Assembly: GCA_021203065.1 (NCBI GenBank)
Contig: JAJQBX010000021.1
Location: 130,514 to 194,513, forward strand
Length of the DNA: 64,000 bases
Reading direction: 5' to 3'
From: Oscillospiraceae bacterium
GTDB lineage: Bacteria; Bacillota; Clostridia; Oscillospirales; Ruminococcaceae
In this document: positions 1 through 64,000 of the stretch, one piece after another
How positions within the stretch are numbered: the stretch's first letter is position 1
Layout of the letters: each line of letters opens with the position of its first letter
The notes under the pieces: model-generated
What the model was told of the DNA's origin: nothing
The model's database searches: none
The model's input: the letters and a program-made list of their open reading frames with translations, nothing else
Made by a program: the position numbers and the translations under genes

Positions 1-281
1 TTTGTGGTGTCATCCTCGAGGTCGACAATCTGATCAGAGGTGAACGACACGCCGATATTGACAACACCCTCAAAGTACTTATAAAGTGCCGGCAAATCAT
101 AGTCCGCCGCATAATGCGTCTCGGTCTCAATATCATAAAGCTCATCAAGGGTATAGGTGAGCGATTGGTCGGTGAGCTCTGTAAGGTAATCAACCTCCGC
201 CTCCGACCCGCATGACACAAGACTCATCAGCATGCAAGCCGACAAGATAACCGCAAGAATTCTTTTTAATGAAGTTTTCAT
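1..281 (-). CDS. Putative lipoprotein, N-terminal part (CDS continues beyond the left window edge)
   Basis: ATG at 279-281 on the minus strand. Hand translation MKTSLKRILAVILSACMLMSLVSCGSEAEVDYLT... gives a signal peptide plus lipobox (LVS-C). Absent from the ORF track because the window edge truncates it. Confidence 0.5.
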   Translation of the reverse strand, partial: MKTSLKRILAVILSACMLMSLVSCGSEAEVDYLTELTDQSLTYTLDELYDIETETHYAADYDLPALYKYFEGVVNIGVSFTSDQIVDLEDDTT

Positions 282-413
282 AATATGTATTCCTTTCACA
301 GGTAAGTGATGAGTACATTATAGCACACTTCGCCGAAGAATGGAATACGGAAATCAAATTTTTTTGTGAGAAAGCCGAAATCGCAGGTTTTTAAAAAAAT
401 TTTAAAAAAGCCC

Positions 414-442
414 TTGACAACCTCCCCACGATGTTATATAAT
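414..442 (+). promoter_or_regulatory. Sigma-A type promoter, TTGACA-17 nt-TATAAT
   Basis: TTGACA at 414-419 and TATAAT at 437-442 with an exact 17-nt spacer. The -35 context cccTTGACAACC(t/a)CCCAC is shared with the promoter at 55962. Confidence 0.7.
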
Positions 443-448
443 TGGTAC

Positions 449-680
449 GTGGTTATGGAAGGGCTAAACAAGTCTTTACCACTTTTAACTATGCGGGGGG
501 GTACAACCTCTGGTGGATAAATTTTTCAGGGAATTTTTTCCTGAAAACTCAGTCCAGTCGGCACCATGTACCCATACCAAACCTCCGACACTATTTTAAC
601 AAAGTGCATCGGAGGCATTTTTATACCAAGTTGCCAAAGCAACCACTACCTCCTTTGCGAAATCTAAGGAGGAATTTTTT
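449..680 (+). promoter_or_regulatory. Long structured 5' leader with terminator-like hairpin and SD-sequestering hairpin (candidate cis-regulatory RNA)
   Basis: About 230 nt lie between the promoter and the ATG at 681. G-run stem GGGUAC (499-504) pairs with GUACCC (568-573). CCUCCGA (582-588) pairs with UCGGAGG (609-615) and is followed by CAUUUUUA. CCUCCUU (649-655) pairs with the SD AAGGAGG (666-672). A paralogous leader lies at 55998-56157. Confidence 0.5.
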
Positions 681-1853
681 ATGGCAAAAAGGCTTATGTG
701 CGTAATCCTCAGCATCATGCTGGTGGTAGCAATGATGCCGACGGGGGTTGTGGCGGATGAAGAGGTCACATATACTGACTGGACGAGTACCAGTAAATTA
801 CCTTCCAGTAGTGGAGCTTATAAGCTGACAAAAAATGTAACTGTAACATCTTATACTCAGCTAACTAGTGGTACAGATGTAACGCTCGATCTTAATGGAT
901 ATACAATAACAGTTAATATCAGCGGTGCTGCTGCGTATTTTGTCTATAGTGGAGCTATCTTAACGATTGAAGACAGTAGTGGTGGTGATGGAGTAATTGA
1001 TGTTGTTAGTGGTGGCGGAATTTACGTTATGGGTGGAACGCTCAATTTAACCGGCGGTACAATAACCATTAAGTCAACTGCTACTAATCCGCTGTATCTC
1101 ATATATATGTACCAAGATTCCTCTGTGGTTAATATTTCTGGTGGTAATCTGACAACCGAAAGAGCCGACGTTACATTTATTGGCACTTATGGTAACGGAA
1201 CGTATAACATTACTGGCGGCACATTCACCAATAACAGCGGTGACGACACTGCACAGTTCTTCTATAACGCTACTGAGAATGGCTATGCAGTTTCAATAAC
1301 TGGTGGCACTTTTGTTGGATTTGATTCAGAAAACACCAGTGGGAACTTTACGTACTACATAGAAGATGGATACGAGTATAATGAAACTACCGGTGCAGTG
1401 GCTGTTGCATCAACACTTGATGCTACTTGGGTCGAATATACCAACGTTCGTAATGGCTACGATCTGGCGGTGGGATTCTATATTCCTAAGTCGAAGCTTG
1501 ATAGTACTTATACTGTAAAGGTTACTTTCAATGTTGCAACTTACAGCAGTGGCTGGGTTAAGACTTCGACTACTGTGGAGATTGACTCATCAGAGTGGAC
1601 TGAAGATACAGTTGGTTCTACTGAGTACTGGGTAATCATTTATGATGGTATCTGGGCTATGCAGTATGCTGAGGACATAACCATTGATATTTATGATTCA
1701 AATGGGACAAAGGTCTGCGAAAGCTATACTGACTCCATAGCTGATTATGAAGCAAGATATGTTGAGAAGTACAGCTCCTACACAAGTGCTGTAAACTTGG
1801 CAAATGCTCTTCTGAGCTATTGCAGTGCTGCAAAGACTTACTATGGTTACTAA
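681..1853 (+). CDS. Secreted surface protein with beta-helix-like G-G-x-(I/L/F)-T repeats
   Basis: Signal peptide MAKRLMCVILSIMLVVAMMPTGVVA and strong SD. Repeats include SGGDGVIDVVSGGGIYVMGGTLNLTGGTITI, ISGGNLTT, ITGGTFTN and ITGGTFVGF. No catalytic motif recognised. Confidence 0.75.
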   Translation: MAKRLMCVILSIMLVVAMMPTGVVADEEVTYTDWTSTSKLPSSSGAYKLTKNVTVTSYTQLTSGTDVTLDLNGYTITVNISGAAAYFVYSGAILTIEDSSGGDGVIDVVSGGGIYVMGGTLNLTGGTITIKSTATNPLYLIYMYQDSSVVNISGGNLTTERADVTFIGTYGNGTYNITGGTFTNNSGDDTAQFFYNATENGYAVSITGGTFVGFDSENTSGNFTYYIEDGYEYNETTGAVAVASTLDATWVEYTNVRNGYDLAVGFYIPKSKLDSTYTVKVTFNVATYSSGWVKTSTTVEIDSSEWTEDTVGSTEYWVIIYDGIWAMQYAEDITIDIYDSNGTKVCESYTDSIADYEARYVEKYSSYTSAVNLANALLSYCSAAKTYYGY

Positions 1854-1868
1854 TTGGAGGCGTTGAAA

Positions 1869-2000
1869 ATGACTGATTATGAACCTCATGTAATGGAAAT
1901 TGTAGGCTTTGGTACGAACGACCAATGGAATGATGTAGTCTGCTCATTGCCGGGCTGGTCTGGACCTGCCGCCGACAAGGGCGAATACAGCGACATGTGA
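1869..2000 (+). CDS. Small ORF (43 aa), hypothetical, co-transcribed with 681..1853
   Basis: Below the ORF-track cutoff. GGAGG at 1856-1860 lies 8 nt before the ATG at 1869. Hand translation MTDYEPHVMEIVGFGTNDQWNDVVCSLPGWSGPAADKGEYSDM, stop at 1998-2000. It lies between the upstream stop (1851-1853) and the terminator at 2016-2046. Confidence 0.35.
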   Translation: MTDYEPHVMEIVGFGTNDQWNDVVCSLPGWSGPAADKGEYSDM

Positions 2001-2015
2001 TATTGATAACTCAAC

Positions 2016-2046
2016 AGCGGCGGCTTTTGCCGTCGCTTGAGTTTTT
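2016..2046 (+). terminator. Intrinsic terminator
   Basis: AGCGGCGGC-tttt-GCCGTCGCT stem (one G-U pair) followed by tgaGTTTTT. Confidence 0.6.
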
Positions 2047-2057
2047 GAGGAGGGCTT

Positions 2058-2588
2058 ATGAAGAGGGCATACTTGGGGCTGGCGGTGGCATGCTTGGTTC
2101 TCCTTTGCGCCTGCCAGAGCAGCAATGTCTCTGAGACAGGGACAAGCGATGTGACGGAAGAGTTGCCGGTTACTACTTCGGCTGAGGAGACGGAGGAGGT
2201 TACGGCTTCGGTTACTTCGGTGACTGAGGTGACCAGTGAAGTGACTACGACTACGGCTGAGGCTACGGCGGCTTCTACAACAACTGCTGCTACAACTGAA
2301 ACTACAACAACGACAACAACAGCTTCCACCTCTGCGGCTACGGCGTTGGTGACGACAACTACTGCGGAGGAGGATACAGTCATTCTCGATGAGGATGACG
2401 AGGTAATTATAGACGAATCGGACGGTGCGGTTGCGACCGGTGTACCTTCCACTGCAGCCGAGACGACTGCAACATCAGTCACAACTGCCGCCGTTCCTTC
2501 GTATACAACAAGCTCGACCTCTGCCTCTACTTCAGGCACTTCTTCAAGTGGACTTGATAACTGGCAGGGTCCAGTACCGATTGATTGA
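2058..2588 (+). CDS. Lipoprotein with Thr/Glu/Ala/Ser-rich low-complexity body
   Basis: SD GAGGAGGG precedes the ATG. Signal peptide plus lipobox MKRAYLGLAVACLVLLCAC-QSS. The larger antisense ORF 1886..2704 has Val/Ala-run composition typical of a shadow ORF. Confidence 0.7.
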   Translation: MKRAYLGLAVACLVLLCACQSSNVSETGTSDVTEELPVTTSAEETEEVTASVTSVTEVTSEVTTTTAEATAASTTTAATTETTTTTTTASTSAATALVTTTTAEEDTVILDEDDEVIIDESDGAVATGVPSTAAETTATSVTTAAVPSYTTSSTSASTSGTSSSGLDNWQGPVPID

Positions 2589-2589
2589 T

Positions 2590-2838
2590 ATGGGACGTAA
2601 AAAACTACCACCAGAAGTAAAAGCCGAGCGTTACCGCCGTCAGAAGCGCATGTCGCATAAGCGGTACTACGGCAAAACAGCAAACCTCTATCCAAGACAT
2701 GCATGGACAGAGGAGGAAGAACGCCTTGTCATGGAGCATTCCATCCCCGACAGTGAGCTGTCGGAGAAGATAGGCAGATCGCTGAAAGGCATCCAAGAAA
2801 AACGCCGACGGCTGAAAAATGCGGAGGCTAAAGACTGA
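2590..2838 (+). CDS. Small basic SANT/Myb-like (RsfA-like) DNA-binding protein, 82 aa
   Basis: In-frame ATG at 2590 of track ORF 2425..2838. MGRKKLPPEVKAERYRRQKRMSHKRYYGKTANLYPRHAWTEEEERLVMEHSIPDSELSEKIGRSLKGIQEKRRRL carries a W-T-x-E-E-x-x-L Myb-type helix pattern. No clear SD; the ATG sits 1 nt after the upstream stop. Confidence 0.5.
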   Translation: MGRKKLPPEVKAERYRRQKRMSHKRYYGKTANLYPRHAWTEEEERLVMEHSIPDSELSEKIGRSLKGIQEKRRRLKNAEAKD

Positions 2839-2844
2839 TATAAC

Positions 2845-2887
2845 AAGCCCCGCCGGTATCCTGTAAACAGGACGCCGGCGGGCTTTT
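2845..2887. terminator. Bidirectional terminator hairpin between convergent genes
   Basis: AAGCCCCGCCGG ... CCGGCGGGCTT long stem with inner TCCTG-taaa-CAGGA. T-run on the plus side. Confidence 0.65.
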
Positions 2888-2924
2888 ATGTGGAAGGAAG
2901 AAGATGTCAATTAGAAAACCTGAG

Positions 2925-5255
2925 TCAGCTGCCACTGTTGAACAGCGGTTCGAGTACTTCTCTGTACTCTTCAAGAATCTCAAGCAAGTAGGTGTCCCAG
3001 TGGCGGGCGTCCTGACTCTCGTTGCCGAAGACGTAGTCCTCCTGACCGTAGTCGATGACGTCGAAGCCGGGCATAGCCTTGCTTGCGCCGTTGGTACGAT
3101 AGGAAACCGCATCCGCAAGACTGAACGTTACTGTTCCGTCGTCGTTAAGAGTTACCCAAGAACTGAGGTCAGTTCCGGTTGCGGACTCCGCAGTGCCGTT
3201 AGTGGTCTGGGTCTCTGCCTCCGCCTTTTCGGTGGTGACGCCGCTGACGTATTCGCCATACATCTCATCGACGTAGAGGGCGAACGAATCGCCAAGGATT
3301 TCCGACGGAACGTGTCCGCCGTCCCACTGCCATTCAATGTTGCAGTCGATGCCGGCATTCAGCATCGCAATCTGGAGGTTGAGGGAGTTGAACATCGAAA
3401 TGTCGCCCTCAGAAGCACCGCAGAGGATTCTGACCCATGTCGGGTTCTCGGTGTCCTCGTCGCCTATATAGTTGAGAGGATTGTAGAGGGAAACTATGTT
3501 GTTCCCATACTCGTCGCCCTCAAGGATCGATGCTATGTCAGTCTCGTAAGCTTCAAGCATCTCGTCGTATGTCGAGTAGTTTGCGGAGTCTTGGCTTCCG
3601 GTTGCCGACTGAGTAGTTCCTGCGTCGGGAGTTCCGACGACCATAGAGTCGCCTGAGCCCTCAGTGCCTACGCCGGAGGCGTCGATGTCAATATCTCCGT
3701 CCGGGAGATTTCCACCGGCAATATCGCCGATTTCTCCATCCGGGAGGCTACTGTCTGAGAGGTCGCCTCTGCCTCCCATTTCGCCTCTTAAGCCTGTTTC
3801 GCTATCGTCATCCACAAAATCCAGTGCGCCGTTCATTCCGCTTGGCAAATCTCCGCTCATCGAGCCGGTCGAGCTCGATTTTGCATATCTGCCCTCAATA
3901 AATGCCTGTGCTTTGTCTTGGGTCGTCATAGCCGCAACCTCTTCGTCAGAAAGGGCGTTTCCGTCCTCATCAAACCATGTCCAGCCGTCGGCATAATCCA
4001 AATTCGCAAGATACCATTCAAGATTCTCGGTAAATTCCGCAAGATAGAGATCCAAGTATGTCCCGTGATAGCCGTTCGTCTCCGGATATTCGTCCGGGTC
4101 ACACTCTATCGTAAGGGCGATGGTAGAATTAAGTTCTCCGTCGCCGTCAAGGTCAAAGCCAACTGCGCTTTCCTCCACGGTCAGGTTCTGAGCGTTAATA
4201 TATTCCATATATGCTTCCGAGAGATAAGCCGCCAGCTGCTTCTGGAACGAGCTTCCGAAGTCGTAAGTGGTGTCCATATAGTACTCAAAAGCAAGAGTCA
4301 TGTCCGCTTCATAAAGGGAAGTGATTGCGCTGTAGGCGATGCATCCCCAAGCACCGTCGGAAAGGGAAACCTCTTCGCCGTCGATGGTGACGGTTGTCGT
4401 GTAGGTCCCGTCGTCACAGAGGTAGCACCCGACTGCTCCTACCTCCTCCTGATAGGGATAGAAGTCAGAGTTGTTGGAGGTAGCCGCAAACATTGTGGCA
4501 TGTGCTCCGCCTCCCGAACCTCCGGTTGAAACGAAGTAGTCAACGCTTCCGGGAAGATTTCCGAGGAGAATATTGTATTTTACGAACCTCGCCGCCGCTT
4601 TCTGGTCAGCAAGGCAGGAAGGAGCGTCGCCGGTGTAGTAGGTGTTGCCGTCCTCATCCACGGCCGTATCCTGCTTTCCTCTGTTTCCGCAGGCTACATT
4701 GATGTAGCCCTCCTCGGCGTATGTCGAAGAAGCAAGAGTATTTGTGGAATTGCCATATCCAGCCGCACCGGTGTTGAGTATAACGGGAGCGGTAGCCGCA
4801 GTGTAGACCTGTCCATTGGTGCTGGTAATCTCGGCGTCATAATCTATAACAAGAGTGCCGTTTACCGGCTCGGAGTAGTTCTCAGCCGTAATATCCGCTG
4901 TTCCGTCGCCGTCGGTGTCGATTCCGGTGACATAAGCCGCCGGCACGCAGACAGAAACGCCCTCCTCATCCTCAATCTCAGGATAAGCGACCGCCGAAAC
5001 GATGGACATAACCCACGAGTTGGTCTGATAGGTCCATGTGTATTCCGTATTATTCGCCAGATTCAGAGTGTATTCGATATATTCCTTGTCCGACACGATA
5101 GTTGCCTCCGAAGAAGTCTCGTCAGCCTCTGTTTCTGCAGTGTTATCGGTTGCTTCGGCTTCGGTGGCAGATTCAGTCGAACTGCTGCCGCATCCGGCGA
5201 GCGTCAGTATCATGCAAAGACAGGTGACCATGGAGATTATTTTTTTAAACCTCAT
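2925..5255 (-). CDS. Secreted lipoprotein, alpha/beta-hydrolase of the subtype-B tannase-like esterase type
   Basis: Lipobox LTLAGC-GSSS followed by an acidic T/E/A linker. G-x-S-x-G nucleophile context STGGSGGGAHATMFAATSNNSDFYPYQEEVGAVG resembles bacterial tannase (GTSAGG...GASGNS...). 776 aa. Confidence 0.6.
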   Translation of the reverse strand: MRFKKIISMVTCLCMILTLAGCGSSSTESATEAEATDNTAETEADETSSEATIVSDKEYIEYTLNLANNTEYTWTYQTNSWVMSIVSAVAYPEIEDEEGVSVCVPAAYVTGIDTDGDGTADITAENYSEPVNGTLVIDYDAEITSTNGQVYTAATAPVILNTGAAGYGNSTNTLASSTYAEEGYINVACGNRGKQDTAVDEDGNTYYTGDAPSCLADQKAAARFVKYNILLGNLPGSVDYFVSTGGSGGGAHATMFAATSNNSDFYPYQEEVGAVGCYLCDDGTYTTTVTIDGEEVSLSDGAWGCIAYSAITSLYEADMTLAFEYYMDTTYDFGSSFQKQLAAYLSEAYMEYINAQNLTVEESAVGFDLDGDGELNSTIALTIECDPDEYPETNGYHGTYLDLYLAEFTENLEWYLANLDYADGWTWFDEDGNALSDEEVAAMTTQDKAQAFIEGRYAKSSSTGSMSGDLPSGMNGALDFVDDDSETGLRGEMGGRGDLSDSSLPDGEIGDIAGGNLPDGDIDIDASGVGTEGSGDSMVVGTPDAGTTQSATGSQDSANYSTYDEMLEAYETDIASILEGDEYGNNIVSLYNPLNYIGDEDTENPTWVRILCGASEGDISMFNSLNLQIAMLNAGIDCNIEWQWDGGHVPSEILGDSFALYVDEMYGEYVSGVTTEKAEAETQTTNGTAESATGTDLSSWVTLNDDGTVTFSLADAVSYRTNGASKAMPGFDVIDYGQEDYVFGNESQDARHWDTYLLEILEEYREVLEPLFNSGS

Positions 5256-5344
5256 TATATCACCTTTTCTCTAAAAAGTAAACTCTATTTTGATATTTTG
5301 CGCTCTAAAGCTTAAACCAGCCTTAAGGATTTTGTGAAAATTAC

Positions 5345-5383
5345 GTGAAAATTAAACCGCCCACTCCGGAGAGCAGGCGGTTT
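5345..5383 (-). terminator. Intrinsic terminator of 5412..5819
   Basis: On the minus strand, AAACCGCC-loop-GGCGGTTT is followed by AATTTTC. Confidence 0.6.
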
Positions 5384-5411
5384 AGGGTAAGTATAGGAGA
5401 ATTTTAAGGTT

Positions 5412-5819
5412 TTACTCTTCTGTGTCTTCGGCGACTTCGTCTTCTGTTGACTCGCCGTCAGTGGCTTCTTCGTCTTCTGCCTCCTCAGACTCAGTATCAT
5501 CTGCAGATTCTTCATCCTCAGTAGCCTCTGTGTCGTCAGTGGCTTCTTCGTCCTCAGAAGCGTCTGTGTCCTCAGCAGTGCCGTCATCTTCAGCCGCTTC
5601 GTCCTCGGCTGATGTCTCATCCTCGGTGGATTCCTCATCTTCCGTGGTTTCTTCATCGTCGACTGTAATTTCGTCTTCGGTTTCGTCTTCCGCTTCCGTT
5701 GCAGCCGTGGTGGTTTCTGCGGTGTCATCTGTATCGTCATCATCACTCGAAGTACATCCGACGAGCATAACGATCAGCGACAGGCTGAGTAGTATTGCTA
5801 AAAATCTTTTGAGTTTCAT
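5412..5819 (-). CDS. Highly acidic Asp/Glu/Thr-rich lipoprotein (135 aa)
   Basis: Internal ATG at 5819 is preceded by AGGAGG. MKLKRFLAILLSLSLIVMLVGC-TSSDDDD lipobox. The remainder is D/E/T/A low complexity. Confidence 0.65.
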   Translation of the reverse strand: MKLKRFLAILLSLSLIVMLVGCTSSDDDDTDDTAETTTAATEAEDETEDEITVDDEETTEDEESTEDETSAEDEAAEDDGTAEDTDASEDEEATDDTEATEDEESADDTESEEAEDEEATDGESTEDEVAEDTEE

Positions 5820-5929
5820 ATTAGCGTTCCTCCTTAGGAAGTTTATGCGCATATTATAGCCGGCAAATTTAAAAACCGTATAACGTAAATCCGAAAGGAG
5901 GGTGAAACGTTCGGGTAAAGATTTGTTGG

Positions 5930-7519
5930 TTATCTGATAACGAGCTTCGTTTTTACACACATTAAGTCAGGTTTCACATCGAGCTCTTCGGTCATATCGA
6001 GCACCGGTTCGCCGTAGATGTTGAAGTGCACCCGTCTTATCCCGGATGAGCGTGGCGCATCTATGCCCGGTCTTGCGTGATAGGTGTTGAAGACTTTTCC
6101 ATCTTTATCCCTGACATAGGCGTTGTGCCCCGTGCCGAATTCTCCGGGGACACTTCTTGAAGTGAGCAGGGGATAGTTCATCTTTTTCCAGCTGCCCGGC
6201 TCGAGAGGATTCTTCCCCTTATCCAGCACCAGTGCCGAAACGACATATGTTGAGTCGACAGCCGCACTCGAGAATGTCAGCCAGAGCTTATCCCCTGAGT
6301 TGAGTGCAAAAGGTCCCTCGTCGACAAACGTGTGATTGTTTGCCCAGCCGTAGTCCGGCTTCGAGATGATGACAGGCTCAGAAAGAAGCCTTGTCGGCTC
6401 ATCGGGGTCGAGCTCCGCAAAATAGAGCCATGCGCCAAGGTCCTTCGGCAGAAACTGCCTCTGCGACCATGCGACGTAGTATTTTCCCTCCCATTCGAAT
6501 TCGGTCATATCGAGGGTGATTTCCTTTCCGGCTTCGGCAAGGTCGCTGCCGTCCGCTTTCGTGACCCTCTTGGGTCTTGACCAGTCGTTCCGGTTCATCG
6601 GGTCGCCGCCAGCCCTGAGCTCCATAACATGGCTCTCCTCCCGGAAGAATTCCCCCGGAGTGCAGGCATGAAAGATGTAGAGCCTGCCCTTTATCTCATG
6701 GAACTCAGGAGCCCACAGAAGCCCACCTATGCCCTCATAGGTCTCTGAATCGAGGAGCAAAACCTCCTCCGCCGTCACCAGCCCGGGGATGCTTTCCGCT
6801 TTCCTTATATAAAGGGTGTGGTTTCCGTCGGCGTCGTTCGTCGCTATGAAGTAATAGTGCCCGTCCCAGTATGTCACGCAGGGGTCAGCTCTGTTGACCG
6901 CTATCGGAAACTCAAAGTGATCCTGATGAACCTTTCCCGAAATCTCATATTCGCCTTTTCGAGAGAAGTCGACGCCATCAAGATCCCAGTCAACCCTCTT
7001 CATATCGGTTGAACCGTCGCTATAGACAGCCTTAGCCCTGATTTCCCTGAGCTCTTCTTTGGAAGAAGCTGTAACCTCCTCAGGAAGCTCCATCGCCACA
7101 TTATGCGGCGTAGTGAGCGTATTGACGAGCCGCTCATAAACCTCATCCGGAATCTCGACGACATCACTGAGCGCATCTTCATCAGCTCCGTCGCAGTTGC
7201 CAATTTCCTCATACCAAAGAAAATCGTCCGTTCTCGCCCAGAGCGTCCCGCAGTTGCCACTTCCGTCCGCCTCAGTCCTGTCAGCCCTGATAAGATAGCT
7301 TCCGTCGCTCATCCTCCCCGCCCGGGGATTTTTAAGAGATTTCGCCGTCAGCGACCCATCAGGATTTTCAAAGGCTTTTGCAAAGAACACCCCGCTATTA
7401 TGGTTCAGAGGCGTTGCCTCATCCCCGTCTTTCACCGCAATATGCATGCTGTAAGCAAGCTTAGCGTCATAAACCGCCGAATCCATCGGCTCACGGGTAT
7501 ATAAAAGTATCTGTTTCAT
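5930..7519 (-). CDS. Glycoside hydrolase family 43 protein (arabinanase/xylosidase-like), cytoplasmic
   Basis: GH43-type blades: ADPCVTYWDGHYYFIATND, LWAPEFHEIKGRLYIFHA, VDEGPFAL. No signal peptide. Confidence 0.8.
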   Translation of the reverse strand: MKQILLYTREPMDSAVYDAKLAYSMHIAVKDGDEATPLNHNSGVFFAKAFENPDGSLTAKSLKNPRAGRMSDGSYLIRADRTEADGSGNCGTLWARTDDFLWYEEIGNCDGADEDALSDVVEIPDEVYERLVNTLTTPHNVAMELPEEVTASSKEELREIRAKAVYSDGSTDMKRVDWDLDGVDFSRKGEYEISGKVHQDHFEFPIAVNRADPCVTYWDGHYYFIATNDADGNHTLYIRKAESIPGLVTAEEVLLLDSETYEGIGGLLWAPEFHEIKGRLYIFHACTPGEFFREESHVMELRAGGDPMNRNDWSRPKRVTKADGSDLAEAGKEITLDMTEFEWEGKYYVAWSQRQFLPKDLGAWLYFAELDPDEPTRLLSEPVIISKPDYGWANNHTFVDEGPFALNSGDKLWLTFSSAAVDSTYVVSALVLDKGKNPLEPGSWKKMNYPLLTSRSVPGEFGTGHNAYVRDKDGKVFNTYHARPGIDAPRSSGIRRVHFNIYGEPVLDMTEELDVKPDLMCVKTKLVIR

Positions 7520-7619
7520 CCCACACCTCCAAGCGTAGTACTATCTTAAGAATACACTATTTTCAGGCATTTTGCAATGACTTAAAGTAATAGGAGGATT
7601 GATATATTGTGAGAAACTA

Positions 7620-7648
7620 TTGACACCTACCTGAAAATATGGTATAAT
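7620..7648 (+). promoter_or_regulatory. Sigma-A promoter TTGACA-17-TATAAT
   Basis: TTGACA at 7620-7625 and TATAAT at 7643-7648. Confidence 0.65.
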
Positions 7649-7704
7649 TAAATAAAAAGACTAATGTAAGTGACTACTTATTATTTCAGAACGGAGGCAA
7701 CCTC

Positions 7705-10302
7705 ATGAAAAAACGCATCTTTACAACCCTTATTAACCTATGCATGGCAATAGCCCTTGTAGCGGCACTGCTCCCTGCCCTGAGCGTGACGACCAATGCC
7801 GAAATCACCTATACATGGGAGATTCCAATCGAGATTACTGTCACAAATGGCGGCACTACTGATGCGTCTGCTATCAGTTTTGGTCTTCTGCTTTATGATC
7901 CGAGCGGCAGTGAAATAGACATAGCAGGTTTTAAAGGAGAGTATCTTGAGAATTCTCAATATGTCTATACTACCGGTCACGGAACATACAATGCAACCCT
8001 CAGATTTCAAGGCGGAGACCAACTTAAGCAGCATCTGGCTGATGGATTTATAGTGTGTCTCAATGACATCGGAGTTGATGGATGGGAGCATAACGATGTG
8101 GAATATGAGGTGGTCTCTTGCGAGTTTGATGAGGAAACCGGTGAGATGACTGAAATCTCTATAATATCTGTCAACACTGGCTATAGTGTTAATACCGCAG
8201 CATTTGAATGTGAATACACTGGCTATTACCTGCGGTTTGAGACAAATGGCGGAAGCACAATGGAATCTGTGGCTGTTGCAGACGGAACTACAGTCGACCT
8301 TTCCGGCTACACCCCGACCCGTGCTGGCTACACCTTCACCGGTTGGTATTCTGACAGTGAGCTTACTATTAAAGTCAGTAGTGTTACCTTGGATGCTACG
8401 GATGAATTCGTCTATGCCGGATGGGAGAGATATGTCACTGTCGGCGCAGTAGCCCTCGCAGACGGTCAGTACACCACCAACGGCACAGACATCAATGACG
8501 GCGAGCCCACCGGCACAAGCTATGCTTATTATTCTGATGGGGTGCTGACGCTCAGCGGTTATGATATTACAACGACCGACACATATGGCATTTACAATGA
8601 CGGTGATTTAGAGATAGTATTGGTTGGCGAGAACAGCGTCACGTCAAGTAGTGAGGGCATCTATGTAAGCGGAGATCTGACCATAAGCGGCACAGGAAGC
8701 CTGAGCGTGACAGTTGACAACGATAATGGTGATGCCTATGGAATTGTTTCTGCTGGCGGCATTATCGAAATTTCAGAATGTACGGTAAATGTAAACGCTA
8801 CGAGTAGCTACAACAGTGCTTATGCAATCTGTGCCCAAAAATACGATATTGCAATTGAAGCTGACAGCACTGTAACCGCCACGGCAACTGGTGGTGCCTA
8901 TGCTTATGGCATCTATGCGGATGATTACGTTTTAATTACCGGGAGCAAAGTAACCGTTTCTGCTGAGAGTGACGGTTTTGAGGCTTGCGCTATTTGTGCG
9001 GATGATTATAGTATTGAAATACAGGGCGGCAGTGAGGTTGAGGCGACTGTCAAAGGCGAGTTTTTGTTTGGTGAAGCACTATCAGCTCAAGATGTGATTA
9101 GTGGCGAAATTACAATATCCGGAACTGGAACCAAGTTAACGGCTACAACGACCTCGACTTCCACAGATCGTTCTGAAGCTTACGCAATCTTATCAGCGTT
9201 TGGCACTATTACAATAGAAGACGGTTGCGAGGTTATAGCCACGGTAACAACTGTTGCTGGTAGCGGTAATACTACTGACGCAATATATTCGAGCATTACA
9301 ATCAGCGACAGCTCCTTGACAGTGACAGCTGACGGTGATTATGCCACAGCAATTGGTGATACATCTGAAGACTTTTCAATTTCCAACAGCAATGTCAAGG
9401 CTTTCGCCAGCGGTGCTTCTGCAATTGCTATCGAAAGCTATGGGCGGCTTACAATAACGGGAAGTGAAGTTACAGCAACAGCCGAGGGTACTGCCTTAGG
9501 CTATGGTATTTTTATTTTGGGTAATCTTTCAATAACATCCAGTGAAGTTGAAGTCACTGGCAAGGGTGATGATGAGTATGCCATCTGTATTATTGATGGA
9601 GATAATGGCGGTCTTATAATTTCCGACAGCGAGGTCGTCGCCGACGGAGGCATCAATCTGATGACAGACGGTCCGGTAATCGCCATCCCTGCAACCGATG
9701 GTTCTATGAAGATTACTATGACTAATGATACGGACAACGTTATTTTCACTATTGATGAGCTTACGGTGATTGACACGTATGGGTATACCTATGTAAAGGT
9801 TGAGGCGCATGAGCATGCATATGATTATGACAATATCATCTGGGATTGGACGGATTATGAGAATGTTACGGCTACGGTTACCTGTACTGATTCCGGCTTT
9901 GAGCATTCCAAGACCGTTACGGCTACGGTGACTTCGGTCGCTTCTGGCAGTACGGTGACTTATACGGCTACGGCAGAGTTTGACGGCAAAACCTACACCG
10001 CTACTGCCACTGTCGCCTCCACCACCTCCTCAACCCAGTCAACCGCCTCCGCCAATTATTCCGCCGTCCGTGAAGCGATAGCCAAGGCGAATGCCCTGAA
10101 TCCTGACGATTATGAGGACTTCTCAGCAGTCACGAGGGCAATCACCAATGTCAACTGGTCACTCGCCTTGGCAAACCAGAGCGCAGTAAACTCGATGGCA
10201 GCTGCCATCAACGAGGCGATCGCCAATCTCGTCCCCGTATCTTCGGTGGAAGTAGTAGTTGATGAGCCGGTCGAGGGAACAGATTTGGAAGTTGAGGAGT
10301 AA
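7705..10302 (+). CDS. Large secreted surface protein: Listeria-Bacteroides (Flg_new-type) repeat, long beta-helix-like T/S/G repeats, conserved C-terminal module
   Basis: Signal peptide present. YYLRFETNGGSTMESVAVADGTTVDLSGYTPTRAGYTFTGWYSD...YAGW matches the Flg_new-type repeat. The C-terminal ~150 aa are shared with 56158..57807, including a FIVAR-like helical segment YSAVREAIAKANALNPDDYEDFS. Confidence 0.8.
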   Translation: MKKRIFTTLINLCMAIALVAALLPALSVTTNAEITYTWEIPIEITVTNGGTTDASAISFGLLLYDPSGSEIDIAGFKGEYLENSQYVYTTGHGTYNATLRFQGGDQLKQHLADGFIVCLNDIGVDGWEHNDVEYEVVSCEFDEETGEMTEISIISVNTGYSVNTAAFECEYTGYYLRFETNGGSTMESVAVADGTTVDLSGYTPTRAGYTFTGWYSDSELTIKVSSVTLDATDEFVYAGWERYVTVGAVALADGQYTTNGTDINDGEPTGTSYAYYSDGVLTLSGYDITTTDTYGIYNDGDLEIVLVGENSVTSSSEGIYVSGDLTISGTGSLSVTVDNDNGDAYGIVSAGGIIEISECTVNVNATSSYNSAYAICAQKYDIAIEADSTVTATATGGAYAYGIYADDYVLITGSKVTVSAESDGFEACAICADDYSIEIQGGSEVEATVKGEFLFGEALSAQDVISGEITISGTGTKLTATTTSTSTDRSEAYAILSAFGTITIEDGCEVIATVTTVAGSGNTTDAIYSSITISDSSLTVTADGDYATAIGDTSEDFSISNSNVKAFASGASAIAIESYGRLTITGSEVTATAEGTALGYGIFILGNLSITSSEVEVTGKGDDEYAICIIDGDNGGLIISDSEVVADGGINLMTDGPVIAIPATDGSMKITMTNDTDNVIFTIDELTVIDTYGYTYVKVEAHEHAYDYDNIIWDWTDYENVTATVTCTDSGFEHSKTVTATVTSVASGSTVTYTATAEFDGKTYTATATVASTTSSTQSTASANYSAVREAIAKANALNPDDYEDFSAVTRAITNVNWSLALANQSAVNSMAAAINEAIANLVPVSSVEVVVDEPVEGTDLEVEE

Positions 10303-10320
10303 TAAAATCTCAAAAACCTC

Positions 10321-10349
10321 TTGACAAACGTCTCAAGGTCGTATATAAT
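10321..10349 (+). promoter_or_regulatory. Sigma-A promoter of the aromatic amino acid operon
   Basis: TTGACA at 10321-10326, 17-nt spacer, TATAAT at 10344-10349. Confidence 0.7.
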
Positions 10350-10404
10350 CTATAAAGATGAACGAGAATTCGTTCAAATGAAGCATTTTACGGAGAGTTG
10401 CACG

Positions 10405-10476
10405 ATGTCAAAACAAACTGTTGGCTCAGCCAATGTTTTCTGCTTTGCATATTATTATTACTTTACCATGCGTTGA
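10405..10476 (+). CDS. Leader peptide (23 aa) rich in Tyr/Phe: MSKQTVGSANVFCFAYYYYFTMR
   Basis: GGAGAG at 10392-10397 lies 7 nt before the ATG at 10405. Codons 12-20 are F-C-F-A-Y-Y-Y-Y-F. Stop at 10474-10476. It lies between the promoter and the terminator hairpin upstream of aro/tyrA/pheA. Confidence 0.55.
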   Translation: MSKQTVGSANVFCFAYYYYFTMR

Positions 10477-10521
10477 CCCGGCGGTAAAGTGATTTGTGTT
10501 GCAACAAAAGGTTTTGTTTAT

Positions 10522-10553
10522 CAGCTGCACAGGTTACTTGTGCAGCTTTTTTT
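10522..10553 (+). terminator. Attenuator terminator in the aromatic operon leader
   Basis: CAGCTGCACA-ggttact-TGTGCAGC followed by TTTTTTT, 70 nt upstream of the aroF start. Confidence 0.7.
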
Positions 10554-10625
10554 GAAGCTACTTAGGGTAGCAAGTTGCACGTGACCCGGGCAGGGCTCTT
10601 TCCGAAAAAAGAAAGGACAATTATT

Positions 10626-11630
10626 ATGGTAGTAGCATTGAAGAAAAATGTATCAGAGGAAAAGCGGGCACAGCTCATCGACTGGCTCGGCGGAATGGGA
10701 ATCAAGGTCCATGTTTCCGAGGGCGAGTTCACAACAGTCTTAGGTCTCATCGGCGACACCACCAAGGTCGATAAGGACCTCATCGAGAGCCTTGATATTG
10801 TCGACTCTGTCACCAGAGTTTCCGAGGCTTTCAAGTGCTGTAACCGCAAATTCCATCCCGAAGACACTATTATAGATGTAAAGGGCGTCAAGATTGGCGG
10901 CGGCAACTTCTGCATGATAGCGGGTCCCTGCTCTGTTGAGACTGAGGAGCAGATTGTCGCAGTCGCCAAGGCTGTCAAGGCATCGGGAGCAAATATGCTA
11001 AGAGGCGGCGCATTCAAGCCGAGAACCTCTCCCTATGATTTCCAAGGTCTTCATGCCCGTGGCTTGGAGCTTTTAAAGATTGCCCGTGAAGAAACCGGTC
11101 TTCCGATTGTAACTGAAATCATGAGCACAAACGACCTGCCTTTGTTCGAGGACGTCGACGTTTTGCAGGTCGGTGCAAGAAATATGCAGAATTTCGAGAT
11201 GCTCAAGGAGCTCGGCAAGACCGACAAGCCGATACTTCTCAAGCGTGGTCTTGCGAATACCCTTAAGGAGCTCCTGATGAGTGCCGAATACATCATGGCT
11301 TCCGGCAACGAGAAGGTTATGCTCTGTGAAAGAGGAATAAGAACCTACAGCGACTACACCAGAAATACAATGGACATCTCCGCAATTCCGATGCTCCATG
11401 AGCTTTCCCATCTCCCCGTAATCGCCGACCCGAGTCACGCAACTGGCATGGCAAGACTCGTTCCTCCGATGGCGATGGCGGCAACAGCTGCAGGCGCAGA
11501 CGGACTCATCATCGAGGTTCATAACGACCCGATGCACGCACTCTGCGACGGCGCACAGTCTTTAAGACCTGAGGAATTCGACGCACTTTCAAAGAAAATC
11601 ACTGCTGTCAGGGAGGCATCACTCGGATGA
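10626..11630 (+). CDS. aroF: 3-deoxy-7-phosphoheptulonate (DAHP) synthase, type I-beta with N-terminal regulatory-like domain
   Basis: GPCSVE, KPRTSPYDFQG and ADPSHA motifs. I prefer the ATG at 10626 (GAAAGGA SD) over the track start at 10575 (TTG). Confidence 0.85.
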   Translation: MVVALKKNVSEEKRAQLIDWLGGMGIKVHVSEGEFTTVLGLIGDTTKVDKDLIESLDIVDSVTRVSEAFKCCNRKFHPEDTIIDVKGVKIGGGNFCMIAGPCSVETEEQIVAVAKAVKASGANMLRGGAFKPRTSPYDFQGLHARGLELLKIAREETGLPIVTEIMSTNDLPLFEDVDVLQVGARNMQNFEMLKELGKTDKPILLKRGLANTLKELLMSAEYIMASGNEKVMLCERGIRTYSDYTRNTMDISAIPMLHELSHLPVIADPSHATGMARLVPPMAMAATAAGADGLIIEVHNDPMHALCDGAQSLRPEEFDALSKKITAVREASLG

Positions 11631-12460
11631 TTGCCGGAATCGTGGGCTTGGGGCTCATAGGAGCATCCTTTGCCAAGGCTTATAAAGTGGCAGGACACAC
11701 AGTCTTGGGCTATAACAGAAGTAAATCCGCACTCGATTATCTTAAGCTTGCGGGAGATGTCGACGATGAACTGACCATGGAGCGTCTTCGTGAATGCGAC
11801 ATAGTTATAATCTCCGTGTATCCTGACGCCTGCATAGAATATCTCGAGAAAGCCGCGCCCCATTTCGGCTCAAAGCCGGTTGTAATTGACTGCTGCGGCA
11901 CAAAGCGTAAGGTGACCGAAGTGGGCTTTAAGCTTGCGGATGAATACGGCTTCACCTTTGTCGGCGGTCACCCGATGGCAGGAACGCATAATTCCGGCTA
12001 TAAGTACGCAAAAGCCGACATGTATAAGGGCGCACCGATGGTACTGGTCCCGAACGGCGAGCCGAGCATCAAGCTGCTAAGTCACACAAAGGAGCTCTTA
12101 GCCCCCGCTGGCTTCGGAAGCATCTCCGTCACCACTGCCGAAAAGCATGACGAGATGATCGCTTTCACCTCCCAGCTCGCCCACGTCGTCTCGAACGCCT
12201 ACATCAAGAGCCCAACGGCAAGGGAACACAAGGGCTTCTCAGCAGGAAGCTATAAGGACATGACAAGAGTCGCATGGCTCAACCCGGAAATGTGGGCGGA
12301 GCTCTTCCTTGAAAACGGCGACAATCTTATCAAGGAGCTCGACATTCTGGTTGAAAACCTCGATCAGTATCGCACAGCAATCCGTGAAAATGATAAGGAA
12401 GAGCTTATAAGATTATTAGACGACGGCAGAAAGATAAAAGCGGAGGTTGACGGAAGATGA
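11627..12460 (+). CDS. tyrA: Prephenate dehydrogenase
   Basis: N-terminal GLGLIGAS Rossmann motif, TyrA-like length and sequence. Overlaps the aroF stop. Confidence 0.85.
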   Translation: MIAGIVGLGLIGASFAKAYKVAGHTVLGYNRSKSALDYLKLAGDVDDELTMERLRECDIVIISVYPDACIEYLEKAAPHFGSKPVVIDCCGTKRKVTEVGFKLADEYGFTFVGGHPMAGTHNSGYKYAKADMYKGAPMVLVPNGEPSIKLLSHTKELLAPAGFGSISVTTAEKHDEMIAFTSQLAHVVSNAYIKSPTAREHKGFSAGSYKDMTRVAWLNPEMWAELFLENGDNLIKELDILVENLDQYRTAIRENDKEELIRLLDDGRKIKAEVDGR

Positions 12461-13497
12461 GCGTAGTAAATGTCACAGCGTCCCGAAATTACGACGTAAC
12501 CGTTTCTGACGGAATAATAGACAAATGCGGAAGCTTCTGCAAGCCTCTCGTAAAAGGCAAAAACGCAGTCATAGTCTCCGATGACAACGTCTTTTCCATC
12601 TACGGAAAGAGAGTCACGAAGAGCCTCGAGAGCGAGGGCTTCAAGGTCAGCGAATTCGTCGTTCCCCATGGCGAGCGTTCAAAGAGCATGAGCTGCTATA
12701 TAAATCTCCTCGAATTCCTCTTCGAAAGCGGCGTCACAAGAAGTGATCTTCTTGTAGCCCTTGGTGGAGGAGTGGTAGGGGACCTCTGTGGCTTTGCGGC
12801 TGCGACCTATCAGCGTGGAATTCAGTTCGTTCAGATCCCGACGACGCTTCTTGCGATGGTCGATTCCTCAGTCGGAGGAAAAACTGCGGTAAACCTTGAG
12901 AACGGCAAGAATCAGGTCGGCTCATTCTATCAGCCGTCAGCCGTCATCTGCGACCCGAAAACCCTTTCTACACTCCCCGAGGAGGAATACCTCTGCGGAT
13001 GCGCAGAAGTCATAAAGTATGCGGTTTTATTCAGCGAGGAATTCTTCACTCAGCTTGAGGAGACCCCCGCAAAAAAGCAGCTCGAAAACGTAATCACCAC
13101 CTGCGTCACAATGAAGCGTGACATCGTGAAAGCTGACGAATTCGACACCGGCGAGAGGATGCTTCTCAATCTCGGTCACACCGTCGGTCATGCAGTCGAG
13201 GGACTAAGCGGCTTTGAGACGCTCCACGGTCAGGCAGTCGCCATCGGTCTTGCGACCATCTCACGCTCTGCCGTGAAGTATGGTTACCTGAGTGAAGAAA
13301 ACTGCGAAAGAATAATCGGTCTCTTGGAAAAGTATGGTCTCCCGACCGAAACCGAATTCACTGCAGATGAGATGTACACCCTCGCCGTTTCCGACAAGAA
13401 AGCCTCGAGCGACACTATCACTATAATAGTTCCCCGGAAAATCGGACACTGCGAGCTCTTAAAGCTCCCGAAAACAGATTTGAAAGATTGGCTTTGA
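12457..13497 (+). CDS. aroB: 3-dehydroquinate synthase
   Basis: GGGVVGDLCGFAAATYQRGIQFVQIPTTLLAMVDSSVGGKTAVN is the AroB signature region. Confidence 0.9.
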   Translation: MSVVNVTASRNYDVTVSDGIIDKCGSFCKPLVKGKNAVIVSDDNVFSIYGKRVTKSLESEGFKVSEFVVPHGERSKSMSCYINLLEFLFESGVTRSDLLVALGGGVVGDLCGFAAATYQRGIQFVQIPTTLLAMVDSSVGGKTAVNLENGKNQVGSFYQPSAVICDPKTLSTLPEEEYLCGCAEVIKYAVLFSEEFFTQLEETPAKKQLENVITTCVTMKRDIVKADEFDTGERMLLNLGHTVGHAVEGLSGFETLHGQAVAIGLATISRSAVKYGYLSEENCERIIGLLEKYGLPTETEFTADEMYTLAVSDKKASSDTITIIVPRKIGHCELLKLPKTDLKDWL

Positions 13498-13498
13498 T

Positions 13499-14746
13499 AT
13501 GACAAAAGAACTTATCCCCGGTGAGAGAACTGGCACGGTTTTAATTCCTGCTTCAAAATCTCAGGCGCACAGAGCCGTGATTTTAGCGGCTCTCGGTTTG
13601 CACGATGTGGGAATTACCTGTAAAGGCATTTCCAATGACATCATAGCCACTGCCGCCTGCATGAATTCAGCGGGAGCGAACATAGAGATTGCAGACAACA
13701 GGATACATGTTTCGCCTGTAGGCAGTCAGCGTTCAAGCACTTTCGAGTGCGGCGAAAGCGGCTCGACTCTTCGTTTCCTGCTCCCGGTCTTCGGAGCGTT
13801 GGGCGTTTCGGGCGAATTTCTCCCCAAAGGTCGCCTGATTGACCGTCCGCTCTATCCTCTTGACAAGGTTCTGAAGACCCACGGTATGAGTATTCAGAAG
13901 ACCGAATCGACAATCCGGTTCTCCGGCAAGCTAATCCCCGGCGAATACGAAATCCCCGGCGATGTTTCTTCGCAGTATATAACAGGTCTACTGATGGCTC
14001 TGCCTCTTTTAGATGGCGACAGCAGTCTTAAGGTTACCGGAGTTCTTCAGTCAAAAGGCTATGTCCGGATGACCGAGGAGCTTCTTAGAAAATCCGGCAT
14101 ACAGTATACCCACACAGGCGATACATATTTTATAAAAGGTTCTCAGAAGCCTGACATGGGTGATAGCTTTACAGTAGAGGGCGACTACTCCAATGCGGCT
14201 TTTTATCTCTGCATGGGTGCGCTTTCCTGCGATGGTATCACAGTCAACGGCTTGAACCCTGATTCATCCCAAGGCGATAAAGCTGTAATCGCAATTCTTA
14301 AGGAAATGGGTGCAGATATAGCCGTCTCCGGCAATTCAGTAACGGTCAGAAAGGGAAGTCTTAAGGGCGTCACAATAGATGCCTCCCAGATTCCGGATCT
14401 GATCCCGACCTTAAGCGTTGTTGCATCCGTCTGCGACGGCGAAACCCACATCATCAACGCAGAACGCCTCAGAATCAAAGAATCTGACAGAATCGCATCA
14501 ACCTGTGCGCTCATAAATAACTTAGGCGGCAATGCAAAAGAGCTCCCCGACGGCATAATAATTACTGGCGTCAGAAATCTGACCGGCGGCAGTGTGGACA
14601 GCTGCAATGACCACAGAATAGCAATGAGTGCGGCTGTGGCGGCATGCGCCTCAATCGGTAAAGTAACAGTACTTGACAGCATGTGCGTAAGAAAGTCCTA
14701 TCCCGGTTTCTGGGAGGACTTCTCTGAGCTTGATATAAAATCATAA
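13499..14746 (+). CDS. aroA: 3-phosphoshikimate 1-carboxyvinyltransferase (EPSP synthase)
   Basis: IPASKSQAHRAVILAAL N-terminus, two-domain EPSPS length (415 aa), DHRIAMS near the C-terminus. Confidence 0.9.
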   Translation: MTKELIPGERTGTVLIPASKSQAHRAVILAALGLHDVGITCKGISNDIIATAACMNSAGANIEIADNRIHVSPVGSQRSSTFECGESGSTLRFLLPVFGALGVSGEFLPKGRLIDRPLYPLDKVLKTHGMSIQKTESTIRFSGKLIPGEYEIPGDVSSQYITGLLMALPLLDGDSSLKVTGVLQSKGYVRMTEELLRKSGIQYTHTGDTYFIKGSQKPDMGDSFTVEGDYSNAAFYLCMGALSCDGITVNGLNPDSSQGDKAVIAILKEMGADIAVSGNSVTVRKGSLKGVTIDASQIPDLIPTLSVVASVCDGETHIINAERLRIKESDRIASTCALINNLGGNAKELPDGIIITGVRNLTGGSVDSCNDHRIAMSAAVAACASIGKVTVLDSMCVRKSYPGFWEDFSELDIKS

Positions 14747-14761
14747 AAAGGACGGTGCAGA

Positions 14762-15829
14762 ATGGCAAGCAGTATCGGCAGTAACATTAAGCTCACCATA
14801 TTCGGTCAGTCTCACTCAGCGGCAATAGGGATGACGCTTGAGGGACTACCGGCGGGAGTTAAAATAGACTTTGACAAGCTTGAAGCCTTTACATCCCGCA
14901 GAGCACCCGGCAAAAATGCATATTCAACCGCCCGCAAGGAAGCCGACAAGCCGGAATTCGTTTCCGGTCTCCGTGACGGCGTCACCTGCGGCGCACCACT
15001 AACGGCTATAATCCGTAACACCGACACCCGTTCAAACGACTATAGTGAACTCAAAATCCTCCCTCGCCCCGGTCATGCCGACTATACGGCTTCCGTCAAA
15101 TACGGCGGCTATCAGGACTATGCCGGAGGAGGGCACTTTTCCGGAAGACTCACAGCACCCCTTTGCGTAGCTGGCGGAATAGTCCTGCAGATTCTTGAGA
15201 GCCTTAGCATAACGGTAATCTCCCGTATCTCCTCAATCGGCAACGTCTCTGACGACGGTGAACTCACGGAATCGACATCAGGGAAGCCTTTCCCGACAGT
15301 CAGCGATGCGAGTGCCGTCAAAATGCAGGAGTGCATAGCCTCCGCCAAGAGCGAGGGCGACTCGGTCGGCGGAATTGTTGAGTGTAAAGTACTTGGGCTT
15401 CCCACCGGCTTGGGCGATCCGATGTTTGACGGGATGGAGAATAGGATTGCAAACATCGTTTTCGGAATCCCTGCCGTCAAGGGAATAGAATTCGGAATTG
15501 GCTTCGAAGCTTCAAAGCTCCGTGGCAGTGAGAATAACGACCCATTCGAAATCAAAGATGGCAGGATAGTAACCGCCACCAACAACTGTGGAGGAATCTT
15601 GGGCGGCATCACAACCGGAATGCCTCTTACATTCAGGGTTGCATTCAAGCCGACGCCGTCAATCTCCCAAAAACAGCACAGCGTAAGGCTTGACACCTTT
15701 ACAGAGGGCGAGCTTATCGTAAAGGGCAGACACGACCCCTGCATAGTTCCCCGTGCCGTTCCCTGCGTTGAAGCCGCCGCCGCAATTGCCGTTTATGACG
15801 CTTACTTAGAGTATAAGAAATACATATAA
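14762..15829 (+). CDS. aroC: Chorismate synthase
   Basis: FGQSHS, RPGHADY and GRHDPC motifs. Confidence 0.9.
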   Translation: MASSIGSNIKLTIFGQSHSAAIGMTLEGLPAGVKIDFDKLEAFTSRRAPGKNAYSTARKEADKPEFVSGLRDGVTCGAPLTAIIRNTDTRSNDYSELKILPRPGHADYTASVKYGGYQDYAGGGHFSGRLTAPLCVAGGIVLQILESLSITVISRISSIGNVSDDGELTESTSGKPFPTVSDASAVKMQECIASAKSEGDSVGGIVECKVLGLPTGLGDPMFDGMENRIANIVFGIPAVKGIEFGIGFEASKLRGSENNDPFEIKDGRIVTATNNCGGILGGITTGMPLTFRVAFKPTPSISQKQHSVRLDTFTEGELIVKGRHDPCIVPRAVPCVEAAAAIAVYDAYLEYKKYI

Positions 15830-15848
15830 CCTGAAAGGACATGACATC

Positions 15849-17024
15849 ATGGATACTGAGAAGATCACCCCAAACACCTCAGACGGAAGAAAGGTCTATC
15901 GTGACAAGATAGACGAAATAGACAACGAAATAGTTAAGCTTTTCGGCGAGAGAATGGAAACAGCCGCAGGCTTGGCGTCATTCAAGAAGGAGCACAGCCT
16001 CCCTGTTCTCGACATGCGCCGTGAGCGTGAAAAGATTCAGGACGTCGTCGACAAGACCCCCGACGAGCTGAAAGAGTACACCGAGCTCCTCTATTCGTTC
16101 ATCTTGGAGCTCAGCCGTGGCTATCAGAACCGCCTCATCGGTAATGGTAGCGAATTAAGCTCAAAGATTTCCTCGGCAATTGAGAATACCCCGAAGCTTT
16201 TCCCGGAGCGTGCAGTAGTTGCATGTCAGGGCGTCGAGGGCGCATACTCCTCGATAGCCGCAGGAAAGCTCTTCAAGTCGCCGAATGTCATGTATTTCTC
16301 TTCATTTGATGCTGTCTTCACCGCAATCGAAAAGGGCTTCTGCAAGTATGGCGTAATCCCTCTTGAGAACAGCACCGCAGGCTCAGTAAATTCCGTTTAT
16401 GACCTCATGACAAAGCACAGCTTCAATATCGTCAGAAGCATCCGCCTCAAGGTTGAGCACAATCTTCTTGCAAAATCCGGTACGAAGCTTGAGGATATAA
16501 CCGAAATCTACTCCCACCAGCAGGCTATCACCCAGTGCGCTGAGTTCCTCTCAACCCTCAAGGGCGTCAAGGTCATCCCCTGCGAGAACACCGCCGTCGC
16601 CGCAAAGATGGTCGCCGAATCTGACCGCTCAGACATTGCAACTCTGTCATCAAGTGAATGTCAGAAGCTTTACGGTCTTGAGTGCCTCAAGCCGGCAGTT
16701 CAGGACAACGACAACAACTACACCCGTTTCATTTGCATCTCGAAAGACCTCGAAATCTATCCCGGCGCAGACAGAACGAGCCTTATGGTGGTCCTCGAGG
16801 ACAAGCCCGGTTCGCTCTATAAGCTCCTTTCACGTCTCTATGCGTTCGGCATCAATCTAAGTAAACTCGAGAGCCGCCCGATTCCGAATAAAGATTTTGA
16901 ATTCATGTTCTACTTCGACCTCGATACCTCCGTCTACTCTCCGCAGTTTTTGCAGCTGATGAGCGAATTAGGTGATATTTCGAGTGAATACAGCTACTTG
17001 GGCAGTTACCGGGAGGTAATGTAA
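15849..17024 (+). CDS. pheA: Bifunctional chorismate mutase / prephenate dehydratase
   Basis: N-terminal chorismate mutase helices (IDEIDNEIVKLFGERM), prephenate dehydratase core, and C-terminal ACT domain with an ESRP motif (LSKLESRPIP). Confidence 0.85.
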   Translation: MDTEKITPNTSDGRKVYRDKIDEIDNEIVKLFGERMETAAGLASFKKEHSLPVLDMRREREKIQDVVDKTPDELKEYTELLYSFILELSRGYQNRLIGNGSELSSKISSAIENTPKLFPERAVVACQGVEGAYSSIAAGKLFKSPNVMYFSSFDAVFTAIEKGFCKYGVIPLENSTAGSVNSVYDLMTKHSFNIVRSIRLKVEHNLLAKSGTKLEDITEIYSHQQAITQCAEFLSTLKGVKVIPCENTAVAAKMVAESDRSDIATLSSSECQKLYGLECLKPAVQDNDNNYTRFICISKDLEIYPGADRTSLMVVLEDKPGSLYKLLSRLYAFGINLSKLESRPIPNKDFEFMFYFDLDTSVYSPQFLQLMSELGDISSEYSYLGSYREVM

Positions 17025-17025
17025 A

Positions 17026-18258
17026 GTGTCGCTGAAATGCGGACTCTTGGGCGAGACTCTCGGGCATAGCTACTCGCCCCGTATTCATGCTTATTTGGGA
17101 GACTACGACTATTGTCTCTATGAAATTTCCCGGGAAAAGGTCGAAGATTTCATCCTTCACGGCGACTGGGATGGCTTGAATGTCACCATCCCTTATAAAA
17201 AAGTAGCCGCCTCCCTCTGCGACGAGCTTTCTGACATCGCCCGGGATCTCGGAAGCGTCAACACAATAGTCAGACGTAACGGCAAGCTATATGGTCACAA
17301 CACCGACTACTACGGCTTTAAGAGCATGGTTCTCGAAACCGGCGTCGACATTTCCGGCAAAAAAGCCCTCGTCTTGGGCACAGGCGGAACCGGTGTCACT
17401 ATAGTCAAGGTCTTGACCGAAATGGGTGCAGAAGTAGTCCCCATCAGCCGCACAGGCGAAAATAACTATGACAATATCGAAAAGCACTCGGATGCGGTTC
17501 TCGTTGTAAATGCGACCCCTGTCGGAATGTACCCGAAAAATGGGGCTTCGCCACTCGATTTAAGAAGAATCCCGTCCTGCGAGTGCGTTTTGGATGTTAT
17601 TTACAACCCGATGAGAACGGCTTTGATTTTGCAGGCTGAAAGCTTGGGACTCAAGTACAAGAGCGGGCTTCACATGCTCATAGCTCAGGCGAAATACAGC
17701 TCTGAGCTGTTCCAGAACAAGAAAATTAGTGACGATTCGGTTACATTTATCGAAAATTCATTGACAAAGGAGCTCGAAAACATTATACTTATCGGTATGC
17801 CCGGGAGCGGCAAGTCGGTAGTTGCCGAGGCTCTTGGAAGAAGACTTCACAAGCCGGTCATCGAAACCGATGCCGAAATCGTAAAATCTGCTGGTATGAC
17901 CATTCCGGAGATATTCGAAAAGTCCGGCGAAGAGGAGTTCAGGCGGCTTGAAACAGCCCAGATGGAGCTTTCAGGCAAGCTTTCGGAAAGAATTATCTCC
18001 ACCGGCGGTGGGGCTGTCACAAGGGAGGAAAACTACAATCTCCTCCACCAGAACGGAATAATCGTCTGGCTCGAGCGGGATACTTCGAAGCTCCCGACCG
18101 ACGGCAGACCCATCTCCCAGAAGTCGGATTTATCTGAGCTCTACCGCAGGCGCAAGCCCATGTATGAGCGTTTCGCCGACCTGAGAGTTTCCAACAACGG
18201 CACAGTTTCAGAAACTGTCGGAAAAATCATTGCAGGAATCGAGGGCATAACGAAATGA
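17026..18258 (+). CDS. aroE/aroK: Fused shikimate dehydrogenase - shikimate kinase
   Basis: The N-terminal half is AroE-like (GLLGETLGHSYSPRIH, NVTIPYK, GTGGTG). The C-terminal ~165 aa have the shikimate kinase P-loop GMPGSGKS. GTG start. Confidence 0.85.
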   Translation: MSLKCGLLGETLGHSYSPRIHAYLGDYDYCLYEISREKVEDFILHGDWDGLNVTIPYKKVAASLCDELSDIARDLGSVNTIVRRNGKLYGHNTDYYGFKSMVLETGVDISGKKALVLGTGGTGVTIVKVLTEMGAEVVPISRTGENNYDNIEKHSDAVLVVNATPVGMYPKNGASPLDLRRIPSCECVLDVIYNPMRTALILQAESLGLKYKSGLHMLIAQAKYSSELFQNKKISDDSVTFIENSLTKELENIILIGMPGSGKSVVAEALGRRLHKPVIETDAEIVKSAGMTIPEIFEKSGEEEFRRLETAQMELSGKLSERIISTGGGAVTREENYNLLHQNGIIVWLERDTSKLPTDGRPISQKSDLSELYRRRKPMYERFADLRVSNNGTVSETVGKIIAGIEGITK

Positions 18259-18695
18259 AGCTACTTGTCATAAACGGTCCGAATATCAATATGCTCGGAA
18301 TCAGGGAGCCGGGAATCTACGGCAAAGAAACCTATTCTTCGCTTGTCAGCATGATAAGTGACTACTGCGAAAGTAATGGGATAGACGTAGAATTCTTCCA
18401 GTCGAACCACGAGGGCGCAATTGTCGACAAGATTCAGGAAGCCTACGGAGTTTTCGATGGAATTGTCATCAATCCTGCGGCTTATACCCACACGAGCGTT
18501 GCGATTCTTGACGCACTCAAGGCAGTTTCAATTCCGGCAGTGGAGGTTCACATTTCGGCAGTAAACGAGCGTGAAGACTTCCGGCAGATTTCCTACGCCG
18601 GCAAAGCGTGCGTAAAGACCTATATGGGACTCGGCTTTGACGGCTATATCGAGGCAGTAAAATTCCTCGAAAACTATCTCACACAGAAGAAATAA
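18255..18695 (+). CDS. aroQ: Type II 3-dehydroquinate dehydratase
   Basis: INGPNINMLGIREPGIYG, SNHEG and INPAAYTHTS motifs. Confidence 0.9.
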   Translation: MKLLVINGPNINMLGIREPGIYGKETYSSLVSMISDYCESNGIDVEFFQSNHEGAIVDKIQEAYGVFDGIVINPAAYTHTSVAILDALKAVSIPAVEVHISAVNEREDFRQISYAGKACVKTYMGLGFDGYIEAVKFLENYLTQKK

Positions 18696-18725
18696 ATCAT
18701 CCAGACATTTGTAAAGGAGCAACTA

Positions 18726-19574
18726 ATGGCAATAAGACTTGTAATCGACTCAGCATCAGACATATCGGTAGAAGAGGCAAAAGAATACGGTTGGGTTCTT
18801 CTCCCGCTCACAGTAACCTTCGGCGACACCCAGTATAAGGACGGAGTCGACATAACCCCCGACAGATTCTATGACATGCTTATCGAATCGGACGAGCTTC
18901 CGCACACCTCCCAGCTCACACCCTCCGACTATGAAGATGCATTTGAAAAGATTATAGCTGAGGGCGACACGCCTTTTGTAATCGCAATTTCTTCAAAGCT
19001 TTCAGGAACCTATCAGTCGGCATGTATAGCTGCAGAAGCCTGCGACCCGAAGCCCATCGTAGTCGACAGTCTGAGTGCTGCCCTCGGCGAAGCCGTTCTG
19101 ATAAGATACGCTGACTCCCTCATCCGTGACGGAATGGGTGTAGAAGAGCTTGAGAAGACCCTTAACGAAGTGAAGCATAAGATAAGAATTCTTGCGCTTT
19201 TAGATACCCTTGAGTACTTAAGAAAGGGCGGAAGAATCTCAGCGGCTGTCGAGTTTGCGGGAAGCCTCCTCCAGATAAAGCCGGTTATCGGCGTTGAAGA
19301 GGGCGAAGTGGTCATGGTCGGAAAAGCCAGAGGCTCGAAAAAGGGGAATAATCTCTTAAACGAACTCATCAACAAGGGCAACGGCGTCGATTTTTCAATG
19401 CCTTACACTCTTGCTTACACCGGAAACGACATGGGCTACTTGAATAAATATGTCGAGGATTCAAGAAGCCTCTGGGAGAATGATACAGAAAGTCTCCCTG
19501 TTATGAGAATAGGCGCAACAATAGGAACGCATATAGGACCCGGAGCAATAGGAGTAGTCTTCTTCGAAAAGTAG
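18726..19574 (+). CDS. DegV family fatty-acid-binding protein
   Basis: Typical DegV length and motifs (DSASD, SSKLSGTYQSA, GPGAIGV). Confidence 0.85.
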   Translation: MAIRLVIDSASDISVEEAKEYGWVLLPLTVTFGDTQYKDGVDITPDRFYDMLIESDELPHTSQLTPSDYEDAFEKIIAEGDTPFVIAISSKLSGTYQSACIAAEACDPKPIVVDSLSAALGEAVLIRYADSLIRDGMGVEELEKTLNEVKHKIRILALLDTLEYLRKGGRISAAVEFAGSLLQIKPVIGVEEGEVVMVGKARGSKKGNNLLNELINKGNGVDFSMPYTLAYTGNDMGYLNKYVEDSRSLWENDTESLPVMRIGATIGTHIGPGAIGVVFFEK

Positions 19575-19582
19575 AGGTACCC

Positions 19583-20188
19583 ATGAAAGAAATTGAGACC
19601 ACTATAGCAAGTAACATAATAGAGCTAAGAACCAGAGCAGGCATGACTCAGCTTGAACTCGCCGAAAAGCTCAACTATTCGGACAAATCCGTCTCCAAGT
19701 GGGAGCGTGCTGAGGCTTTGCCTGATGTCATAGTTCTTAGGAATATCGCCGACATCTTCGGCGTGACTGTCGACTATCTCGTCCGTCCACATGACCCGAG
19801 CGAGAAGATCAGCATTGTTGATTCGGTCAAGAGGACAATTCCCTATCAGATTATAATGGCAATCACCTCGGTGGGAATTATGACGGTTGCGACAATTCTT
19901 TTCGTCATCTTCTGGCTCAGAGGCTTGATATACTGGCAGGTATTCGTCTATGCACTGCCGGTGCTCTTCACGGCACTGTTGGTTCTCAACTCAATCTGGC
20001 ATGAGGGCAAGTATAACTTCATAATAATCTCGCTCTTGGTTTTAAGCATCGTCTGCACGCTCTACGTGATATTCTTAAAATACAACTGGTGGCAGCTCTT
20101 TCTTATCCTGATTCCCGCAGAGGCGTTGGTGGTCTTAAGCTTCCGGCTCTACCATGAAAATCATAAAAAAGACGAATCGAAGTTATAA
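19583..20188 (+). CDS. XRE-family HTH regulator with C-terminal multi-pass membrane domain
   Basis: The N-terminal segment LRTRAGMTQLELAEKLNYSDKSVSKWERAE is an HTH_3-type domain. It is followed by about 4 hydrophobic helices. Confidence 0.8.
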   Translation: MKEIETTIASNIIELRTRAGMTQLELAEKLNYSDKSVSKWERAEALPDVIVLRNIADIFGVTVDYLVRPHDPSEKISIVDSVKRTIPYQIIMAITSVGIMTVATILFVIFWLRGLIYWQVFVYALPVLFTALLVLNSIWHEGKYNFIIISLLVLSIVCTLYVIFLKYNWWQLFLILIPAEALVVLSFRLYHENHKKDESKL

Positions 20189-20192
20189 TTCT

Positions 20193-20235
20193 GGCAGTAG
20201 AATCCCGGAAATTGGGACTCTACTGCTTCTTTTTC
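20193..20235 (+). terminator. Intrinsic terminator
   Basis: GCAGTAGA ... TCTACTGC stem followed by TTCTTTTT. Confidence 0.6.
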
Positions 20236-20329
20236 AAGAGTAGAGCCAAAATTTTTGCAGAAATATTGAAATTTCCGAGCCGAAGTGTTATTATATTGAG
20301 CGGAAATTTCTTTGCAAGGAGACCTATAG

Positions 20330-21190
20330 ATGATAAGACTTTTCACCGATACATCTGCAAACTTAAGCCCGGCAGTTCTCAAGGAGCACGACGTCGAGCT
20401 GGTGCACTTCCACTACAGCATCAACGACGAGGTTGTTGAGTATAACACCCTCGAGGGCTTCGACGGCAAGTCGTTCTATAAAGCAATGCGTGAGGGCGCA
20501 GATATTAAGACCTCGATGGTCAACATCGTCGACTATATGAAAGCGTTCGAGCCAGCCCTCCAGAATGGCGACGACGTCCTCTATGTCGGAATGGCAGGAG
20601 GAATCAGCGGAGCGATAGCCTCCGCAAAAATCGCCGCAAGCGAGCTTCAGGAGACCTATCCCGACCGTGCGATAATCATCTTTGATTCATATGCCGCATC
20701 TCTGGGCGAGGGAATGCATGTCCTCGACGCCGCAGAGCTGATTGAAAAGGGCGAGAGAATAGACGTAGTAGTCAACGAGCTTTATAACAGAAGAGAGCAC
20801 CTTTGCCAGTATTTCACTGTCGACGATATGAAGTACCTTAAAAAAGGCGGAAGAGTTTCCGGTACTGTTGCATTTGCCGGCTCGCTCTTAAACGTCAAGC
20901 CGATCCTCATGGGCGACAACACAGGTCACATCGTCTTCAACGGTGTAGCAAGGGGAGAAAAGCGTGCAATTGCAACCCTTGCCGACAAATATCAGAAGCT
21001 TTGCTCTGACATGTCACTAGATATTTGCATCGCCCACGCCGACAACGAAGCGGGAGCACTGAATCTTTTGGACCAGCTCCACACCATAGGCTTGACAGGC
21101 AACTGCATGATAGAGCAGTACGAACCGGTAACCGGAGGTCATGCAGGACCGGGGACGATAGCGCTCTTCTTCCGTGGCATCCATAAGTAA
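20330..21190 (+). CDS. DegV family protein (second paralog)
   Basis: DegV motifs. A possible TTGAAA-17-TATTAT promoter lies at 20266-20294. Confidence 0.85.
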   Translation: MIRLFTDTSANLSPAVLKEHDVELVHFHYSINDEVVEYNTLEGFDGKSFYKAMREGADIKTSMVNIVDYMKAFEPALQNGDDVLYVGMAGGISGAIASAKIAASELQETYPDRAIIIFDSYAASLGEGMHVLDAAELIEKGERIDVVVNELYNRREHLCQYFTVDDMKYLKKGGRVSGTVAFAGSLLNVKPILMGDNTGHIVFNGVARGEKRAIATLADKYQKLCSDMSLDICIAHADNEAGALNLLDQLHTIGLTGNCMIEQYEPVTGGHAGPGTIALFFRGIHK

Positions 21191-21222
21191 ATGTATAATG
21201 TACAATGTACAATGTACAATGA
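21191..21222. repeat. 7-nt microsatellite (ATGTACA)x~4.5
   Basis: atgtata atgtaca atgtaca atgtaca atg, immediately after the DegV stop. Confidence 0.8.
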
Positions 21223-21289
21223 ATGTGTCGGCTGTCGCCGACGATTAAATCCGTCCATGTGGCGGATTTTTTTATTTTTCCTGCGATAT

Positions 21290-21345
21290 TTAACATAGAT
21301 TTAACATAAAAACGCTTTCAGACTTAACATTAACTGCGCTATATT
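21290..21345 (+). promoter_or_regulatory. Pho-box-like TTAACA direct repeats plus -10 (TATATT) upstream of pstS
   Basis: TTAACA at 21290, 21301 (11-bp phasing) and 21324, TTAACT at 21330, TATATT at 21340-21345. There is no canonical -35, as in PhoP-activated Firmicute promoters. Confidence 0.5.
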
Positions 21346-21399
21346 AGAGCCATAGACAGACAAATCTGTCTTCTAAAATCTGAAAGGATGTTATTTGAA

Positions 21400-22209
21400 A
21401 TGAAAAAAGCAAAGATTTTTGCGCTTATTATGAGCTTGGTTCTGGCAGTCTGCTGCTTCACCGCTTGCGGTGAAACTGAAGCTCAGTCGGTTTCCACCGA
21501 CGGTTCAACCTCAATGGAAAAGGTCATGGGATACTTCATGGAAGCATTCATGGAGGAAAACCCCGACATCACAGTAACCTACAACCCCACCGGCTCCGGC
21601 TCAGGCATTCAGGCGGTAATTGACGGCACCTGCGACATCGGTCTTGCAAGCCGTAACTTAAAGGACAGTGAGCTTGAAACCTGCGACCAGACAGTAGTCG
21701 CAATCGACGGAATCGCAGTAATCGTAAACACCTCGAACACAGTAAGCGATCTTACCATAGATCAGATCGCTTCCATCTTCACCGGCGAGATAACCAACTG
21801 GAGCGAAGTGGGCGGAGAAGATCTCCCTATCGTCTGCATCGGACGTGAAGCTTCTTCGGGAACACGTGACGGCTTCGAGTCGATCACCGGAACTGCCGAC
21901 GCCTGCGTATACTCTCAGGAGCTGACCTCCACTGGCGACGTAGTCAGCGCAGTTTCCTCTAACCCGAATGCTATTGGCTATGTTTCGCTTGCATCTGTCA
22001 ACGACACAGTAAGTGCTATCTCGGTTGAGGGAGTATACCCCACCAGCGACACCGTTCTTGACGGCACATATGCAATCCAGAGAAACTTCGTCTTCGTAAC
22101 GAAGAAGGATTCAGAGCTCTCAGAAGCCGCTCAGGCATTCTATGACTACTGCACCAGCTCCGCTGTCAACGAGTACATAGAAGCAGCAGGATGCGTACCG
22201 GTCAACTGA
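21400..22209 (+). CDS. pstS: Phosphate ABC transporter substrate-binding lipoprotein
   Basis: MKKAKIFALIMSLVLAVCCFTAC lipobox and PstS-type TGSGSGIQ motif. The ATG at 21400 is preferred (AAAGGA SD). Confidence 0.9.
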   Translation: MKKAKIFALIMSLVLAVCCFTACGETEAQSVSTDGSTSMEKVMGYFMEAFMEENPDITVTYNPTGSGSGIQAVIDGTCDIGLASRNLKDSELETCDQTVVAIDGIAVIVNTSNTVSDLTIDQIASIFTGEITNWSEVGGEDLPIVCIGREASSGTRDGFESITGTADACVYSQELTSTGDVVSAVSSNPNAIGYVSLASVNDTVSAISVEGVYPTSDTVLDGTYAIQRNFVFVTKKDSELSEAAQAFYDYCTSSAVNEYIEAAGCVPVN

Positions 22210-22315
22210 TTAAAGACAGCTTCAAAACCCGATATATGCTTAAATCTTCGGGAGGCGGCAATTGCCTCTGTCGCCTCTCGGAGAGAACGGCAATGCCAAA
22301 AAAGGATGCTTAGGA

Positions 22316-23194
22316 ATGGAAAAAGTAAAAAAGACAGCACATGCCCTCGATAAAATAATGAACGCTATATTCACATTCTGCGGCTTTCTTGCTGTCGCAC
22401 TTGTAGTAGTAATCACTGTATACCTGATAAGCTCCGGAATCCCGGCAATAAAGGAAATAGGGCTCGGAAACTTCCTTTTCGGAACAGTCTGGAAGTCGAC
22501 TGGCGACAACCCGTCCTATGGAATACTTGCGTTTATTTTAACGAGTATCATAGGAACGTTCGGAGCGATGCTCATAGGATTCCCTCTGGGTCTTCTCTGC
22601 GCAGTATGCATAGCCAAGATGTCCGGCAAACGTTTTTCCGGAATAATGCGTTCATTCGTCGACCTGATGAGCGGAATTCCCTCGGTTGTATTCGGACTTG
22701 TAGGAATGATATATGTAGTACCAGCAGTAAGAGAGATGTTTAATCTCCCCGACGGCGCAAACCTATTCTCGGCGATAGTAGTGCTCGTAATCATGATTCT
22801 GCCGTCGGTAATCTCGATGTCCGAAACGGCGATAAGGGCAGTCCCGAAGGAGTATGAGGAAGCCTCATTGGCACTCGGAGCAAATAAAACTGAGACAATA
22901 TTCAATGTCACAATCCCAGCGGCGAAGAGCGGTATTCTCGCCTCTCTGGTCTTGGGAACAGGTAGAGCGATAGGCGAAGCAACTGCTGTCATGATGGTAG
23001 CCGGAAACGTGGCAAACATGCCGGGGCTCTTCAAGAGCGTAAGATTCCTGACAACTGCGATAGTAAGTGAAATGTCCTACTCGTCAGGACTCCAGCGTCA
23101 GGCACTGTTCAGCATCGCACTCGTTCTCTTCGTATTCATCATGATAGTAAATCTGATACTTAATCTTGTGGTAAAGCGCAAGAAGGATAAATAG
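22316..23194 (+). CDS. pstC: Phosphate ABC transporter permease PstC
   Basis: Multi-pass permease with EAA-type loop (EYEEASLALGANKTETIF). The internal ATG at 22316 is preferred. Confidence 0.85.
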   Translation: MEKVKKTAHALDKIMNAIFTFCGFLAVALVVVITVYLISSGIPAIKEIGLGNFLFGTVWKSTGDNPSYGILAFILTSIIGTFGAMLIGFPLGLLCAVCIAKMSGKRFSGIMRSFVDLMSGIPSVVFGLVGMIYVVPAVREMFNLPDGANLFSAIVVLVIMILPSVISMSETAIRAVPKEYEEASLALGANKTETIFNVTIPAAKSGILASLVLGTGRAIGEATAVMMVAGNVANMPGLFKSVRFLTTAIVSEMSYSSGLQRQALFSIALVLFVFIMIVNLILNLVVKRKKDK

Positions 23195-23197
23195 CTT

Positions 23198-24085
23198 ATG
23201 AAAGATTTGAAAAAGAGTTCAGGAATATCCACCCAAAGAAAAGTAAAAACAGCCATTCTCAAGACGCTGGTTTATCTCTCAGCGATACTGATAATAGCCG
23301 CAGTTCTGTTTATAGTGGTGGTAATAGTTATAAGAGGACTTCCGAATATATCTTGGGAGTTTCTCACAAGCGGCGTCAGCTATTTAAAAGGAATAACGGG
23401 AATCCTCCCGAACATCTTAAACACCGTCTATGTGGTAATAATGACGCTTGTAATCGTTCTCCCTGTCGGAACGGGAGCGGCGATATACCTGAATGAATAT
23501 GCAAAAAACAAGAAAGCAGTTGCGGTAATAGAATTTGCAACCGAAACCCTTGCCGGAATCCCGTCAATAATCTATGGCTTGGTAGGTATGCTGATATTCG
23601 TCCAGACATTCAGACTGAAAACGAGTCTTCTTGCAGGCTCACTGACACTCGTAATCATGACGCTTCCGACAATAGTCCGTACCGTTCAGGAGAGCTTAAA
23701 GACCGTCCCGAACAGCTATCGTGAGGGTTCACTTGCGTTGGGCTCAGGAAAGTGGCACATGGTCCGTACTGTTGTCCTCCCGTCTGCAATAGATGGAATA
23801 GTCACCGGCTGTATTCTCTCAGTCGGACGAATCGTCGGCGAGAGTGCGGCACTTCTCTTCACAGCAGGCATGGCGGACGTCATCTACACGCCTCTTGAAG
23901 CGATAACCGCGAATCATTCGGGATCAACCTTGGCAGTTGCACTCTATGTCTACGCCAAGGAGCGTGCCGATTCGGGAACGGCGTTCGCAATCGCATTCAT
24001 ACTGCTTATTCTGACACTTATAATTAATACAGCCGCAAAGGTTGCCGGCAAGAAGCTTAAGAGGAGGACGGAGAATGAAGGCTGA
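23198..24085 (+). CDS. pstA: Phosphate ABC transporter permease PstA
   Basis: Permease with [17 protein letters not shown] loop, adjacent to pstC. Confidence 0.85.
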
Positions 24086-24911
24086 GATTGAAATCAAGAG
24101 AGTTGAAAACGACGACAAGGAAATAAGAGAAATTCAGAATATAAAGACTCCCACAGAGGGCGAAACACTCATTGATGTAGAGCATATGAACCTCTGGTAT
24201 GGCGACAATCATGCGATAAAGGACGTGAGCATAGCGATTCCTCAGAATCGTATAACCGCTCTTATAGGTCCCTCCGGATGCGGAAAGTCGACATTTTTAA
24301 AGTCCCTCAACCGTATGAACGACCTTGTCGAGGGCGTAAAAATAGAGGGCAAGCTCACACTCGGCGGAATTGATATTTATAAGGATATAGATGTCTCGGT
24401 TTTGAGAAGACGTGTAGGAATGGTCTTCCAGAAGCCAAACCCGTTCCCGATGAGTATTTATGACAACGTTGCCTATGGACTCCGGGTTCAGGGCGTAAGA
24501 TCCCGTGTCCAGCTCGACGAGGCGGTTGAGCGTTCGCTGAGGCAGGCGGCAATCTGGGACGAGTGCAAGGACAGACTCAAGAAAAGTGCCTTGGGACTCT
24601 CCGGAGGACAACAGCAGAGGCTTTGCATCGCAAGAACGATAGCTGTTGAGCCGGAGGTAGTCCTGATGGATGAACCCACATCGGCATTAGACCCTATATC
24701 AACATCAAAAATAGAGGAGCTCGCACTTGAGCTCAGAGAACACTATACAATAGTAATCGTAACGCATAACATGCAGCAGGCGGCGAGAATTGCCGACAAG
24801 ACGGCATTCTTCCTCTTAGGGGAGCTGGTCGAGTATGGAGACACAAACAAGATGTTCTCAAGCCCATCTGACGACCGCACAGAAGCATACATAACGGGGA
24901 GGTTCGGATAA
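24075..24911 (+). CDS. pstB: Phosphate ABC transporter ATP-binding protein
   Basis: GPSGCGKST Walker [10 protein letters not shown] signature, and the PstB-type C-terminus YITGRFG. ATG at 24075 lies after GGAGGACGGAGA. Confidence 0.9.
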
Positions 24912-25564
24912 TGAGAGAAAATTTGTCAAGGCAGCTTGAACTTTTGAATAACGAGCTCATAGAGATGGGCGCACTCTGCGAGGACGCAATTGCCTCCGCA
25001 GTAAAATACCTCTCGACGGCGGATAAAAAACTCCTCGAAAACGCTGCCGAAGCCGAACGCCAGATAGACCGTCAGGAGAGGGAAATTGAAGACCTCTGCA
25101 TGAAGCTTATAATCCGTGAACAGCCGGTTGCAACTGACCTCAGGGTTATCTCCTCCGCACTCCGTATGACCTCCGATATGGAGCGAATCGGCGATCAGGC
25201 GTTTGACATCTCCGACGTTGCGAAGAACATTGCTCCCCTGAAAGTCGGCGGAGAAATCCAGATTTACGACATGGCGGAGGCAACGGTCCGTATGGTCACC
25301 GAAAGCGTCAACTCATTCGTCACAAAGGACGTTGCCGCCGCAAAGGCGGTAATAGCCATGGACGACGTCGTCGACAGGCTTTTCGACGCCGTAAAGAACG
25401 AGCTTATTGCCGCAATTGAGGGCAAGAGCGGCAAGGGCGAGCTGTATATTGATCTACTTATGATAGCAAAATACTTCGAGAGAATCGGCGACCATGCCGT
25501 CAATATCGCTGAATGGGTAATTTACTCAGTCACCGGTGAACATAAGCAAAGACCACAAATGTAA
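24911..25564 (+). CDS. phoU: Phosphate signalling complex protein PhoU
   Basis: Two PhoU repeats with ERIGD motifs (MERIGDQA, ERIGDHA). Confidence 0.9.
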   Translation: MRENLSRQLELLNNELIEMGALCEDAIASAVKYLSTADKKLLENAAEAERQIDRQEREIEDLCMKLIIREQPVATDLRVISSALRMTSDMERIGDQAFDISDVAKNIAPLKVGGEIQIYDMAEATVRMVTESVNSFVTKDVAAAKAVIAMDDVVDRLFDAVKNELIAAIEGKSGKGELYIDLLMIAKYFERIGDHAVNIAEWVIYSVTGEHKQRPQM

Positions 25565-25582
25565 GTTGCGTGGTGACGCAAA

Positions 25583-26290
25583 GTGTGCTATAATCAGATT
25601 ATAGCTATGATTGGAGTGATGGTCTTGGCAAGAATTTATCTCATCGAAGATGACGACAATATACGTAAGCTCATCTGCTATGCACTTTCAAAAGAGGGTC
25701 ACGATATAACCGGATTCCCGACCCCTTCCGAATTCTGGGAGGAATACAGAGCCGCAAAACCGGAGCTTATCCTGCTTGATATAATGCTCCCCGAGGAGGA
25801 CGGGCTTTCGATTCTCAGAAAAGTCAGAGCAGAATCTGACACCCCTGTTATAATGCTGACAGCCAAGGGAAGCGAATTTGACAAGGTAACCGGTCTTGAT
25901 TTGGGAGCTGACGACTATATAACAAAGCCTTTCGGAATGACCGAGCTTTCCTCACGTGTCAGGGCAGTTCTCCGCAGAAGCGGCAAAGCCGTTGAAAAAG
26001 CCTCCGAATATCATGCAGGTGACATATACCTCGACTCCGAAAAGCACACCGTCAGGGTAGGAGATCAGCCTGTTTCGCTCTCGTTCAAGGAGTATAGCAT
26101 TCTTCTCATGCTCCTTGAGGCTAACGGCAAGGTCGTCGGCAGGGAAGAGCTTCTAAACCACATCTGGGGCGAATACTACGGCGAGTCGAGAACCCTTGAC
26201 GTCCATATAAGAACCCTCCGCCAGAAGCTTGGCGAGCAAGGGCATCTTATTCAGACGGTCAAAAAAGTTGGTTACAGAATAGGTGAATAG
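25583..26290 (+). CDS. phoP: OmpR-family response regulator (PhoP/PhoB-like); start uncertain
   Basis: Receiver domain (LIEDDDN, LLDIMLP, MLTAKG) plus winged-helix output (LDVHIRTLRQKL). The real start is probably an internal ATG or TTG near 25619-25628. Confidence 0.8.
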   Translation: MCYNQIIAMIGVMVLARIYLIEDDDNIRKLICYALSKEGHDITGFPTPSEFWEEYRAAKPELILLDIMLPEEDGLSILRKVRAESDTPVIMLTAKGSEFDKVTGLDLGADDYITKPFGMTELSSRVRAVLRRSGKAVEKASEYHAGDIYLDSEKHTVRVGDQPVSLSFKEYSILLMLLEANGKVVGREELLNHIWGEYYGESRTLDVHIRTLRQKLGEQGHLIQTVKKVGYRIGE

Positions 26291-26292
26291 AA

Positions 26293-27966
26293 TTGAGCAC
26301 ACTCAGTAAAAAGATATTTCATTCGGCGATAATCGTCGCACTGCTGGTTCTGGTAGCATGCGTCGCACTCATAATGGGCGTACTTTTCGACTACTTCGAA
26401 ACAAGCCTTGAAAACGAACTGAAAGAAAAGGCGGAGTATATCGCCTACGCCGTCAATAAAGAGGGAATCGAGCTCATCGAGGGCTATGGGGACGAAGAGT
26501 CGAGAATCAGCATCATCGCCTCCGACGGCACAGTTATCTACGACACAGCCGCTGACGCAGAAACCCTTTCGAATCACTCCGACCGTGAAGAGATAATAGA
26601 AGCTCTCGAAACAGGCACAGGCTCGAGCACCCGCTACTCCGAAACCCTCACCGAGAAGACGGTCTACTATGCGATTTTACTCGATGACGGAAGCGTTCTG
26701 AGAGTTGCGGCTACGCAGTATACGGTTGTGACAGTTCTTTTAGGACTTGTTCGCCCGATACTCGTGGTTCTTGCAATCGCACTTGTACTTTCGCTTCTTC
26801 TGTCACTTCGGGCGTCAAAGTCGATAGTCGAGCCGATAAATAACTTAAATCTCGACTCTCCCGAAAAGAATGAGACCTATGAGGAATTGACACCTCTACT
26901 TAACAAGCTTTCAGCACAGCGTCGCACGATAGCTGAGCAGATAAAGAGTGCCGAAAAGCAGCAGTCGGAATTCAGGCTTATAACCGAAAACATGAGCGAG
27001 GGCTTCTTGGTCATCGACAAGGACCTCTGCATCTTAACATACAACAGTGCGGCATTGAGTCTACTTGGACTCAGCACTCCGGTAACCGGAAGCGTTCTTC
27101 GCTACAACAGAACCAAGGGCTTGAGAACCGCCCTCGAATCGGCTCTTTCCGGCGAAAAAGCGGAAAGCACCATGGAAGTCAACTCCCGTTGCTACAGCCT
27201 TATCGCAAGCCCCGTATATGAAGAAAACGCCGTAATCGGCGCAGTAATCATAATCCTCGACGTCACAGAAAGTCAGGAGCGTGAACAGCTCCGAAGAGAA
27301 TTCACTTCAAACGTCTCCCACGAGCTGAAAACGCCGCTTACTTCAATCTCCGGCTTTGCAGAAATGCTGATGGCGGGCGATGTCCCGGCTGAGCTTTCAA
27401 AGGACTTCTCAAAATCCATCTACGATGAAGCCCAGCGGTTGATAGCCCTTATCGGCGACATAATAAAGCTTTCGGAGCTCGACGAGGGGGACGCAGGCGG
27501 GCTCGAGCGTGAGAATGTAGACCTGAAAGCCCTTTCCGAAAGCGTCCGTGAGCGTCTCATGCCGGAAGCGGAAAAGAAAGGCGTTGAGCTAAGTGTTGAG
27601 GGCGAAAGCGCATCCGTTTTCGGGATTCTGAGAATCCTAGACGAGATGATCTATAACCTCGCCGACAACGCTGTGAAGTATAATCACTCCGGCGGCAAGG
27701 CGACGATAAGCGTTTCTGATGCCGATGACAGCGTCATTCTCAAAGTTTCCGACACCGGCTGTGGAATTCCCCAGTCCGAAACAGACAGAGTTTTCGAGCG
27801 TTTCTACCGTGTCGACAAGAGCCGTTCCGGCGAAGTCCCCGGCACAGGCTTGGGTCTCTCAATAGTCAAGCACGGCGCAATATACCACGACGCAAAAATA
27901 GCCCTCGACAGCAAAGAGGGCGTCGGAACGACAGTAACCATCGATTTCCCAAAGCAAGTCAGGTAA
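26293..27966 (+). CDS. phoR: Sensor histidine kinase (PhoR-like)
   Basis: Two TM segments, a PAS-like region, H-box FTSNVSHELKTPLTSI and an HATPase domain (GTGLGLSIVKH). Confidence 0.85.
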   Translation: MSTLSKKIFHSAIIVALLVLVACVALIMGVLFDYFETSLENELKEKAEYIAYAVNKEGIELIEGYGDEESRISIIASDGTVIYDTAADAETLSNHSDREEIIEALETGTGSSTRYSETLTEKTVYYAILLDDGSVLRVAATQYTVVTVLLGLVRPILVVLAIALVLSLLLSLRASKSIVEPINNLNLDSPEKNETYEELTPLLNKLSAQRRTIAEQIKSAEKQQSEFRLITENMSEGFLVIDKDLCILTYNSAALSLLGLSTPVTGSVLRYNRTKGLRTALESALSGEKAESTMEVNSRCYSLIASPVYEENAVIGAVIIILDVTESQEREQLRREFTSNVSHELKTPLTSISGFAEMLMAGDVPAELSKDFSKSIYDEAQRLIALIGDIIKLSELDEGDAGGLERENVDLKALSESVRERLMPEAEKKGVELSVEGESASVFGILRILDEMIYNLADNAVKYNHSGGKATISVSDADDSVILKVSDTGCGIPQSETDRVFERFYRVDKSRSGEVPGTGLGLSIVKHGAIYHDAKIALDSKEGVGTTVTIDFPKQVR

Positions 27967-28027
27967 TACCAAAATCCTTTTCATAAATAGTGTGATAACG
28001 CCCCCAACAGATAATCTGTCAGGGGCG

Positions 28028-28056
28028 TTGACCTTTCCCCATAAATATGCTATAAT
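28028..28056 (+). promoter_or_regulatory. Sigma-A promoter TTGACC-17-TATAAT
   Basis: TTGACC at 28028-28033 and TATAAT at 28051-28056, just after a GC hairpin (CGCCCC...GGGGCG) that probably terminates phoR. Confidence 0.65.
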
Positions 28057-28085
28057 TTAACCATCAAAACCTTAAGGAGTCCGAC

Positions 28086-31010
28086 ATGAACCGTTATACG
28101 ACTTTATTTGAACAGCAGTCTTATCAGGATGCGCTGGATTTTTATCTTGAAACGCTTGAAAACCCGAAGCTTAAGACTTGGGATTATGTAATTCTCACTG
28201 CCAGTAACCAAGCTCAGGCAAAAGCGTATGAAGTACAGATTGAGCATCGGCTTAAGCACGGTCAGCTTCCCGGGAGCACCCATTATGCCGTGATTCCTGA
28301 CCTCGACGGCAAGCGTGTCGGAAGCGGCGGAGCTACCTTTTCCTGTATAAAATATGTCGCAGAAGACGGTGAAGAAGCCTCCGGAAACCCGTTTTCGGGA
28401 AAGAAAGTTTTGGTCATCCATTCCGGCGGAGACAGCAAGCGTGTGCCGCAGTATTCGGCATGCGGAAAGCTCTTTTCGCCCGTCCCGAGACTCCTGCCAG
28501 ATGGTCGCCGCTCAACGCTTTTTGACGAGTTCATGATCGGAATGAGTACCGTTGCCGGAAGAATCCAAGACGGCATGCTCGTCTGCTCGGGCGACGTCCT
28601 GCTTCTGTTCAACGCACTGCAGATAGACTTCTATGGCGCAGGTGCGGCGGCTCTTTCAATAAAGGAGAAAGCCGAAACCGGCAAGAATCACGGTGTTTAT
28701 CTCAAGGATGAAAAAGGCAATGTCGGAAGATTTCTCCATAAACAGACGGTCGAAACCCTCACGGATGTAGGCGCAGTCGATTCAAACGGCAAGGTCGACA
28801 TCGACACAGGCGCAGTAATTCTCACCTCCGAAGTCTTAAACGACCTCTATAAGCTTATAAATACAGACGAAACCTATCATAAATTTGTGAATGAGCAAGC
28901 CCGGCTCTCGTTCTATGCAGATTTTCTCTATCCGCTGGCATCAGGCTCAACACTCGAGCAGTTCTATAAGGAAAAGCCGGAGGGCGATTTCACCCCGGAG
29001 CTTCACGAGTGCAGAACCGCACTCTGGCAGACCCTTTCCGGCTATAATATGAAGCTTATAAGGCTTTCTCCGGCATCGTTCATCCATTTCGGAACGACGA
29101 GAGAGCTTCGGCATCTCATGACCGACGGAATGGACGAGTACAGATTTCTCGACTGGTCGTCGACAATCGGAAGCAATCTTTCTCCAAGAGATTTCGCCGT
29201 CAGTAACAGCTATGTCAGCCGCCGTTCAACCGTCGGCAAAGGCAGCTATATCGAGGATTCGAGAATCCACCGTTACACAGAGGTAGGGAAGAAGTGCGTC
29301 ATTTCCGGAGTAACCCTCACCGGTGAAACCGTTCCCGACGGCTCTGTTCTTCACGGCTTGAAGCTTGATGACGGACGCTTTGTCTGCCGGATGTATGGCA
29401 TAGACGACAATCCGAAAGAGAATACACTTTTCGGAAACGACATCGGCGAGCCGCTCTGGACAGCTTCCATCTATCCCATCTGCGAAACCATCGAAGAGGC
29501 TGTAAAAGCCACCCTTTCCCTTAATCTTCAGAACGGCTGGAAGTCGGATAGCATTTGGGAAGCCATCAGTCTTAAGGACAGCTTCAATCGTGCCGACGTA
29601 ACGGCAATCCTCCCGTGGCAGGAAAACCTCTATGAGCAGGTTGTCGCAGAGGCGATTTTGGAGAACATCGACAATGGCGTTCCTGCCGAGGATGTGAGAA
29701 AGACCTACCCGAATATCGACAAGCACACGATAAAATATCTTTTAGACAAGGCGGACAGACAGGATAAAGACGACCCGGCGCAGTTCAGTAAACTCATCCG
29801 CATCTATGCCTATCTCTGGAAGCTCACCGGCGAGAACAAGTACGCTGACAAGTGCTTTCTGACGATTTCCGACACGGTGCTTGCGAATGCCGTCAGGGAC
29901 ACATCCTACAGAAGCAATGCGCATATTGTCAGGGATGAGGTGAAGACCTGTCTGCCGGTTCGTGTCAACTTCGGCGGCGGCTGGAGCGACACTCCGCCCT
30001 ATTGCATGGAGCACGGCGGAACGGTTCTCAATGCTGCAATCAGCCTTAATGGTGAGCTCCCAATTGAGGTCACACTCAGACGTCTTGATGAGCCAAAAAT
30101 AGTCCTCTGCTCGACAGATATTGGAGCATATAAGGAGTTCACCGGAGATTTATCTGAGCTCCAGAGCTGCCGCAACCCTCAGGACGCTTTCGCCCTCCAC
30201 AAGGCTGCCCTCATCGCAAGCGGCCTTATCCCGTATCAGGAGGAGGGAACTATAGAAGAGGTCTGCAGAAGCCTCGGCGGCGGTCTTTATTTCAACACAA
30301 GGGTTATAAATATTCCGAAAGGCTCAGGTCTCGGGACAAGCTCAATCTTGGCGGGTGCCTGCATAAAGGGGCTCTATGAGCTCACCGGCACAGAAATCTC
30401 ATCCGACGAGATGTACCAGAGAGTACTCTGCATGGAGCAGCTCATGTCGACCGGCGGCGGCTGGCAGGATCAGGTCGGAGGCTTAGCCCCCGGAGTAAAG
30501 ATGGTCACCTCCCGTCCAAGCCTCAAGCAGGAAATTATCTGCACACCTCTTAATATAAGCGAAGAAACTTTAAATGAACTCAACTCCCGCTTTGCACTCA
30601 TCTACACCGGTCAGCGCAGACTTGCAAGAAATCTTCTTCGGGACGTCGTCGGACGGTATGTCACAAACGACAGGACGTCTCTGGAAGCCCACTACAATAT
30701 CCAACGTCTTGCGGTTCTCATGAGGTTTGAGCTTGAAAAGGGCAACGTCGACGGCTTCGCCCGACTTTTGAGTGAGCACTGGGACGAGAGCATCCACCTC
30801 GACAGTGGCAGCACCAACACCTGCATCGACCAGATTTTCAAGTCAATTGACGATCTCATAGACGGCAGAATGATATGCGGAGCAGGCGGCGGCGGCTTCC
30901 TGCAGGTGGTTTTAAAGAAGAATGTCACAAAAGCTGATCTTTCAGCAAGGCTTAATGAAGTTTTCCAAGACAGCGGCGTCATGGTTTATGATTGCGAGAT
31001 TTTGGGGTAA
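28086..31010 (+). CDS. fkp: Bifunctional L-fucokinase / fucose-1-phosphate guanylyltransferase (Fkp-like)
   Basis: 974 aa. N-terminal nucleotidyltransferase/fucokinase-type region and a C-terminal GHMP kinase with PKGSGLGTSSILAGA motif. The architecture matches Bacteroides Fkp. Confidence 0.8.
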   Translation: MNRYTTLFEQQSYQDALDFYLETLENPKLKTWDYVILTASNQAQAKAYEVQIEHRLKHGQLPGSTHYAVIPDLDGKRVGSGGATFSCIKYVAEDGEEASGNPFSGKKVLVIHSGGDSKRVPQYSACGKLFSPVPRLLPDGRRSTLFDEFMIGMSTVAGRIQDGMLVCSGDVLLLFNALQIDFYGAGAAALSIKEKAETGKNHGVYLKDEKGNVGRFLHKQTVETLTDVGAVDSNGKVDIDTGAVILTSEVLNDLYKLINTDETYHKFVNEQARLSFYADFLYPLASGSTLEQFYKEKPEGDFTPELHECRTALWQTLSGYNMKLIRLSPASFIHFGTTRELRHLMTDGMDEYRFLDWSSTIGSNLSPRDFAVSNSYVSRRSTVGKGSYIEDSRIHRYTEVGKKCVISGVTLTGETVPDGSVLHGLKLDDGRFVCRMYGIDDNPKENTLFGNDIGEPLWTASIYPICETIEEAVKATLSLNLQNGWKSDSIWEAISLKDSFNRADVTAILPWQENLYEQVVAEAILENIDNGVPAEDVRKTYPNIDKHTIKYLLDKADRQDKDDPAQFSKLIRIYAYLWKLTGENKYADKCFLTISDTVLANAVRDTSYRSNAHIVRDEVKTCLPVRVNFGGGWSDTPPYCMEHGGTVLNAAISLNGELPIEVTLRRLDEPKIVLCSTDIGAYKEFTGDLSELQSCRNPQDAFALHKAALIASGLIPYQEEGTIEEVCRSLGGGLYFNTRVINIPKGSGLGTSSILAGACIKGLYELTGTEISSDEMYQRVLCMEQLMSTGGGWQDQVGGLAPGVKMVTSRPSLKQEIICTPLNISEETLNELNSRFALIYTGQRRLARNLLRDVVGRYVTNDRTSLEAHYNIQRLAVLMRFELEKGNVDGFARLLSEHWDESIHLDSGSTNTCIDQIFKSIDDLIDGRMICGAGGGGFLQVVLKKNVTKADLSARLNEVFQDSGVMVYDCEILG

Positions 31011-31012
31011 AC

Positions 31013-31054
31013 ATTTCTGCCAACTCAGTTGCTATAAAGTTGGCAGAAATTTTT
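31013..31054. terminator. Bidirectional terminator
   Basis: ATTTCTGCCAAC-loop-GTTGGCAGAAAT perfect 12-bp stem followed by TTTT. Confidence 0.75.
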
Positions 31055-31101
31055 ACTTTTAAGCCCTCCATCTCCTCCGAAACTCGCTTGGGGTCATTCC
31101 C

Positions 31102-31935
31102 TCAGCTTTTTTTGAACGCCCTTATGAAATAGTTGACGTCATTGTACCCACAATCAGCACCTATGCTTTCAAGACTCCGGTCGGAGAAGCGCAGGTGCTT
31201 TTTTGCGCTCGTGATCCTTACCTGCGTTAAGTATCCGTTTATCGTCGTGCCGTACTGCTCCTTGAAAATGTGCGCAAGATAGTACTTACTGATGTAAAAT
31301 TTCGCCGCCAGATCGTCAAGCCTTATATTGTTTTTGTAATTCTCGTCGAGATAATCCCGCACCGCTCTTAAGTCGTTTCTCTTGGCAAGTTCATTCCCAT
31401 GCCGCTCCGGGTTCCAGCTGTTTCGCATTATCTCTGTCAGCATGAGGCTCAAAAGCCCGTTGATTTCCATGTCACGTATATACGATTCAGATGAGGCTAT
31501 TCTCCCGATTTCCGAGATTATCCCGGAGAGATTTTCGCATCCGTCAACCGGTCGGAAGCGGAATTCTCCTCCACGCTCCCGATATTTTTCATAGATTCCG
31601 TCCATACTGTACCCATAGAAGTGCACCCACTGCAGCCTCCACAGGTCGCTCGAAGAGCGGTGGCTGTAGCTTTGCATGCAGTTCACAAACCCACAGTCGC
31701 CAGAGCTCATCTCAAACTCCTTCCCCTCGACGGTGAGAGTTCCGCTCCCACTTTTCACGATGAAGAAGAGGTACGAGCTCAATCCATTTCGCTTCGATTC
31801 GTGCGGTCTTATGGCGGAAAGCTCCCCGACCTCCTGAAGATAGATGAGATTTGAGCGTGCAAAAGCAGTTGGAGTGTAGATAATTCTTTGCGACCTGACA
31901 ATATCACCGTCAGACATAAACTGATTGCCAGCCAT
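31102..31935 (-). CDS. AraC-family transcriptional regulator (cupin sensor + HTH)
   Basis: C-terminal AraC HTH (LDDLAAKFYISKYYLAHIFKEQYGTTINGYLTQVRITSAKKHL). ATG at 31935 lies after a GGGGGT SD and a TATAAT at ~31963-31968 (minus). Confidence 0.85.
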   Translation of the reverse strand: MAGNQFMSDGDIVRSQRIIYTPTAFARSNLIYLQEVGELSAIRPHESKRNGLSSYLFFIVKSGSGTLTVEGKEFEMSSGDCGFVNCMQSYSHRSSSDLWRLQWVHFYGYSMDGIYEKYRERGGEFRFRPVDGCENLSGIISEIGRIASSESYIRDMEINGLLSLMLTEIMRNSWNPERHGNELAKRNDLRAVRDYLDENYKNNIRLDDLAAKFYISKYYLAHIFKEQYGTTINGYLTQVRITSAKKHLRFSDRSLESIGADCGYNDVNYFIRAFKKS

Positions 31936-32131
31936 ATGTAACCCCCATTTCAAAGTACTGGAACCATTATAGCACACTATCTCCAAAAAAGCAACATTGT
32001 GCTATTAACTCTCAACATAGTCTATCGAAATGGTGGGGGAATTGTTATAATATAAGCCATTGGTACAAGGCGATACCAAAGCAGCAGCTGAAAAATGTGC
32101 GCAAAATAAGAATAGTATTGGAGTTATGCAA

Positions 32132-33220
32132 ATGAAAAAAGCATTGATAACAGGTATAACAGGTCAGGACGGCTCATACTTGGCTGAATTTCTCCTCGAA
32201 AAGGGCTATGACGTCCACGGCATAATCCGCCGCTCGTCAGTAGATTACAGAGAGCGAATTGCTCATCTCGAGGGCAGAGAGCACTTTCACCTCCACTTCG
32301 GAGACATGGGCGACTCGATGAGCCTCGTGTCGGTGATCGGAAGCGTCAGACCGGATGAAATCTATAACTTGGCGGCTCAGAGCCATGTTCAGGTTTCTTT
32401 CGATGTCCCCGAATTCACAGCCGACGTCGACGCTACAGGCGTTTTAAGAGTTCTCGAGGCAGTTCGTCTTACAGGTCTCAAGGACACCTGCCGCATCTAT
32501 CAGGCATCCACTTCTGAGCTCTATGGCAAGGTTGAGGAGGTCCCTCAGCGTGAGACAACCCCTTTCCACCCTTACAGCCCCTACGCAGTCGCCAAGCAGT
32601 ATGGCTTCTGGATCACAAAAGAGTATAGGGAAGCCTACAACATGTTCTGCTGCTCGGGGATTCTCTTCAACCACGAGTCGGAGCGAAGAGGAGAGACCTT
32701 TGTAACAAGAAAGATAACTTTGGCGGCATCAAGAATCGCTCAGGGCAAGCAGGACAAGCTATACCTTGGAAATCTTTCGTCCTTAAGAGACTGGGGCTAT
32801 GCGAAAGATTATGTCGAGTGCATGTGGCTTATTTTGCAGCATGACACCCCCGAAGATTTCGTCATAGCAACCGGAGTACAGCACTCTGTGAGAGAGTTCG
32901 CAACCCTTGCTTTCCATTATGCCGGAATCGAGCTTGAGTGGCAGGGTGAGGGGATGGACGAAAAGGGAATAGACAAGGCAACCGGCAAAGTTTTGGTTGA
33001 GGTCAGCCCCGACTTCTATCGTCCTACAGATGTCGTCAATCTCTGGGGAGACCCGACAAAGGCGAAAACGGAGCTTGGCTGGAATCCTGTCAAGACCAGC
33101 TTTGAGGACTTGGTCAGAATTATGGTCGAGCACGATATGGAAAAGGTCGCCGTTGAACGTGCCGAGGAGCATATCAAGACTAATCTTGAAGAATATCTCG
33201 AAAAGGGTGTTATAAAGTAA
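32132..33220 (+). CDS. gmd: GDP-mannose 4,6-dehydratase
   Basis: [48 protein letters not shown] at 32132 is preferred (GGAG 8 nt upstream). Confidence 0.9.
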
Positions 33221-34164
33221 TGATGGAGAAAAATGCAAAAATATACGTTGCCGGTCACCGTGGAATGGTCGGCTCCGCAATAGTAAGGGAGCTCAACCGT
33301 CAGGGATATAGTAACATAGTAACAAGAACCCACAGCGAACTCGACCTGACCCGTCAGGATGCCGTTGAGAAGTTCTTCTCGGAGGAGAAGCCGGAATACG
33401 TCTTCTTGGCGGCTGCCAAGGTCGGCGGAATCGTCGCCAATGAGAGTGCGCTTGCAGATTTCATGTATGACAACATGATACTTGAGATGAACGTCGTCCA
33501 TTCAGCATGGAAAAACGGCTGCAAAAAGCTCGAATTCCTTGGATCTTCCTGCATCTATCCGAGGATGGCACCCCAGCCGATGCCGGAGAGCTGCCTCCTG
33601 ACAGGGGAGCTCGAAAAGACCAACGAGGCTTACGCCCTCGCCAAGATTTCCGGTCTTAAGTACTGCGAATTCCTCAACCGCCAGTATGGCACTGACTATA
33701 TTTCCGTAATGCCTACAAACCTCTATGGACCGAACGACAACTATCACCCCACCCACAGCCATGTTCTTCCTGCACTTATTCGCAGATTCCACGAAGCGAA
33801 AGTGGAGGGCAAGGAGTATGTCACCTGCTGGGGAGACGGCAGTCCACTCCGGGAATTTCTCTACGTCGACGACCTTGCAAACCTCTGCGTATTCCTTATG
33901 AACAACTACAGCGGCAACGAGACAGTCAACGCCGGAACGGGCAAGGAGCTTACCATCAAAGAGCTCACCGAGCTGGTGGCGAAGGTTATCGGCTATGAGG
34001 GCGAAATCCGCTGGGATCCCTCAAAGCCAAACGGCACTCCAAGAAAGCTTTTGGATGTCAGCAAGGCGACCGCCCTTGGCTGGACATACAAAACCGAGCT
34101 TGAGGACGGCATCAGGCTTTCCTATGAGGACTTCCTGAACAATCCAATGAGGGCTGAAAGATGA
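33220..34164 (+). CDS. fcl: GDP-L-fucose synthase (GDP-4-keto-6-deoxymannose 3,5-epimerase/4-reductase)
   Basis: VAGHRGMVGSAI, YALAKI, WGDGSPLREFLYVDDLA. Confidence 0.9.
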   Translation: MMEKNAKIYVAGHRGMVGSAIVRELNRQGYSNIVTRTHSELDLTRQDAVEKFFSEEKPEYVFLAAAKVGGIVANESALADFMYDNMILEMNVVHSAWKNGCKKLEFLGSSCIYPRMAPQPMPESCLLTGELEKTNEAYALAKISGLKYCEFLNRQYGTDYISVMPTNLYGPNDNYHPTHSHVLPALIRRFHEAKVEGKEYVTCWGDGSPLREFLYVDDLANLCVFLMNNYSGNETVNAGTGKELTIKELTELVAKVIGYEGEIRWDPSKPNGTPRKLLDVSKATALGWTYKTELEDGIRLSYEDFLNNPMRAER

Positions 34165-35471
34165 ACATAATTCTGCTTTCAGGCGGCTCAGGCAAACGCC
34201 TCTGGCCATTATCAAACGACATCCGTTCCAAGCAATTTATCAAGATTTTCAGAACCGACGACGGCTATGAATCGATGGTTCAGAGAGTATACCGTCAGAT
34301 AAAATCGGTCGACCCGAACGCCACCGTCACGATAGCTACCTCAAAGGCTCAGGTCTCCGCAATCCACAACCAGCTTGGCGAGGATGTCGGAGTTTCGGTT
34401 GAGCCCTGTCGCCGTGACACTTTCCCGGCAATCGCTCTTGCAACAGCCTATCTTCACGATGTGATGGGTGTTCCGGAAGACGAATCTGTTGTGGTCTGCC
34501 CGGTAGACCCCTATGTCGGGGACGACTATTTCGAGGCGATAAAAAGGCTCTGCGAGCAGGCTTCGACGGGCGAAGCAAACTTAGTCCTCATGGGAATAGA
34601 GCCGACATATCCAAGCGAGAAGTACGGCTATATCATCCCTGCTTCTGGTGCTGAAATAGCCGAAGTAAACTCTTTCAAGGAAAAGCCGGACGCCAAGACC
34701 GCCGAGGAGTACATCGCAAAGGGCGCACTCTGGAATGGCGGAGTTTTCGCCTATAAACTGAGCTACGTTTTAAACAAGGCTCACGAGCTTATCGGTTTCA
34801 CTGATTATCAGGATCTTTTCAACAGGTATGACACGCTTGAGAAGATAAGCTTTGACTACGCCGTAGTCGAAAAAGAGCCGAAAATTCAGGTAATGCGCTT
34901 TTCCGGCGAGTGGAAAGACCTTGGAACGTGGAACACCCTGACGGAGGCGATGGACGAGCCAACAATAGGCGAAGCTGTTTTAAACGACAACTGCGAAAAC
35001 GTCCATGTTCTGAACGAGCTCAATGTCCCGGTCATCTGTATGGGTCTTCACGACGTCGTAGTCTCCGCAAGCCCTGAGGGAATACTCGTCTCCGACAAGG
35101 AGCAGTCGAGCTATATCAAGCCCTATGTCGATAAAATCGACCAGCAGGTAATGTTTGCCGAAAAGTCATGGGGAAGCTTCCGTGTACTCGACGTAGAGGA
35201 GAACAGCCTCACAATCAAGGTAACCCTCAATCCCGGTCACGGAATGTACTATCACAGCCACATGCGTCGTGACGAGATATGGAACGTCATCGAGGGCGAG
35301 GGAATAGTGACCCTTGACGGCAAGAAAAGAGAGGTTGGCGTTGGCGACATCATAGAGATGAAAGCCGGCACACGTCACACCGTCACAGCCGTTACCGAGC
35401 TGAAGATAATCGAGGTTCAGCTTGGCAGTGAGATAAGCGTCCACGACAAGCAGAAATTCGGACGGGAATAA
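34161..35471 (+). CDS. manC: Mannose-1-phosphate guanylyltransferase with C-terminal cupin domain
   Basis: LSGGSGKRLWPLS nucleotidyltransferase N-terminus and a cupin HxH-type segment (GMYYHSHMRRDEIWNVIEGEG). Confidence 0.8.
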   Translation: MNIILLSGGSGKRLWPLSNDIRSKQFIKIFRTDDGYESMVQRVYRQIKSVDPNATVTIATSKAQVSAIHNQLGEDVGVSVEPCRRDTFPAIALATAYLHDVMGVPEDESVVVCPVDPYVGDDYFEAIKRLCEQASTGEANLVLMGIEPTYPSEKYGYIIPASGAEIAEVNSFKEKPDAKTAEEYIAKGALWNGGVFAYKLSYVLNKAHELIGFTDYQDLFNRYDTLEKISFDYAVVEKEPKIQVMRFSGEWKDLGTWNTLTEAMDEPTIGEAVLNDNCENVHVLNELNVPVICMGLHDVVVSASPEGILVSDKEQSSYIKPYVDKIDQQVMFAEKSWGSFRVLDVEENSLTIKVTLNPGHGMYYHSHMRRDEIWNVIEGEGIVTLDGKKREVGVGDIIEMKAGTRHTVTAVTELKIIEVQLGSEISVHDKQKFGRE

Positions 35472-35494
35472 TTTTAAAATTTTCCCGAAAACAC

Positions 35495-35523
35495 TTGAAA
35501 AATGCTTAAAAGTATGGCACAAT
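35495..35523 (+). promoter_or_regulatory. Possible weak extended -10 promoter (TTGAAA-17-TGgCACAAT)
   Basis: TTGAAA at 35495-35500, TG at 35515-35516, CACAAT at 35518-35523. It sits upstream of the terminator hairpin, not after it. Confidence 0.3.
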
Positions 35524-35550
35524 ATAGTTAGCTAAGTCTGACTACTCGGT

Positions 35551-35586
35551 GTCCTGCGGTCGGATCCGGTCGCAGGACGTTTTTTA
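35551..35586 (+). terminator. Intrinsic terminator after manC, immediately before the kinase/PqqD/peptidase cassette
   Basis: GTCCTGCG-gtcggatccggt-CGCAGGAC followed by GTTTTTT. Only ~21 nt separate it from the ATG at 35608. Confidence 0.75.
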
Positions 35587-35607
35587 TAGCATAAGGGAAG
35601 TGAACGG

Positions 35608-36396
35608 ATGGACATATTCAATGTGGAGTTTGCAGGTCTCACGATTGAGATAAAGAGTCGTTTTAAATATATGAGATGGTTCTGTCAGAGCTATATTACC
35701 GAAAACACTACTCCCGATTTTTCGGTTCAGGCAGAGGACTCAAGGCTCGAGGAGCTTCGGCAGTTCAGTCCTGAAATGCGTGACGAGTATCTTGAGCGTG
35801 ACGCCATTTATTCTGCAATAGCCTCAAAGCTCCCATATTACGACCGTGTCACTCTTCACGGCGCATGCATTTCATATAAGGACAAATCCTATCTCTTCAC
35901 CGCCGCAAGCGGAACAGGGAAATCGACCCATATCGCCCTCTGGAAGAGATATTTGGGCGACGATGTCAGCATAGTAAACGGTGACAAGCCCATCTTTCAC
36001 GTCAAGCCTGACGGCACTATCCGTGCTTACGACACCCCGTGGTGCGGCAAAGAGTGCTGGAATCAGAGAAAAAGTGGAGAAATGGCGGGAATCTGCTTCA
36101 TAAGAAGGCTCGAAACTCCGGGCGACAAAAACACCATCAGTCCGATGAAGCCTGACGAGGCTATTCCATACATGCTCCGCCAGATGTTCCATCCGTATGA
36201 AGAGGAAGCAACCGGGCTGATGCTTGGGCTGTTTGACGAAATACTTTCAAGGCTGCCGCTATGGCTATTGGAGTGCGACATCTCAGAGGATGCAGTCAGG
36301 ACAAGCTTTGAAGCCATGACCGGCGAAAAGTATCACAGGGCAGAAAAAGAAACAACAATAGAAGAAATAAACAAGCAATGGAGGATGTCAAGATGA
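35608..36396 (+). CDS. HPr-kinase-like (HprK-related) P-loop protein
   Basis: HGACISYKDKSYLFTAASGTGKSTHIALW parallels the HPrK C-terminal-domain Walker A context (HG..v.v.g.GvLi.G.SG.GKS..AL). 262 aa, no signal peptide. Confidence 0.65.
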   Translation: MDIFNVEFAGLTIEIKSRFKYMRWFCQSYITENTTPDFSVQAEDSRLEELRQFSPEMRDEYLERDAIYSAIASKLPYYDRVTLHGACISYKDKSYLFTAASGTGKSTHIALWKRYLGDDVSIVNGDKPIFHVKPDGTIRAYDTPWCGKECWNQRKSGEMAGICFIRRLETPGDKNTISPMKPDEAIPYMLRQMFHPYEEEATGLMLGLFDEILSRLPLWLLECDISEDAVRTSFEAMTGEKYHRAEKETTIEEINKQWRMSR

Positions 36397-36671
36397 AAAT
36401 CAAACAGGGCTTTATCATAAGGAAGGTAGCGGGAAAGTATGTTGTAGTCGCCACCGGCGAAGCAAGCAAGAACTTCCACGGAATGGTCAAGCTGAATGAA
36501 ACCGCAAAGAACATCTGGGAGGGCTTGGCTGCCGGCAAGACCCCGGAGGAAATCACCGATGACCTTGCCAAGCTCAACGATGCCCAGACTCCTGAGGATC
36601 ACGAAAGAATCGCTAAGGACGTTCAGTCGATGATCAAAGAGATTCAGGACGCAGGATTCTTGGAAGACTGA
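36393..36671 (+). CDS. PqqD-family protein (RiPP recognition element-like)
   Basis: MKIKQGFIIRKVAGKYVVVATGEASKNFHGMVKLNETAKNIWEGLAAGKTPEEITDDLAKL... shows the beta-strand triplet plus LNET..IWE helix pattern of PqqD. The ATG overlaps the kinase stop (ATGA). Confidence 0.7.
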   Translation: MKIKQGFIIRKVAGKYVVVATGEASKNFHGMVKLNETAKNIWEGLAAGKTPEEITDDLAKLNDAQTPEDHERIAKDVQSMIKEIQDAGFLED

Positions 36672-36674
36672 GCC

Positions 36675-37145
36675 ATGGAGCAGACAACAAGATTGGTTGA
36701 GCTTGAAAACTCCGGATATATCGTCATTCCGATCAAGGGCGTCAGCATGAATCCTCTTCTCTATAGCTTTTCATCGCAGGTTCTTATTGAAAGACTTGAC
36801 GGAAGACCCAAAGTAAACGACGTAGTTCTCTATGTCAGGGACGATGGGATGCAGGTGCTTCACAGAATCATTTCCTTTGACGGCGATATTGCCCTCATCA
36901 GGGGAGATAATACCTATTCCCTTGAGAGAGTGCCTCTTTCAGATATAAAGGGCGTCGCAACGACGTTCTGGAGAAAAGGGAGTCAGAGCTCGCACGAGAT
37001 TTCGGTTGGTGACCGTTCATACAAGCTCTACGTTAAGTTCTGGAATTTCATCTACCCCATAAGAAAGCTATGGTTCAGGGTCAAAAACAAGCTCAGAAGA
37101 ATACTTAAGATTCCGGAGAATTTTCAGGAAACAGAGACAAGATAG
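36675..37145 (+). CDS. S24/S26-family serine peptidase, SipW/Sec11-like Ser-His type
   Basis: GVSMNP (Ser), VLHRII (His) and RGDN motifs. 156 aa with a basic amphipathic C-terminus. Confidence 0.65.
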   Translation: MEQTTRLVELENSGYIVIPIKGVSMNPLLYSFSSQVLIERLDGRPKVNDVVLYVRDDGMQVLHRIISFDGDIALIRGDNTYSLERVPLSDIKGVATTFWRKGSQSSHEISVGDRSYKLYVKFWNFIYPIRKLWFRVKNKLRRILKIPENFQETETR

Positions 37146-37155
37146 AAGGTGAAGC

Positions 37156-38109
37156 ATGGAAGGTCATGTAAAAAGAAATATAGTCTGTGCACTCCTGTCG
37201 GTGATAGTTTTAGTGGTTTTCGTCATTCTGATTTGCAGTTACAATGCGAAAACCTCCGCAGAAACAAGCCAGCTTGAGTCTGCAACCGCCGAAGCGAAGC
37301 CCTATGAGGACGAGCTGACCGAGCTGAAAAGAAGCATAACAAAAGCCGCCGACGAGCTTTCCGACACAAGTGAAACCGCAAGATTCATTGTCGGCTATAT
37401 AATTTCCTCCGAGGAGGATATAACCTATGCCGAGGAGCAGGCGGCTGAATACGGCTTCGAGCCGGTTATAATACTTGATTGCTATGACAGCCTGTCAGAC
37501 CTTCTTAATCTGTCGGTTGCCGCTTCGGAAGCCGGTCATGAAATCATGCTGACGGCATCCGCATTCACATCAGCTGCTAACGACAACGCCATATCGCTTC
37601 TTTATTACATGGATAGAAACGGTATTGAGCACTCCCAAGTCTTTCTTCTTCGGAGCGACTACTATTCCGATTCGTCGATTGAGCTTCTCATTTCCGACGG
37701 TTTTGTCGGCTACACCGTCTATAACACTTCGCCTACTTCCGGAGTGACCGAGGACGGCTATGTCACGTTCGACTATTCCTACCTGACAACCGACAGCTCA
37801 TCCTACACCCGGTTCAGCTCGTCATACTCAAACTTGGCGTCAATGGTAATAGCCGTAGACATGGATTCAATCAAAACGGGAACGCTTACCGAAAGCTTTG
37901 TCCTGACGCTCTTAAGCACCATCTCTTCCTATTCCGAGAATGACGACTGCGAATTTTCGAGCGTTTCGGCTGTAGTGGAGTGCTTGCTTGAGGAAAACAA
38001 GTCGATGGAGGAAAGAACAGCTGAATACGAAGCCTACGTTGCCGAATGTGAGGAAAGAATTGAAGAGCTCGAAGAGATAATCGCCGAAATCTATGCTCAG
38101 CTGGACTGA
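37156..38109 (+). CDS. Membrane-anchored hypothetical protein with coiled-coil-like acidic segments
   Basis: AAGGTGA SD. N-terminal TM helix (IVCALLSVIVLVVFVILICS). Heptad-like acidic stretches at both ends. No recognisable domain. Confidence 0.7.
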   Translation: MEGHVKRNIVCALLSVIVLVVFVILICSYNAKTSAETSQLESATAEAKPYEDELTELKRSITKAADELSDTSETARFIVGYIISSEEDITYAEEQAAEYGFEPVIILDCYDSLSDLLNLSVAASEAGHEIMLTASAFTSAANDNAISLLYYMDRNGIEHSQVFLLRSDYYSDSSIELLISDGFVGYTVYNTSPTSGVTEDGYVTFDYSYLTTDSSSYTRFSSSYSNLASMVIAVDMDSIKTGTLTESFVLTLLSTISSYSENDDCEFSSVSAVVECLLEENKSMEERTAEYEAYVAECEERIEELEEIIAEIYAQLD

Positions 38110-38187
38110 ATCTGAAAATATCACATAAATTTTAGCTCCATTTCTCACTTTTTGAGGAATGGGGCTTTAATTTGTAAGCATAATAAG

Positions 38188-38216
38188 TTGATTTATGTCG
38201 GAAAAGGTGGTATAAT
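38188..38216 (+). promoter_or_regulatory. Sigma-A promoter TTGATT-17-TATAAT
   Basis: TTGATT at 38188-38193 and TATAAT at 38211-38216. Confidence 0.6.
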
Positions 38217-38239
38217 CTATAGAAATAAGGGGTGATACC

Positions 38240-40291
38240 ATGAAAAGCATCAACACGACAAAAAAAGTCGTTTCAGCCTCCAGTCAGAAATCAAGTGGGA
38301 CAGGTCGTCCGGTTACCATAGGAAATATTGCAGGCGTTGCAGTGTTCACTCTGATACTTCTATATCTTTCAGGAGTCAGGGCATTCGGTCTGCCGATGAT
38401 TTCGTTTTTAAGCGACAATGTTGCGATAATGTCCTTGGTTCGGCTCGCACTTTTCGTCCCGATTCTGTTTATCGGAAAGGAGATTTACGTCCGTGGCTTC
38501 GGAAGACTTGTCAGGTTCAATCCGAATGTAGAGACACTTGCGGCAGTTGCAACCGGGCTTGCTACAGTGACGTCATTTTACTCCCTCGTCATGGTTATAA
38601 TCAGCCGTGAGGACTATGCCGACCGGATTCATTTCGAGGCATGTGCCGTGATAATTCTCTTCATGCTTGCAGGAGAATATCTCGAAGAGAAGCTGAATAA
38701 GGAGAGAGGCTCGACCGCCGACAAGCTCAACGACCTTTTCCCGAAGAATGTAACCGTAGTGAGAAATAACGTCGAGTACACCGTTCCCATTTCGGATATA
38801 TCCGCCGGCGACATGATTCTGGTTCAGCCGGGTGGAAGCTTCCCGTGCGACGGTTCAGTGGTTTCCGGAAGAGCAGGCGTTGACGAAAGCCTCTTCACCG
38901 GCGAAACTCTGCCTGCAGAAAAGACAGCCGGAGATCAGATTTTCGCCGGAACAGTCTGCCGGAGTGGATTTATAACCATCCGTGCAGAAAGCATCGGCGA
39001 AGATACAAGCCTCGGCAAGATGGTCATTGCCGCCAGAAACGCTGAGTCTGTAAAGAGCACCGACTCAAAGGTCTACACCCATCTCCAGAGAAACGAGAGG
39101 GTCTACACCCTCTGCGCAATTGGCGTTGCTGTCTTGGTCTTCTTCATCTGGCTGATGGCTTCAAAGGATTTCGGGAAGTCTCTCGAAGCTCTCGAAAGAA
39201 TGCTTCTGACATCCTGCCCGTGCGCCGTACTGTTTGCGATTCCCTTTGCGGTAAATGCCGCTGTCTCAAGAGGCGAGCGTGAGGGCGTCGTCTATAAGAG
39301 CCCATCCGCACTTGAAAAAATCGAGAGCATCAACACCGTCGTCATGGACAAGACCGGCGTCATAACCGTCGGAAAGCCTTTTGTCACAGATGTAATTCCG
39401 TTCGGAACAGATGCTGTGGAGGTTATTCTGATAGCGTCTTCGCTCGAGTCCCACTCGACCCACCCGGTAGCTTCTGCGGTTCTTGACTACGCCAAGAAAA
39501 ACGACATCGAGCCTATGGACTGCGACGTTTTCGAATCGGTAGAGGGCTTTGGAGTCAAGGGGGTTATCGAGGATGATGGCGTTTCGGTTGGAAGAGCCGA
39601 CGCAATATTTACAGGCGAATTTGAGGGCTACGCCGCAGTCTGCCAGCCTCTTACAGAGCAGGGCAAGACGATAGCTGCAGTCACCAAAAACGGCTCTCCG
39701 ATTGGAGTTATAGCATTTCAGGACAAAATTAAGCCCACGAGCAAAGCCGGCGTCGAACGCCTCGCCAAGCTTGGAATCCGCACAATCATGGTCACCGGCG
39801 ACAGTGAGGGAACAGGTAAGTCGATAGCTGAGGAAATAGGAGTTTTCGACCACGCCGAGAACGTCACTCCCCAGAAGAAAGCCGAGATGATCCGCAAGCT
39901 CCGATATGGCGGAAGAACGGTTGCAATGATAGGGGACAGCTCCAACGACGCTCTTGCCCTTGCCGCCGCTGACGTGGCAATCTCGATGAAAGACGGCTCC
40001 GAGGTAGCACTCGAAGCAAGCGAGATTATTCTTCTCAAAAATGATTTGAGAGATGCTTCCGTCGCAGTGAGAATCTCATCCGAGACGAAGAAGACCATCT
40101 CTTCAAACTTCCTCTTCGGAATGGTATTCAACGCCGTAACAGTGCCGATAATGGCGTTCTCGCCGCTCTTCATCCAGAATCCGACAATAGACGCATTCAT
40201 CTGCACAGTCTGCCTGTGCGTCTCCACCATCTCCGTCCTCTTCAACAGCGTCCGGATAAAAAAGATGGACTTAACCGCCGCAAAGGAATAG
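38240..40291 (+). CDS. P1B-type (heavy-metal) P-type ATPase lacking an N-terminal metal-binding domain
   Basis: TGE(T) actuator motif, SCPCAV transmembrane CPC motif, DKTGVIT phosphorylation site, GDSSNDALALAAADV hinge. Confidence 0.8.
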   Translation: MKSINTTKKVVSASSQKSSGTGRPVTIGNIAGVAVFTLILLYLSGVRAFGLPMISFLSDNVAIMSLVRLALFVPILFIGKEIYVRGFGRLVRFNPNVETLAAVATGLATVTSFYSLVMVIISREDYADRIHFEACAVIILFMLAGEYLEEKLNKERGSTADKLNDLFPKNVTVVRNNVEYTVPISDISAGDMILVQPGGSFPCDGSVVSGRAGVDESLFTGETLPAEKTAGDQIFAGTVCRSGFITIRAESIGEDTSLGKMVIAARNAESVKSTDSKVYTHLQRNERVYTLCAIGVAVLVFFIWLMASKDFGKSLEALERMLLTSCPCAVLFAIPFAVNAAVSRGEREGVVYKSPSALEKIESINTVVMDKTGVITVGKPFVTDVIPFGTDAVEVILIASSLESHSTHPVASAVLDYAKKNDIEPMDCDVFESVEGFGVKGVIEDDGVSVGRADAIFTGEFEGYAAVCQPLTEQGKTIAAVTKNGSPIGVIAFQDKIKPTSKAGVERLAKLGIRTIMVTGDSEGTGKSIAEEIGVFDHAENVTPQKKAEMIRKLRYGGRTVAMIGDSSNDALALAAADVAISMKDGSEVALEASEIILLKNDLRDASVAVRISSETKKTISSNFLFGMVFNAVTVPIMAFSPLFIQNPTIDAFICTVCLCVSTISVLFNSVRIKKMDLTAAKE

Positions 40292-40308
40292 CCCAAGGCA
40301 TAATAAAT

Positions 40309-40340
40309 CCCCTCCCGGGTGATGGGAGGGGTGCTTTTTT
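40309..40340. terminator. Bidirectional terminator
   Basis: CCCCTCCC-gggtgat-GGGAGGGG followed by tgcTTTTTT, between convergent genes. Confidence 0.75.
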
Positions 40341-40343
40341 GTG

Positions 40344-40997
40344 TCAAACCAATATTTTGGTTTTGTTATCTTTCAGCTTGTCATCAAGCATAGTCAGTAT
40401 TTCATCAGGCAAATCCTCGATAGAAACTGAGTTGTCGGAGTAGAGAAGTTCAGAGTATTTTTTGTCATCGTTACCTTTGACAAATATGTGAGAAACGGTA
40501 TATACAGCCTTGCTTCTTGAAAAGCAGTCGCCATCTCTGAGAGACTGCACAACATAACCATCGTTAATCTCCTCGCCTTTCTTATTTTTATCGTGGTTAA
40601 GGCAGAGGGTAAAATTGAGGTCGGTTGTGCCGAATTTATATGACATTGTATCAGTCTGTATTTCTTCAAGTATGATGCACTCGGAGGTAGCCATCTTTGC
40701 AACGTCATCGATATGTTTCAACTTTTTTGCACATAGAGAAAATGGATGAACAGAATCAAATCCGATGTCAGACTCTGTCAATAAGTTTCTCGTGGCGTTC
40801 CGATAAAATGCCTTTGCCGGGAGAGAGCTTTTAACGCCAGTCAGGTGTCTGAAATTCTCGGATTTGTAGATAACCTCTATGTATCTGCTGTCAAATACAT
40901 ACATGAACTTTCTGCCGACGAGATACTTTTTATATGTTATTGATGCATCTTTGATCAGCTGTACTATTGCTTTTTTGTCCTGACTTGTGTACATCAT
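40344..40997 (-). CDS. Low-GC hypothetical protein; possibly a BECR-fold (PBECR4-like) nuclease domain
   Basis: Visibly AT-rich compared with its flanks. Sequence from memory resembles the PBECR4 family (LVGRKFMYVFDSRYIEVIYKSENFRHLTGV). I prefer the ATG at 40997 (MMYTSQ...) because the upstream 39 codons overlap a hairpin-rich non-coding-looking region. Confidence 0.5.
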   Translation of the reverse strand: MMYTSQDKKAIVQLIKDASITYKKYLVGRKFMYVFDSRYIEVIYKSENFRHLTGVKSSLPAKAFYRNATRNLLTESDIGFDSVHPFSLCAKKLKHIDDVAKMATSECIILEEIQTDTMSYKFGTTDLNFTLCLNHDKNKKGEEINDGYVVQSLRDGDCFSRSKAVYTVSHIFVKGNDDKKYSELLYSDNSVSIEDLPDEILTMLDDKLKDNKTKILV

Positions 40998-41015
40998 ACT
41001 AAGTCCAATCTGAGT

Positions 41016-41272
41016 GAAATAAAACAATATGCCGGACAACACTACGTCATCCGGCAGTTGTAAGCAAATCAGCGGTTTTATGCTGGCTGTCAGCCTCAAT
41101 GTCCTTCCGAACATCTAATCTGTCGCCGAAATAATTAAGTCCCCGGCGCGGACTGCACCAAAGACCGGGTGCACGGTTAAGCAATCGGAAGATTGCTTGG
41201 CTGTGGAATTTACCCTGTCCCACAAACAGCACAGCTTTTTCGTGCCGCCGCACGGGAAACATCTCTGCTTCC
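41016..41272 (-). ncRNA. Structured leader or small RNA (~260 nt) ending in a terminator-like hairpin, class unknown
   Basis: Minus strand features: its own promoter, then hairpins CGTGC-ggcg-GCACG, GCTGTG...CACAGC, AAGCAATC-ttcc-GATTGCTT (perfect 8 bp), TGCACC...GGTGCA, GTCC-gcgccgg-GGAC, and GCCGGA-13 nt-TCCGGC followed by AUAUUGUUUUAUUU. Confidence 0.4.
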
Positions 41273-41278
41273 ATCTAT

Positions 41279-41307
41279 ATTATATCAGACTTAACACCTA
41301 TTTGCAA
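41279..41307 (-). promoter_or_regulatory. Sigma-A promoter (minus strand) TTGCAA-17-TATAAT
   Basis: TTGCAA at 41302-41307 and TATAAT (reverse complement) at 41279-41284, starting right after the folA stop. Confidence 0.6.
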
Positions 41308-41339
41308 GCATTTTTTTAAATATTCTTGCACGTCAGAAT

Positions 41340-41813
41340 TCAGAAAACCTTTCTATACCTCACCTGCCGAAACCCAACCCCATCATCCTCGCCGGTGGTC
41401 GCAATCTCAGCCCTATACATAGTCTTGTCGAACTCAGGAAAGTACGCATCTGCCTCGGGGCACTCGGCATCAATTTCAGTAAGGACAAGCTCGTCAGCAA
41501 GCTTCAGTGCCTGAGCGTACACCTGTGCTCCGCCGATGACACAGCAGTTATTGTCGCAGAGCCTGAGTGCTTCTTCAAGCGAGCCAGCAATCTCGACGCC
41601 GTCAATCTCGAGGCTTTTGTCTCTCGAAATGACGATATTTCTTCTTTTGGGAAGCGGTCTGCCGATGGAAAGATAGGTGAGCCTCCCCATGACAACCGTC
41701 TGTCCAAGGGTTTCGGCACGAAAGAGCTTCATGTCAGTAGGAAGATGCCAGATAAGCGAATTGTTTCGCCCAAGCTCCCGGTTTTTGCCGATAGCCGCAA
41801 CAATCTTGATCAT
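41340..41813 (-). CDS. folA: Dihydrofolate reductase
   Basis: MIKIVAAIGKNRELGRNNSLIWHLPTDMKLFRAETLGQTVVMGRLTY. ATG at 41813 lies after a TAAGGAGG SD that overlaps the thyA stop. Confidence 0.9.
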   Translation of the reverse strand: MIKIVAAIGKNRELGRNNSLIWHLPTDMKLFRAETLGQTVVMGRLTYLSIGRPLPKRRNIVISRDKSLEIDGVEIAGSLEEALRLCDNNCCVIGGAQVYAQALKLADELVLTEIDAECPEADAYFPEFDKTMYRAEIATTGEDDGVGFRQVRYRKVF

Positions 41814-41823
41814 GCGAGCCTCC

Positions 41824-42729
41824 TTACTGAGCGATGGGAAACGCAATCTTCCCCATATGCTGGTAGTTGGTAAGCCTGACGTCCTTGCATTCTGCTGAGT
41901 TGTCGAACTTGTAGAAATCGTCGACCTCAGGATTCAGCCAGAGCTTCGGGGCAGGGAAGCCTCCGATGTTCTCGTCGTAACGGCGAATCTGTTCGTCGAT
42001 GCCGGAAATCTGGTTGACATAGATGTGAGCATCCTTTATCGACCAGTCAATCGTTCCCGGCTTAAGCCCGGTTACCTGCGCCAGCATGCAAAGAAGCACC
42101 GAATACTGGGTGACGTTGAAAGGAAGCCCAAGCGGCACATCGCAGCTTCTTTGGTGAACCCAAGCGTTGAGCCTGCCGTCGGTCACGTCCCATTCGCTGC
42201 TCCATACGCAGGAGGGGAGAACCGCAGTCTCAAGATAGTCGTTCTGCCAGAGCGACATCACCATCCGCCTGTCGGTGCGATTATTCTTAAGCTTGTCTAT
42301 GAGTCCGTCTGTAAGTCCGAATTTGCGGACAATCCAGCCGTAGGCGGTGCCAATAGTGTGAGCCCACTCTTTTCCGAACTCTTTTCTTATCTCTTTTTTG
42401 GTAAGCCCGCCAGAGCCATCCGGAACCATCTGAGTGGCAACCCAGAAGCCGTCCTCGTCAATCTCCCATTCATTCCAGATGTTTACGTTCCGCTCTCTCA
42501 GCCATCTCACGTCGTTCGACTGTGCCTGATAAATCCAGAGCATCTCGAGGACCGCCTGACGGATGAAAAGCTGCTTTGTAGTTAAAACGGGGAACTCCTC
42601 GCCTATGTTAAGCGAAAAGTGCCACGACGGAATCTTTACCGAATTGACACCGGTGCGGTTTTCAACCTCTATGCCATCTTTTCTTATTCTTTTGAGAAGT
42701 CTTATATATTCGTCGTCCCACATTGACAT
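41824..42729 (-). CDS. thyA: Thymidylate synthase (ThyA, B. subtilis ThyA/phi3T-like subtype with Cys-Val instead of Cys-His)
   Basis: NRTG, LPSCVWS (catalytic Cys context), QRSCDVPLGLPFNV. ATG at 42729 lies after GGAGGTG. Confidence 0.85.
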   Translation of the reverse strand: MSMWDDEYIRLLKRIRKDGIEVENRTGVNSVKIPSWHFSLNIGEEFPVLTTKQLFIRQAVLEMLWIYQAQSNDVRWLRERNVNIWNEWEIDEDGFWVATQMVPDGSGGLTKKEIRKEFGKEWAHTIGTAYGWIVRKFGLTDGLIDKLKNNRTDRRMVMSLWQNDYLETAVLPSCVWSSEWDVTDGRLNAWVHQRSCDVPLGLPFNVTQYSVLLCMLAQVTGLKPGTIDWSIKDAHIYVNQISGIDEQIRRYDENIGGFPAPKLWLNPEVDDFYKFDNSAECKDVRLTNYQHMGKIAFPIAQ

Positions 42730-42925
42730 GCTTAACACCTCCAATTATATCACTATTATAACATGCATCGGTTCTAAAAGCAAGAGATAAGAATAATACT
42801 CCCTGTAAATCCTCAAAAAGCCCGATAAAAATTTAAGTTTTGTGCAAATTGCCTCTGGAATTTTGGTGAGAAATGTGTTATAATTAACTCATAGTAATTG
42901 AATTTGAGACAGTAAAGAGGTAGTA

Positions 42926-43435
42926 ATGATGTTTTGCGTGAATGATTACGTTGTCTACGGCAACGAAGGCGTCTGCAAAGTGGAGGACATCGGCAAGCCC
43001 TCAATATCGGGACTGGACAAGCAGAAAGAGTATTATACTCTCGTTCCATTTTACAGAAAGGGTAAAATCTATACGCCGATCGATTCCCCGATCCTTATGC
43101 GGAAGGTAATAACAAAGGAAAGTGCTGAGAAGCTTATCTCACGGATAACTGAGATAAGCCCTGTTCTTGACGTCCCAAGAGATTCGAAGCTCGCCATGGA
43201 GTACTATAAGGGTCTTGTCAAGACCCACGAGTGCGAGAAGCTCATCAGCATTATCAAGCACGTTTTCGAGAAGCAAAGGGTTCTTGTCGCCGAGAAGAAG
43301 AACGTCCCGGCAGTGGATCTGAGGTACATGAAGATAGCCGAAGACATGCTCTACGGCGAACTCGGCTTCGCCCTGAACATCAAACCCTCGGATGTCAGAG
43401 GATATATAATCAGAAGCTGCGAGATGGAAAGCTGA
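42926..43435 (+). CDS. CarD/CdnL-family RNA-polymerase-binding regulator
   Basis: N-terminal Tudor-like segment VNDYVVYGNEGVCKVEDIG...YYTLVP, with CarD_CdnL-type length. Confidence 0.75.
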   Translation: MMFCVNDYVVYGNEGVCKVEDIGKPSISGLDKQKEYYTLVPFYRKGKIYTPIDSPILMRKVITKESAEKLISRITEISPVLDVPRDSKLAMEYYKGLVKTHECEKLISIIKHVFEKQRVLVAEKKNVPAVDLRYMKIAEDMLYGELGFALNIKPSDVRGYIIRSCEMES

Positions 43436-43640
43436 CGCTACGTCAGCGAGTGCTCGCTTCGCTCGCACACCCCTCCACCGGCTTCGCCGGTCCCCCTCCC
43501 CTTTCAGGGGAGGCTTTTTATTTTCTGAACAAACTTTTGAGAGAGCAAAAATAGGCTCCCCTGTTAAGGGGAGCTGTCAGCGAAGCTGACTGAGGGGTGC
43601 GCCGACCGGAGGGAGGCGCATCGGCGAAGCCGACAACTGC
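43433..43640. repeat. Inverted pair of GC-rich palindromic intergenic elements (REP-like) with GCGAAGC mini-hairpins; acts as a bidirectional terminator
   Basis: Plus-strand copy 43554-43640: GGCTCCCCTgttaAGGGGAGC TGTCAGCgaaGCTGAC TGAGGGGTGCG... Minus-strand copy 43433-43516: GCCTCCCCTgaaAGGGGAGG...CCGGCgaaGCCGG TGGAGGGGTG... Related copies lie at 53436, 57795 and 59246. Confidence 0.8.
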
Positions 43641-43674
43641 GCAAGAAGTTGTTTCGTAACTTCCGCATTTTGCG

Positions 43675-44157
43675 TTATTTATGATACCTAATTCCTGCAT
43701 TAATCGTCAACGCCCTATAGATCTGCTCGCTGAGCACTACTCTTGCAAGCTGGTGGGGAAGCGTCATTTCTGACATTGAAATTCTCAGTTTGCAGGATTT
43801 CTTGACGGTGTCGGAAAGCCCGAACGAGCTGCCGATGAAGAAGTTTATTGTCGAATAGCCGTTTACACCTGCGCATTCAATCTCGCTTGCGAGCTCTTCG
43901 CTCGAGATAAGCTTTCCCTCGACGCACATGGCGACGTTAAGCGAGCCTTTTTTGTCAAGATACGGTTGCATGAGCTTCGCTTCATTCTCAAGTGCCGAGA
44001 ATATTTCGGCTTCGGACGGATTGTCACTGAGCCTTGACTCGGGAAGCTCCACTATCTCAAAATGCGCAAACCTCGAAATTCTTTTGGAATATTCAGCTAC
44101 GGCTTCCCGCCAGTAGCTCTCTTTCAGCTTCCCGACGGCATTTATAGAAATATTCAT
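43675..44157 (-). CDS. rlmH: 23S rRNA (pseudouridine1915-N3)-methyltransferase
   Basis: SPOUT-family RlmH length and sequence (MNISINAVGKLKESYWREAVAEYSKRI ... QIYRALTINAGIRYHK). Confidence 0.9.
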   Translation of the reverse strand: MNISINAVGKLKESYWREAVAEYSKRISRFAHFEIVELPESRLSDNPSEAEIFSALENEAKLMQPYLDKKGSLNVAMCVEGKLISSEELASEIECAGVNGYSTINFFIGSSFGLSDTVKKSCKLRISMSEMTLPHQLARVVLSEQIYRALTINAGIRYHK

Positions 44158-44942
44158 CAGAATGTCACCGCCATTCCGCTGGTTTCAATCGGTGCTATGT
44201 AGAGAAGATAGTCCCGGTTTCTCTTGAACTCGTCGCCAAGCTCCCTCATAAGCGCATTTTCAGCGATGTGCGGGGTGTTGTTCTCCCGGCTGAGATGCCC
44301 TAAAATCACTTTCGTGAGCCCGTTCTCAATGAGACTGTGAAGCTCCTTGGCACTTGCACTGTTCGAAAGATGCCCGTCAGGCGAGGCGATTCTCTGCTTG
44401 AGATAATAGGGATAAGGACCGTTTCTCAGCATATTTTCATCATAATTTGACTCCAAGAAGACAAGATCCGCCATCCTTAAATTCTCGTCGACCTCTTTCG
44501 TGACATGCCCGAGGTCGGTGCAGTAGACGCAGGTCTTGCCGTCCGGCATGCCTATACGGTAGCCGACACTCTCGACGGCGTCGTGAGGCGTTTTGAATGA
44601 GGTGACCGAGAAATCCCCGATAACAACCTCCTCGCCGACATCCTGCTGACAGCAGCCACGACTCAGGTAGCCGCCGTCGATGAGCCAGCGCATTGTCTTC
44701 GCCGAGGCATAGACCGGGATGTCAAAGTGCTTGTTGAAGACCTTGAGAGCCGCAATGTGATCGGTATGGTCGTGGGTAATGAAAACGGCTTTTATCGCCT
44801 CAACCGGGATGTCGTTCTGGAGCAAAGCCTGAGTGAGCCTGCGGCAATTGAGCCCGGCATCGATGAGAATTCCCTCATTGGGATTTCCAACAAAACAGGA
44901 ATTTCCCGAGCTTGACGAAAAGAGCGGATATATTCTTGACAA
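44157..44942 (-). CDS. MBL-fold metallo-hydrolase (YycJ/WalJ-like)
   Basis: HxHxDH motif (ITHDHTDHI). 261 aa, adjacent to rlmH as in many Firmicutes. Confidence 0.85.
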   Translation of the reverse strand: MSRIYPLFSSSSGNSCFVGNPNEGILIDAGLNCRRLTQALLQNDIPVEAIKAVFITHDHTDHIAALKVFNKHFDIPVYASAKTMRWLIDGGYLSRGCCQQDVGEEVVIGDFSVTSFKTPHDAVESVGYRIGMPDGKTCVYCTDLGHVTKEVDENLRMADLVFLESNYDENMLRNGPYPYYLKQRIASPDGHLSNSASAKELHSLIENGLTKVILGHLSRENNTPHIAENALMRELGDEFKRNRDYLLYIAPIETSGMAVTF

Positions 44943-44974
44943 AGTGACACGTCCTTTTTTGATATTCAGACACG

Positions 44975-45012
44975 AAAAACCTGCGTAAATCCCGCAAAAG
45001 GAGATACGCAGG
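44975..45012 (-). terminator. Intrinsic terminator of murA
   Basis: On the minus strand, CCTGCGTA-loop-TACGCAGG followed by TTTTTC. Confidence 0.65.
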
Positions 45013-45030
45013 AGATTTTTATACTTTTTA

Positions 45031-46317
45031 TCAGCCGGTTCTCTTGACCGTTTCGTACTCTCTTACTCTTACGATGTCAGCACCCAAGCCCATAAGCTTG
45101 TCCTCGATGTTCTCATAGCCTCGCTCGATGTGGTAGATGTTCTCAACGACAGTCGTTCCGCTTGCCATAAGACCTGCGATTACGAGAGCAATTCCGGCTC
45201 TCAAGTCGGTAGCCCTGACGGCGGCACCGGTGAGCTCCGGGACACCCTGAATGACGGCAGTAGTGCCCTCAACGGTGATGTCTGCGCCCATACGTCTGAG
45301 CTCATTAGCGTATCTGAAGCGGTTGTCAAAGATGTCGTCGGTGACGACGCTTGTCCCCTCAGCGATGGTGAGAAGCGTCGAGAACTGAGGCTGCATATCG
45401 GTCGGGAAACCGGGGTGGGGAAGAGTTTTTAAGGTTGTCTTGAGAAGAGGACCATCGACGTAAACATGCACGCACTCGTCATACTCCTCAACAGTAGCAC
45501 CGACTTTACGGAGCTTTGCCGTGATCGATTCAAGGTGCTTCGGAATGACGTTCTTTATCCACACGTCGCCCTTTGTGGCGGCGGCGGCAACCATATAGGT
45601 TCCAGCCTCAATCTGGTCGGGAATGACAGAATAGGTGATTCCCTTGAGATAGTCAACGCCACGTATCTTTATGACGTCAGTGCCTGCGCCCATTATGTCT
45701 GCTCCCATCGAGTTGAGGAAGTTAGCAAGGTCGACAATGTGCGGCTCTTTATTGGCATTTTCAATAACTGTCAAGCCCTTTGCCTTGACAGCGGCGCAGA
45801 TTGCGTTGATAGTTCCGCCGACGGTGTGCTTGTCAAAGAAAATCTGGCTTCCGATGAGGTCTTTAGCCCTCAGTCTTACAATTCCGCCCTCAAGCGAATA
45901 CTCAGCTCCAAGCGCATTGAAAGCTTTGATGTGCTGATCAATAGGTCTGTCTCCAAGGTCGCATCCGCCGGGAAGCGGAACATCGGCTTTCTTGAACCTG
46001 CCCAAGAGTGTCCCCATAAAGTAGCTCGAAGCTCTTATGGAACGTGCAAGCTCATAGGGGACAACGGGATCACTGATCCCTCTTGTGTCTATTCTTATTG
46101 TATTTTTGTCGATAATTTTTATACTTGCGCCCATCTCATAGAGAATTTTGACGCAGATTCCGATGTCGCCGATTTCGGGGACATTCTCAAGTGTAACAGG
46201 CTCGTCGCACAGAATTGTGGCGGCAACAATGGCTACGGCGGCATTCTTTGCGCCGCTGATATAGACGTCGCCCTTGAGGGGCTTTCCGCCGTTGATGACT
46301 AACTTTTCTTTATCCAT
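45031..46317 (-). CDS. murA: UDP-N-acetylglucosamine 1-carboxyvinyltransferase
   Basis: ISGAKNAAV, GGCDLGDRPIDQH (active-site Cys loop). 428 aa. Confidence 0.9.
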   Translation of the reverse strand: MDKEKLVINGGKPLKGDVYISGAKNAAVAIVAATILCDEPVTLENVPEIGDIGICVKILYEMGASIKIIDKNTIRIDTRGISDPVVPYELARSIRASSYFMGTLLGRFKKADVPLPGGCDLGDRPIDQHIKAFNALGAEYSLEGGIVRLRAKDLIGSQIFFDKHTVGGTINAICAAVKAKGLTVIENANKEPHIVDLANFLNSMGADIMGAGTDVIKIRGVDYLKGITYSVIPDQIEAGTYMVAAAATKGDVWIKNVIPKHLESITAKLRKVGATVEEYDECVHVYVDGPLLKTTLKTLPHPGFPTDMQPQFSTLLTIAEGTSVVTDDIFDNRFRYANELRRMGADITVEGTTAVIQGVPELTGAAVRATDLRAGIALVIAGLMASGTTVVENIYHIERGYENIEDKLMGLGADIVRVREYETVKRTG

Positions 46318-46543
46318 ATATATTTATCTCCTAAGAGCAAATAGCTAATTAAAATTTTTATAGAGAAGAGGGCTTTCTGGCTTGCAGAAACACTCCGTCC
46401 TCTTAATCCATACTATTGTATCACACTTGGAGAGAAATTACAATTACAATTTTGTTACAATTTTCTCCCTGATTTGTGCATGTTGCACAAAGAAAAGCCG
46501 TTGCAGAGCTGACGAGAAAAGTGTGAAAGTTTTCTCACCACGA

Positions 46544-46572
46544 TTGACAACTGTCGCTTTTAGAGGTATAAT
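46544..46572 (+). promoter_or_regulatory. Sigma-A promoter TTGACA-17-TATAAT
   Basis: TTGACA at 46544-46549 and TATAAT at 46567-46572. Confidence 0.65.
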
Positions 46573-46608
46573 TAAAGGTAACATTTTACTTCCGGAGGAC
46601 ATTATATC

Positions 46609-48198
46609 ATGAAAAACTGCATAGATCAATCAAAAACCTACTTGGGAATCGAATTCGGCTCAACAAGGATCAAGGCTATCCTCACCGGCACTCACGGCGA
46701 AGTGCTGGCAAGTGGTGCTCACGACTGGGAAAACCGCCTCGAAAACGGCATCTGGACCTATTCCCTTGACGATATTCATACTGGTCTTCAGGACTGCTAC
46801 GCCTCTTTAGCTAAGGATTTTGAGTCGAAGTATGGAGAGAAGGTAACCACATTCGGCGCAATGGGCTTCAGCGCAATGATGCACGGCTACATGGCATTTG
46901 ATAAGTCTGGAAACCTCCTCGTCCCGTTCAGGACGTGGCGGAATACCATCACCGGTCAGGCGGCGTCGGAGCTTTCTGAGCTCTTCGGCTTCAACATCCC
47001 CGAACGCTGGTCGATTGCCCACCTTTATCAGGCAGTTCTAAATGGCGAGGAGCACGTCAAGGACATCTCCTATGTCCTGACTCTCGCCGGCTACATTCAC
47101 TTTATGCTCACAGGGAACAGGGTATTAGGTGTTGGCGAAGCTTCGGGAATGTTCCCGATAGATTCCGAAACCGGCAAGTTTGACGCTGAAATGGTCGCAA
47201 AGTTCGACGGGCTCGTAAAGCCTCATGGTTATCCTTGGACACTTTCTGAAATATTCCCCGACATTCTCCCAGCAGGCGAGAATGCAGGTTGTCTCACCGA
47301 ATCGGGAGCCAAGTTCTTGGACCCGACAGGCAACCTCAAGCCCGGAATTCCTCTTTGCCCGCCAGAGGGCGACGCAGGAACGGGAATGGCGGCTACAAAC
47401 AGCGTCCGGGTTAAGACCGGAAATGTCTCCGCAGGAACATCGGTATTTGCTATGATCGTCCTTGACAAGCCGCTTTCGAAGCATTATCCAGAAATAGACA
47501 TGGTCACCACCCCCGATGGCAAGCCGGTTGCGATGGTTCACTGCAATAACTGCTCGTCCGACCTCGATGCATGGATGAAGATTTTCATGGAGTTCGCAAC
47601 CATCTCCGGTCACCCGATGAGAAAGCCCGACCTTTACGACCTTCTTCTCACTCACGCAATGAGCGGCGACCCTGACTGCGGCGGCGTCTGCTCCTGCAAC
47701 TACTTCTCAGGCGAAAGCATCACTCACCTTGACGAGGGAAGACCTCTTCTTGTAAGAATGCCCGACGGCAATTTCACGCTCGCAAACTTAATAAGAAACA
47801 ATCTCTTCTCTGCTCTTGCCACTCTCAAGATTGGTCTTGATATTCTGGCATCAGAGAAGGTCGAGATTGACAGAATCACCGGTCACGGCGGCTACTTCAA
47901 GACGAAAGGCGTCGGTCAGAAGCTGTTGGCGGCTGCCATGAATACCCCTGTTTCCGTCATGGAGACAGCGGGCGAGGGCGGCGCATGGGGAATGGCACTT
48001 TTAGCGCAGTATATGGCACTGAAAGCCGATGGCGAGACTCTCGCCGACTACCTCGAAAGTAACATCTTCTGCGGCGACAACATGACCTCCACCACCGAAG
48101 CTCCCTCAGAGAGCGATATAGACGGCTTCAACAGCTATATGAAGCGTTACGATAGCATGCTCCCCGCAGAGAGAGCGGCAGTTGAGAATTACAGATAG
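46609..48198 (+). CDS. FGGY-family carbohydrate kinase (xylulokinase/ribulokinase-like; substrate unknown)
   Basis: N-terminal [12 protein letters not shown] actin-fold phosphate-1 motif, FGGY-type two-domain length (529 aa). Confidence 0.75.
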
Positions 48199-48232
48199 TT
48201 TTCACAAGCTGAGAACTGAGAAAGGATTACAA

Positions 48233-49819
48233 ATGAAAAACAAATGGCTGTTCTACGCCACGGCGTTCTTCTCGGGACTGTCGGTAATGGCGATAGAATT
48301 GGGCGCACAAAGACTGATGGCACCCTATTTCTCGTCATCGCAGATAGTCTGGACGATAATAATCGGAACTATCATGATCGCAATGGCGATAGGAAACGTG
48401 TTGGGCGGCAGGATTGCCGACAAGTACAATAACCCCGACCATCTTTTTGGCTGGCTTTTCGGAGCGGCAACGTGGACGATGCTTATTCCGCTTGTCGGAA
48501 AGTTCATCATCGCAGGAGTCGCACTGGTCTTGGCAATGTTCGTGACGACGAATTACCTCATCGTTGCGGCGTTTGTCTCCTGCATTCTTGTTTTCGTATT
48601 CCCGCTCTTGGTCTTGGGAATGGTAACCCCGAACCTCGTCAAGTATGCGACATCAAGCCTCGAGGAGAGCGGAAGAACAGCCGGGCGAATCGAAGCCTGC
48701 GGAACGATAGGCTCGATAATCGGAACATTCCTCCCGACATTCGTGACGATTCCGAATATCGGAACTGCGATGACTTTCGTGCTCTTTGCAAGCATCCTCT
48801 ACATCGTCTGCATTGTCTACGCAATTCTTCGCAAAAAGAGATTTATAGGAAAAGGCGTTGTCGTAGCGGTTGCGCTCGTTCTGGGAATTCTTTCGAACAA
48901 TATCGGCGTCGCTTTCTGGGAGACGGATATTCTCTATGAAGGCGAATCAATCTATAATTACCTGCGGGTTGAGGAGGACGAGGATTCGATATATCTGTCG
49001 ACGAACGTCCTCTTCGGCGTTCAGTCGGTAAAGATGAAGACGACCGGTCTTACAGGAATGTACTATGACTATGCGCTTGCCGCGCCGGTAATGGCAGGAG
49101 CCGCCGAAAATGAAGACGTTTCAGTCCTTATTTTAGGACTCGGAACAGGGACATTCGCAACCCAGTGCGAATACTATTTCGGAATAACCGACATCGACGG
49201 CGTCGAGATCGATCAGAAAATAATCGACCTTGCATATGAGTACTTCGACCTCTCCGACTGCGTTACAACCTACACACAGGACGGAAGAGCCTATATAAAC
49301 CTCACCGACAACACCTACGACGTAATAATGGTCGATGCCTATCAGGACATAACTATCCCGTTCCAGATGTCGAGCGTCGAGTTTTTTGAAGAAGTCGCAG
49401 AGCAACTCAATGACGGCGGCGTGATGGTCGTCAACATGAATATGTACTCAACCGGCGACGATGACAGCATCAACGACTACCTCTGCGGAACGATAAAGTC
49501 GGTCTTCGACAGCGTATATACCGTGACGACAAGCGGTTCGAACCTCGTCCTCTTCGCCTCGAACAGCTATGACTGTCAGGAGCAGCTCGAGGGAAGTCTT
49601 GACTCACTCGATTCAACAGTAAAAACGTTCATGACGAGAGTAGGCAACCGCATGACCGAAGTAGAAGAGAGTAATCTTATTCTCACCGACGACAAAGCCC
49701 CGGTCGAACTCCTCGGAATGAAAGTCCTTGACGAAATGATTTCGAGTGAACTCGAATCCCTCAAAAACATGATGCAAAATATGAGTATTGGGGAATTGTA
49801 TCAGTATTTGGTGGGGTGA
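48233..49819 (+). CDS. Fused multi-pass membrane domain / spermidine-synthase-like (AdoMet-dependent aminopropyl/methyl-transferase fold) protein
   Basis: About 7 N-terminal TM helices, then VLILGLGTGT and VIMVDAYQD motifs of the spermine/spermidine synthase family. ATG at 48233 lies after AAAGGA. Confidence 0.75.
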   Translation: MKNKWLFYATAFFSGLSVMAIELGAQRLMAPYFSSSQIVWTIIIGTIMIAMAIGNVLGGRIADKYNNPDHLFGWLFGAATWTMLIPLVGKFIIAGVALVLAMFVTTNYLIVAAFVSCILVFVFPLLVLGMVTPNLVKYATSSLEESGRTAGRIEACGTIGSIIGTFLPTFVTIPNIGTAMTFVLFASILYIVCIVYAILRKKRFIGKGVVVAVALVLGILSNNIGVAFWETDILYEGESIYNYLRVEEDEDSIYLSTNVLFGVQSVKMKTTGLTGMYYDYALAAPVMAGAAENEDVSVLILGLGTGTFATQCEYYFGITDIDGVEIDQKIIDLAYEYFDLSDCVTTYTQDGRAYINLTDNTYDVIMVDAYQDITIPFQMSSVEFFEEVAEQLNDGGVMVVNMNMYSTGDDDSINDYLCGTIKSVFDSVYTVTTSGSNLVLFASNSYDCQEQLEGSLDSLDSTVKTFMTRVGNRMTEVEESNLILTDDKAPVELLGMKVLDEMISSELESLKNMMQNMSIGELYQYLVG

Positions 49820-49848
49820 AGAGCACAAATAATGGAGAGAATAGATAT

Positions 49849-51297
49849 ATGGAAAACTTACAGCTTCTTATAAAAGAATTATGTTCTTATCCTAATGAAA
49901 CGCAGTGGATAGAGTTTAAAAAGGATAATTATATGCCCGATATGATTGGTAAAGATATTAGTGCCCTTGCGAACAGTGCAGTTATCTGTGAAAAGAGCTG
50001 TGCCTATATGTTGTGGGGAATTGACGATAAGACACATGAAATAGTTGGATCAAATCATAGTTTGCAATCTCTAAAAAAGGGCAATGAAGAACTTGAAAAT
50101 TGGTTAAGATTCAAGCTTTCGAGTAATGCTAATTTCGAGTTTTATAATGTTCCAGTGAATGATACTAATGTCAGTTTGATGGTGGTATACGCGGCGATAA
50201 ATCAGCCGGTTACGTTTGATAAAATTGATTATATTAGAATTGGGAGTTATACCAAGAGAATAAGTGATTATCCGATGGTACAAGCCCAACTTTGGGATAA
50301 GCTTAGAGATTCAAAATTTGAAGAGAGGTACGCTAAGCATGACTTGAGTTTGAATGATGCACTTAATTTTATAGATTATTCGGTATATTTTGAAATGAGT
50401 GCGATGCCAATGCCAACAGATGCGGATGGTATATGTCATTACATGATTGAGGAAGGCATTTTATCAAAGCAAGATAATGGGCTATTTGCGATAACAAATA
50501 TGGGAGCGATTCTTTTTGCACGTAAGCTTTCAAACTTTCCTAGACTCTCAAGAAAATCTATACGTCTTATCAGATACCATGGTAATAATCGTCTTGATAT
50601 GGAAAATGAAATTATCAATGAAAAAGGATATGCTATTGGATTTGAAGAGCTGATAAATTATATAGAGATAGCAACCCCGACTCGAGAGACTGTCGAAAAG
50701 GCTCTCAGGAAGAAGAAAACTGCATACCCGATGTTGGCAATAAGAGAAATTATAGCTAATGCACTCATGCATCAGGATTTTTCAATTACAGGCACAAGCC
50801 CAGTTGTTGAAATATTTGACGATCGAATTGAAGTAACAAATCCGGGAACGCCATTGGTGGACATAAAGCGAATCATAGACAACCCGCCGAGATCCAGAAA
50901 CGAAAAGCTTGCAGCAGTGATGCGCCATCTCAGAATGTGCGAGGAACTTGGTACCGGATGGGATAAGATTGTAACCGTCTGCGAATTAGCTCAACTTCCG
51001 GCACCTAAAATTGAACTGTTTGAAGAAAACACAAAGGTCATTATTTTCTCGAAAATGCCATTTTCTAATATTTCTCGGGAAGATAAGTTGTGGGCTTGTT
51101 ATCTTCATGCGTGTATAAAACATATTCAAAACGAGCAAATGACAAATGCGTCTCTTAGAGAAAGATTTGGACTAGGAGACACATATATAAGCACAATTTC
51201 ACGTCTTATCAGAGATTCAGTTGACGAAAAGCTTATCAAGCCTTTTGATGCGAATACTGCTCCAAGGTATATGAAGTATGTTCCGATATGGGCGTAA
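49849..51297 (+). CDS. AlbA_2 (Schlafen-type) DNA-binding domain + HATPase_c_4-like ATP-binding domain + C-terminal wHTH protein; low-GC
   Basis: The N-terminus ETQWIEFKKDNY...IGKDISALANS is typical of the AlbA_2 / divergent-AAA family. The middle segment REIIANALMHQDF...VEIFDDRIEVTNPG is HATPase_c_4-like. The sequence is AT-rich by eye. Confidence 0.7.
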   Translation: MENLQLLIKELCSYPNETQWIEFKKDNYMPDMIGKDISALANSAVICEKSCAYMLWGIDDKTHEIVGSNHSLQSLKKGNEELENWLRFKLSSNANFEFYNVPVNDTNVSLMVVYAAINQPVTFDKIDYIRIGSYTKRISDYPMVQAQLWDKLRDSKFEERYAKHDLSLNDALNFIDYSVYFEMSAMPMPTDADGICHYMIEEGILSKQDNGLFAITNMGAILFARKLSNFPRLSRKSIRLIRYHGNNRLDMENEIINEKGYAIGFEELINYIEIATPTRETVEKALRKKKTAYPMLAIREIIANALMHQDFSITGTSPVVEIFDDRIEVTNPGTPLVDIKRIIDNPPRSRNEKLAAVMRHLRMCEELGTGWDKIVTVCELAQLPAPKIELFEENTKVIIFSKMPFSNISREDKLWACYLHACIKHIQNEQMTNASLRERFGLGDTYISTISRLIRDSVDEKLIKPFDANTAPRYMKYVPIWA

Positions 51298-51428
51298 ATT
51301 TAACTTGCTGGTAACTTGCTGCGCAATTCAGTTTTTCAAATTTATTATCGCTGAAATGACGCATTTAAGCCACTTTACGGCATATTTGAACAAATGTTAT
51401 TTGCAAATTTAACTTGCTTGCTACTTGC
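51296..51428. repeat. Two 24-nt direct repeats (AAATTTAACTTGCTGGTAACTTGC / AAATTTAACTTGCTTGCTACTTGC), each containing a doubled AACTTGC core
   Basis: Copy 1 at 51296-51319 overlaps the stop codon of the AlbA_2 gene. Copy 2 at 51405-51428. 21/24 identical by hand count. Confidence 0.75.
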
Positions 51429-51493
51429 ACGTGACAAGTTTTCAGTAAAGAATATCGCCGCCCCGAATCCCCGAGACGGCATTTTCATCCCAA

Positions 51494-52402
51494 TTATTTC
51501 TTCCCCTTATTCTCCACCATCACCCTAATCCCACTCGGCAGAACCTCCACCGTTGTCTCCCTGAACTCTCCGCCTTTCTCGCCGTCAACTGTCCATGCAA
51601 TCGGCGTCTGACTTCTGAGAGTAATCTTCGACGTCTTGAACCCGTCCATATACTCGTTGTCAAAATCGAGCTTCATGAGAGAGGAGATTATGTGGTTTAG
51701 CTCATTGGTGTTCTTAGGATTTCTGATGAGGAGAACCTCAAACTTTCCGTCGTCGAGGCGGATATTGTCGACGCCACGGATTTTCATTCCGCCGACGTGG
51801 ACGGTGTTGAGAATGAAGCCAAGGATATAATCGCCCTTGCCGCTTCTTTCCTCCGACTCGTAGCTCAGCTTATAGGAGGTCATCGACGGAATCGATGCCA
51901 AGCCCTCAAGGATGTATGCGCTGAATCCGAGTTGATTTTTTGCGTTCTGAGGAGTGCTATAGGAGACCTCCGCAAGCGTTCCGAAAGCCGCAACATAAGT
52001 GAAATACCTGCCATTGAGGTTTCCGATGTCGCAGACAAAGGGAACACCGTCAATCGCAGTTTTCGCCGCATCGAGGGTTCTTGTCGGGATACCCACCGAT
52101 TTTGAGAAGTCATTCGTCGAGCCGCAGGGGATATAGCCGAACTCCCCCTGATAGCCGGCAGTAACGAACCCGTTGACAGCTTCGTTCAGCGTTCCATCTC
52201 CTCCTGCGATGACTATCCTATCAAAATCGCTTTGGCAGCATTCGGAGACAGTCTCAAGACAGTCAAGCCGCCTCTGCGTCGGGTGTACGGTGACGGCGTA
52301 TCCGCCCTTTGTGAATGTGTCCACGATGTCCGAAAGCTTTCTTGCAATCACTTTTGTACCTGAATTCGGGTTGTAGATGAGTAGCAGTTTTTTACTGTTC
52401 AT
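51494..52402 (-). CDS. dagK: Diacylglycerol kinase-family lipid kinase (YegS/BmrU/DagK type)
   Basis: LLIYNPNSG, GGDGTLNE motifs. 302 aa. Confidence 0.85.
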   Translation of the reverse strand: MNSKKLLLIYNPNSGTKVIARKLSDIVDTFTKGGYAVTVHPTQRRLDCLETVSECCQSDFDRIVIAGGDGTLNEAVNGFVTAGYQGEFGYIPCGSTNDFSKSVGIPTRTLDAAKTAIDGVPFVCDIGNLNGRYFTYVAAFGTLAEVSYSTPQNAKNQLGFSAYILEGLASIPSMTSYKLSYESEERSGKGDYILGFILNTVHVGGMKIRGVDNIRLDDGKFEVLLIRNPKNTNELNHIISSLMKLDFDNEYMDGFKTSKITLRSQTPIAWTVDGEKGGEFRETTVEVLPSGIRVMVENKGKK

Positions 52403-52436
52403 GAGATTCGCCTCCGTTTCTCATATTCTGAGATTT

Positions 52437-52751
52437 TTATTTTCTGTAGTAGGAATAGTGTGCCGTGACGTAACGCTTCTCGCCGGTGTAGTCGTCATAG
52501 CCGACGATCTCGACGCCGTTTCCGCTTAATAGCTCGCCCATGGTTGCATCCTTGATTCTGCACCGGAAGACCTCGTGCGCCTCGCACATGACGACGATAA
52601 CGTCGCCTAAGATTATGATTCCGCCGTTTTTTCCGAGGACTTTTTCCTGCCCGTCAATTCTCTCGACGGCATACTGAATAGATTTGCCGTTGAATTTCGC
52701 CAAGTCCTTCTGCGAGAGAGCATACTTGTCCTTTTTCTTGAAAAGTCCCAT
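52437..52751 (-). CDS. Small conserved hypothetical protein (104 aa)
   Basis: ORF with plausible codon usage, packed tightly between maf and dagK. No domain recognised. Confidence 0.55.
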   Translation of the reverse strand: MGLFKKKDKYALSQKDLAKFNGKSIQYAVERIDGQEKVLGKNGGIIILGDVIVVMCEAHEVFRCRIKDATMGELLSGNGVEIVGYDDYTGEKRYVTAHYSYYRK

Positions 52752-52754
52752 CTC

Positions 52755-53330
52755 TCAGCCTCCTGCGAGCATGATGAGCTTGTCAATCTCACGCCTGAGC
52801 TTTGCAATCGGAAGTCCCATCACGTTATAGTAGTCGCCCTGTATGCCCTTTATAAAGAGTGCGCCGCCGTCCTGAACTCCATAAGAGCCAGCCTTGTCAA
52901 ACGGCTTGAATTCAGCTATGTAGCTTTTTATCTCAGAATCTGAGAGGGGATAGAACTCAACATCCGTCTCCTGCGAGAAAGAAAGCGTCTTACCCTTATA
53001 GCAGATGCATACGCCACTGACGACGGTATGAATTCTCCCGGAAAGAGTCCCCAGCATGTCATAAGCGTTCGCTTCATCCTTGGGCTTTCCGAAAATGACG
53101 CCGTCAAGAATCACAACAGTGTCGCACCCGACAACAATCTCATCAGGATGACTTTTCGCCACGCTCAGAGCCTTTCTGACCGCTAAAATCTCCGGCACGG
53201 AATAAGGCTCAGTCTCTTTTGGGAGTATCTCGTCGCACTCGGGCGAAATCACCTCAAAGTCTTTCGTAATGTATCCGAAAAGCTCATGCCGACGTGGCGA
53301 GCTCGAAGCTAAAATATATTTCATGTCCAA
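52755..53330 (-). CDS. maf: Maf-family nucleoside triphosphate pyrophosphatase
   Basis: ILASSSPRR, GCDTVV, GKP, AGSYGVQD motifs. Confidence 0.9.
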   Translation of the reverse strand: MDMKYILASSSPRRHELFGYITKDFEVISPECDEILPKETEPYSVPEILAVRKALSVAKSHPDEIVVGCDTVVILDGVIFGKPKDEANAYDMLGTLSGRIHTVVSGVCICYKGKTLSFSQETDVEFYPLSDSEIKSYIAEFKPFDKAGSYGVQDGGALFIKGIQGDYYNVMGLPIAKLRREIDKLIMLAGG

Positions 53331-53389
53331 TCTGAACCTCCATTATACAATCTAAGACTATTGTAGCACAAAAATCAGTGAAAATCAAC

Positions 53390-53419
53390 TTGACAGAACC
53401 AACTATTCTAATGTACAAT
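53390..53419 (+). promoter_or_regulatory. Sigma-A promoter TTGACA-18-TACAAT
   Basis: TTGACA at 53390-53395 and TACAAT at 53414-53419. Confidence 0.55.
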
Positions 53420-53435
53420 AGTATGGTGTAATTAA

Positions 53436-53494
53436 GGCTCCCCTGTTAAGGGGAGCTGTCGCCGCAGGCGACTGAGGGGTTACCCCGGAGGGGA
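53436..53494 (+). repeat. REP-like palindromic element copy inside a 5' UTR
   Basis: GGCTCCCCTgttaAGGGGAGC TGTCGCCgcagGCGAC TGAGGGGttaCCCCGGAGGGGAG. Its 3' end supplies the GGAGGGGAG SD for the ATG at 53500. Confidence 0.75.
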
Positions 53495-53499
53495 GTCAT

Positions 53500-54351
53500 A
53501 TGGATTTAATTAAGGACGTTTTTTTGGATGCGCTCATCGACACGGCAAAAATGCTGCCGTTTCTGTTTGGAGCGTATCTGCTGATAGAGTTTTTGGAGCA
53601 CAAGGCTAGCGACAGGCTTGCGAATTCGCTTAGAAAGATGGGACCTTTCGGACCTATCGGAGGCGCAATAATCGGCTGTGTGCCCCAGTGCGGATTTTCC
53701 GTGGCGGTAACCAATCTTTTCTCGGGAAGACTTGTCAGCCTTGGCACTCTCATCGCCGTATACATCGCCACAAGCGACGAAGCGATACCGATTCTTCTTT
53801 CCGGAGGAAATGCCGCAGATGTCGGCAAGCTTATCTTGGCAAAGCTCATTATAGCCGTTCTGGCAGGACTATTGGTGGACACAATTCTTCGTTTCTTCCA
53901 CCGTAAAGGCAACGAGGAGGAAGAGCCGTTCAGCGACCTCTGCGAGGGCTGTGGCTGTGAGGAGCATGGAGTGGTATATTCCGCTCTTAAGCACACCATC
54001 CAGATATTCATATTCCTGTTCATAACCTCGCTTGTTTTAGGCTTCGCAATCGAGCTATTGGGTGAGGACAGGCTCGGAAGCATCCTCATGACCGACAGCA
54101 TCTTCCAGCCATTCTTGGCGGCTCTTATAGGACTGATCCCGAACTGTGCCGCATCGGTGCTTCTTACAAATCTTTATGCCGCAGGAAGCCTTTCATTCGG
54201 TTCTGTAGTGGCAGGACTTTCGACCGGAGCGGGCTTGGGAATCGTCGTCCTCTTCAAGACCAACAAGCGGCTTAAGGAAAACATAGCAATCCTGCTGCTT
54301 CTGTACGCAATAGGCGCACTGAGCGGATTGATAATAAATCTTGTAATGTAA
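53500..54351 (+). CDS. Putative 10-TM metal (manganese/heavy-metal) transporter, ArsP_2-like family
   Basis: LPFLFGAYLLIEFLEH, GCVPQCGFSVA and SDEAIPIL motifs typical of that family. 283 aa. Confidence 0.65.
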   Translation: MDLIKDVFLDALIDTAKMLPFLFGAYLLIEFLEHKASDRLANSLRKMGPFGPIGGAIIGCVPQCGFSVAVTNLFSGRLVSLGTLIAVYIATSDEAIPILLSGGNAADVGKLILAKLIIAVLAGLLVDTILRFFHRKGNEEEEPFSDLCEGCGCEEHGVVYSALKHTIQIFIFLFITSLVLGFAIELLGEDRLGSILMTDSIFQPFLAALIGLIPNCAASVLLTNLYAAGSLSFGSVVAGLSTGAGLGIVVLFKTNKRLKENIAILLLLYAIGALSGLIINLVM

Positions 54352-54366
54352 AACGGAGGTACAACA

Positions 54367-54642
54367 ATGGACGAACAGCTTAACAGTGAAGAGATAGAAT
54401 TCAGGTATGACACCCAGCTTCTTATCGACGGTGAAAACCTCGACGAGGACGAAATCGACGACTACTTTGTAGAGCATTTCAAGGGCGACTGCCTCTTGGC
54501 ATACGGCGACGAGGAGACCATCAAGATCCACTACCACACAAACGAGCCGTGGAAGGTGCTTGAGTACTGCTCCACCCTTGGCGAAATCTACGACATAGTT
54601 GTCGAGGACATGAACCGTCAGGCAAGAGGCTTGAAGGGATAA
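54367..54642 (+). CDS. Small DAK2/YloV-related domain protein (kinase-to-dihydroxyacetone-kinase family fragment-like)
   Basis: GDCLLAYGDEETIKIHYHTNEPWKVLEYCSTLGEIYDIVVEDMNRQ matches the GDS..v......KvHvHT..P pattern of that family. Confidence 0.6.
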   Translation: MDEQLNSEEIEFRYDTQLLIDGENLDEDEIDDYFVEHFKGDCLLAYGDEETIKIHYHTNEPWKVLEYCSTLGEIYDIVVEDMNRQARGLKG

Positions 54643-54651
54643 AAAAATAAG

Positions 54652-54685
54652 GCGCAGTAATCTTTGGGAAGACTACTGCGCTTTT
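54652..54685. terminator. Bidirectional terminator
   Basis: GCGCAGTA-14 nt-TACTGCGC followed by TTTT, between convergent genes. Confidence 0.7.
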
Positions 54686-54695
54686 GCAAAAGCCG

Positions 54696-55409
54696 CTATT
54701 TTGTGGGCTCGATATAGGAAATCGGGTCGATCCATGCGTTCTCATACTTGAGCGCAAAGTGCAGGTGCGACTCCATATCCGCCTCAATATCCGCCGTGTT
54801 CCCGACCGTTCCTATGATCGTCCCCGAAGCAACAGTGTCGCCGACGCTTACTGAAATATCATCCGAAAGCCCGCAATAGTACCCGATAACCGTGTCACCG
54901 TGGTCAATGACGACGCAGTTTCCCCAGAGAGTGTCGCTGTAAATCTCCGTTACCGTCCCCGACGTCATCGACTTGACCGAAGTACCCTCCTCTGCGGCAA
55001 TATCAATCCCGTCATGGGTCTTCCAGACGCTTCCCGAGGTCTTCACAAGCTCTCCCCACGAGAATTCAGTGAGAATCTCGCCCGACACCGGCAGGACTTT
55101 TGCTTCCTCATAGAAAAGCGTCTCAAGCTCCTCTGTGATGTCTTGGGAGTCGACCTGCGAGGAATCCTCCTCGACAATCACCGCCTCGTCTGTCTTTTCG
55201 GCATCGGTGACAACCGAGTCGACTGATTCGTAGCTGTCGAGGTCTGGAAGCTCGAGCGTGTCGCTCACATCCGGTATAAGCGTCTCGGTAAGAGACCCCA
55301 CCGCCACCCGGTAACCGACCGCCGTAGCCACTCCCACCGCCAAGATTCCCACGCACAAGGCAATGTACACGCCACTTGATTTAAGACTCTTTTTGACTTT
55401 ATCATTCAT
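54696..55409 (-). CDS. M23-family metallopeptidase, membrane-anchored
   Basis: N-terminal TM helix. HDGIDIAA and HLHFAL zinc motifs. Confidence 0.85.
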   Translation of the reverse strand: MNDKVKKSLKSSGVYIALCVGILAVGVATAVGYRVAVGSLTETLIPDVSDTLELPDLDSYESVDSVVTDAEKTDEAVIVEEDSSQVDSQDITEELETLFYEEAKVLPVSGEILTEFSWGELVKTSGSVWKTHDGIDIAAEEGTSVKSMTSGTVTEIYSDTLWGNCVVIDHGDTVIGYYCGLSDDISVSVGDTVASGTIIGTVGNTADIEADMESHLHFALKYENAWIDPISYIEPTK

Positions 55410-55496
55410 ACTAAACTTGCACTCGCTTTCTGCCCAAAGGGCGTTCTTTAAAGCTAAGTATTAGCAGATTTTTTGGAAATATACATGGAGGACAAT

Positions 55497-55990
55497 ATGG
55501 ACAACTCAACTCTCTGTTACATCGAAAAAGACGGCTCATACCTCATGATGCACCGAGTCAAAAAGCAAAACGACCTCAACCACGACAAGTGGATTGGCAT
55601 CGGCGGGCATTTCGAGCAGGGCGAGTCGCCCTATGACTGCGTCAGGCGTGAAGCTTTCGAGGAGACCGGCGTCACTCTCATAAATCCCCGCTACCGTGGC
55701 ATCGTGACTTTCGTCACTGACGACACCTACACCGAGCAGATGCACTTATTTACATGCACCGAATACGCAGGAGACCTGACCCTCGACTGCAATGAGGGCG
55801 ACCTCGAATGGGTCAGAAAGTCAGAAATAAAAAACCTCCCCATCTGGGAGGGGATAAGATATTCTTTGAGCTTTTGGATAGGGGAGAGCCGTTCTTTTCG
55901 TTGAAATTGGTGTATGAAAATGACGATTTAAAAGAAATTGTTCTGAATGGCGAGAAACCCCTTGACAACCACCCACAGTTTATGTTATAA
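55497..55990 (+). pseudogene. NUDIX hydrolase (MutT/8-oxo-dGTPase-like) with an apparent 1-nt frameshift in a G run
   Basis: Nudix box GIGGHFEQGESPYDCVRREAFEETGV. The frame of 55473..55904 reads ...LPIWEG and then non-homologous residues. The shifted frame (track ORF 55808..55990) continues GDKIFFELLDRGEPFFSLKLVYENDDLKEIVLNGE, the normal family C-terminus. The shift lies at GGGG 55850-55853. Confidence 0.55.
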
Positions 55991-55991
55991 T
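55962..55991 (+). promoter_or_regulatory. Sigma-A promoter TTGACA-18-TATAAT, paralogous to the promoter at 414
   Basis: ccCTTGACAACCaCCCAC...TATAAT. TTGACA at 55962-55967 and TATAAT at 55986-55991. Confidence 0.65.
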
Positions 55992-55997
55992 TAGATG

Positions 55998-56157
55998 AGG
56001 GAATTAAAATAAGTACTTGCTTATAATTTGATTCCCAAAAAGCCCAATTTGCGTGGGGGGTAGCGCACTTCGTGCGCATACCCATACAAACCTCCATACC
56101 GAAAGTATAGGAGGTTACATCTATATAGCCTCCTGAGAAAAACAAGGAGGATTTTTT
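55998..56157 (+). promoter_or_regulatory. Structured 5' leader paralogous to 449-680, with an SD-sequestering hairpin
   Basis: GCGUGGGGGGUA[GCGCAC-uucg-UGCGC]AUACCC. Shared CCCAUACAAACCUCC. ACCUCC (56090-56095) pairs with GGAGGU (56110-56115). CCUCCU (56129-56134) pairs with the SD AGGAGG (56145-56150). Confidence 0.5.
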
Positions 56158-57807
56158 ATGAAGAAATTATTGGCATTGTTTTTATCGGTCGTGTTAGTCA
56201 TGACGCTCATTCCGTCAACCGTGTTTGCGACTGGACAGGCGAGTGGGACTGGGACTGCCATTTCCGGACAGCTCAATTTATCAAGCCTCACCGAAAGTGA
56301 CAGCGACGACGGTTGGAGCTGGGATGCGGATTCCAAAACTTTTACGCTTACCAATCTGACGATTACTAATGATGGCAATTATAGAAGCGCAATTGTATTG
56401 CCCGCTGATGCAGATGGTGGTATGATTACTATTGTTTTGGAGGGAGATAACTATATTTCCGACTTCGATCAGACGTCCGGAAGAGCCTTTGTTGTTGGCT
56501 CCGACACTAATGCCAGTTCCAGCGGTGATCTGACGCTGACTGGTGATGGCTCACTTACAATTTCAGATTGTGGATGGGTTCAAAATGGCTCTTTCACGAA
56601 TGTGATAATAGATAATACAACTATTACTGCTGAAACCGTCAGCGGTTGGACGGTTGGCGGAACTCTCACCATACAGGATTCTGACGTAACTATCAATGCC
56701 ACCGGAACTTACAATGCTCTTTATGCGGTAGAAAGTATTATAATCATTGACAGTACAGTAACTGCTTCCGCTCCCAACAGCAGTAATGCTGTAATTGCAA
56801 CACAGAACACAAGAAGCTCCGGCACTACTGAGGCTGATTTTGTCATCGAAAACAGCACCATCATTATAAGTGGTGGTTTGGGATGGGGACTTTGGTGTAG
56901 TTCCTACTACGGAACGTCATCTATGACCATCACGGATTCTGATATTACTATAGCCAGTGCTGCCGGAGCATACTCCGCCGATTCTCTTACTTTGATTGGC
57001 GATGTAAACATCCTTACAACAAGCAACAGACAGGTTTTACTCAGCGATTCAATTGATACAGATGAGTTGGCAGAGGATGCGGTTATTCAGGGCTATTCCC
57101 GTCAGGGGAACGACATGTTCTATTTCACCGATTATACTCTCACATCTGAGTTCTCAGTTATATCAGGTCGTACTCTGACCATCCCTGAGGGCGTAACGCT
57201 TACTTTGGCTGATGACGTCATACTGTCTTCGGTCGATGAGGGCGCAATCATTAATAATGGCACTATTATTGTACCGTGCACCAGCACGGGAGGCGTTGCT
57301 GATGGGTCACTGAGCGTGGGAAGCAATAGCGTCAGCATGGAGCACAGCTATGACGCCAGCAATATCGTCTGGGATTTCGACAACGCCACTGCCACATTTA
57401 CATGCTCAGGTTGCGGCGAAGTGCAGACTGTCGAAGCTACTGTAACCTCCGTAACCCAATCCAATGCAATAGTTTACACAGCAACCGTCGAGCTCGACGG
57501 CGTGACCTACACAGCCACCAAAACCGTGAGTACGAGCGTCCCGACTACCTCCGCAGACTACTCTGCCGTCCGTGAAGCAATAGCCAAGGCAAACGCCCTC
57601 AACCCCGACGACTATGAGGACTTCTCGGATGTCAAGAGGGCTATTACAAATGTCGACTGGACGCTGAGCAGTTCTAACCAGAGTGTCGTAAACTCAATGG
57701 CAGCCGCCATCAACGAAGCCATCGCCAACCTCGTCCCCGTTTCTGCGGAGGAAGTAGTAGTCGATGAGCCAATCGAGGGAACAGACACAGAAGTTGAAGC
57801 TGACTGA
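56158..57807 (+). CDS. Secreted beta-helix-like surface protein, paralog of 7705..10302 (shared C-terminal module)
   Basis: Signal peptide MKKLLALFLSVVLVMTLIPSTVFA. T/S/G-rich repeats. The C-terminal 83 aa match 69/83 residues of the 7705 protein by hand count. Confidence 0.8.
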   Translation: MKKLLALFLSVVLVMTLIPSTVFATGQASGTGTAISGQLNLSSLTESDSDDGWSWDADSKTFTLTNLTITNDGNYRSAIVLPADADGGMITIVLEGDNYISDFDQTSGRAFVVGSDTNASSSGDLTLTGDGSLTISDCGWVQNGSFTNVIIDNTTITAETVSGWTVGGTLTIQDSDVTINATGTYNALYAVESIIIIDSTVTASAPNSSNAVIATQNTRSSGTTEADFVIENSTIIISGGLGWGLWCSSYYGTSSMTITDSDITIASAAGAYSADSLTLIGDVNILTTSNRQVLLSDSIDTDELAEDAVIQGYSRQGNDMFYFTDYTLTSEFSVISGRTLTIPEGVTLTLADDVILSSVDEGAIINNGTIIVPCTSTGGVADGSLSVGSNSVSMEHSYDASNIVWDFDNATATFTCSGCGEVQTVEATVTSVTQSNAIVYTATVELDGVTYTATKTVSTSVPTTSADYSAVREAIAKANALNPDDYEDFSDVKRAITNVDWTLSSSNQSVVNSMAAAINEAIANLVPVSAEEVVVDEPIEGTDTEVEAD

Positions 57808-57814
57808 GGGGGTT

Positions 57815-57877
57815 ACCACCGACACCTCTCCATATCCACCTTACCCTCACCCGTAAGCTCCACACCTTCACTCTCTA
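57815..57877 (-). pseudogene. Remnant of the last ~20 codons of an MGMT/ogt-like gene
   Basis: The minus strand translates ESEGVELTGEGKVDMERCRW*. The intact gene at 59437..59745 ends ESEGVEFTGEGKVDMERFRWQNL*. Confidence 0.6.
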
Positions 57878-57881
57878 AAAG

Positions 57882-57906
57882 CCGATGCCTCACTGCATCG
57901 GTTTTT
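57882..57906 (+). terminator. Intrinsic terminator of 56158..57807
   Basis: CCGATGC-ctcact-GCATCGG followed by TTTTT. Confidence 0.65.
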
Positions 57907-58042
57907 ATTTTGTGCATTTTCAACAATTTTCGCTTTGTTCGGTGTTTCATTTTGTACTTGCGGGGGGGTAACGGTGTGTTATAATGTAGGTGAAATTTAG
58001 TAAAAATTTCGTCTTATTTTATACATTTGAGGTGTGGGATAT

Positions 58043-59131
58043 ATGCAAAAACAATCACTAACCAAGTTTTTTATAGTTGCGACCTTTATTTTGATGTGTT
58101 GTATTTTTACTTCATGTAGCGCAACTGTCACGAGTAATTCAAATTTTGAGGATAACAGTAGTAGTCAATCTGATTCTTCGAGCAATGTCAATACAACTAC
58201 GAGTGAAAGTGATATTATAGAAGATGTAATTGCCAACGACTCATATTTTGAGGATTTCGGTTTAACTGTAATTTCATATGAAGTAGAAAAGCGACAGACT
58301 AACGAAGATGATAAGACGGATTATGTGTGGTTCAATGTTGTTGCTGACAATGATACTTTTGAATATACAGCATCCTACAAAATCTCGTATGGCTTGTATA
58401 ATGACGGCTGGCTGCTTGACGATATTGAGAAGACTTCATGCGGAGGCACTCCGATTGCTGGCTCTAATTATTCTGAAGACGACTTATTGAGCGTTCTTTC
58501 ATTCTTGGGATATGACGTAGTTAGTAATATCACTGTTTATGGTCATGAAACTAATTTAGAAGAGGAGACAGATAAATACTATCTTACGTTTACTGACACT
58601 AGTACATATATGACTGAATACTTAGACATAACTCTTTCTTTCTACTTTACTGTGCCTGATATGTGGATAGGATGGTATGATTATACAGTGAATGCTTCCG
58701 TAGAAGAATGGCATATAGCTGGAACTTATCTCGAAGGAACATGGCGAACTTATCAGATTTTTGATGAGTATCCTATTAGTGATATGACGATTGAAACCAT
58801 ATACATTGGTGGCGGTTTAAACTCTGTTTCTGAATATACATTACCTTACTTATACAGTGTAGATTCTCTTTCAACAAAAAGTTTAATTCTTGACATAACC
58901 TATTCATCAAATACAAAAAAGAAAATCAACACAGATAATTATAGTACAAAGATAAATGGGGATTATAATTCTATGTCTTCTTTCAGGTATGTTGCAATGA
59001 ACAGTGGCTCTACGCTAATTTTTATAGGCAAGGATGATATTGCAATTAGTGGCGATGCGTGGATTGAAGTTAGCGATAGCTTGCGAACTGTTTATTTGGA
59101 TATATGTAAGGTGACTCCACTTAACGATTAA
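58043..59131 (+). CDS. Low-GC lipoprotein, hypothetical
   Basis: MQKQSLTKFFIVATFILMCCIFTSC-SAT lipobox, followed by a Ser/Asn-rich linker. Clearly AT-rich versus neighbours. No domain recognised. Confidence 0.7.
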   Translation: MQKQSLTKFFIVATFILMCCIFTSCSATVTSNSNFEDNSSSQSDSSSNVNTTTSESDIIEDVIANDSYFEDFGLTVISYEVEKRQTNEDDKTDYVWFNVVADNDTFEYTASYKISYGLYNDGWLLDDIEKTSCGGTPIAGSNYSEDDLLSVLSFLGYDVVSNITVYGHETNLEEETDKYYLTFTDTSTYMTEYLDITLSFYFTVPDMWIGWYDYTVNASVEEWHIAGTYLEGTWRTYQIFDEYPISDMTIETIYIGGGLNSVSEYTLPYLYSVDSLSTKSLILDITYSSNTKKKINTDNYSTKINGDYNSMSSFRYVAMNSGSTLIFIGKDDIAISGDAWIEVSDSLRTVYLDICKVTPLND

Positions 59132-59245
59132 CGCTTTAATTGCTTTAAAGAACAAATTCTATCTTATCGGATGAGCTTTCTTCAAAGTGATTACATACAT
59201 TTTATATCCTTTATTTTGGTACGATTTTTTTGAGAGAAGAAAATT

Positions 59246-59424
59246 GGCTCCCCTGCTAAGGGGACACTTGCTTTTGGCAAGCCGCTGTCAGCGAAGCTGA
59301 CTGAGGGGTGCGCGAGCCCGCAGGGCGAGCGCGTCGCCGGAGGTGACAAAAAGTAGGGGCGGATACCATCCGCCCGAACCCACAGCACAGACGTTAGCGG
59401 GCGGGCAGTTAGCGAAGCTAACTG
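59246..59424. repeat. Composite REP-like palindromic element (several hairpins incl. two GCGAAGC loops); includes the terminator for ogt/GH31 on the minus strand
   Basis: GGCTCCCCTgctaAGGGGA ... GCTGTCAGCgaaGCTGAC TGAGGGGTGCGCGAGCCCgcaGGGCGAGCGCG ... GGGCGGAtaccaTCCGCCC ... CAGTTAGCgaaGCTAACTG. Confidence 0.75.
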
Positions 59425-59436
59425 TATATCCAGCCC

Positions 59437-59745
59437 CTACAGATTCTGCCACCTGAATCTCTCCATATCCACCTTCCCCTCACCCGTAAACTCCACACCT
59501 TCGCTTTCGAGTAATTCCCTCTGCCGATTCTCTCCCCCAAACGCAAACGCCGGAGAAAGCGAGCCGTCACGCATGACGACTCTGTGGCAGGGGATGACTC
59601 CCGGTTCGGGGTTTCGGTGGAGGGCATAGCCTACAACACGGGACCATTTGGGATTACCTGAAAGAGTGGCTACCTGTCCATAGGTAGCCACTTTTCCTTT
59701 GGGTATAAGTTTAACAGTCTCGTATATAATCTCGAAGCTCGACAT
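59437..59745 (-). CDS. ogt: Methylated-DNA--protein-cysteine methyltransferase (single MGMT DNA-binding/active-site domain)
   Basis: IPCHRVV active-site motif. 102 aa. Confidence 0.85.
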   Translation of the reverse strand: MSSFEIIYETVKLIPKGKVATYGQVATLSGNPKWSRVVGYALHRNPEPGVIPCHRVVMRDGSLSPAFAFGGENRQRELLESEGVEFTGEGKVDMERFRWQNL

Positions 59746-59748
59746 GGC

Positions 59749-62088
59749 TTAAAGATCGATTTCAACTGATGTAGAACCGGCAGGGCAGGAGACTGCCTTG
59801 TCAGTGTTACTCAGCTTGACAGTGAAGTCGCAGTCGCACTTGTTGTAGCTGACGGTGACGGTGTTGCCGGAGCGTGTTGCGGTGATTTCAGTAATCCTGA
59901 CAGCTTCCTTGTCGTAGACAACAGCGGAAGCGGTCTTGCCGTCGTCGAGCTCGTAGATGACGACTTCTGAATTACTCATGTAGTCATACTCGAAATCTCT
60001 CTTGAAATCGCCCCAGACGATGATGGAGTTGGGCTTCGCAAGGACCGGCATGCGGAAGTAGTTCATCTTTTCACGGTGCCACTTCTCGCCCTCGTAGACC
60101 TCGCCGGTGATGACGTCGGTCCATTTGCCTGCGGGCAAGTACCAGAGAGCATCGCTGCGGTCGTTCATAATGGGAGCGCAGAGGAGGTTGTCGCCAAGCA
60201 TGTACTGCGTGTCGATGGTCTTGCAGGTCGGATCATCAGGATAGCTCATGACCATCGCCCTCATCATCGGAACGCCTTTAATGTGCGTCTTTACAGCCTG
60301 AGAGAAGATGTAGGGCATCAGCTTGCCCTTTAATTTTGTGAAGAAGCCTAATACGTCGCAAGCCTCGTCGTCAAAGAGCCACGGAACTCTGTAGGAGCTG
60401 TTTCCGTGAAGCCTTGAGTGGGTGGAAAGGAGACCGAAAGCGCACCAACGCTTGTAGATGTCGGGTGTGGCGGTCGATTCGAAGCCGGAAATGTCATGCG
60501 AGAAGAAGCCGAAGCCGGAGAGCGAAAGTGAAAGCCCGCCACGGAGGGTCTCAGCCATCGAGCTGTATTCAGCCGAGCAGTCGCCGCCCCAGTGAACAGG
60601 GAACTTCTGCGAGCCGGCAGTTGCGCTTCTTGCAAAGAGGCAAGCCTTGTTCTCGCCGTAATAGTCCTTAAGAACGTTGAAAACAGTCTGGTTGTATAAG
60701 TAGGTGTAGTAGTTGTGCATCTTGATCGGGTCTGCGCCGTTGTAGTAGACGCATTCGGTCGGGATTCTCTCACCGAAGTCGGTCTTGAAGCAGTCAACGC
60801 CCATTTCGCAGAGGGTTCTTAGCTTACTTGCATACCACTCGCAAGCCGCAGGATTAGTGAAATCTACTATAGCCATTCCCGGCTGCCACATGTCGCACTG
60901 GAAGACTGAGCCGTCGGGGTTCAGAATGAAGTAGTCGTTCTCTACACCCTCGTCAAAGAGCTTCGAACGCTGTGAAATATATGGGTTGATCCATACGCAG
61001 GTCTTGAGCCCCTTGTCGTCGTGAAGACGCTTGAGCATTGCCGGGGGATCGGGGAACTGCTTTAAATCCCATTCAAAATTGCACCATTCATATTCTTTCA
61101 TCCAGAAGCAGTCAAAGTGGAAGACAGAAAGGGGAATATCCCTCTCAGCCATGCCGTCGATGAATGATGTTATGGTAGCCTCGTCATACTGAGTTGTGAA
61201 CGAGGTAGTGAGCCAGAGACCGAATGTATAAGCCGGAGGAAGTGCAGGCTTGCCGGTGAGGGTGGTGTAATTCGAAAGAACCTCTTCAAGATTCTCTCCG
61301 CCGATAACGAAGTATTCAAGGCTCTCACCGGGGAGGGTGATGGAGACTTTGGATACTGTATCGGAAGCCACTTCGAAAGATACATTATCCGAAGAATTGA
61401 CGAACACGCCATAGCCGTTAGACGAAACATAGAAAGGAATCGACTTGTAGGACTGGTCGCAGCATGTTCCGCCGTCAGCGTTCCATACCTGAACCGACTG
61501 ACCGTTCTTGACAAACGGAGTGAACTTCTCGCCGAAGCCGTATACATACTCTCCGACATCCAAGGCGAGCTGCTCACGGATGTATGAAGTGTGCGCATCC
61601 GCAGGATAAGCCCAGAATGTGTCGTCGATGTGGGTTGCAAGCCGCTTTTCAGCATGGCTGTTCTGCTCAGTGATGTAGCTCAAAGCCCTGTAGCTTCCGC
61701 CTGTCAGGTGTTTGTCGCCATAGTAATACTCAATGCCCCAGTTTTCCTTGTTGATGACAACCTTGGTATTGCCGCTAACGATAGTGGCGCGCTTTTCGCC
61801 GTTCTCGACCGTTGGCTTGAAGCCGGTGTCCTCATTCAAATCAAACTTCGGCGAATCATCAAGAGTCCCCTTATAGTGGACAACCGAGACCTTGAAAACA
61901 TTCTCCATGGTGGAGGTGATTTCAAGCTCAAGTGTCGGTCCTCCAAGAGTCTGACCACGGTTCCATATCTTGGCGTTTGTTGCAAGAATTCTGACGCCGT
62001 TCGGGATTTCGTCCACCTCATAAGCCTCGCAGGCATAGTTGACCGAATACCCGACCTGATTAAGCCAATATCCGTCTGCAAATTTCAT
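59749..62088 (-). CDS. Glycoside hydrolase family 31 (alpha-xylosidase/alpha-glucosidase, YicI-like)
   Basis: KTDFGE and HWGGDC catalytic-region motifs. 779 aa, no signal peptide. Confidence 0.85.
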   Translation of the reverse strand: MKFADGYWLNQVGYSVNYACEAYEVDEIPNGVRILATNAKIWNRGQTLGGPTLELEITSTMENVFKVSVVHYKGTLDDSPKFDLNEDTGFKPTVENGEKRATIVSGNTKVVINKENWGIEYYYGDKHLTGGSYRALSYITEQNSHAEKRLATHIDDTFWAYPADAHTSYIREQLALDVGEYVYGFGEKFTPFVKNGQSVQVWNADGGTCCDQSYKSIPFYVSSNGYGVFVNSSDNVSFEVASDTVSKVSITLPGESLEYFVIGGENLEEVLSNYTTLTGKPALPPAYTFGLWLTTSFTTQYDEATITSFIDGMAERDIPLSVFHFDCFWMKEYEWCNFEWDLKQFPDPPAMLKRLHDDKGLKTCVWINPYISQRSKLFDEGVENDYFILNPDGSVFQCDMWQPGMAIVDFTNPAACEWYASKLRTLCEMGVDCFKTDFGERIPTECVYYNGADPIKMHNYYTYLYNQTVFNVLKDYYGENKACLFARSATAGSQKFPVHWGGDCSAEYSSMAETLRGGLSLSLSGFGFFSHDISGFESTATPDIYKRWCAFGLLSTHSRLHGNSSYRVPWLFDDEACDVLGFFTKLKGKLMPYIFSQAVKTHIKGVPMMRAMVMSYPDDPTCKTIDTQYMLGDNLLCAPIMNDRSDALWYLPAGKWTDVITGEVYEGEKWHREKMNYFRMPVLAKPNSIIVWGDFKRDFEYDYMSNSEVVIYELDDGKTASAVVYDKEAVRITEITATRSGNTVTVSYNKCDCDFTVKLSNTDKAVSCPAGSTSVEIDL

Positions 62089-62117
62089 GTTGCATTCATC
62101 CTTTCATATTTTTGTGT

Positions 62118-63365
62118 TTATTCTATCGAAAGAAATTCTTCCGGAATGTAACTGAGCACCTTGTCAATTGTGTCCTGCGTGAACCCCGAGCAGCCGTGGG
62201 CAGAAAGCAGTTCATCCGTATAGGTGGCATACGGCTCAATGTGAATATTCGAGTAGTTGTAGCCATACTGCGTGATGATAGGAATCGCCTTAACGTTCTC
62301 AATGGTCACTTCGCCGGTGTCCATGTTCTTGGTGATTTCGAGCTTTCCGATGATTCCCACCATCGCAAGCGGGTCTGCCATCGCCGAGACGAGGTTTCCA
62401 AGCCCATAGAAGACGAACGCCTGCCCGCCATCCGGCTTGTCTATGTACTCCATGGTCTCAACAGTGTGCGCCTGAGTCCCGATGATGAGGTCTGCGCCCC
62501 ATTCAACCAGCTGCGGAGTAAGGGATATTTGCAGGCTCGAAAGCTCATTTGAGACCTCCGTCCCATAGTGAACAGAAACAACGACGACGTCGGCAATGCT
62601 GTCAGCATACCTAACCTGCTCCTCGATAAGCTCCATATTGTCATCGGTAATCCTGATAATCCAGCACTCGGTGTCGGACGGCAGATAGAGCCCATTTGTA
62701 TGCTGTGTATACCCCAAGAAAGCAAAGGTTATGCCGTTGACCTCCATAGTGCGGATGTTATTCATGTCCTCTTCGCTCTCATATGCGCCGTAAACGACCA
62801 CATCCTCCTGCTCTTTCCAGAAGTTCAGAGTGGCCAAAAGCCCCGTTTCGCCTCTGTCCAAGACATGATTGTTTGAAATCGAGATGACGTTGAATCCAAG
62901 GTCAACCATCTTTCGCCCTAAATCCCCGGGCGAGCAGAAATTGGGGTAATCGCTCGGCTCAAGCTCATCTGTTACGATAGTTTCCTGATTTAAAATCGCA
63001 ATATCGACGCCCTCGAAGTAGCTCTCAATGCTCTCATAGACATAGTCAAAGTCATAGCCGTCCTCGTCGCCGTTTGCCTTGGCTCTTCTTTTCGCCTGAT
63101 TGTAGATAGACGAATGTATGAGATTGTCCCCGGCACATAAAAGACTTACAGTCCTTATATCCGGTTCAGGCTCGGCAGTTGTGACAGTCGTAGCTTCGGT
63201 TGTGACAGTGGTAGCTTCTGTTGTAGCCTCGGTGGCGGCAGTAGTAGCCTCGGTGACCTCAGATGCAGTAGTTTCCGATGGATTGTCCTCAACAATCTGA
63301 GTGCAGGCGACGGTAGTCATGAGACTTGCAGCTGCAATCAGTGTCGCAATAATTCTTTTAAGCAT
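62118..63365 (-). CDS. CapA/PgsA-family metallophosphatase-like lipoprotein
   Basis: ATG at 63365 lies after GGAG. MLKRIIATLIAAASLMTTVAC lipobox, a T/E/A repeat linker, then CapA motifs (LLCAGDNLIH, SNNHVLD). Confidence 0.8.
   Translation of the reverse strand: MLKRIIATLIAAASLMTTVACTQIVEDNPSETTASEVTEATTAATEATTEATTVTTEATTVTTAEPEPDIRTVSLLCAGDNLIHSSIYNQAKRRAKANGDEDGYDFDYVYESIESYFEGVDIAILNQETIVTDELEPSDYPNFCSPGDLGRKMVDLGFNVISISNNHVLDRGETGLLATLNFWKEQEDVVVYGAYESEEDMNNIRTMEVNGITFAFLGYTQHTNGLYLPSDTECWIIRITDDNMELIEEQVRYADSIADVVVVSVHYGTEVSNELSSLQISLTPQLVEWGADLIIGTQAHTVETMEYIDKPDGGQAFVFYGLGNLVSAMADPLAMVGIIGKLEITKNMDTGEVTIENVKAIPIITQYGYNYSNIHIEPYATYTDELLSAHGCSGFTQDTIDKVLSYIPEEFLSIE
63179..63220. repeat. 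21-nt tandem duplication inside the CapA linker (encodes EATTVTT x2)
   Basis: gttgtgacagtcgtagcttcg / gttgtgacagtggtagcttct on the plus strand. Confidence 0.7.
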
Positions 63366-63520
63366 TTCTATAATCTCCAAGTCTTTTTCATTTTCAGAGA
63401 GTATTATAACAAAAATCTGAGCGAAAAACAATACCGCAAGTGCGATTTGGCACAACTTTTTGCAGGAAAAAATAAAACAGCCGGAGGCGTTCAAACCTCC
63501 GGCTAAAATGTTTATATCGT

Positions 63521-64000
63521 TCAGCCAAGATATTCTTTCAAAGTAGCTCTTACAGCACCCGTTCCCGAAACCTCTTTCAGGAAAATCTCAGTAATCTTCT
63601 TGGAAAGACCGTTCCTGACCAGATCCGTTCCGAAAATCTCGGAATTCGAGAGAATACTATCAAGCTTATCTCCGACAGTCTCCGGTTTTCCAAGCTCGAT
63701 TCCTGTCAGGTGAGCCTTGAGCTCGTCCTTGAGCGGGTCGCTTGAAATCTCCATAGCCTCACCGTTATCGTCGACGCCAAGAAGGTATCTGAGCCAACCT
63801 GCAATAGCAAGCGGAACTGCTGTAAGCTTTTCAACATCGCCATTCGCCTCATAGCTCTTGATGGTCTCGCCGAAGCGGATTCCCACCTTCTGGGAAGTGT
63901 CGGTGGCGATTCTCTGCGGAGCGTCAGGCATGAACGGGTTAGGAAGTCTCTCGTTTATAACCTCGTCTATAAACGCCTTTGGAGAGAGGATTCCCGGGTC
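63521..64000 (-). CDS. Mannitol dehydrogenase-family oxidoreductase (fructuronate reductase UxuB-like), C-terminal part; continues beyond the right edge
   Basis: The frame stays open to position 64000 (DPGILSPKAFIDEVINERLPNPFMPDAPQRIATD...). IAGWLRYLLGVDDNGEAMEISSDPL resembles the UxuB C-terminal domain. Confidence 0.65.
   Translation of the reverse strand, partial: DPGILSPKAFIDEVINERLPNPFMPDAPQRIATDTSQKVGIRFGETIKSYEANGDVEKLTAVPLAIAGWLRYLLGVDDNGEAMEISSDPLKDELKAHLTGIELGKPETVGDKLDSILSNSEIFGTDLVRNGLSKKITEIFLKEVSGTGAVRATLKEYLG

Follow-up and report, generated by a model that had tools for sequence, protein, structure and literature searches.

The closest described relatives of the leader RNA reported here are multi-hairpin transcription attenuators and the expression platforms of riboswitches: trp and pyr leaders are organised as anti-antiterminator, antiterminator and terminator, and E. 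coli thiM as Shine-Dalgarno sequence (SD), anti-SD and anti-anti-SD. Our leader, which lies upstream of a secreted-protein gene starting at position 681 of the analysed stretch of 64,000 nucleotides (the window; all features given here are on its forward strand), resembles these systems in that it consists of successive segments, each able to pair with either neighbour. It is also similar in that the first helix to form during transcription would decide the fate of a terminator-like hairpin and of the hairpin that holds the SD, with a default that is predicted to be OFF. It differs from trp, pyr and thiM in having no leader peptide, known protein site or recognisable aptamer, in being composed of five segments made from two words (a G-run or GGAGG, and CCUCC), in its initiating segment, which is a homopolymeric G-tract, and in standing before structural surface-protein genes at about 8-19 copies per genome in the seven species that have most copies. 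An AUG that overlaps the G-tract was considered as the start of a leader peptide and rejected, as it is found in copy 1 only, lacks an SD and is not conserved. The c-di-GMP-I/II riboswitch regulons of Clostridia, which comprise surface proteins, pili and adhesins and use terminator-type platforms, offer a second parallel, namely one type of leader RNA that recurs upstream of many surface or adhesin genes in a Clostridia genome. Unlike c-di-GMP-I/II, however, our leader does not match RF01051 or RF01786 and has no conserved ligand pocket.

Phase variation of surface-protein genes offers a further parallel. In Neisseria, opc and porA carry poly-C/G tracts in their promoter spacers and are phase-variable, and the phase-variable cwpV of C. 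difficile is switched ON or OFF by a terminator in its 5' UTR. With these genes our leader shares the association with surface proteins and a poly-G tract of variable length, but in contrast to opc and porA the tract lies within the transcribed leader and is proposed to act via RNA pairing and not via promoter spacing. Unlike at cwpV, no invertible repeats were found at the leader, and a DNA inversion switch was rejected for want of conserved inverted repeats flanking it. Lastly, ROSE and fourU thermometers and STAB-SD leaders likewise have a CCUCC or a U-rich anti-SD upstream that pairs with the SD, and STAB-SD leaders and other leaders with a 5' stabiliser combine SD-like GGAGG words with a 5' hairpin, as is the case here. 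The SD hairpin of our leader (P4, mean -13.4 kcal/mol) is, however, far more stable than the melting thermometers of the ROSE and fourU type, and since the internal GGAGG is itself sequestered it cannot serve as a simple ribosome-binding stabiliser of the STAB-SD kind.

The first leader in the window (copy 1) follows a perfect TTGACA-17-TATAAT promoter at 414-442, which agrees with the consensus at 12 of 12 positions, as the sequence-only reading had claimed, and which contains the C-run CCTCCCCAC within its spacer. Re-reading the sequence at each coordinate confirmed every element position which that reading had assigned to this copy. The transcript would begin with a 5'-terminal hairpin, GUGGU...ACCAC, at 449-482 (arms 449-453 and 478-482). 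This hairpin is specific to one subfamily, a different 5' hairpin being present in other subfamilies, and in copy 1 it is plausibly a 5' stabiliser. The G-run GCGGGGGGGUAC (493-504) comes next and contains the initiating segment, element 0 (494-501), composed of C494 and a tract of seven Gs (495-501), the 5' Gs of which can pair with the first CCUCC to form the helix that we call P0. The last GGG of the tract and the following UAC (GGGUAC, 499-504) form the 5' strand of P1, a helix seen in the fold and by covariation, which spans 499-573 with GUACCC (568-573) as its 3' strand and encloses a variable insert hairpin, P2 (505-567), containing UUUUCAGG...CCUGAAAA. The A/C-rich stretch CCCAUACCAAACCUCC (571-586), which has CCUCC at its end, includes the A-rich, G-poor linker AUACCAAA (574-581) that would become a bulge once P0 forms. 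In the predicted fold, CCUCCGA (582-588) pairs with UCGGAGG (609-615) to give P3, a hairpin that brings together CCUCC(1) (582-586, followed by G587) and GGAGG(2) (611-615) and is directly followed by the U-tract CAUUUUUA (616-623), so that the unit at 582-623 looks like an intrinsic terminator. Likewise, the anti-SD CCUCCUU (649-655), which contains CCUCC(3), is predicted to pair with the SD AAGGAGG (666-672) in P4 (649-680, counted to the end of the leader), and the conserved run AAUUUUUU (673-680) separates the SD from the start codon ATG at 681. None of 200 dinucleotide shuffles of copy 1 folded as stably as the native sequence (z = -5.1).

The architecture had also been claimed to recur upstream of the gene at 56158, and the sequence at 55962-56160 is indeed laid out on the same plan. 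Copy 2 has a TTGACA-18-TATAAT promoter with a TG extension (55962-55991) and a leader core of the compact class (56054-56160) that scores 107 bits against our covariance model, R1. Its elements are U56054 with a tract of six Gs (56055-56060), P1/P2 with a UUCG hairpin, the linker, CCUCC(1) at 56091-56095 followed by A56096, GGAGG(2) at 56110-56114, CCUCC(3) at 56129-56133, the SD at 56146-56150 and the ATG at 56158. The short UUCG hairpin takes the place of the 60-nt insert of copy 1, and the folding of copy 2 is again more stable than that of dinucleotide shuffles (z = -7.7; 0 of 200 as stable).

The leader is a family and not a curiosity of two paralogues. The covariance model R1, built from 11 compact copies, gave about 100 matches in 13 of the 41 genomes of one uncultured Oscillospirales genus, including 8-19 copies in each of the seven richest species. 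The lone matches in two of these genomes (L083 and L084) turned out to be ordinary terminators, which leaves real copies in 11 of the 41 species. In the genome holding the window (2.36 Mb in 36 contigs), BLAST, pattern and model searches together identified about 17 real copies. Outside the genus, the R1 search of 149 other genera of the family yielded no real copy, its sole match (G031) being a plain terminator. A strict core pattern, TACCCATAC..AAACCTCC, gave chance matches only in 400 genomes of the family, at about the rate of the reversed-pattern control; the pattern is too strict and overlooks the majority of true copies, also within the genome that holds the window. Conservation beyond this one genome, which the proposal of a regulatory RNA called for, is thus present in the form of about 100 copies in 11 species.

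The claim that the leader differs from the known riboswitch classes was likewise upheld. A cmscan of the 64-kb window against Rfam 15 returned no match at the gathering threshold, and a scan of both leaders at E-values up to 10 returned noise alone, at 11-17 bits (snoRNA, U7 and similar); no family of Rfam 15 was reached, c-di-GMP-I/II, SAM, TPP, cobalamin, ZTP, T-box, preQ1 and guanidine included. The c-di-GMP-II riboswitch (RF01786) is absent from this genome, and c-di-GMP-I (RF01051) occurs in one of the 41 genomes of the genus, which is not that of the window. Full-text literature searches found no description of this leader either, and it is to this extent previously undescribed.

The genes behind the leader are not homologous to one another. 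Copy 1 precedes a gene for a secreted protein of 390 amino acids (681-1853) and, behind it, an ORF for an acidic peptide of 43 codons (1869-2000), both within a putative regulated unit at 681-2000; no Pfam domain was found in the protein of copy 1 or in that of copy 2. Nearly all downstream ORFs open with a signal peptide that follows the pattern M-x-K-R/K-L-x-C-V..., and the architectures that follow are unrelated and include beta-helix-like GGGVYV repeats, BspA-type leucine-rich repeats (PF13306), InlB B-repeats (PF18998) and Ig-like Big_2 domains, some of the proteins having an NPTTG sortase-type anchor. Small RiPP-like peptides and one membrane protein are also found behind the leader, and in three other species acidic peptides of 40-60 codons (MDKVYEEPKF...GGGG...), which resemble the 43-codon ORF at 1869-2000, stand directly behind it. 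The presence of the leader on non-homologous genes and on peptides indicates that it is a portable module and not the passenger of one paralogous gene family. The surface-protein gene at 7705 of the window, by comparison, has a short plain leader without the element.

Comparison among the copies supports the hairpin that starts from the G-tract. Alignment to R1 retained 76 matches, of which 74 are real, and pairing statistics were calculated on 72 distinct sequences. Base-paired cells amount to 96.3%, as against 84.2% in column shuffles, and changes on both sides are seen in 15 of 21 pairs, with none of 500 shuffles reaching the observed values; when the register is slid, pairing falls to 44-65%. 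Covariation is seen at each of the ten pairs modelled for the G-tract hairpin (upper P1 and P2), and the compensatory changes that had been reported between the two copies are thus present in P1/P2. P2 itself ranges from a hairpin with a cUUCGg-type tetraloop to branched inserts of 60 nt, the length of the insert varying between 15 and 65 nt. In P3, the core CCUCC(1):GGAGG(2) is almost invariant, apart from 16 sequences that have GGGGG in its place; as the cores of P3 and P4 hardly vary, covariation neither supports nor weakens these two helices. The linker measures 5-12 nt (7-9 nt in 66 of 73 copies) and consists of 62% A and 3% G, with A first, AA last and a variable interior. The conserved bases of the leader are the pairing words themselves.

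The sequence-only reading had described a switch of four elements, CCUCC(1), GGAGG(2), CCUCC(3) and the SD. This alternation is real, but it has a fifth member, since the 5' half of the G-run can also pair with CCUCC(1). The tract is 5-8 Gs long (6 G, n = 23; 7 G, n = 31; 8 G, n = 5; 5 G, n = 1), and P1 takes up only its last three Gs. The base immediately before the tract pairs with the one immediately after CCUCC(1), as C:G in 47, U:A in 19 and U:G in 8 copies, with 0 mismatches among 74; an apparent C:A in one leader (L121) is a parsing artefact, the true CCUCC(1) of that leader preceding a G. For the statistical test of P0 we used composite sequences of our own construction (50 distinct), which join 6 nt, G5, a spacer, CCUCC and 6 nt and so remove the variation in tract length. 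In these the flanking pair is C:G in 28, U:A in 16 and U:G in 6, and never unpaired, and the covariation score of P0 is 0.136, compared with 0.093 in shuffles (0 of 500 reached the observed score) and at most 0.047 in slid registers. The two positions were masked for tree building, and on the resulting tree nine changes fall on the 5' base and five on the 3' base; A at the 3' position arises on a U background only, in at least five lineages and with U:G intermediates present, so that U:A pairs have at least five origins. A phylogenetically corrected sign test on independent pairs gave p = 0.06-0.125, the pairs being too few. One covarying pair next to five invariant pairs is what speaks for P0, and together these data make a good, though not conclusive, case that the helix [N-G1-5]:[CCUCC(1)-N'] exists. 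P0 and P3 are mutually exclusive, and with tracts shorter than 8 G P0 also overlaps in part with the GGG:CCC base of P1. By sequence and predicted fold, P0 would therefore be what an attenuator possesses, namely an exclusive upstream helix that holds the 5' strand of the terminator.

Of the two kinds of platform that had been suggested, riboswitch and attenuator, an attenuator in which P0 would exclude P3 is the more likely, and a metabolite riboswitch is not favoured. A metabolite or ion could in principle be sensed by P0, P1, P2 and the A-rich bulge as an aptamer, with the ligand stabilising P0. The layout would suit such a device, with a 5' domain that contains the switching helix P0 and is followed by the terminator-like and SD-sequestering hairpins, and given the absence of a match to any known class it would be an orphan riboswitch. 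Against this stands that the sole junction, a bulge, measures 5-12 nt and varies in its internal sequence, that P2 is freely replaced by other hairpins and inserts of 15-65 nt, and that copies of the leader are restricted to 11 species out of 41 in a single genus, none having been found in 149 other genera. These three features argue against a metabolite pocket, and highly conserved junction or loop nucleotides that could form one were not found in the alignment. Moreover, the regulated genes are structural surface proteins without a common metabolism. We therefore consider a metabolite aptamer unlikely, and a metabolite or ion riboswitch of the kind outlined above very doubtful.

Predictions of the folding order are consistent with an attenuator in which P0 acts first. 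In transcripts that end 4 nt past CCUCC(1), P0 has a mean predicted probability of 0.82, and in full leaders the mean values are 0.04 for P0, 0.90 for P3, 0.89 for P4 and 0.06 for the helix between segments 2 and 3; for copy 1, they are 0.97 for P0 in the nascent RNA, 0.87 for P3 and 0.99 for P4. P0 is thus predicted to arise in the nascent RNA and then to be displaced by P3. Structures with P0 forced lie 4-13 kcal/mol above the minimum-energy fold and free the SD, so that, by prediction, the SD is paired in the dominant fold and released in the alternative. As the OFF fold is favoured by the same 4-13 kcal/mol at equilibrium, a stabiliser or a kinetic effect must be assumed for the ON state.

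The 2:3 pairing that had been proposed to free the SD gained support in one respect, as it extends past the 5-bp core in most copies, while the release of the SD is a prediction. The 2:3 helix has a mean energy of -13.8 kcal/mol, as compared to about -10 kcal/mol with shuffled flanks, and with flanks and spacer shuffled the difference holds in both classes (compact, -13.9 versus -9.7; long, -13.7 versus -10.2 kcal/mol). The extension is brought about by lineage-specific complementary flanks, such as GUGC...GCAC and GUGCACC...GGGUAC. In several compact copies the 2:3 helix is nearly isoenergetic with the default fold, and in several compact copies and one further leader (L129) it reaches an equilibrium probability of 0.3-0.7. 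A minimal version of the leader, present as three copies in one genome (L114, L123 and L061 in G404), has CCUCC(1) pairing directly with the SD, and these copies show the logic of G-tract versus anti-SD at its simplest.

The terminator-like nature of the 1:2 hairpin, also claimed, fits the long class of leaders and a minority of the compact class. At least 5 U within 8 nt after P3 are found in 38 of 40 long-class leaders, copy 1 among them, and in 7 of 20 compact leaders, among which copy 2 is not included, its best 8-nt window having 4 U. After the SD, a U-run of at least 5 U in 8 nt is present in 60 of 60 copies, against the background of a leader-wide U content of 30%. Taken alone, the P3 and P4 hairpins have mean energies of -11.7 and -13.4 kcal/mol. 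A simple terminator scan with a loop limit of 3-8 nt called no terminator in either copy because the loops of P3 and P4 exceed 8 nt; the description as terminator-like rests on the stem and the U-tract counts, and from these we infer that termination might occur.

Based on these data, we propose, with reasonable rather than strong confidence, that the leader acts as a default-OFF relay that combines an attenuator with SD sequestration and that would be turned ON by stabilisation of P0. The relay would have five alternately complementary segments, namely 0, the G-tract; 1, CCUCC(1); 2, GGAGG(2); 3, CCUCC(3); and 4, the GGAGG of the SD. In the predicted ground state, the helices of which are supported in part by covariation, the last three Gs of the tract would close P1/P2, segment 1 would pair with 2 in P3, and segment 3 with the SD in P4. 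In the long class P3 and its U-tract resemble an intrinsic terminator, while P4, which is followed by a U-run, would bar the ribosome from the SD. In the putative alternative state, the 5' Gs of the tract together with the preceding base would capture CCUCC(1) and the base that follows it. P0 would be the first helix to form during transcription, and its persistence would leave segment 2 free for segment 3, with the result that both hairpins are lost and the SD is exposed. The lifetime of P0 against invasion by P3 may hence set the level of expression.

It could be argued that the leader does not switch at all and is a constitutive stack of hairpins (the 5' hairpin, P1/P2, P3 and P4) which shields abundant surface-protein mRNAs from RNases and tunes their translation, much like the long and structured 5' UTRs that S-layer genes have and the stabilisers of the STAB-SD type, and that its conservation is that of a duplicated expression cassette of promoter, leader and signal peptide. 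The near-consensus promoters, the hairpin at the 5' end and the three sequential hairpins of the thermodynamic ground state would be in line with this, as would the fact that promoter, leader and signal peptide are common to many copies. However, a hairpin of -13 kcal/mol that buries the SD opposes high expression, and a structure that does not switch would leave the covarying P0 pair, which excludes P3, without a reason. The extension of the 2:3 helix and the U-tract that directly follows P3 (38 of 40 long leaders) would also go unexplained, and the genes behind the leader are not homologous and differ in their signal peptides or lack one. A purely constitutive role hence seems improbable to us.

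The variable length of the G-tract raises the further possibility of a phase-variable or tunable RNA switch, in which slipped-strand changes in tract length would repartition the Gs between P1 and P0. Every G gained or lost would shift the antiterminator by about 2 kcal/mol, and some 8-19 genes for surface proteins and peptides would be toggled ON or OFF stochastically, each on its own. No trans factor would be needed, and RNA folding would take the role otherwise played by promoter spacing, reading frame or DNA inversion. Without exception the tract consists of pure G (5-8 nt) although GGAGG would match CCUCC better, and because of this P0 always includes a G.U wobble. In nascent RNA, the net gain from P0 is -0.4, -1.6, -1.9, -3.7 and -6.2 kcal/mol at 4, 5, 6, 7 and 8 G, a steep increase across the lengths that occur naturally, and then reaches a plateau. 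Among 13 pairs of leaders with flanks at least 93% identical, tract length differs in 4, as compared to indels within the 108 flanking nt in 2. The same genome moreover has poly-G tracts of the classical kind, located in promoter spacers, where homopolymer phase variation is classically found: the word TGCGGGGGG(G)TA recurs in the sigma-A-type promoter spacers of other genes, where it abuts the -10 box, and many of the genes with such spacers encode lipoproteins or secreted proteins, with one example at about 57962 in the window. On the other hand, the effect of tract length on SD exposure at equilibrium is small (mean P0 probability 0.00 with 6 G and 0.12 with 8 G), a tract of 6-7 G is on the short side for slippage to be efficient, and the differences in length between MAG assemblies are possibly homopolymer sequencing errors. 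The one independent assembly found by exact-protein look-up is identical, and two pattern scans of metagenomes returned no matches. Other contigs from exact-protein look-ups break at the repeated leader; identical proteins are encoded on Logan contigs of SRR15221328 and SRR15221332. We thus regard phase variation by tract length as having a small chance of being correct.

Returning to the default-OFF relay, our best guess for the trigger would be a trans-acting factor common to a regulon of about 10-20 surface and secreted genes; such a factor might bind the junction of P0 and P1 together with the A-rich bulge of 8 nt, with the length of the G-tract (5-8 G) setting the threshold for each gene. 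A metabolite ligand appears less likely as the trigger than a trans-acting factor. Among the described candidates, the genome encodes neither a LoaP-type protein, its single NusG having no paralogue, nor CsrA. Hfq was not found in the 41 genomes of the genus, and ANTAR proteins, present in 35 of these irrespective of the leader, were rejected also because the P2 loops are tetraloops and not the paired hexaloops of an ANTAR site.

Taken together, the finding is real and larger than first reported, its helices being shown in part by comparison of the copies and its switching, termination and trigger being our proposal, and the best account of the leaders is a new family of switches, OFF by default, that would act as attenuator and SD sequestor in one. 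If regulatory, they would represent a new and unusually simple design of bacterial RNA switch, in which two words are repeated five times, and the occurrence of minimal two-hairpin, compact and long forms within one genus shows how such relays grow. The approximately 100 natural variants and the one clean covarying pair provide a handle for an effector search, and the same variants allow a test of homopolymer length acting through RNA structure. For the host bacteria, an abundant and uncultured group of gut Oscillospirales in which RiPP-like peptides stand behind the same leader too, the consequence would be that the greater part of the variable surface proteome is co-ordinated, or gated gene by gene, by one leader RNA.

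A variant of the G-tract leader lies at 17000-17340 of contig C2 of the window's own genome (G000), in which a promoter is followed by AUGCGGGGGGUA, by two C-rich terminators, GCCCCGUA...UACGGGGC-U6 and CCCUCUGG...CUGGAGGG-U6, and finally by an ORF that begins MKAVSMEELRTVDGGK and is similar to a double-glycine leader peptide. The logic of a G-tract set against a C-rich terminator strand may be wider than what is detected by R1, the covariance model built from 11 compact copies of the leader. Minimal, two-hairpin versions are found in G404, another genome of the same genus, where three copies (L114, L123 and L061) consist of the G-tract hairpin, a linker, a CCUCC paired directly with the Shine-Dalgarno (SD) sequence, a U-run and the AUG. 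A different arrangement precedes the gene of a 1784-aa NPTTG-anchored protein (C2:97250-97560, minus strand), whose leader has its promoter and 5' hairpin in common with copy 2, while the G-tract module is replaced by GCGGGCUACCCCCCGC. This leader has a C-run, UACCCCCCGCA, exactly complementary to the G-tract word, a match of which about one is expected by chance per genome of this size. Approximately 45 kb upstream of the window, at C32:85250-85600, a further copy has the G-tract, the P3 terminator and a P4-like hairpin, with no convincing ORF 3' of it, and could represent either a decayed leader or a stand-alone small RNA.

In two independently assembled versions of the copy 1 locus, the Logan contigs L160 and L161 of SRR15221328 and SRR15221332, the sequence breaks off exactly where the copy 1 gene starts, presumably as a result of the leader being repeated in many copies. 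MAGs therefore probably underestimate how many leader copies a genome has.

Genes that bear the leader have in their promoters a C-run box (CCCCCAC or CCACCCAC) immediately 3' of the -35 element (window 420-428 and 55968-55975, and upstream regions of other leader copies). An additional box is often located about 32 nt upstream of the first, and in two leader copies there is an inverted repeat of the box that spans the -35, CCCCCATGAA...TTCATGGGGG. This box may be the site of a DNA-level regulator. The G-tract word, TGCGGGGGG(G)TA, is also found within sigma-A-like promoter spacers, with the -10 box immediately adjoining, as in TTGACA-N-GCGGGGGGTAAAAT. One such spacer lies at 57950-57995 of the window (G-tract 57962-57968), and others at C1:166100, C8:158673, C8:164422, C15:242333, C23:73880 and C32:12413 of G000. 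Genes 3' of these words frequently encode lipoproteins or secreted proteins, and the words could serve either as poly-G phase-variation sites of the classical kind or as an operator.

Downstream of the copy 1 gene, a 43-codon acidic ORF (window 1869-2000; MTDYEPHVMEIVGF...) is similar to peptides of 40-60 codons (MDKVYEEPKFVIIKF...GGGG...) that are encoded immediately 3' of the same leader type in three other species (leader copies compared: L121, L117, L119 and L111). These peptides look like RiPP precursors that would be members of the same leader regulon.

Follow-up and report, generated by a model that had tools for sequence, protein, structure and literature searches.

Which mechanism sets the expression of a combined shikimate, tyrosine (Tyr) and phenylalanine (Phe) operon in a gut Clostridia bacterium is the question raised by the short region upstream of its aroF gene, in a phylum that usually controls its amino-acid genes through T-boxes (PMC2494555). 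This work analyzes a 64-kb stretch of DNA, the whole of which is hereafter called the window, and reports that the features expected of an attenuator occur together in front of this operon, namely an ORF with a Shine-Dalgarno (SD) sequence near a promoter, a run of cognate codons, competing alternative helices and a terminator before the first gene. Based on these features and on the comparison with relatives, we propose with high confidence that a ribosome-mediated (leader-peptide) transcription attenuator would match the expression of aroF-tyrA-aroB-aroA-aroC-pheA-aroEK-aroQ to the available amounts of charged tRNA-Tyr and tRNA-Phe.

The leader region and the downstream operon

All features described here lie on the forward (+) strand. 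The sole promoter-like match in 9800-11200 is TTGACA-17-TATAAT, a sigma-70-type promoter at 10321-10349 with the −35 hexamer TTGACA at 10321-10326, a 17-nt spacer and the −10 hexamer TATAAT at 10344-10349, and it agrees with the consensus at 12 of 12 positions; a consensus promoter at this place had been part of the original prediction. Of the 66 relatives, 54 have a TTGACN-16..18-TANNNT arrangement in the 130 nt that precede the leader ATG, versus none in shuffled controls. The 5′-terminal stem-loop of the leader transcript, UGAACGA-gaau-UCGUUCA at 10359-10376, appears in both the MFE and the centroid folds; its core GAACGA-gaat-TCGTTC, which had been pointed out before, is present at 10360-10375, and a closing U-A pair extends it by one nucleotide on either side. 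This stem-loop is conserved in the closest clade only, with a compensatory change in one member (GAACGG/CCGUUU in L005), and it may serve as a 5′ stabilizer.

The leader ORF at 10405-10476 comprises 23 codons plus a stop codon and by direct reading encodes MSKQTVGSANVFCFAYYYYFTMR, starting with the ATG at 10405 and ending with the TGA at 10474-10476, and its SD sequence, GGAGAG at 10392-10397, lies 7-12 nt 5′ of the ATG. The regulatory codons span 10438-10464 and consist of three Phe codons (10438-10440, 10444-10446 and 10462-10464) and four consecutive Tyr codons (10450-10461), while no Trp codon occurs in the leader ORF of the window; the SD, the ORF and this codon content all read as originally predicted. 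Two longer in-frame ORFs, starting at TTG 10321 and ATG 10379, were considered as the leader and rejected, as both lack an SD sequence, the ATG is missing at the matching position in L001 and L004, and they are not conserved. The leader RNA of the window folds better than its dinucleotide shuffles, with z = −2.68.

The operon extends from 10626 to 18695 and contains aroF (10626-11630), tyrA (11627-12460), aroB (12457-13497), aroA (13499-14746), aroC (14762-15829), pheA (15849-17024), an aroE-aroK fusion (17026-18258) and aroQ (18255-18695). NCBIfam confirms the eight gene names given earlier, each with at least one model above the curated cut-off or with E-values of 2e-44 to 1e-145, and pheA is identified there as a chorismate mutase-prephenate dehydratase (CM-PDT). 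The gene order aroF-tyrA-aroB-aroA is kept in the relatives. An unrelated DegV gene lies 3′ of the operon.

Mutually exclusive helices in the leader RNA

Three helices can be formed by the leader RNA of the window, and because they share nucleotides, they constitute a mutually exclusive set. Segment 1, UUGCAUAU....AUUACUUUACC at 10445-10467, overlaps Ala, Tyr, Phe and Thr codons of the leader ORF and pairs with segment 2, GGUAAAGUGAUUUGUGUUGCAA at 10483-10504, whose partner in folds of truncated transcripts is either segment 1 or segment 3. The segment 1:2 structure at 10440-10504, with a folding energy of −17.7 kcal/mol, is the anti-antiterminator and includes the last Tyr codons together with the Phe and Thr codons. 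Within the family, no block is more strongly conserved than segment 2, in which the UG of UUUG is invariant.

The antiterminator hairpin at 10487-10539 (−19.2 kcal/mol) is formed by its 5′ arm at 10487-10502 and its 3′ arm at 10524-10539, the latter being segment 3, which comprises the 5′ arm and the loop of the terminator. This helix has 15 pairs, of which 13 are contiguous and two are G-C pairs past a one-nucleotide bulge. The 8-nt pairing between UGUGUUGC and GCUGCACA that had been proposed from inspection is real, but it covers only the top of this 15-pair 2:3 helix. The small hairpin AACAAAA-gg-UUUUGUU (AACAAAAggUUUUGUU), also noticed beforehand, was located at 10503-10518 within the antiterminator loop, and in this region both sequence and length vary among the relatives.

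The intrinsic terminator at 10523-10553 has an 11-pair stem (10523-10533 / 10537-10547) with six G-C pairs, a loop at 10534-10536 and a folding energy of −15.4 kcal/mol, and the first T of the 7-T run at 10547-10553 closes the stem; the predicted terminator with seven T was recovered. Folding for mutually exclusive structures, which had been suggested as a check, returned three competing helices (1:2, 2:3 and 3:4) at the energies given above and with shared nucleotides.

Conservation across relatives

A scan with the AroF protein, taking one genome per species, gave 80 loci with AroF identities of 74-96%, most of them from MAGs labelled Oscillospiraceae, Ruminococcaceae, Acutalibacteraceae or Clostridia, and including the cultured Dysosmobacter segnis and Hominicoprocola fusiformis. 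From these, 66 distinct leaders, the window's own included, were aligned with MAFFT in a structure-blind manner (alignment A1), and the covariance model R1 was built from A1. R1 matches directly upstream of aroF, with one copy per locus, in 70 of the 80 species-level genomes of Oscillospirales-type Clostridia, and the matches outside its seed (L044, L069, L079 and a partial one in L002) provide an independent check. In the window, R1 finds a single copy in 64 kb, at 10435-10556 with 88.5 bits and E = 1.4e-13, a match that is to be expected as the window's leader belongs to the seed. The conserved RNA amounts to only about 125 nt of simple alternative hairpins. The ten aroF loci without the element gave no Rfam match, hence no T-box. 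The wide conservation of the element, in about 70 species, is real.

The small ORF is likewise conserved, as it occurs in the 400 nt upstream of aroF at most loci and ends in a C-terminal motif near A-Y-Y-[YF]-Y-F-T in about 70 species, while the N-termini are unrelated; MKSIFVFAYYYYFTMDS and MLNIFDFGYAYYFYFTAV are examples of the relatives' leader peptides. An upstream ATG without an intervening stop is found in the Tyr/Phe frame of all 66 leaders, versus 16 and 4 leaders for the other two frames, and an SD-like motif precedes an in-frame ATG in 63 of 66, versus 1 and 0. Tyr and Phe account for 18.8% and 15.2% of the residues in the 66 leaders (34% together), compared with 3.4% and 3.3% (about 7%) in the eight operon proteins. 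All of TAT/TAC and TTT/TTC are in use among these leaders, and exchanges between Tyr and Phe are frequent, while the leader peptide shows no conservation apart from its aromatic run and the codons involved in RNA pairing. Trp codons are seen in five of the 66 leaders; within 3 kb no link to downstream trp genes was found for them, and their operon order is unchanged.

Covariation of the helices

When applied to the alignment A1, RNAalifold independently predicted the terminator alone; therefore, the alternative helices were specified and counted explicitly. For the antiterminator, 91.9% of the alignment cells can pair, compared with 32-58% when the partner is slid by 1-3 columns, and both sides have changed in nine of its 15 pairs, a level matched by none of 500 shuffles. 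At the antiterminator column pair 72:157, for example, GC occurs 19 times, AU 7 times, CG 5 times and UA 3 times. The inner 1:2 hairpin (CUUUACN / N′GUAAGG) and the terminator, taken together, pair in 89% of the cells and are doubly changed at 13 of 19 pairs, which again none of 500 shuffles matched; double changes fall at 5/8 pairs of the inner 1:2 helix, and compensatory changes at 8/11 pairs of the terminator.

The pair 46:65 also covaries, which indicates that the conserved F-T codons are constrained by RNA pairing as well: segment 2 holds the pairing partner of the third base in the Thr codon, and as the two covary, the conservation of the F-T peptide is in part an RNA constraint. Alignment of orthologous leaders, proposed beforehand as a second check, thus found the small ORF and its aromatic run conserved and the stems covarying.

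Ribosome position and stop-codon placement

If the whole terminator is included, equilibrium folding favors it in most relatives at any position of the ribosome, and therefore any switch would have to be kinetic or co-transcriptional. Accordingly modelled on transcripts that end just past the terminator loop, with 28 nt around the ribosomal A site masked, 61 of the 66 leaders behaved as the switch predicts. With the ribosome on an aromatic codon, the median predicted probability of the antiterminator is 0.97, and it exceeds 0.5 in 61 of the 66 leaders; with the ribosome at the stop codon, the median falls to 0.00 and only eight leaders exceed 0.5; with no ribosome, the median is 0.17 and 28 leaders exceed 0.5.

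The placement of the stop codon relative to segment 2 is non-random. It is a UAG directly 5′ of UAAGG in 19 leaders, the UAA of GUAAGG in 14, and a UGA within UUUGUGAUGC in a further 14, and the loss of the antiterminator in the stop state is predicted because this placement puts the terminating ribosome of these leaders on the antiterminator arm.

The clade of the window (the window, L001 and L003-L005) departs from this placement: 22-26 nt separate its stop codon from the invariant G, so that the codon stands more to the 5′ side than it does in most relatives. With the ribosome at this stop, the antiterminator arm is unmasked and the predicted antiterminator probability is 1.00, and in the ribosome-free truncated transcript the antiterminator reaches only about 50-70%. 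Since a ribosome at the stop codon of this clade fails to mask the arm, termination must depend on the ribosome leaving the RNA so that the 1:2 structure can form again, which corresponds to the textbook trp model. In these folding models, the off state is less well explained in the window's clade than in the relatives, and this is the weakest point of the proposal for the window itself.

Other copies of the scaffold and their leader codons

A metagenome scan with the segment 2 / segment 3 core gave at least 120 stretches. Among the matches listed, 70 have aroF downstream, with 32 distinct leaders that carry on average 3.5 Tyr and 3.0 Phe codons, and 22 metagenome contigs have a monocistronic pheA (CM_2 + PDT + ACT) downstream. 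The pheA copies match R1 over its full length with 75-83 bits, and their leader type in the matches listed, (M)MYVSAMFAF[LI]FTFTGLQ, contains four to five Phe but no more than one Tyr. Therefore, the codon content follows the downstream gene, being Phe-only before pheA and Tyr/Phe before aroF. The pheA-type leaders comprise five distinct sequences from one narrow clade, so that they count as roughly one evolutionary event. In addition, a Tyr/Phe leader stands before the gene of a PF04392 ABC substrate-binding protein (L122), an Ile-rich leader before an HTH gene was found in one copy (L165), and one further copy of the scaffold lies before a MerR gene (L093).

Proposed mechanism of attenuation

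The anatomy, the conservation, the reading frame, the covariation of the three helices and a codon content that tracks the downstream gene are the observations on which the following scheme is built. Transcription would start about 7 nt past the −10 box, and the 23-codon leader would be translated as RNA polymerase proceeds. Under a shortage of Tyr or Phe, the ribosome would stall on the F-x-F-A-YYYY-F codons (10438-10464) and cover segment 1 (10445-10467), leaving segment 2 (10483-10504) free to pair with the emerging segment 3 (10524-10539); the antiterminator formed in this way would consume the 5′ arm and the loop of the terminator and allow readthrough into aroF. When both Tyr and Phe are plentiful, translation would run to the stop codon. 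This codon is located at segment 2 or within it in most relatives, where the terminating ribosome could mask the antiterminator arm; in the window's clade it lies 6 nt upstream of segment 2, and the off state would come about once the ribosome is released and segments 1 and 2 pair again. By either route, the terminator (10523-10553) could form and transcription would end. The Tyr/Phe response itself, its timing and any pausing of the polymerase are presumed in this scheme.

The pathway of Tyr and Phe synthesis would thus very probably be switched on only when these amino acids are short. The original prediction of a Tyr/Phe leader peptide that controls a terminator via alternative pairings is supported, at the level of sequence comparison, by ORF conservation, stem covariation and codon content. 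Leader-peptide attenuation needs ribosomes that pace the polymerase, and transcription and translation are reportedly uncoupled in Bacillus subtilis, a point against the scheme if it should also hold for this lineage.

Alternative explanations

Given that the architecture needs only a ribosome failing to reach the stop codon, the element could be a translation-coupled attenuator that reports general translation capacity, such as a slow-down, the stringent response or antibiotics, and not Tyr/Phe specifically. The Trp codons in five leaders and the single Ile-rich scaffold copy before a regulator gene fit with such a general sensor. However, Tyr and Phe codons are enriched about five-fold exactly where stalling frees segment 2, and the Phe-only codons before pheA are hard to explain without amino-acid specificity, which makes this explanation quite improbable. 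In Bacillus, attenuation of aromatic genes is mediated by a protein, TRAP, and the UAY triplets of the leader do form a regular array; a TRAP- or PyrR-like protein might therefore bind the UAU/UAC/UUU repeats or segment 2, the ORF being incidental. Targets of the TRAP type consist of 9-11 (G/U)AG triplets with 2-3 nt between them, but 10356-10560 has no GAG/UAG array, with only three GAG and no UAG. Moreover, the frame, start codon and SD sequence are kept in 63-66 of the 66 leaders despite the drift of the N-terminus, Y/F exchanges and synonymous changes alter the RNA while keeping the amino-acid class, and the stop codon is placed non-randomly relative to segment 2. Control by such a protein is thus highly unlikely.

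T-boxes, being common for amino-acid genes in Firmicutes, would be the obvious candidates if the short ORF overlapped a T-box or another ligand- or tRNA-sensing riboswitch by chance. Searches with Rfam 15 returned no T-box and nothing else of relevance in the whole window at gathering scores, in 10250-10700 at E up to 10, or at 13 loci, and the conserved RNA has no specifier loop or T-box sequence, so this reading is hardly credible. Scarcely better placed is a coincidence in front of aroF, be it a gene of a small hydrophobic peptide, an sRNA ending at the terminator, or a terminator that belongs to the upstream gene. A terminated leader transcript of about 200 nt would exist in the cell and could act in trans; yet the peptide is not conserved beyond the aromatic run and the RNA-paired codons, and the element is found together with aroF, pheA or the gene of an aromatic-type ABC binding protein, not with any particular upstream gene. 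The consensus promoter, which lies between the end of the upstream ORF (10302) and the leader, also argues against the terminator of an upstream gene.

Relation to known systems

The element resembles the Escherichia coli pheL-pheA and trpL attenuators (Rfam Phe_leader and Trp_leader) in its run of cognate codons, its 1:2, 2:3 and 3:4 helices and the terminator before the first gene, but it shares no sequence or covariance-model similarity with them and belongs to another phylum. It differs further in its mixed Tyr and Phe codons, in the combined shikimate/Tyr/Phe operon, and in a stop codon that lies mostly at or inside segment 2. None of the covariance models Phe_leader, Trp_leader, His_leader, Leu_leader, Thr_leader and Leu/phe leader matched in the window, including 10250-10700 at E up to 10. 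Among Firmicutes, the Lactococcus Leu/Phe leader (Rfam RF01743) is a leader-peptide candidate with Phe codons, and a search of the window with its model, accepting E-values up to 10, gave no hit.

The closest published relatives are the F/Y-rich "aromatic amino acid attenuators" uORF-12 and uORF-13, which were proposed upstream of aroF in Firmicutes (Stav et al., 2019, BMC Microbiol 19:66; PMC6429828). According to that paper, uORF-13 has 336 examples, about half of them upstream of aroF followed by tyrA and others before shikimate genes and amino-acid transporters; it ranges over Firmicutes including 'Clostridiales', with 57% of the examples being metagenomic, was discovered in Clostridium novyi (NC_008593.1:2308872-2309418), and is read by the authors as a trp-like attenuator (PMC6429828). 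Compared by description only, the element of this work is like uORF-13 as portrayed there in its short ORF with an aromatic F-Y-F consensus, its terminator and its aroF/tyrA context, and the contexts found here (aroF-tyrA, pheA and the ABC binding protein) are the same as those listed for uORF-13. The published description of uORF-13 gives a P1 stem and a terminator and mentions no antiterminator, covariation of alternative helices, stop placement or codon swapping. Both uORF-12 and uORF-13 are absent from Rfam 15, and the AroF protein search for distant Firmicutes loci listed only relatives with at least 74% identity. The literature searches found no description of this exact Oscillospirales element. 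Judged from such descriptions, it would be a new member beside uORF-12/uORF-13, or possibly the same one.

Other leaders of this kind are known as well. uORFC-13-1, with 24 examples from Acholeplasma only, lies upstream of aroF (Brewer et al., 2021; PMC8632094), and it shares with the present element the Phe codons of the uORF, a promoter, an RBS, an adjoining terminator and the downstream aroF, while differing, compared by description only, in a U-run that codes for at least one Phe and in its substructure (PMC8632094). Among the leader-peptide attenuators outside Proteobacteria, the aroR leader of Corynebacterium glutamicum, from a different phylum, resembles the element in placing F-Y-F in front of a gene for aromatic biosynthesis, the rest of its peptide and its RNA structure being distinct according to Stav et al. 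(PMC6429828). His leaders of Firmicutes, reported from the Bacillus cereus group, Peptostreptococcaceae and Erysipelotrichales (PMC2965389, PMC9413887), use the same mechanism within the phylum and sense a different amino acid. Leader-peptide attenuators are therefore no longer rare in Firmicutes, and the scarcity assumed by the original prediction was overstated, as uORF-12, uORF-13 and uORFC-13-1 had already been reported as candidates and the His leaders were known.

This kind of element was thus already known, with a very similar candidate published in 2019, and the advance lies in detail and breadth, not in the concept. What is added is a three-helix model with covariation, a rule of stop placement with the departure of the window's clade, a distribution over about 70 species, and codon-swapped variants. 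A large group of Clostridia from gut and rumen, both cultured and uncultured, is likely to control Tyr and Phe synthesis with this element, which also offers an annotation rule, namely that a small unannotated ORF and an RNA switch are to be expected upstream of aroF, pheA and the putative aromatic-amino-acid transporter. As a deeply conserved Firmicute case with the stop codon inside the antiterminator arm, it provides a handle on coupling outside Proteobacteria, and a single scaffold that occurs with Tyr/Phe, Phe-only and Ile leaders represents a natural codon-swap series for specificity.

It is also possible, though doubtful, that the element is distinct from uORF-13 and is a modular Oscillospirales scaffold, built of segment 2 GUAAGGNUAAUUUGUGAUGC, segment 3 GCGGCACAGGUUA and the terminator, in which the sensing codons were exchanged in evolution, with Tyr/Phe before the aroF operons and the ABC binding protein, Phe only before pheA, and Ile before the HTH regulator. 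If this were true, a stop codon located within the antiterminator arm would imply that transcription and translation are tightly and functionally coupled in a Firmicute lineage, in contrast to the uncoupling reported for Bacillus subtilis.

Attenuator copies in front of other genes

Among the metagenome contigs recovered by the scan for the segment 2/segment 3 core, the attenuator was also found upstream of a monocistronic pheA (CM_2 + PDT + ACT), where it carries a leader with Phe as its only aromatic codon run, (M)MYVSAMFAF[LI]FTFTGLQ. Copies of this type occur in at least 22 metagenome loci (L089, L105, L108, L132, L133, L146 and 16 others), and in L133, wherein the copy lies at 3196-3315, the gene after pheA is on the opposite strand. 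The pheA-associated attenuator is a paralogous copy.

Tyr/Phe leaders with the attenuator precede still other genes in two loci, neither of which has aroF as the next gene after the attenuator-linked one. In L122, the leader at about 1165-1270 (minus strand) is followed by a gene at 335-1120 for a PF04392 ABC_sub_bind lipoprotein, possibly a component of an aromatic amino-acid transporter. In L093 the gene, at 7-345 on the minus strand, encodes a MerR-family regulator.

Variation in the codon content of the leader

Trp codons adjoin the Tyr/Phe run in five aroF leaders (L016, L031, L047, L038 and L062), for example KIWYWYYF and YYWWFSLK; the 3 kb available downstream of these five keeps the usual gene order, aroF-tyrA-aroB/aroA, and contains no trp genes. 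A further copy of the scaffold, with segment 2, segment 3 and the terminator, is located at 1249-1400 of L165 (rumen metagenome contig Ga0310786_10307588) and scores 59.9 bits with R1, the covariance model built from the alignment of 66 leaders (A1). Its leader, MMRQSSFAIIIGIIISFIIRKYDRVDL, has eight Ile codons at the place of the relatives' Tyr run, with ATC, ATT and ATA all present, and is followed by a gene for an XRE-type HTH protein, at which the contig ends. Judged by this codon content, L165 may be an Ile-sensing variant of the scaffold, the one example among the matches listed.

The attenuator is missing upstream of aroF in ten related loci (L013, L015, L018, L026, L048, L049, L051, L052, L058 and L059), and no Rfam match, T-box included, was obtained upstream of aroF in these ten; in L058 this region contains three copies of TAAAGTGC(A/T).

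Sequence features in and around the attenuator

The invariant block GG-N-UAAUUUGU|G occupies 10483-10499 of the window (A1 columns 70-81), and its G-G lies about 10-11 nt 5′ of a U-G step. The block comes immediately 3′ of the 1:2 hairpin, a layout reminiscent of polymerase pause sites, either of the hairpin-stabilised or of the consensus elemental type. A pause at this block, we infer, could synchronise the polymerase with the ribosome.

In the window, AGUUGCAC, the SD and start region (10392-10404), is very similar in sequence to AGCUGCAC, the terminator 5′ arm (10523-10530), and in the full-length MFE fold the terminator 3′ arm can pair with the SD/start region. This likeness is kept in the window's clade only (the window, L001 and L003-L005).

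The gene upstream of the attenuator (7705-10302, plus strand) encodes an 865-aa protein whose sole NCBIfam match is the Listeria-Bacteroides repeat TIGR02543, and which is probably a surface protein unrelated to the attenuator.

Follow-up and report, generated by a model that had tools for sequence, protein, structure and literature searches.

A kinase, RRE and S26 peptidase operon from an Oscillospiraceae bacterium as the probable maturation core of an LPP-like RiPP pathway

Positions 35608-38109 of the window, the whole 64-kb stretch of Oscillospiraceae DNA analysed here, hold a self-contained operon of four genes encoding a kinase, a RiPP recognition element (RRE), a peptidase and a membrane protein. 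Judged by the homologies and locus comparisons below, this operon is probably the maturation core of a pathway like that of the linear polyphosphorylated peptide (LPP) RiPPs, in a divergent clade common in gut and rumen Clostridia. The LPP family was described and partly characterised in May 2026 (Popov et al., Nat Commun 2026, PMC13381572), so the first-pass annotation of this DNA can no longer be followed where it calls the module uncharacterised or confines HprK-like kinases to lasso-peptide clusters. Its broader view, of a RiPP-type module that phosphorylates and processes a peptide, is supported by profile homology to LppS and LppB, and its anatomy of four packed same-strand genes (all on the plus strand), with a Walker A motif, an ATGA overlap, the GVSMNP and VLHRII boxes and one transmembrane (TM) helix, was confirmed to the base. 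The kind of system is already known (PMC13381572), and what is new here is an exporter-less form in Clostridia, probably with a split-off precursor.

The LPP set comprises a kinase, an RRE and an SpI-like peptidase, to which an MsbA-like exporter and an NTP transferase may be added (PMC13381572). In the lppA-K-B-S-D-N cluster of Paenibacillus alginolyticus DSM5050, LppK polyphosphorylates Ser3 of the core, and LppS cleaves the leader through S29/H68/D93 solely with LppB present (PMC13381572). The window operon has the same trio in the same order (HprK-like kinase, discrete PqqD RRE, anchorless Ser/His/Asp peptidase), but it is without lppD and lppN, carries an additional NodB-like membrane protein and appears to have an unlinked precursor.

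The first gene (35608-36396, plus strand) encodes a 262-aa ScmC/HprK-like P-loop kinase, the putative LppK analogue, assigned from its motifs, its fold and Pfam family PF27840. It carries HGACISYKDKSYLFTAASGTGKSTHIALW, with SGTGKST beginning at nt 35908, and the motifs HGA...SGTGKSTH...NGDKP...PWxGKE are invariant in 27 homologues. In profile searches its HPr-kinase-like character fared unevenly: a local copy of Pfam gave no match, including none to Hpr_kinase at E<0.1, whereas the precomputed Pfam assignment is PF27840 ('ScmC') and the AlphaFold (AF2) model (pLDDT 95.4) retrieved through Foldseek solely HprK/P and PEP carboxykinase structures (top HprK/P 1kkl, E 5e-6). The likeness to HprK/P and PEPCK is at the level of fold only (TM 0.3-0.5), and from the model the protein is predicted to be a P-loop kinase with the HprK/PEPCK fold. 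An HPr kinase/phosphorylase (HprK/P) proper was ruled against, there being no match to Pfam Hpr_kinase_C/N. LppK kinases are recognised via TIGR04249 (ScmC) and TIGR04352 (PMC13381572); both match the window kinase weakly, TIGR04249 being its best NCBIfam match at 16.4 bits against a cut-off of 125. With ScmC of SynChlorMet (TIGR04249 / PF27840) it shares the Pfam family and the pairing with PqqD, but at that score it is no equivalog, and the two radical SAM/SPASM enzymes of SynChlorMet are absent. CxxxCxxC ORFs in the 8-kb flanks of a few related loci are isolated and unrelated, and the gene tables of complete loci hold no SPASM-type pair.

The second gene (36393-36671, plus strand) encodes a 92-aa PqqD-type RRE, the putative LppB analogue. 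Its ATG at 36393 overlaps the kinase stop codon by 4 nt as ATGA, with GGAGG 7 nt upstream, and its homologues begin at the same MKIK. Pfam bore out the PqqD assignment (E 3.3e-11, above the gathering score). Pairwise BLASTP between this RRE and LppB gave no match; the family profile aligned with LppB in hhalign over 57 residues (probability 95.4%, E 1.9e-8), which, as with the peptidase and LppS, points to a remote homology visible at the profile level.

The third gene (36675-37145, plus strand) encodes a 156-aa S26 peptidase of the archaeal/SipW type with a Ser-His(-Asp) active site, a predicted leader peptidase and LppS analogue. Ser24 lies in GVSMNP (codon 36744-36746) and His63 in VLHRII (codon 36861), and GxS24MxP, LH63R and GD78N are invariant in 28 homologues. 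The expected S24/S26 membership was not secured by a direct Pfam search, in which Peptidase_S24 alone appeared (E 0.0097, below cut-off), but the family profile compared with the PDB had bacterial signal peptidase I SpsB as its best match, with His at the position of the general-base Lys, in keeping with the SipW/Sec11-type Ser-His dyad first proposed. Against LppS the profile gave a probability of 98% (E 2.3e-13, ~21% identity) with catalytic Ser and His aligned, and the Ser-to-His spacing of 39 residues equals that of S29/H68. Among the proteins listed in the LPP paper the nearest is a member of SSN cluster 9 (30% identity), whose precursors that survey gives as 'ND' (PMC13381572), and comparison of the sequences suggests that the window peptidase falls outside SSN cluster 1 (edges at E<1e-23 to the P. 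alginolyticus group).

With SipW, Sec11 and archaeal signal peptidase I (MEROPS S26B) the peptidase shares the GxSMxP and GDN boxes and the His that replaces the bacterial Lys in the (K/H)R box. It differs from SipW in that its sequence has no N-terminal TM helix or hydrophobic N-terminus that could serve as a membrane anchor. A housekeeping SipW was rejected on this ground and on its score against NF046067 (12.5 bits, cut-off 190). Since RRE and kinase genes invariably accompany the S26 gene, the protein would be a RiPP leader peptidase rather than a secretory signal peptidase.

The fourth gene (37156-38109, plus strand) encodes a 317-aa single-pass membrane protein, in which an N-terminal TM helix is followed by a coiled coil, a NodB/CE4-like barrel and a second coiled coil. 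Its AF2 model (pLDDT 87.8) has the polysaccharide deacetylase 3rxz as best Foldseek match (E 2e-6), and on this model the protein is predicted to be extracytoplasmic and NodB-like; no invariant His was found among 17 homologues. In 16 of 81 related kinase loci it adjoins the S26 gene or an S26-ABC fusion, or lies one or two genes beyond.

The first-pass annotation saw no precursor in the two gaps flanking the operon, correctly, and looked for the substrate either elsewhere or in the adjacent 317-aa protein. The second option did not hold up, as that protein is NodB-like and lacks the precursor leader motif; the first did, with a precursor-like gene at 1869-2000 (plus strand). This gene lies 33.6 kb from the kinase operon, with housekeeping genes between, has GGAGG 8 nt ahead of its ATG, and two independent assemblies both annotate it as a gene. 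Its 43-aa product consists of MTDYEPHVMEIVGFGTNDQWNDVVC followed by SLPGWSGPAADKGEYSDM, the inferred leader/core junction falling between the two. Against a precursor HMM built without the window member it scores 22.0 bits (E 1.3e-5), compared with 5.4 bits for the next-best ORF of the window and a maximum of 12.3 bits in 40 simulated control windows. The leader positions are Y4-x-x-H7-x-M9-E10-I11-V12-x-F14...D18, and the leader is of the YxxH type (YEPH, not YxxP), as in the precursors beside the closest kinase relatives. YxxH leaders are confined to loci whose kinase is at least 46% identical to that of the window, so that leader type, going by these sequences, tracks kinase clade. It is likely that this peptide is the operon's substrate, with the enzymes acting in trans, a link drawn from co-occurrence at the level of the family and not from adjacency in this genome.

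The candidate precursor stands in a three-gene unit of its own. Ending 15 nt 5' of it is the gene for a secreted 390-aa protein (681-1853, plus strand) with no Pfam match, for which BLASTP found only the large surface proteins encoded ahead of precursors in three related loci (L022, L013 and L060; E 2e-7 to 3e-4); its signal peptide is near-identical to that of the L022 counterpart. Directly 3' of the precursor stop codon, a strong hairpin with a U-run (2003-2048, plus strand; -24.5 kcal/mol, z -4.3, equalled in stability by none of 200 shuffles) may control read-through of the precursor transcript. Beyond it lies the gene for a 176-aa protein that resembles a lipoprotein and contains a long low-complexity stretch rich in Ser, Thr and Glu (2058-2588, plus strand), at the position of the 'mid' protein that complete loci carry between precursor and kinase; comparison with the 'mid' proteins gave no alignable similarity, and position and composition suggest that it is their equivalent.

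Neither Pfam nor NCBIfam has a model for the precursor family, whose members combine a leader Y-x-x-[P/H]-x-M-E-[I/V]...F...D with a junction Ser and a hypervariable core (leader consensus ...Y-E-x-[P/A/H]-E-M-E-I-I-E-F-E-x-E-D-V-I-T-[A/T]-S-G). A word-limited search returned 52 clusters at E<1e-3, and an exhaustive one 6171 representatives at 50% identity (E<=1e-3), of which the 150 best-scoring are mostly 31-72 aa long. The LPP leader motif is YxxPxVLxHQxIxFETxxS (PMC13381572). In both leaders Tyr opens a [Y]xx[P]-type motif, and a conserved Ser follows ~18-22 residues later, close to the junction. The consensus nevertheless differs: when the LPP motif was relaxed into a looser regular expression it gave nothing credible in the 81 loci, which carry a leader family that is related to it but distinct.

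Related loci are present in at least 584 species genomes, mainly of gut and rumen Clostridia, and their usual order is a large surface protein, a 35-55 aa precursor, a low-complexity protein, kinase, RRE, S26, ABC exporter and NTP_transf_5. Contigs recovered from two precursors read likewise (surface protein, precursor, mid protein, ScmC, PqqD, S26, ABC, NTP_transf_5). The complete relatives of the window locus share the ABC exporter and NTP_transf_5 with LPP clusters, while the large secreted and low-complexity proteins that flank the precursor are not described for LPP. Across the 81 kinase loci, PqqD is nearby in 55, S26 in 43 and NTP_transf_5 in 17, and in many an ABC exporter lies 3' of the S26 gene. 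The RRE is not nearby in ~26 of the 81, so this kinase family does not depend on an RRE in every case. In three loci (L007, L010 and L013) S26 is fused to the N-terminus of the ABC exporter, which matches the coupling of leader removal to export in PCATs (C39, bacteriocin export), although the protease there is a cysteine C39 and here a serine S26, and the window peptidase is free-standing with no exporter. A comparable split system is found in MAG U.11_4, where one locus (L022) has a surface protein, two precursors and a kinase paralogue with no RRE or S26, and another (L002) has kinase, RRE, S26 and membrane protein. The 8 kb around the three closest relatives showed no precursor.

Homology to LPP and the anatomy of these loci allow a mechanism to be proposed. 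A short precursor would be made, the 43-aa peptide being the best candidate in the window, and its conserved N-terminal leader (Y4...D18) would be bound by the PqqD-type RRE. The RRE-bound peptide would then be phosphorylated on a core Ser by the ScmC/HprK-like kinase, candidates being Ser26, the conserved Ser at the junction, Ser31, which belongs to an 'SG' pair, and Ser41, part of a C-terminal S-D-x that the clade conserves. The cytoplasm-facing S26 peptidase (Ser24/His63/Asp78), aided by the RRE, would cut off the leader, probably just before Ser26. This clade variant would do so with no dedicated ABC exporter and no NTP_transf_5, the locus having the conserved NodB-like membrane protein, and with the precursor in a separate unit (secreted protein, precursor, low-complexity lipoprotein) the enzymes would have to act in trans. 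It is conceivable, if unlikely, that the gut-Clostridia systems, including the exporter-less split form, are a distinct RiPP subclass in which the phosphopeptide is tied to the cell envelope and the enzymes serve unlinked precursors in trans. If so, the phosphopeptide would work with the large secreted, low-complexity and NodB-like proteins, for example by decorating a surface structure or helping to assemble it, rather than being secreted as an antibiotic.

An alternative that we find doubtful is that the module acts on a protein rather than a small peptide, be it the large secreted protein, the low-complexity 'mid' protein or the adjacent membrane protein. All complete loci examined encode a large signal-peptide-bearing protein 12-25 nt 5' of the precursor, and such a protein also precedes it in the window; mid proteins and some large secreted proteins end in a C-terminal W-T-G-Y-Y tail resembling the ends of some precursor cores; and LPP precursors themselves reach 200 aa (PMC13381572). 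The [Y]xx[P/H]xME[IV] leader, however, is found on short ORFs only and is absent from the membrane protein and the large proteins. N-terminal leaders are the known binding targets of RREs, and a peptidase without an N-terminal membrane anchor would work on the cytoplasmic side of the membrane, apart from any secreted domain.

The operon could also be what is left of a once complete LPP-like cluster in decay, having lost exporter, NTP transferase and adjacent precursor and making no product, which we hold to be very improbable. Most S26-bearing related loci do have an adjacent precursor together with an ABC exporter, NTP_transf_5 or both, and the operon has none of these. As first reported for the cassette, it contains no lasso cyclase, radical SAM enzyme or ABC exporter; nor does the 64-kb window (the NBD of PstB being the sole match for an exporter), and NTP_transf_5 is missing from both as well. 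The first-pass annotation would have taken trios that always sit in fuller clusters as a sign of decay; they usually do sit with an ABC exporter and NTP_transf_5, but the window form is itself conserved and under selection. Catalytic and family-invariant residues are all intact in the operon proteins, and dN/dS against three species-level relatives at dS >0.8 is 0.05-0.15 across the four genes (0.08-0.10 for the kinase, 0.12-0.15 for the membrane protein), values from which purifying selection appears to act on all four. The four-gene order and a near-identical 5' leader are retained in at least four genomes, and the membrane protein has homologues at 59-97% identity in 15 further clusters. 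On this comparative evidence the window version appears to be a conserved, selected reduced form, not decay.

We give very little credence to the idea that the operon supplies the tailoring enzymes for a paeninodin-type phosphorylated lasso pathway whose cyclase and B2 protease are encoded elsewhere in the genome. The paeninodin/pseudomycoidin clusters (PadeK/ThcoK, B1 RRE, PsmN) likewise have an HprK-like kinase acting on a ribosomal peptide and a discrete RRE for a [Y/W]xxP leader, and the window's complete relatives share their NTP_transf_5 partner. The leader is lasso-like in its [Y/W]xxP motif and, in most family members, in a Thr placed two positions ahead of the junction Ser; the best NCBIfam match of the RRE is the lasso PqqD chaperone (Lasso_PqqD, NF033530, E 4.4e-7); and about one-third of LPP clusters adjoin lasso clusters (PMC13381572). 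But the window has neither a lasso cyclase nor a B2 cysteine protease: no asparagine-synthetase-like PP-loop protein (SGGxDS, at least 250 aa) was found in the 64 kb, the 81 loci with 8-kb flanks gave just two PP-loop matches, both unrelated, and the complete-locus gene tables contain no lasso-cyclase or B2-protease Pfam domains. The peptidase is of the S26 type rather than a transglutaminase-like B2, and LPP systems yield linear products and discriminate against lasso precursors (PMC13381572).

The putative LPP-like operon also has control elements of its own. A promoter-like site found by consensus scan (TTGAAA-17-CACAAT with TG; 35495-35523, plus strand) is near-identical across the window and two related loci (L003 and L001) despite a different upstream gene. 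In the 5' leader, a conserved GC-rich hairpin with a T-run (35548-35590, plus strand; 12-bp centroid stem) resembles a terminator or attenuator and lies 18 nt before the kinase start; comparison with Rfam gave no match, and a regulatory role seems plausible. That the cassette and the upstream gmd-fcl-manC genes together place a sugar-phosphate on a substrate, as first speculated from their adjacency in the window, is scarcely credible even though polysaccharide loci often surround LPP clusters and LppN has been proposed to attach a further group (PMC13381572), for this conserved promoter and hairpin lie between the two, NTP_transf_5 is absent, no manC, fcl or fkp homologue neighbours the kinase in 80 related loci, and a phoR orthologue (89% identity) 180 nt 5' of the kinase in L003 indicates that the fucose/GDP-sugar block is specific to the window genome. 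At its other end the operon is closed by a terminator-like hairpin (38134-38166, plus strand), and the gene downstream has its own promoter at 38188-38216.

Judged by its sequence, the operon at window 35608-38109 belongs, in a divergent form that is both reduced and split, to a kind of system resembling the linear polyphosphorylated peptide (LPP) family of RiPPs. That family was defined in 2026 by work that set out from a Bacilli signal peptidase of archaeal type, and was found mainly in Bacilli (80/9173 genomes), with genes coding for a precursor (LppA), an HprK-like kinase (LppK), an RRE (LppB), an SpI-like peptidase (LppS), an MsbA-like exporter (LppD), and an NTP transferase (LppN), the clusters often lying inside capsule loci (Popov et al., Nat Commun, PMC13381572). 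In B. subtilis, core Ser3 receives up to four phosphates from LppK, and LppS (S29/H68/D93) removes the leader after T-1 in a cleavage that requires LppB (PMC13381572). With this match in the literature the kind of system is already known, and the first-pass annotation's reading of the operon as a phosphorylation and processing module stands in an LPP-like form, carried by profile matches to LppS and LppB; its proposed link to GDP-sugar synthesis and the membrane protein as substrate do not.

An ORF check bore out the four genes, all on the + strand, as a 262-aa kinase (35608-36396), a 92-aa PqqD-like protein or RRE (36393-36671), a 156-aa S24/S26-like peptidase (36675-37145), and a 317-aa membrane protein (37156-38109). 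The kinase SGTGKST motif starts at nt 35908 as had been read, the kinase stop does overlap the PqqD start as ATGA, and the PqqD gene has a GGAGG 7 nt before its ATG. Predicted signals close the unit off at both ends. Upstream of the kinase are a promoter-like site, TTGAAA-17-CACAAT (35495-35523), and a strong hairpin with a T-run (35548-35590), which has a 12-bp GC stem and ends 18 nt before the start codon; a terminator-like hairpin (38134-38166) follows the membrane protein gene, and the next gene downstream, for a P-type ATPase, has a good promoter of its own. Approximately 110 nt 5′ of the kinase are near-identical in 3 genomes (window 35480-35590 and, in two loci of kinase relatives, L003 7880-7990 and L001 ~7890-8000) despite different preceding genes, manC in the window and phoR in L003, so this promoter and hairpin belong to the kinase operon and look like a conserved attenuator or leader. 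Rfam gave no match in the whole window, nor in the operon at a relaxed threshold.

The earlier suggestion that the adjacent gmd-fcl-manC genes supply a sugar for the product fails on synteny, and the conserved leader likewise assigns the upstream region to the kinase operon. In L003, 180 nt separate the kinase from an upstream phoR orthologue (89% identity), so in relatives the operon stands directly behind pst-phoU-phoBR; the genes at 28086-35471 (fucokinase/GDP-fucose pyrophosphorylase, araC, gmd, fcl, and manC) separate phoR from the kinase operon in this genome only. Among the 80 related loci, a search made for manC, fcl, and fkp found them as kinase neighbours in none. The pst-phoU-phoBR genes are a curious neighbour for a polyphosphorylating system, which may be plain synteny.

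The HprK-like assignment of the kinase holds by fold. No family in a local copy of Pfam matched it, its NCBIfam matches (ScmC, TIGR04249, and HprK-related kinase A) are weak, and a single-sequence search of the PDB gave nothing useful. An AlphaFold model built on an alignment of 27 homologues is very confident (pLDDT 95.4), the best 50 matches listed in a structure search with it are all HprK/P or ATP-dependent PEP carboxykinase, and the first match of the sequence profile is also PEPCK. The HGA, SGTGK-TH, N-DKP, and PW-GKE blocks are invariant in these 27 homologues. The family name, ScmC (PF27840), comes solely from precomputed annotations. LPP kinases are recognised through TIGR04249 and TIGR04352 (PMC13381572), both of which also match the window kinase, weakly.

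The PqqD assignment proved solid (Pfam E 3.3e-11), with the lasso PqqD chaperone as top NCBIfam match. Using Lpp sequences from the Supplementary Data of Popov et al. (PMC13381572), BLASTP gave no alignment between the window RRE and LppB; the RRE family profile aligns with LppB at a probability of 95.4%. The peptidase scores under the Pfam threshold for Peptidase_S24. Its GxSMxP, LHR, and GDN motifs are invariant across 28 homologues, and the best matches of the family profile are bacterial signal peptidase I structures, in which the Ser boxes align and the family His stands opposite the general-base Lys. This is the Sec11/SipW/archaeal pattern, as first proposed, with the Ser codon of GVSMNP at 36744-36746 and the His codon of VLHRII at 36861. 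Against LppS, the profile reaches a probability of 98% (E 2.3e-13) with both Ser and His aligned, and the window peptidase is 30% identical to one member of SSN cluster 9 in the table of Popov et al. Since it is without an N-terminal anchor, the enzyme would face the cytoplasm. In 3 related loci, S26 and a TMD-NBD ABC exporter form one protein of 704-819 aa with the S26 domain at its N-terminus (L007 1965-4424, L010 9241-11355, and L013 7088-9496), a serine-protease counterpart of the ABC transporters that contain a C39 peptidase.

The membrane protein model (pLDDT 87.8) runs from an N-terminal TM helix through a long helix and an alpha/beta barrel to a second long helix at the C-terminus. In structure comparison, the barrel is closest to NodB/CE4 polysaccharide deacetylases (3rxz, E 2e-6); there is no invariant His among 17 homologues, and the barrel therefore probably lacks the usual metal site. 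This protein was considered as the module's substrate and rejected.

Relatives of the kinase form a large family, with 442 clusters in a word-limited protein search and members in at least 584 species-representative genomes, almost all of them gut or rumen Clostridia MAGs. A few Clostridia proteins appear in the small SSN clusters 4 and 9 of the LPP study, with precursors given as ‘ND’ (PMC13381572), and their RREs resemble that of the window. The Clostridia clade is touched on, not analysed, in that work, and our counts point to a much larger uncharacterised LPP sister clade in gut and rumen Clostridia. RRE-Finder makes no mention of such kinases or peptidases, and literature searches for the combination of PqqD, HPr kinase, and S24, or for PF27840, found nothing.

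In six-frame HMM searches over 80 fetched loci plus the window (n = 81), PqqD lies near the kinase in 55/81 loci, S26 in 43/81, NTP_transf_5 (PF14907) in 17/81, and the membrane protein in 16/81, and many loci have a TMD-NBD ABC exporter 3′ of the S26 gene; the window operon is without an exporter gene. The kinase is alone in approximately 26 loci, often beside a PGA_cap gene. Eight Acutalibacteraceae loci (L047, L048, L053, L056, L057, L064, L066, and L077) have a lone kinase (~8001) directly after a PGA_cap (CapA-like) gene, with RRE and S26 absent within 8 kb, so the kinase family also has an RRE-independent context. In rumen Eubacterium (L027, L055, L058, and L016), a secreted Cys-rich protein with a dockerin-like end comes after kinase and PqqD, and S26 is absent; in L027, L058, and L016, the pair is preceded by an ECF-S-like membrane protein whose N-terminus is long and acidic.

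A scan with the published LPP leader motif gave no credible match, and all-against-all blastp-short clustering of approximately 5000 small ORFs near the cassettes returned solely out-of-frame shadows of conserved genes, missing the precursors. These were found by inspecting ORFs directly 5′ of kinases: short peptides there have in common the pattern Y-x-x-[P/H]-x-M-E-[V/I]-x-x-F-x-x-x-D, after which comes a conserved Ser(-Gly). With six of them as seed, an HMM picked up approximately 20 further peptides in the loci and, in the window, a 43-aa peptide with a YEPH leader (1869-2000), which scores 22.0 bits (E 1.3e-5) with an HMM built without it. The runner-up among the window ORFs reaches 5.4 bits, and the maximum over 40 simulated windows was 12.3. 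The peptide has a GGAGG 8 nt 5′ of its ATG and a very stable hairpin with a U-run directly 3′ of its stop (2003-2048), and it is called as a gene with the same neighbours in 2 independent assemblies. For the precursor family, a word-limited search of 5.8 billion proteins gave 52 clusters at E<1e-3, all short, each match with a source name being labelled ‘hypothetical’; an exhaustive search gave 6171 representatives at 50% identity, the best-scoring 150 of which are mostly 31-72 aa. Its consensus is MKExYExxEMEIIEFExEDVIT[A/T]SG, then a hypervariable core in which Gly, Pro, and acidic residues abound. Pfam and NCBIfam hold no model for it, and a literature search found no paper containing the motif strings.

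Contigs recovered from 2 precursor peptides have a single fixed gene order: a large protein of 950-1559 aa with a signal peptide, precursor, a protein of 146-282 aa, ScmC kinase, PqqD, a 150-aa S26 peptidase, ABC exporter, and NTP_transf_5. In the complete loci inspected, the large secreted protein is always 5′ of the precursor. The window has the first 3 positions of this order at 681-2588: a secreted 390-aa protein (681-1853), whose only similarities are to the large proteins preceding precursors and whose signal peptide is nearly that of L022, the candidate precursor, and a lipoprotein-like Ser/Thr/Glu-rich protein (2058-2588). The 33.6 kb between this unit and the operon holds shikimate-pathway genes, DegV, pst-phoU-phoBR, a fucokinase gene, araC, and gmd-fcl-manC, none related to the system. 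Two patterns would tie the peptide to the distant operon. Leader type follows kinase clade, YxxH leaders being found solely beside kinases at least 46% identical to that of the window (L004, L005, L006, L013, L014, and L022) and YxxP or YxxA leaders going with more distant kinases. Split systems also recur: 2 or more paralogous loci occur in single genomes, some with several precursors in tandem. The MAG Oscillospiraceae U.11_4 has a large protein, 2 precursors, and a kinase paralogue without RRE or S26 in L022, and kinase, RRE, S26, and membrane protein in L002; MAG U_127035 carries both L004 and L005. Of 2 paralogous loci in a genome, one may lack an RRE and peptidase present in the other.

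If the LPP mechanism carries over, the RRE would bind the precursor leader, the kinase would phosphorylate a core Ser, and the S26 enzyme, facing the cytoplasm, would remove the leader aided by the RRE. Alignment of the clade suggests that Ser26 is the junction Ser of the window peptide, giving a leader of residues 1-25 and the core SLPGWSGPAADKGEYSDM, plus or minus 2 residues. Ser31 and Ser41 are other candidate phosphate acceptors. Ser41 lies in a C-terminal S-D-x common to 8/10 YxxH-type precursors (the window peptide ends EYSDM), which recalls the C-terminal Ser phosphorylated by paeninodin-type kinases; such ends are seen in L004, L005, L013, and L014.

That the module instead acts on a protein is improbable, as short ORFs alone carry the leader motif. 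A hidden lasso pathway is unlikely, there being no cyclase within the window or the loci and a different type of peptidase. Decay of the operon is contradicted by intact motifs, by a four-gene order and 5′ leader conserved in several genomes, and by purifying selection (dN/dS 0.05-0.15 against 3 relatives, dS >0.8); the identity, integrity, and conservation of the parts are established.

For the LPP-like reading, what is new here is the precursor family with its leader motif, the candidate substrate in the window, the extent of the Clostridia clade, and the proteins that constantly accompany the precursor. The motif makes these systems minable, and the window peptide is a concrete candidate substrate for the operon. 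With RiPP enzymes and candidate precursor tens of kilobases apart, such split architectures are missed by cluster-based mining, and the constant association with a large surface protein gives a clue to what phosphorylated linear peptides do biologically.

GC content is 41-42% at window 1-2000, 50001-52000, and 58001-60000, against approximately 49% elsewhere; the first dip spans the genes for the secreted protein and the precursor, a unit that may have come in independently. The window also encodes, at 7705-10302, a secreted protein of 865 aa that combines a Listeria-Bacteroides (Flg_new) repeat with numerous short Gly/Thr-rich repeats; it is of the general type that precedes precursors elsewhere, with no precursor after it. 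A W-T-G-Y-Y C-terminal end (W-T-D-Y-Y in L022) occurs in low-complexity proteins between precursor and kinase and in both large surface proteins of L030 (ends of this type: L060 7519-7971, L085 8223-8663, L030 7445-7972 and 31-7352, and L022 7318-7995) and may be a shared C-terminal tag. One precursor core ends GWTGDY, a few others are aromatic-rich at the end, and the window protein at 681-1853 ends TYYGY.
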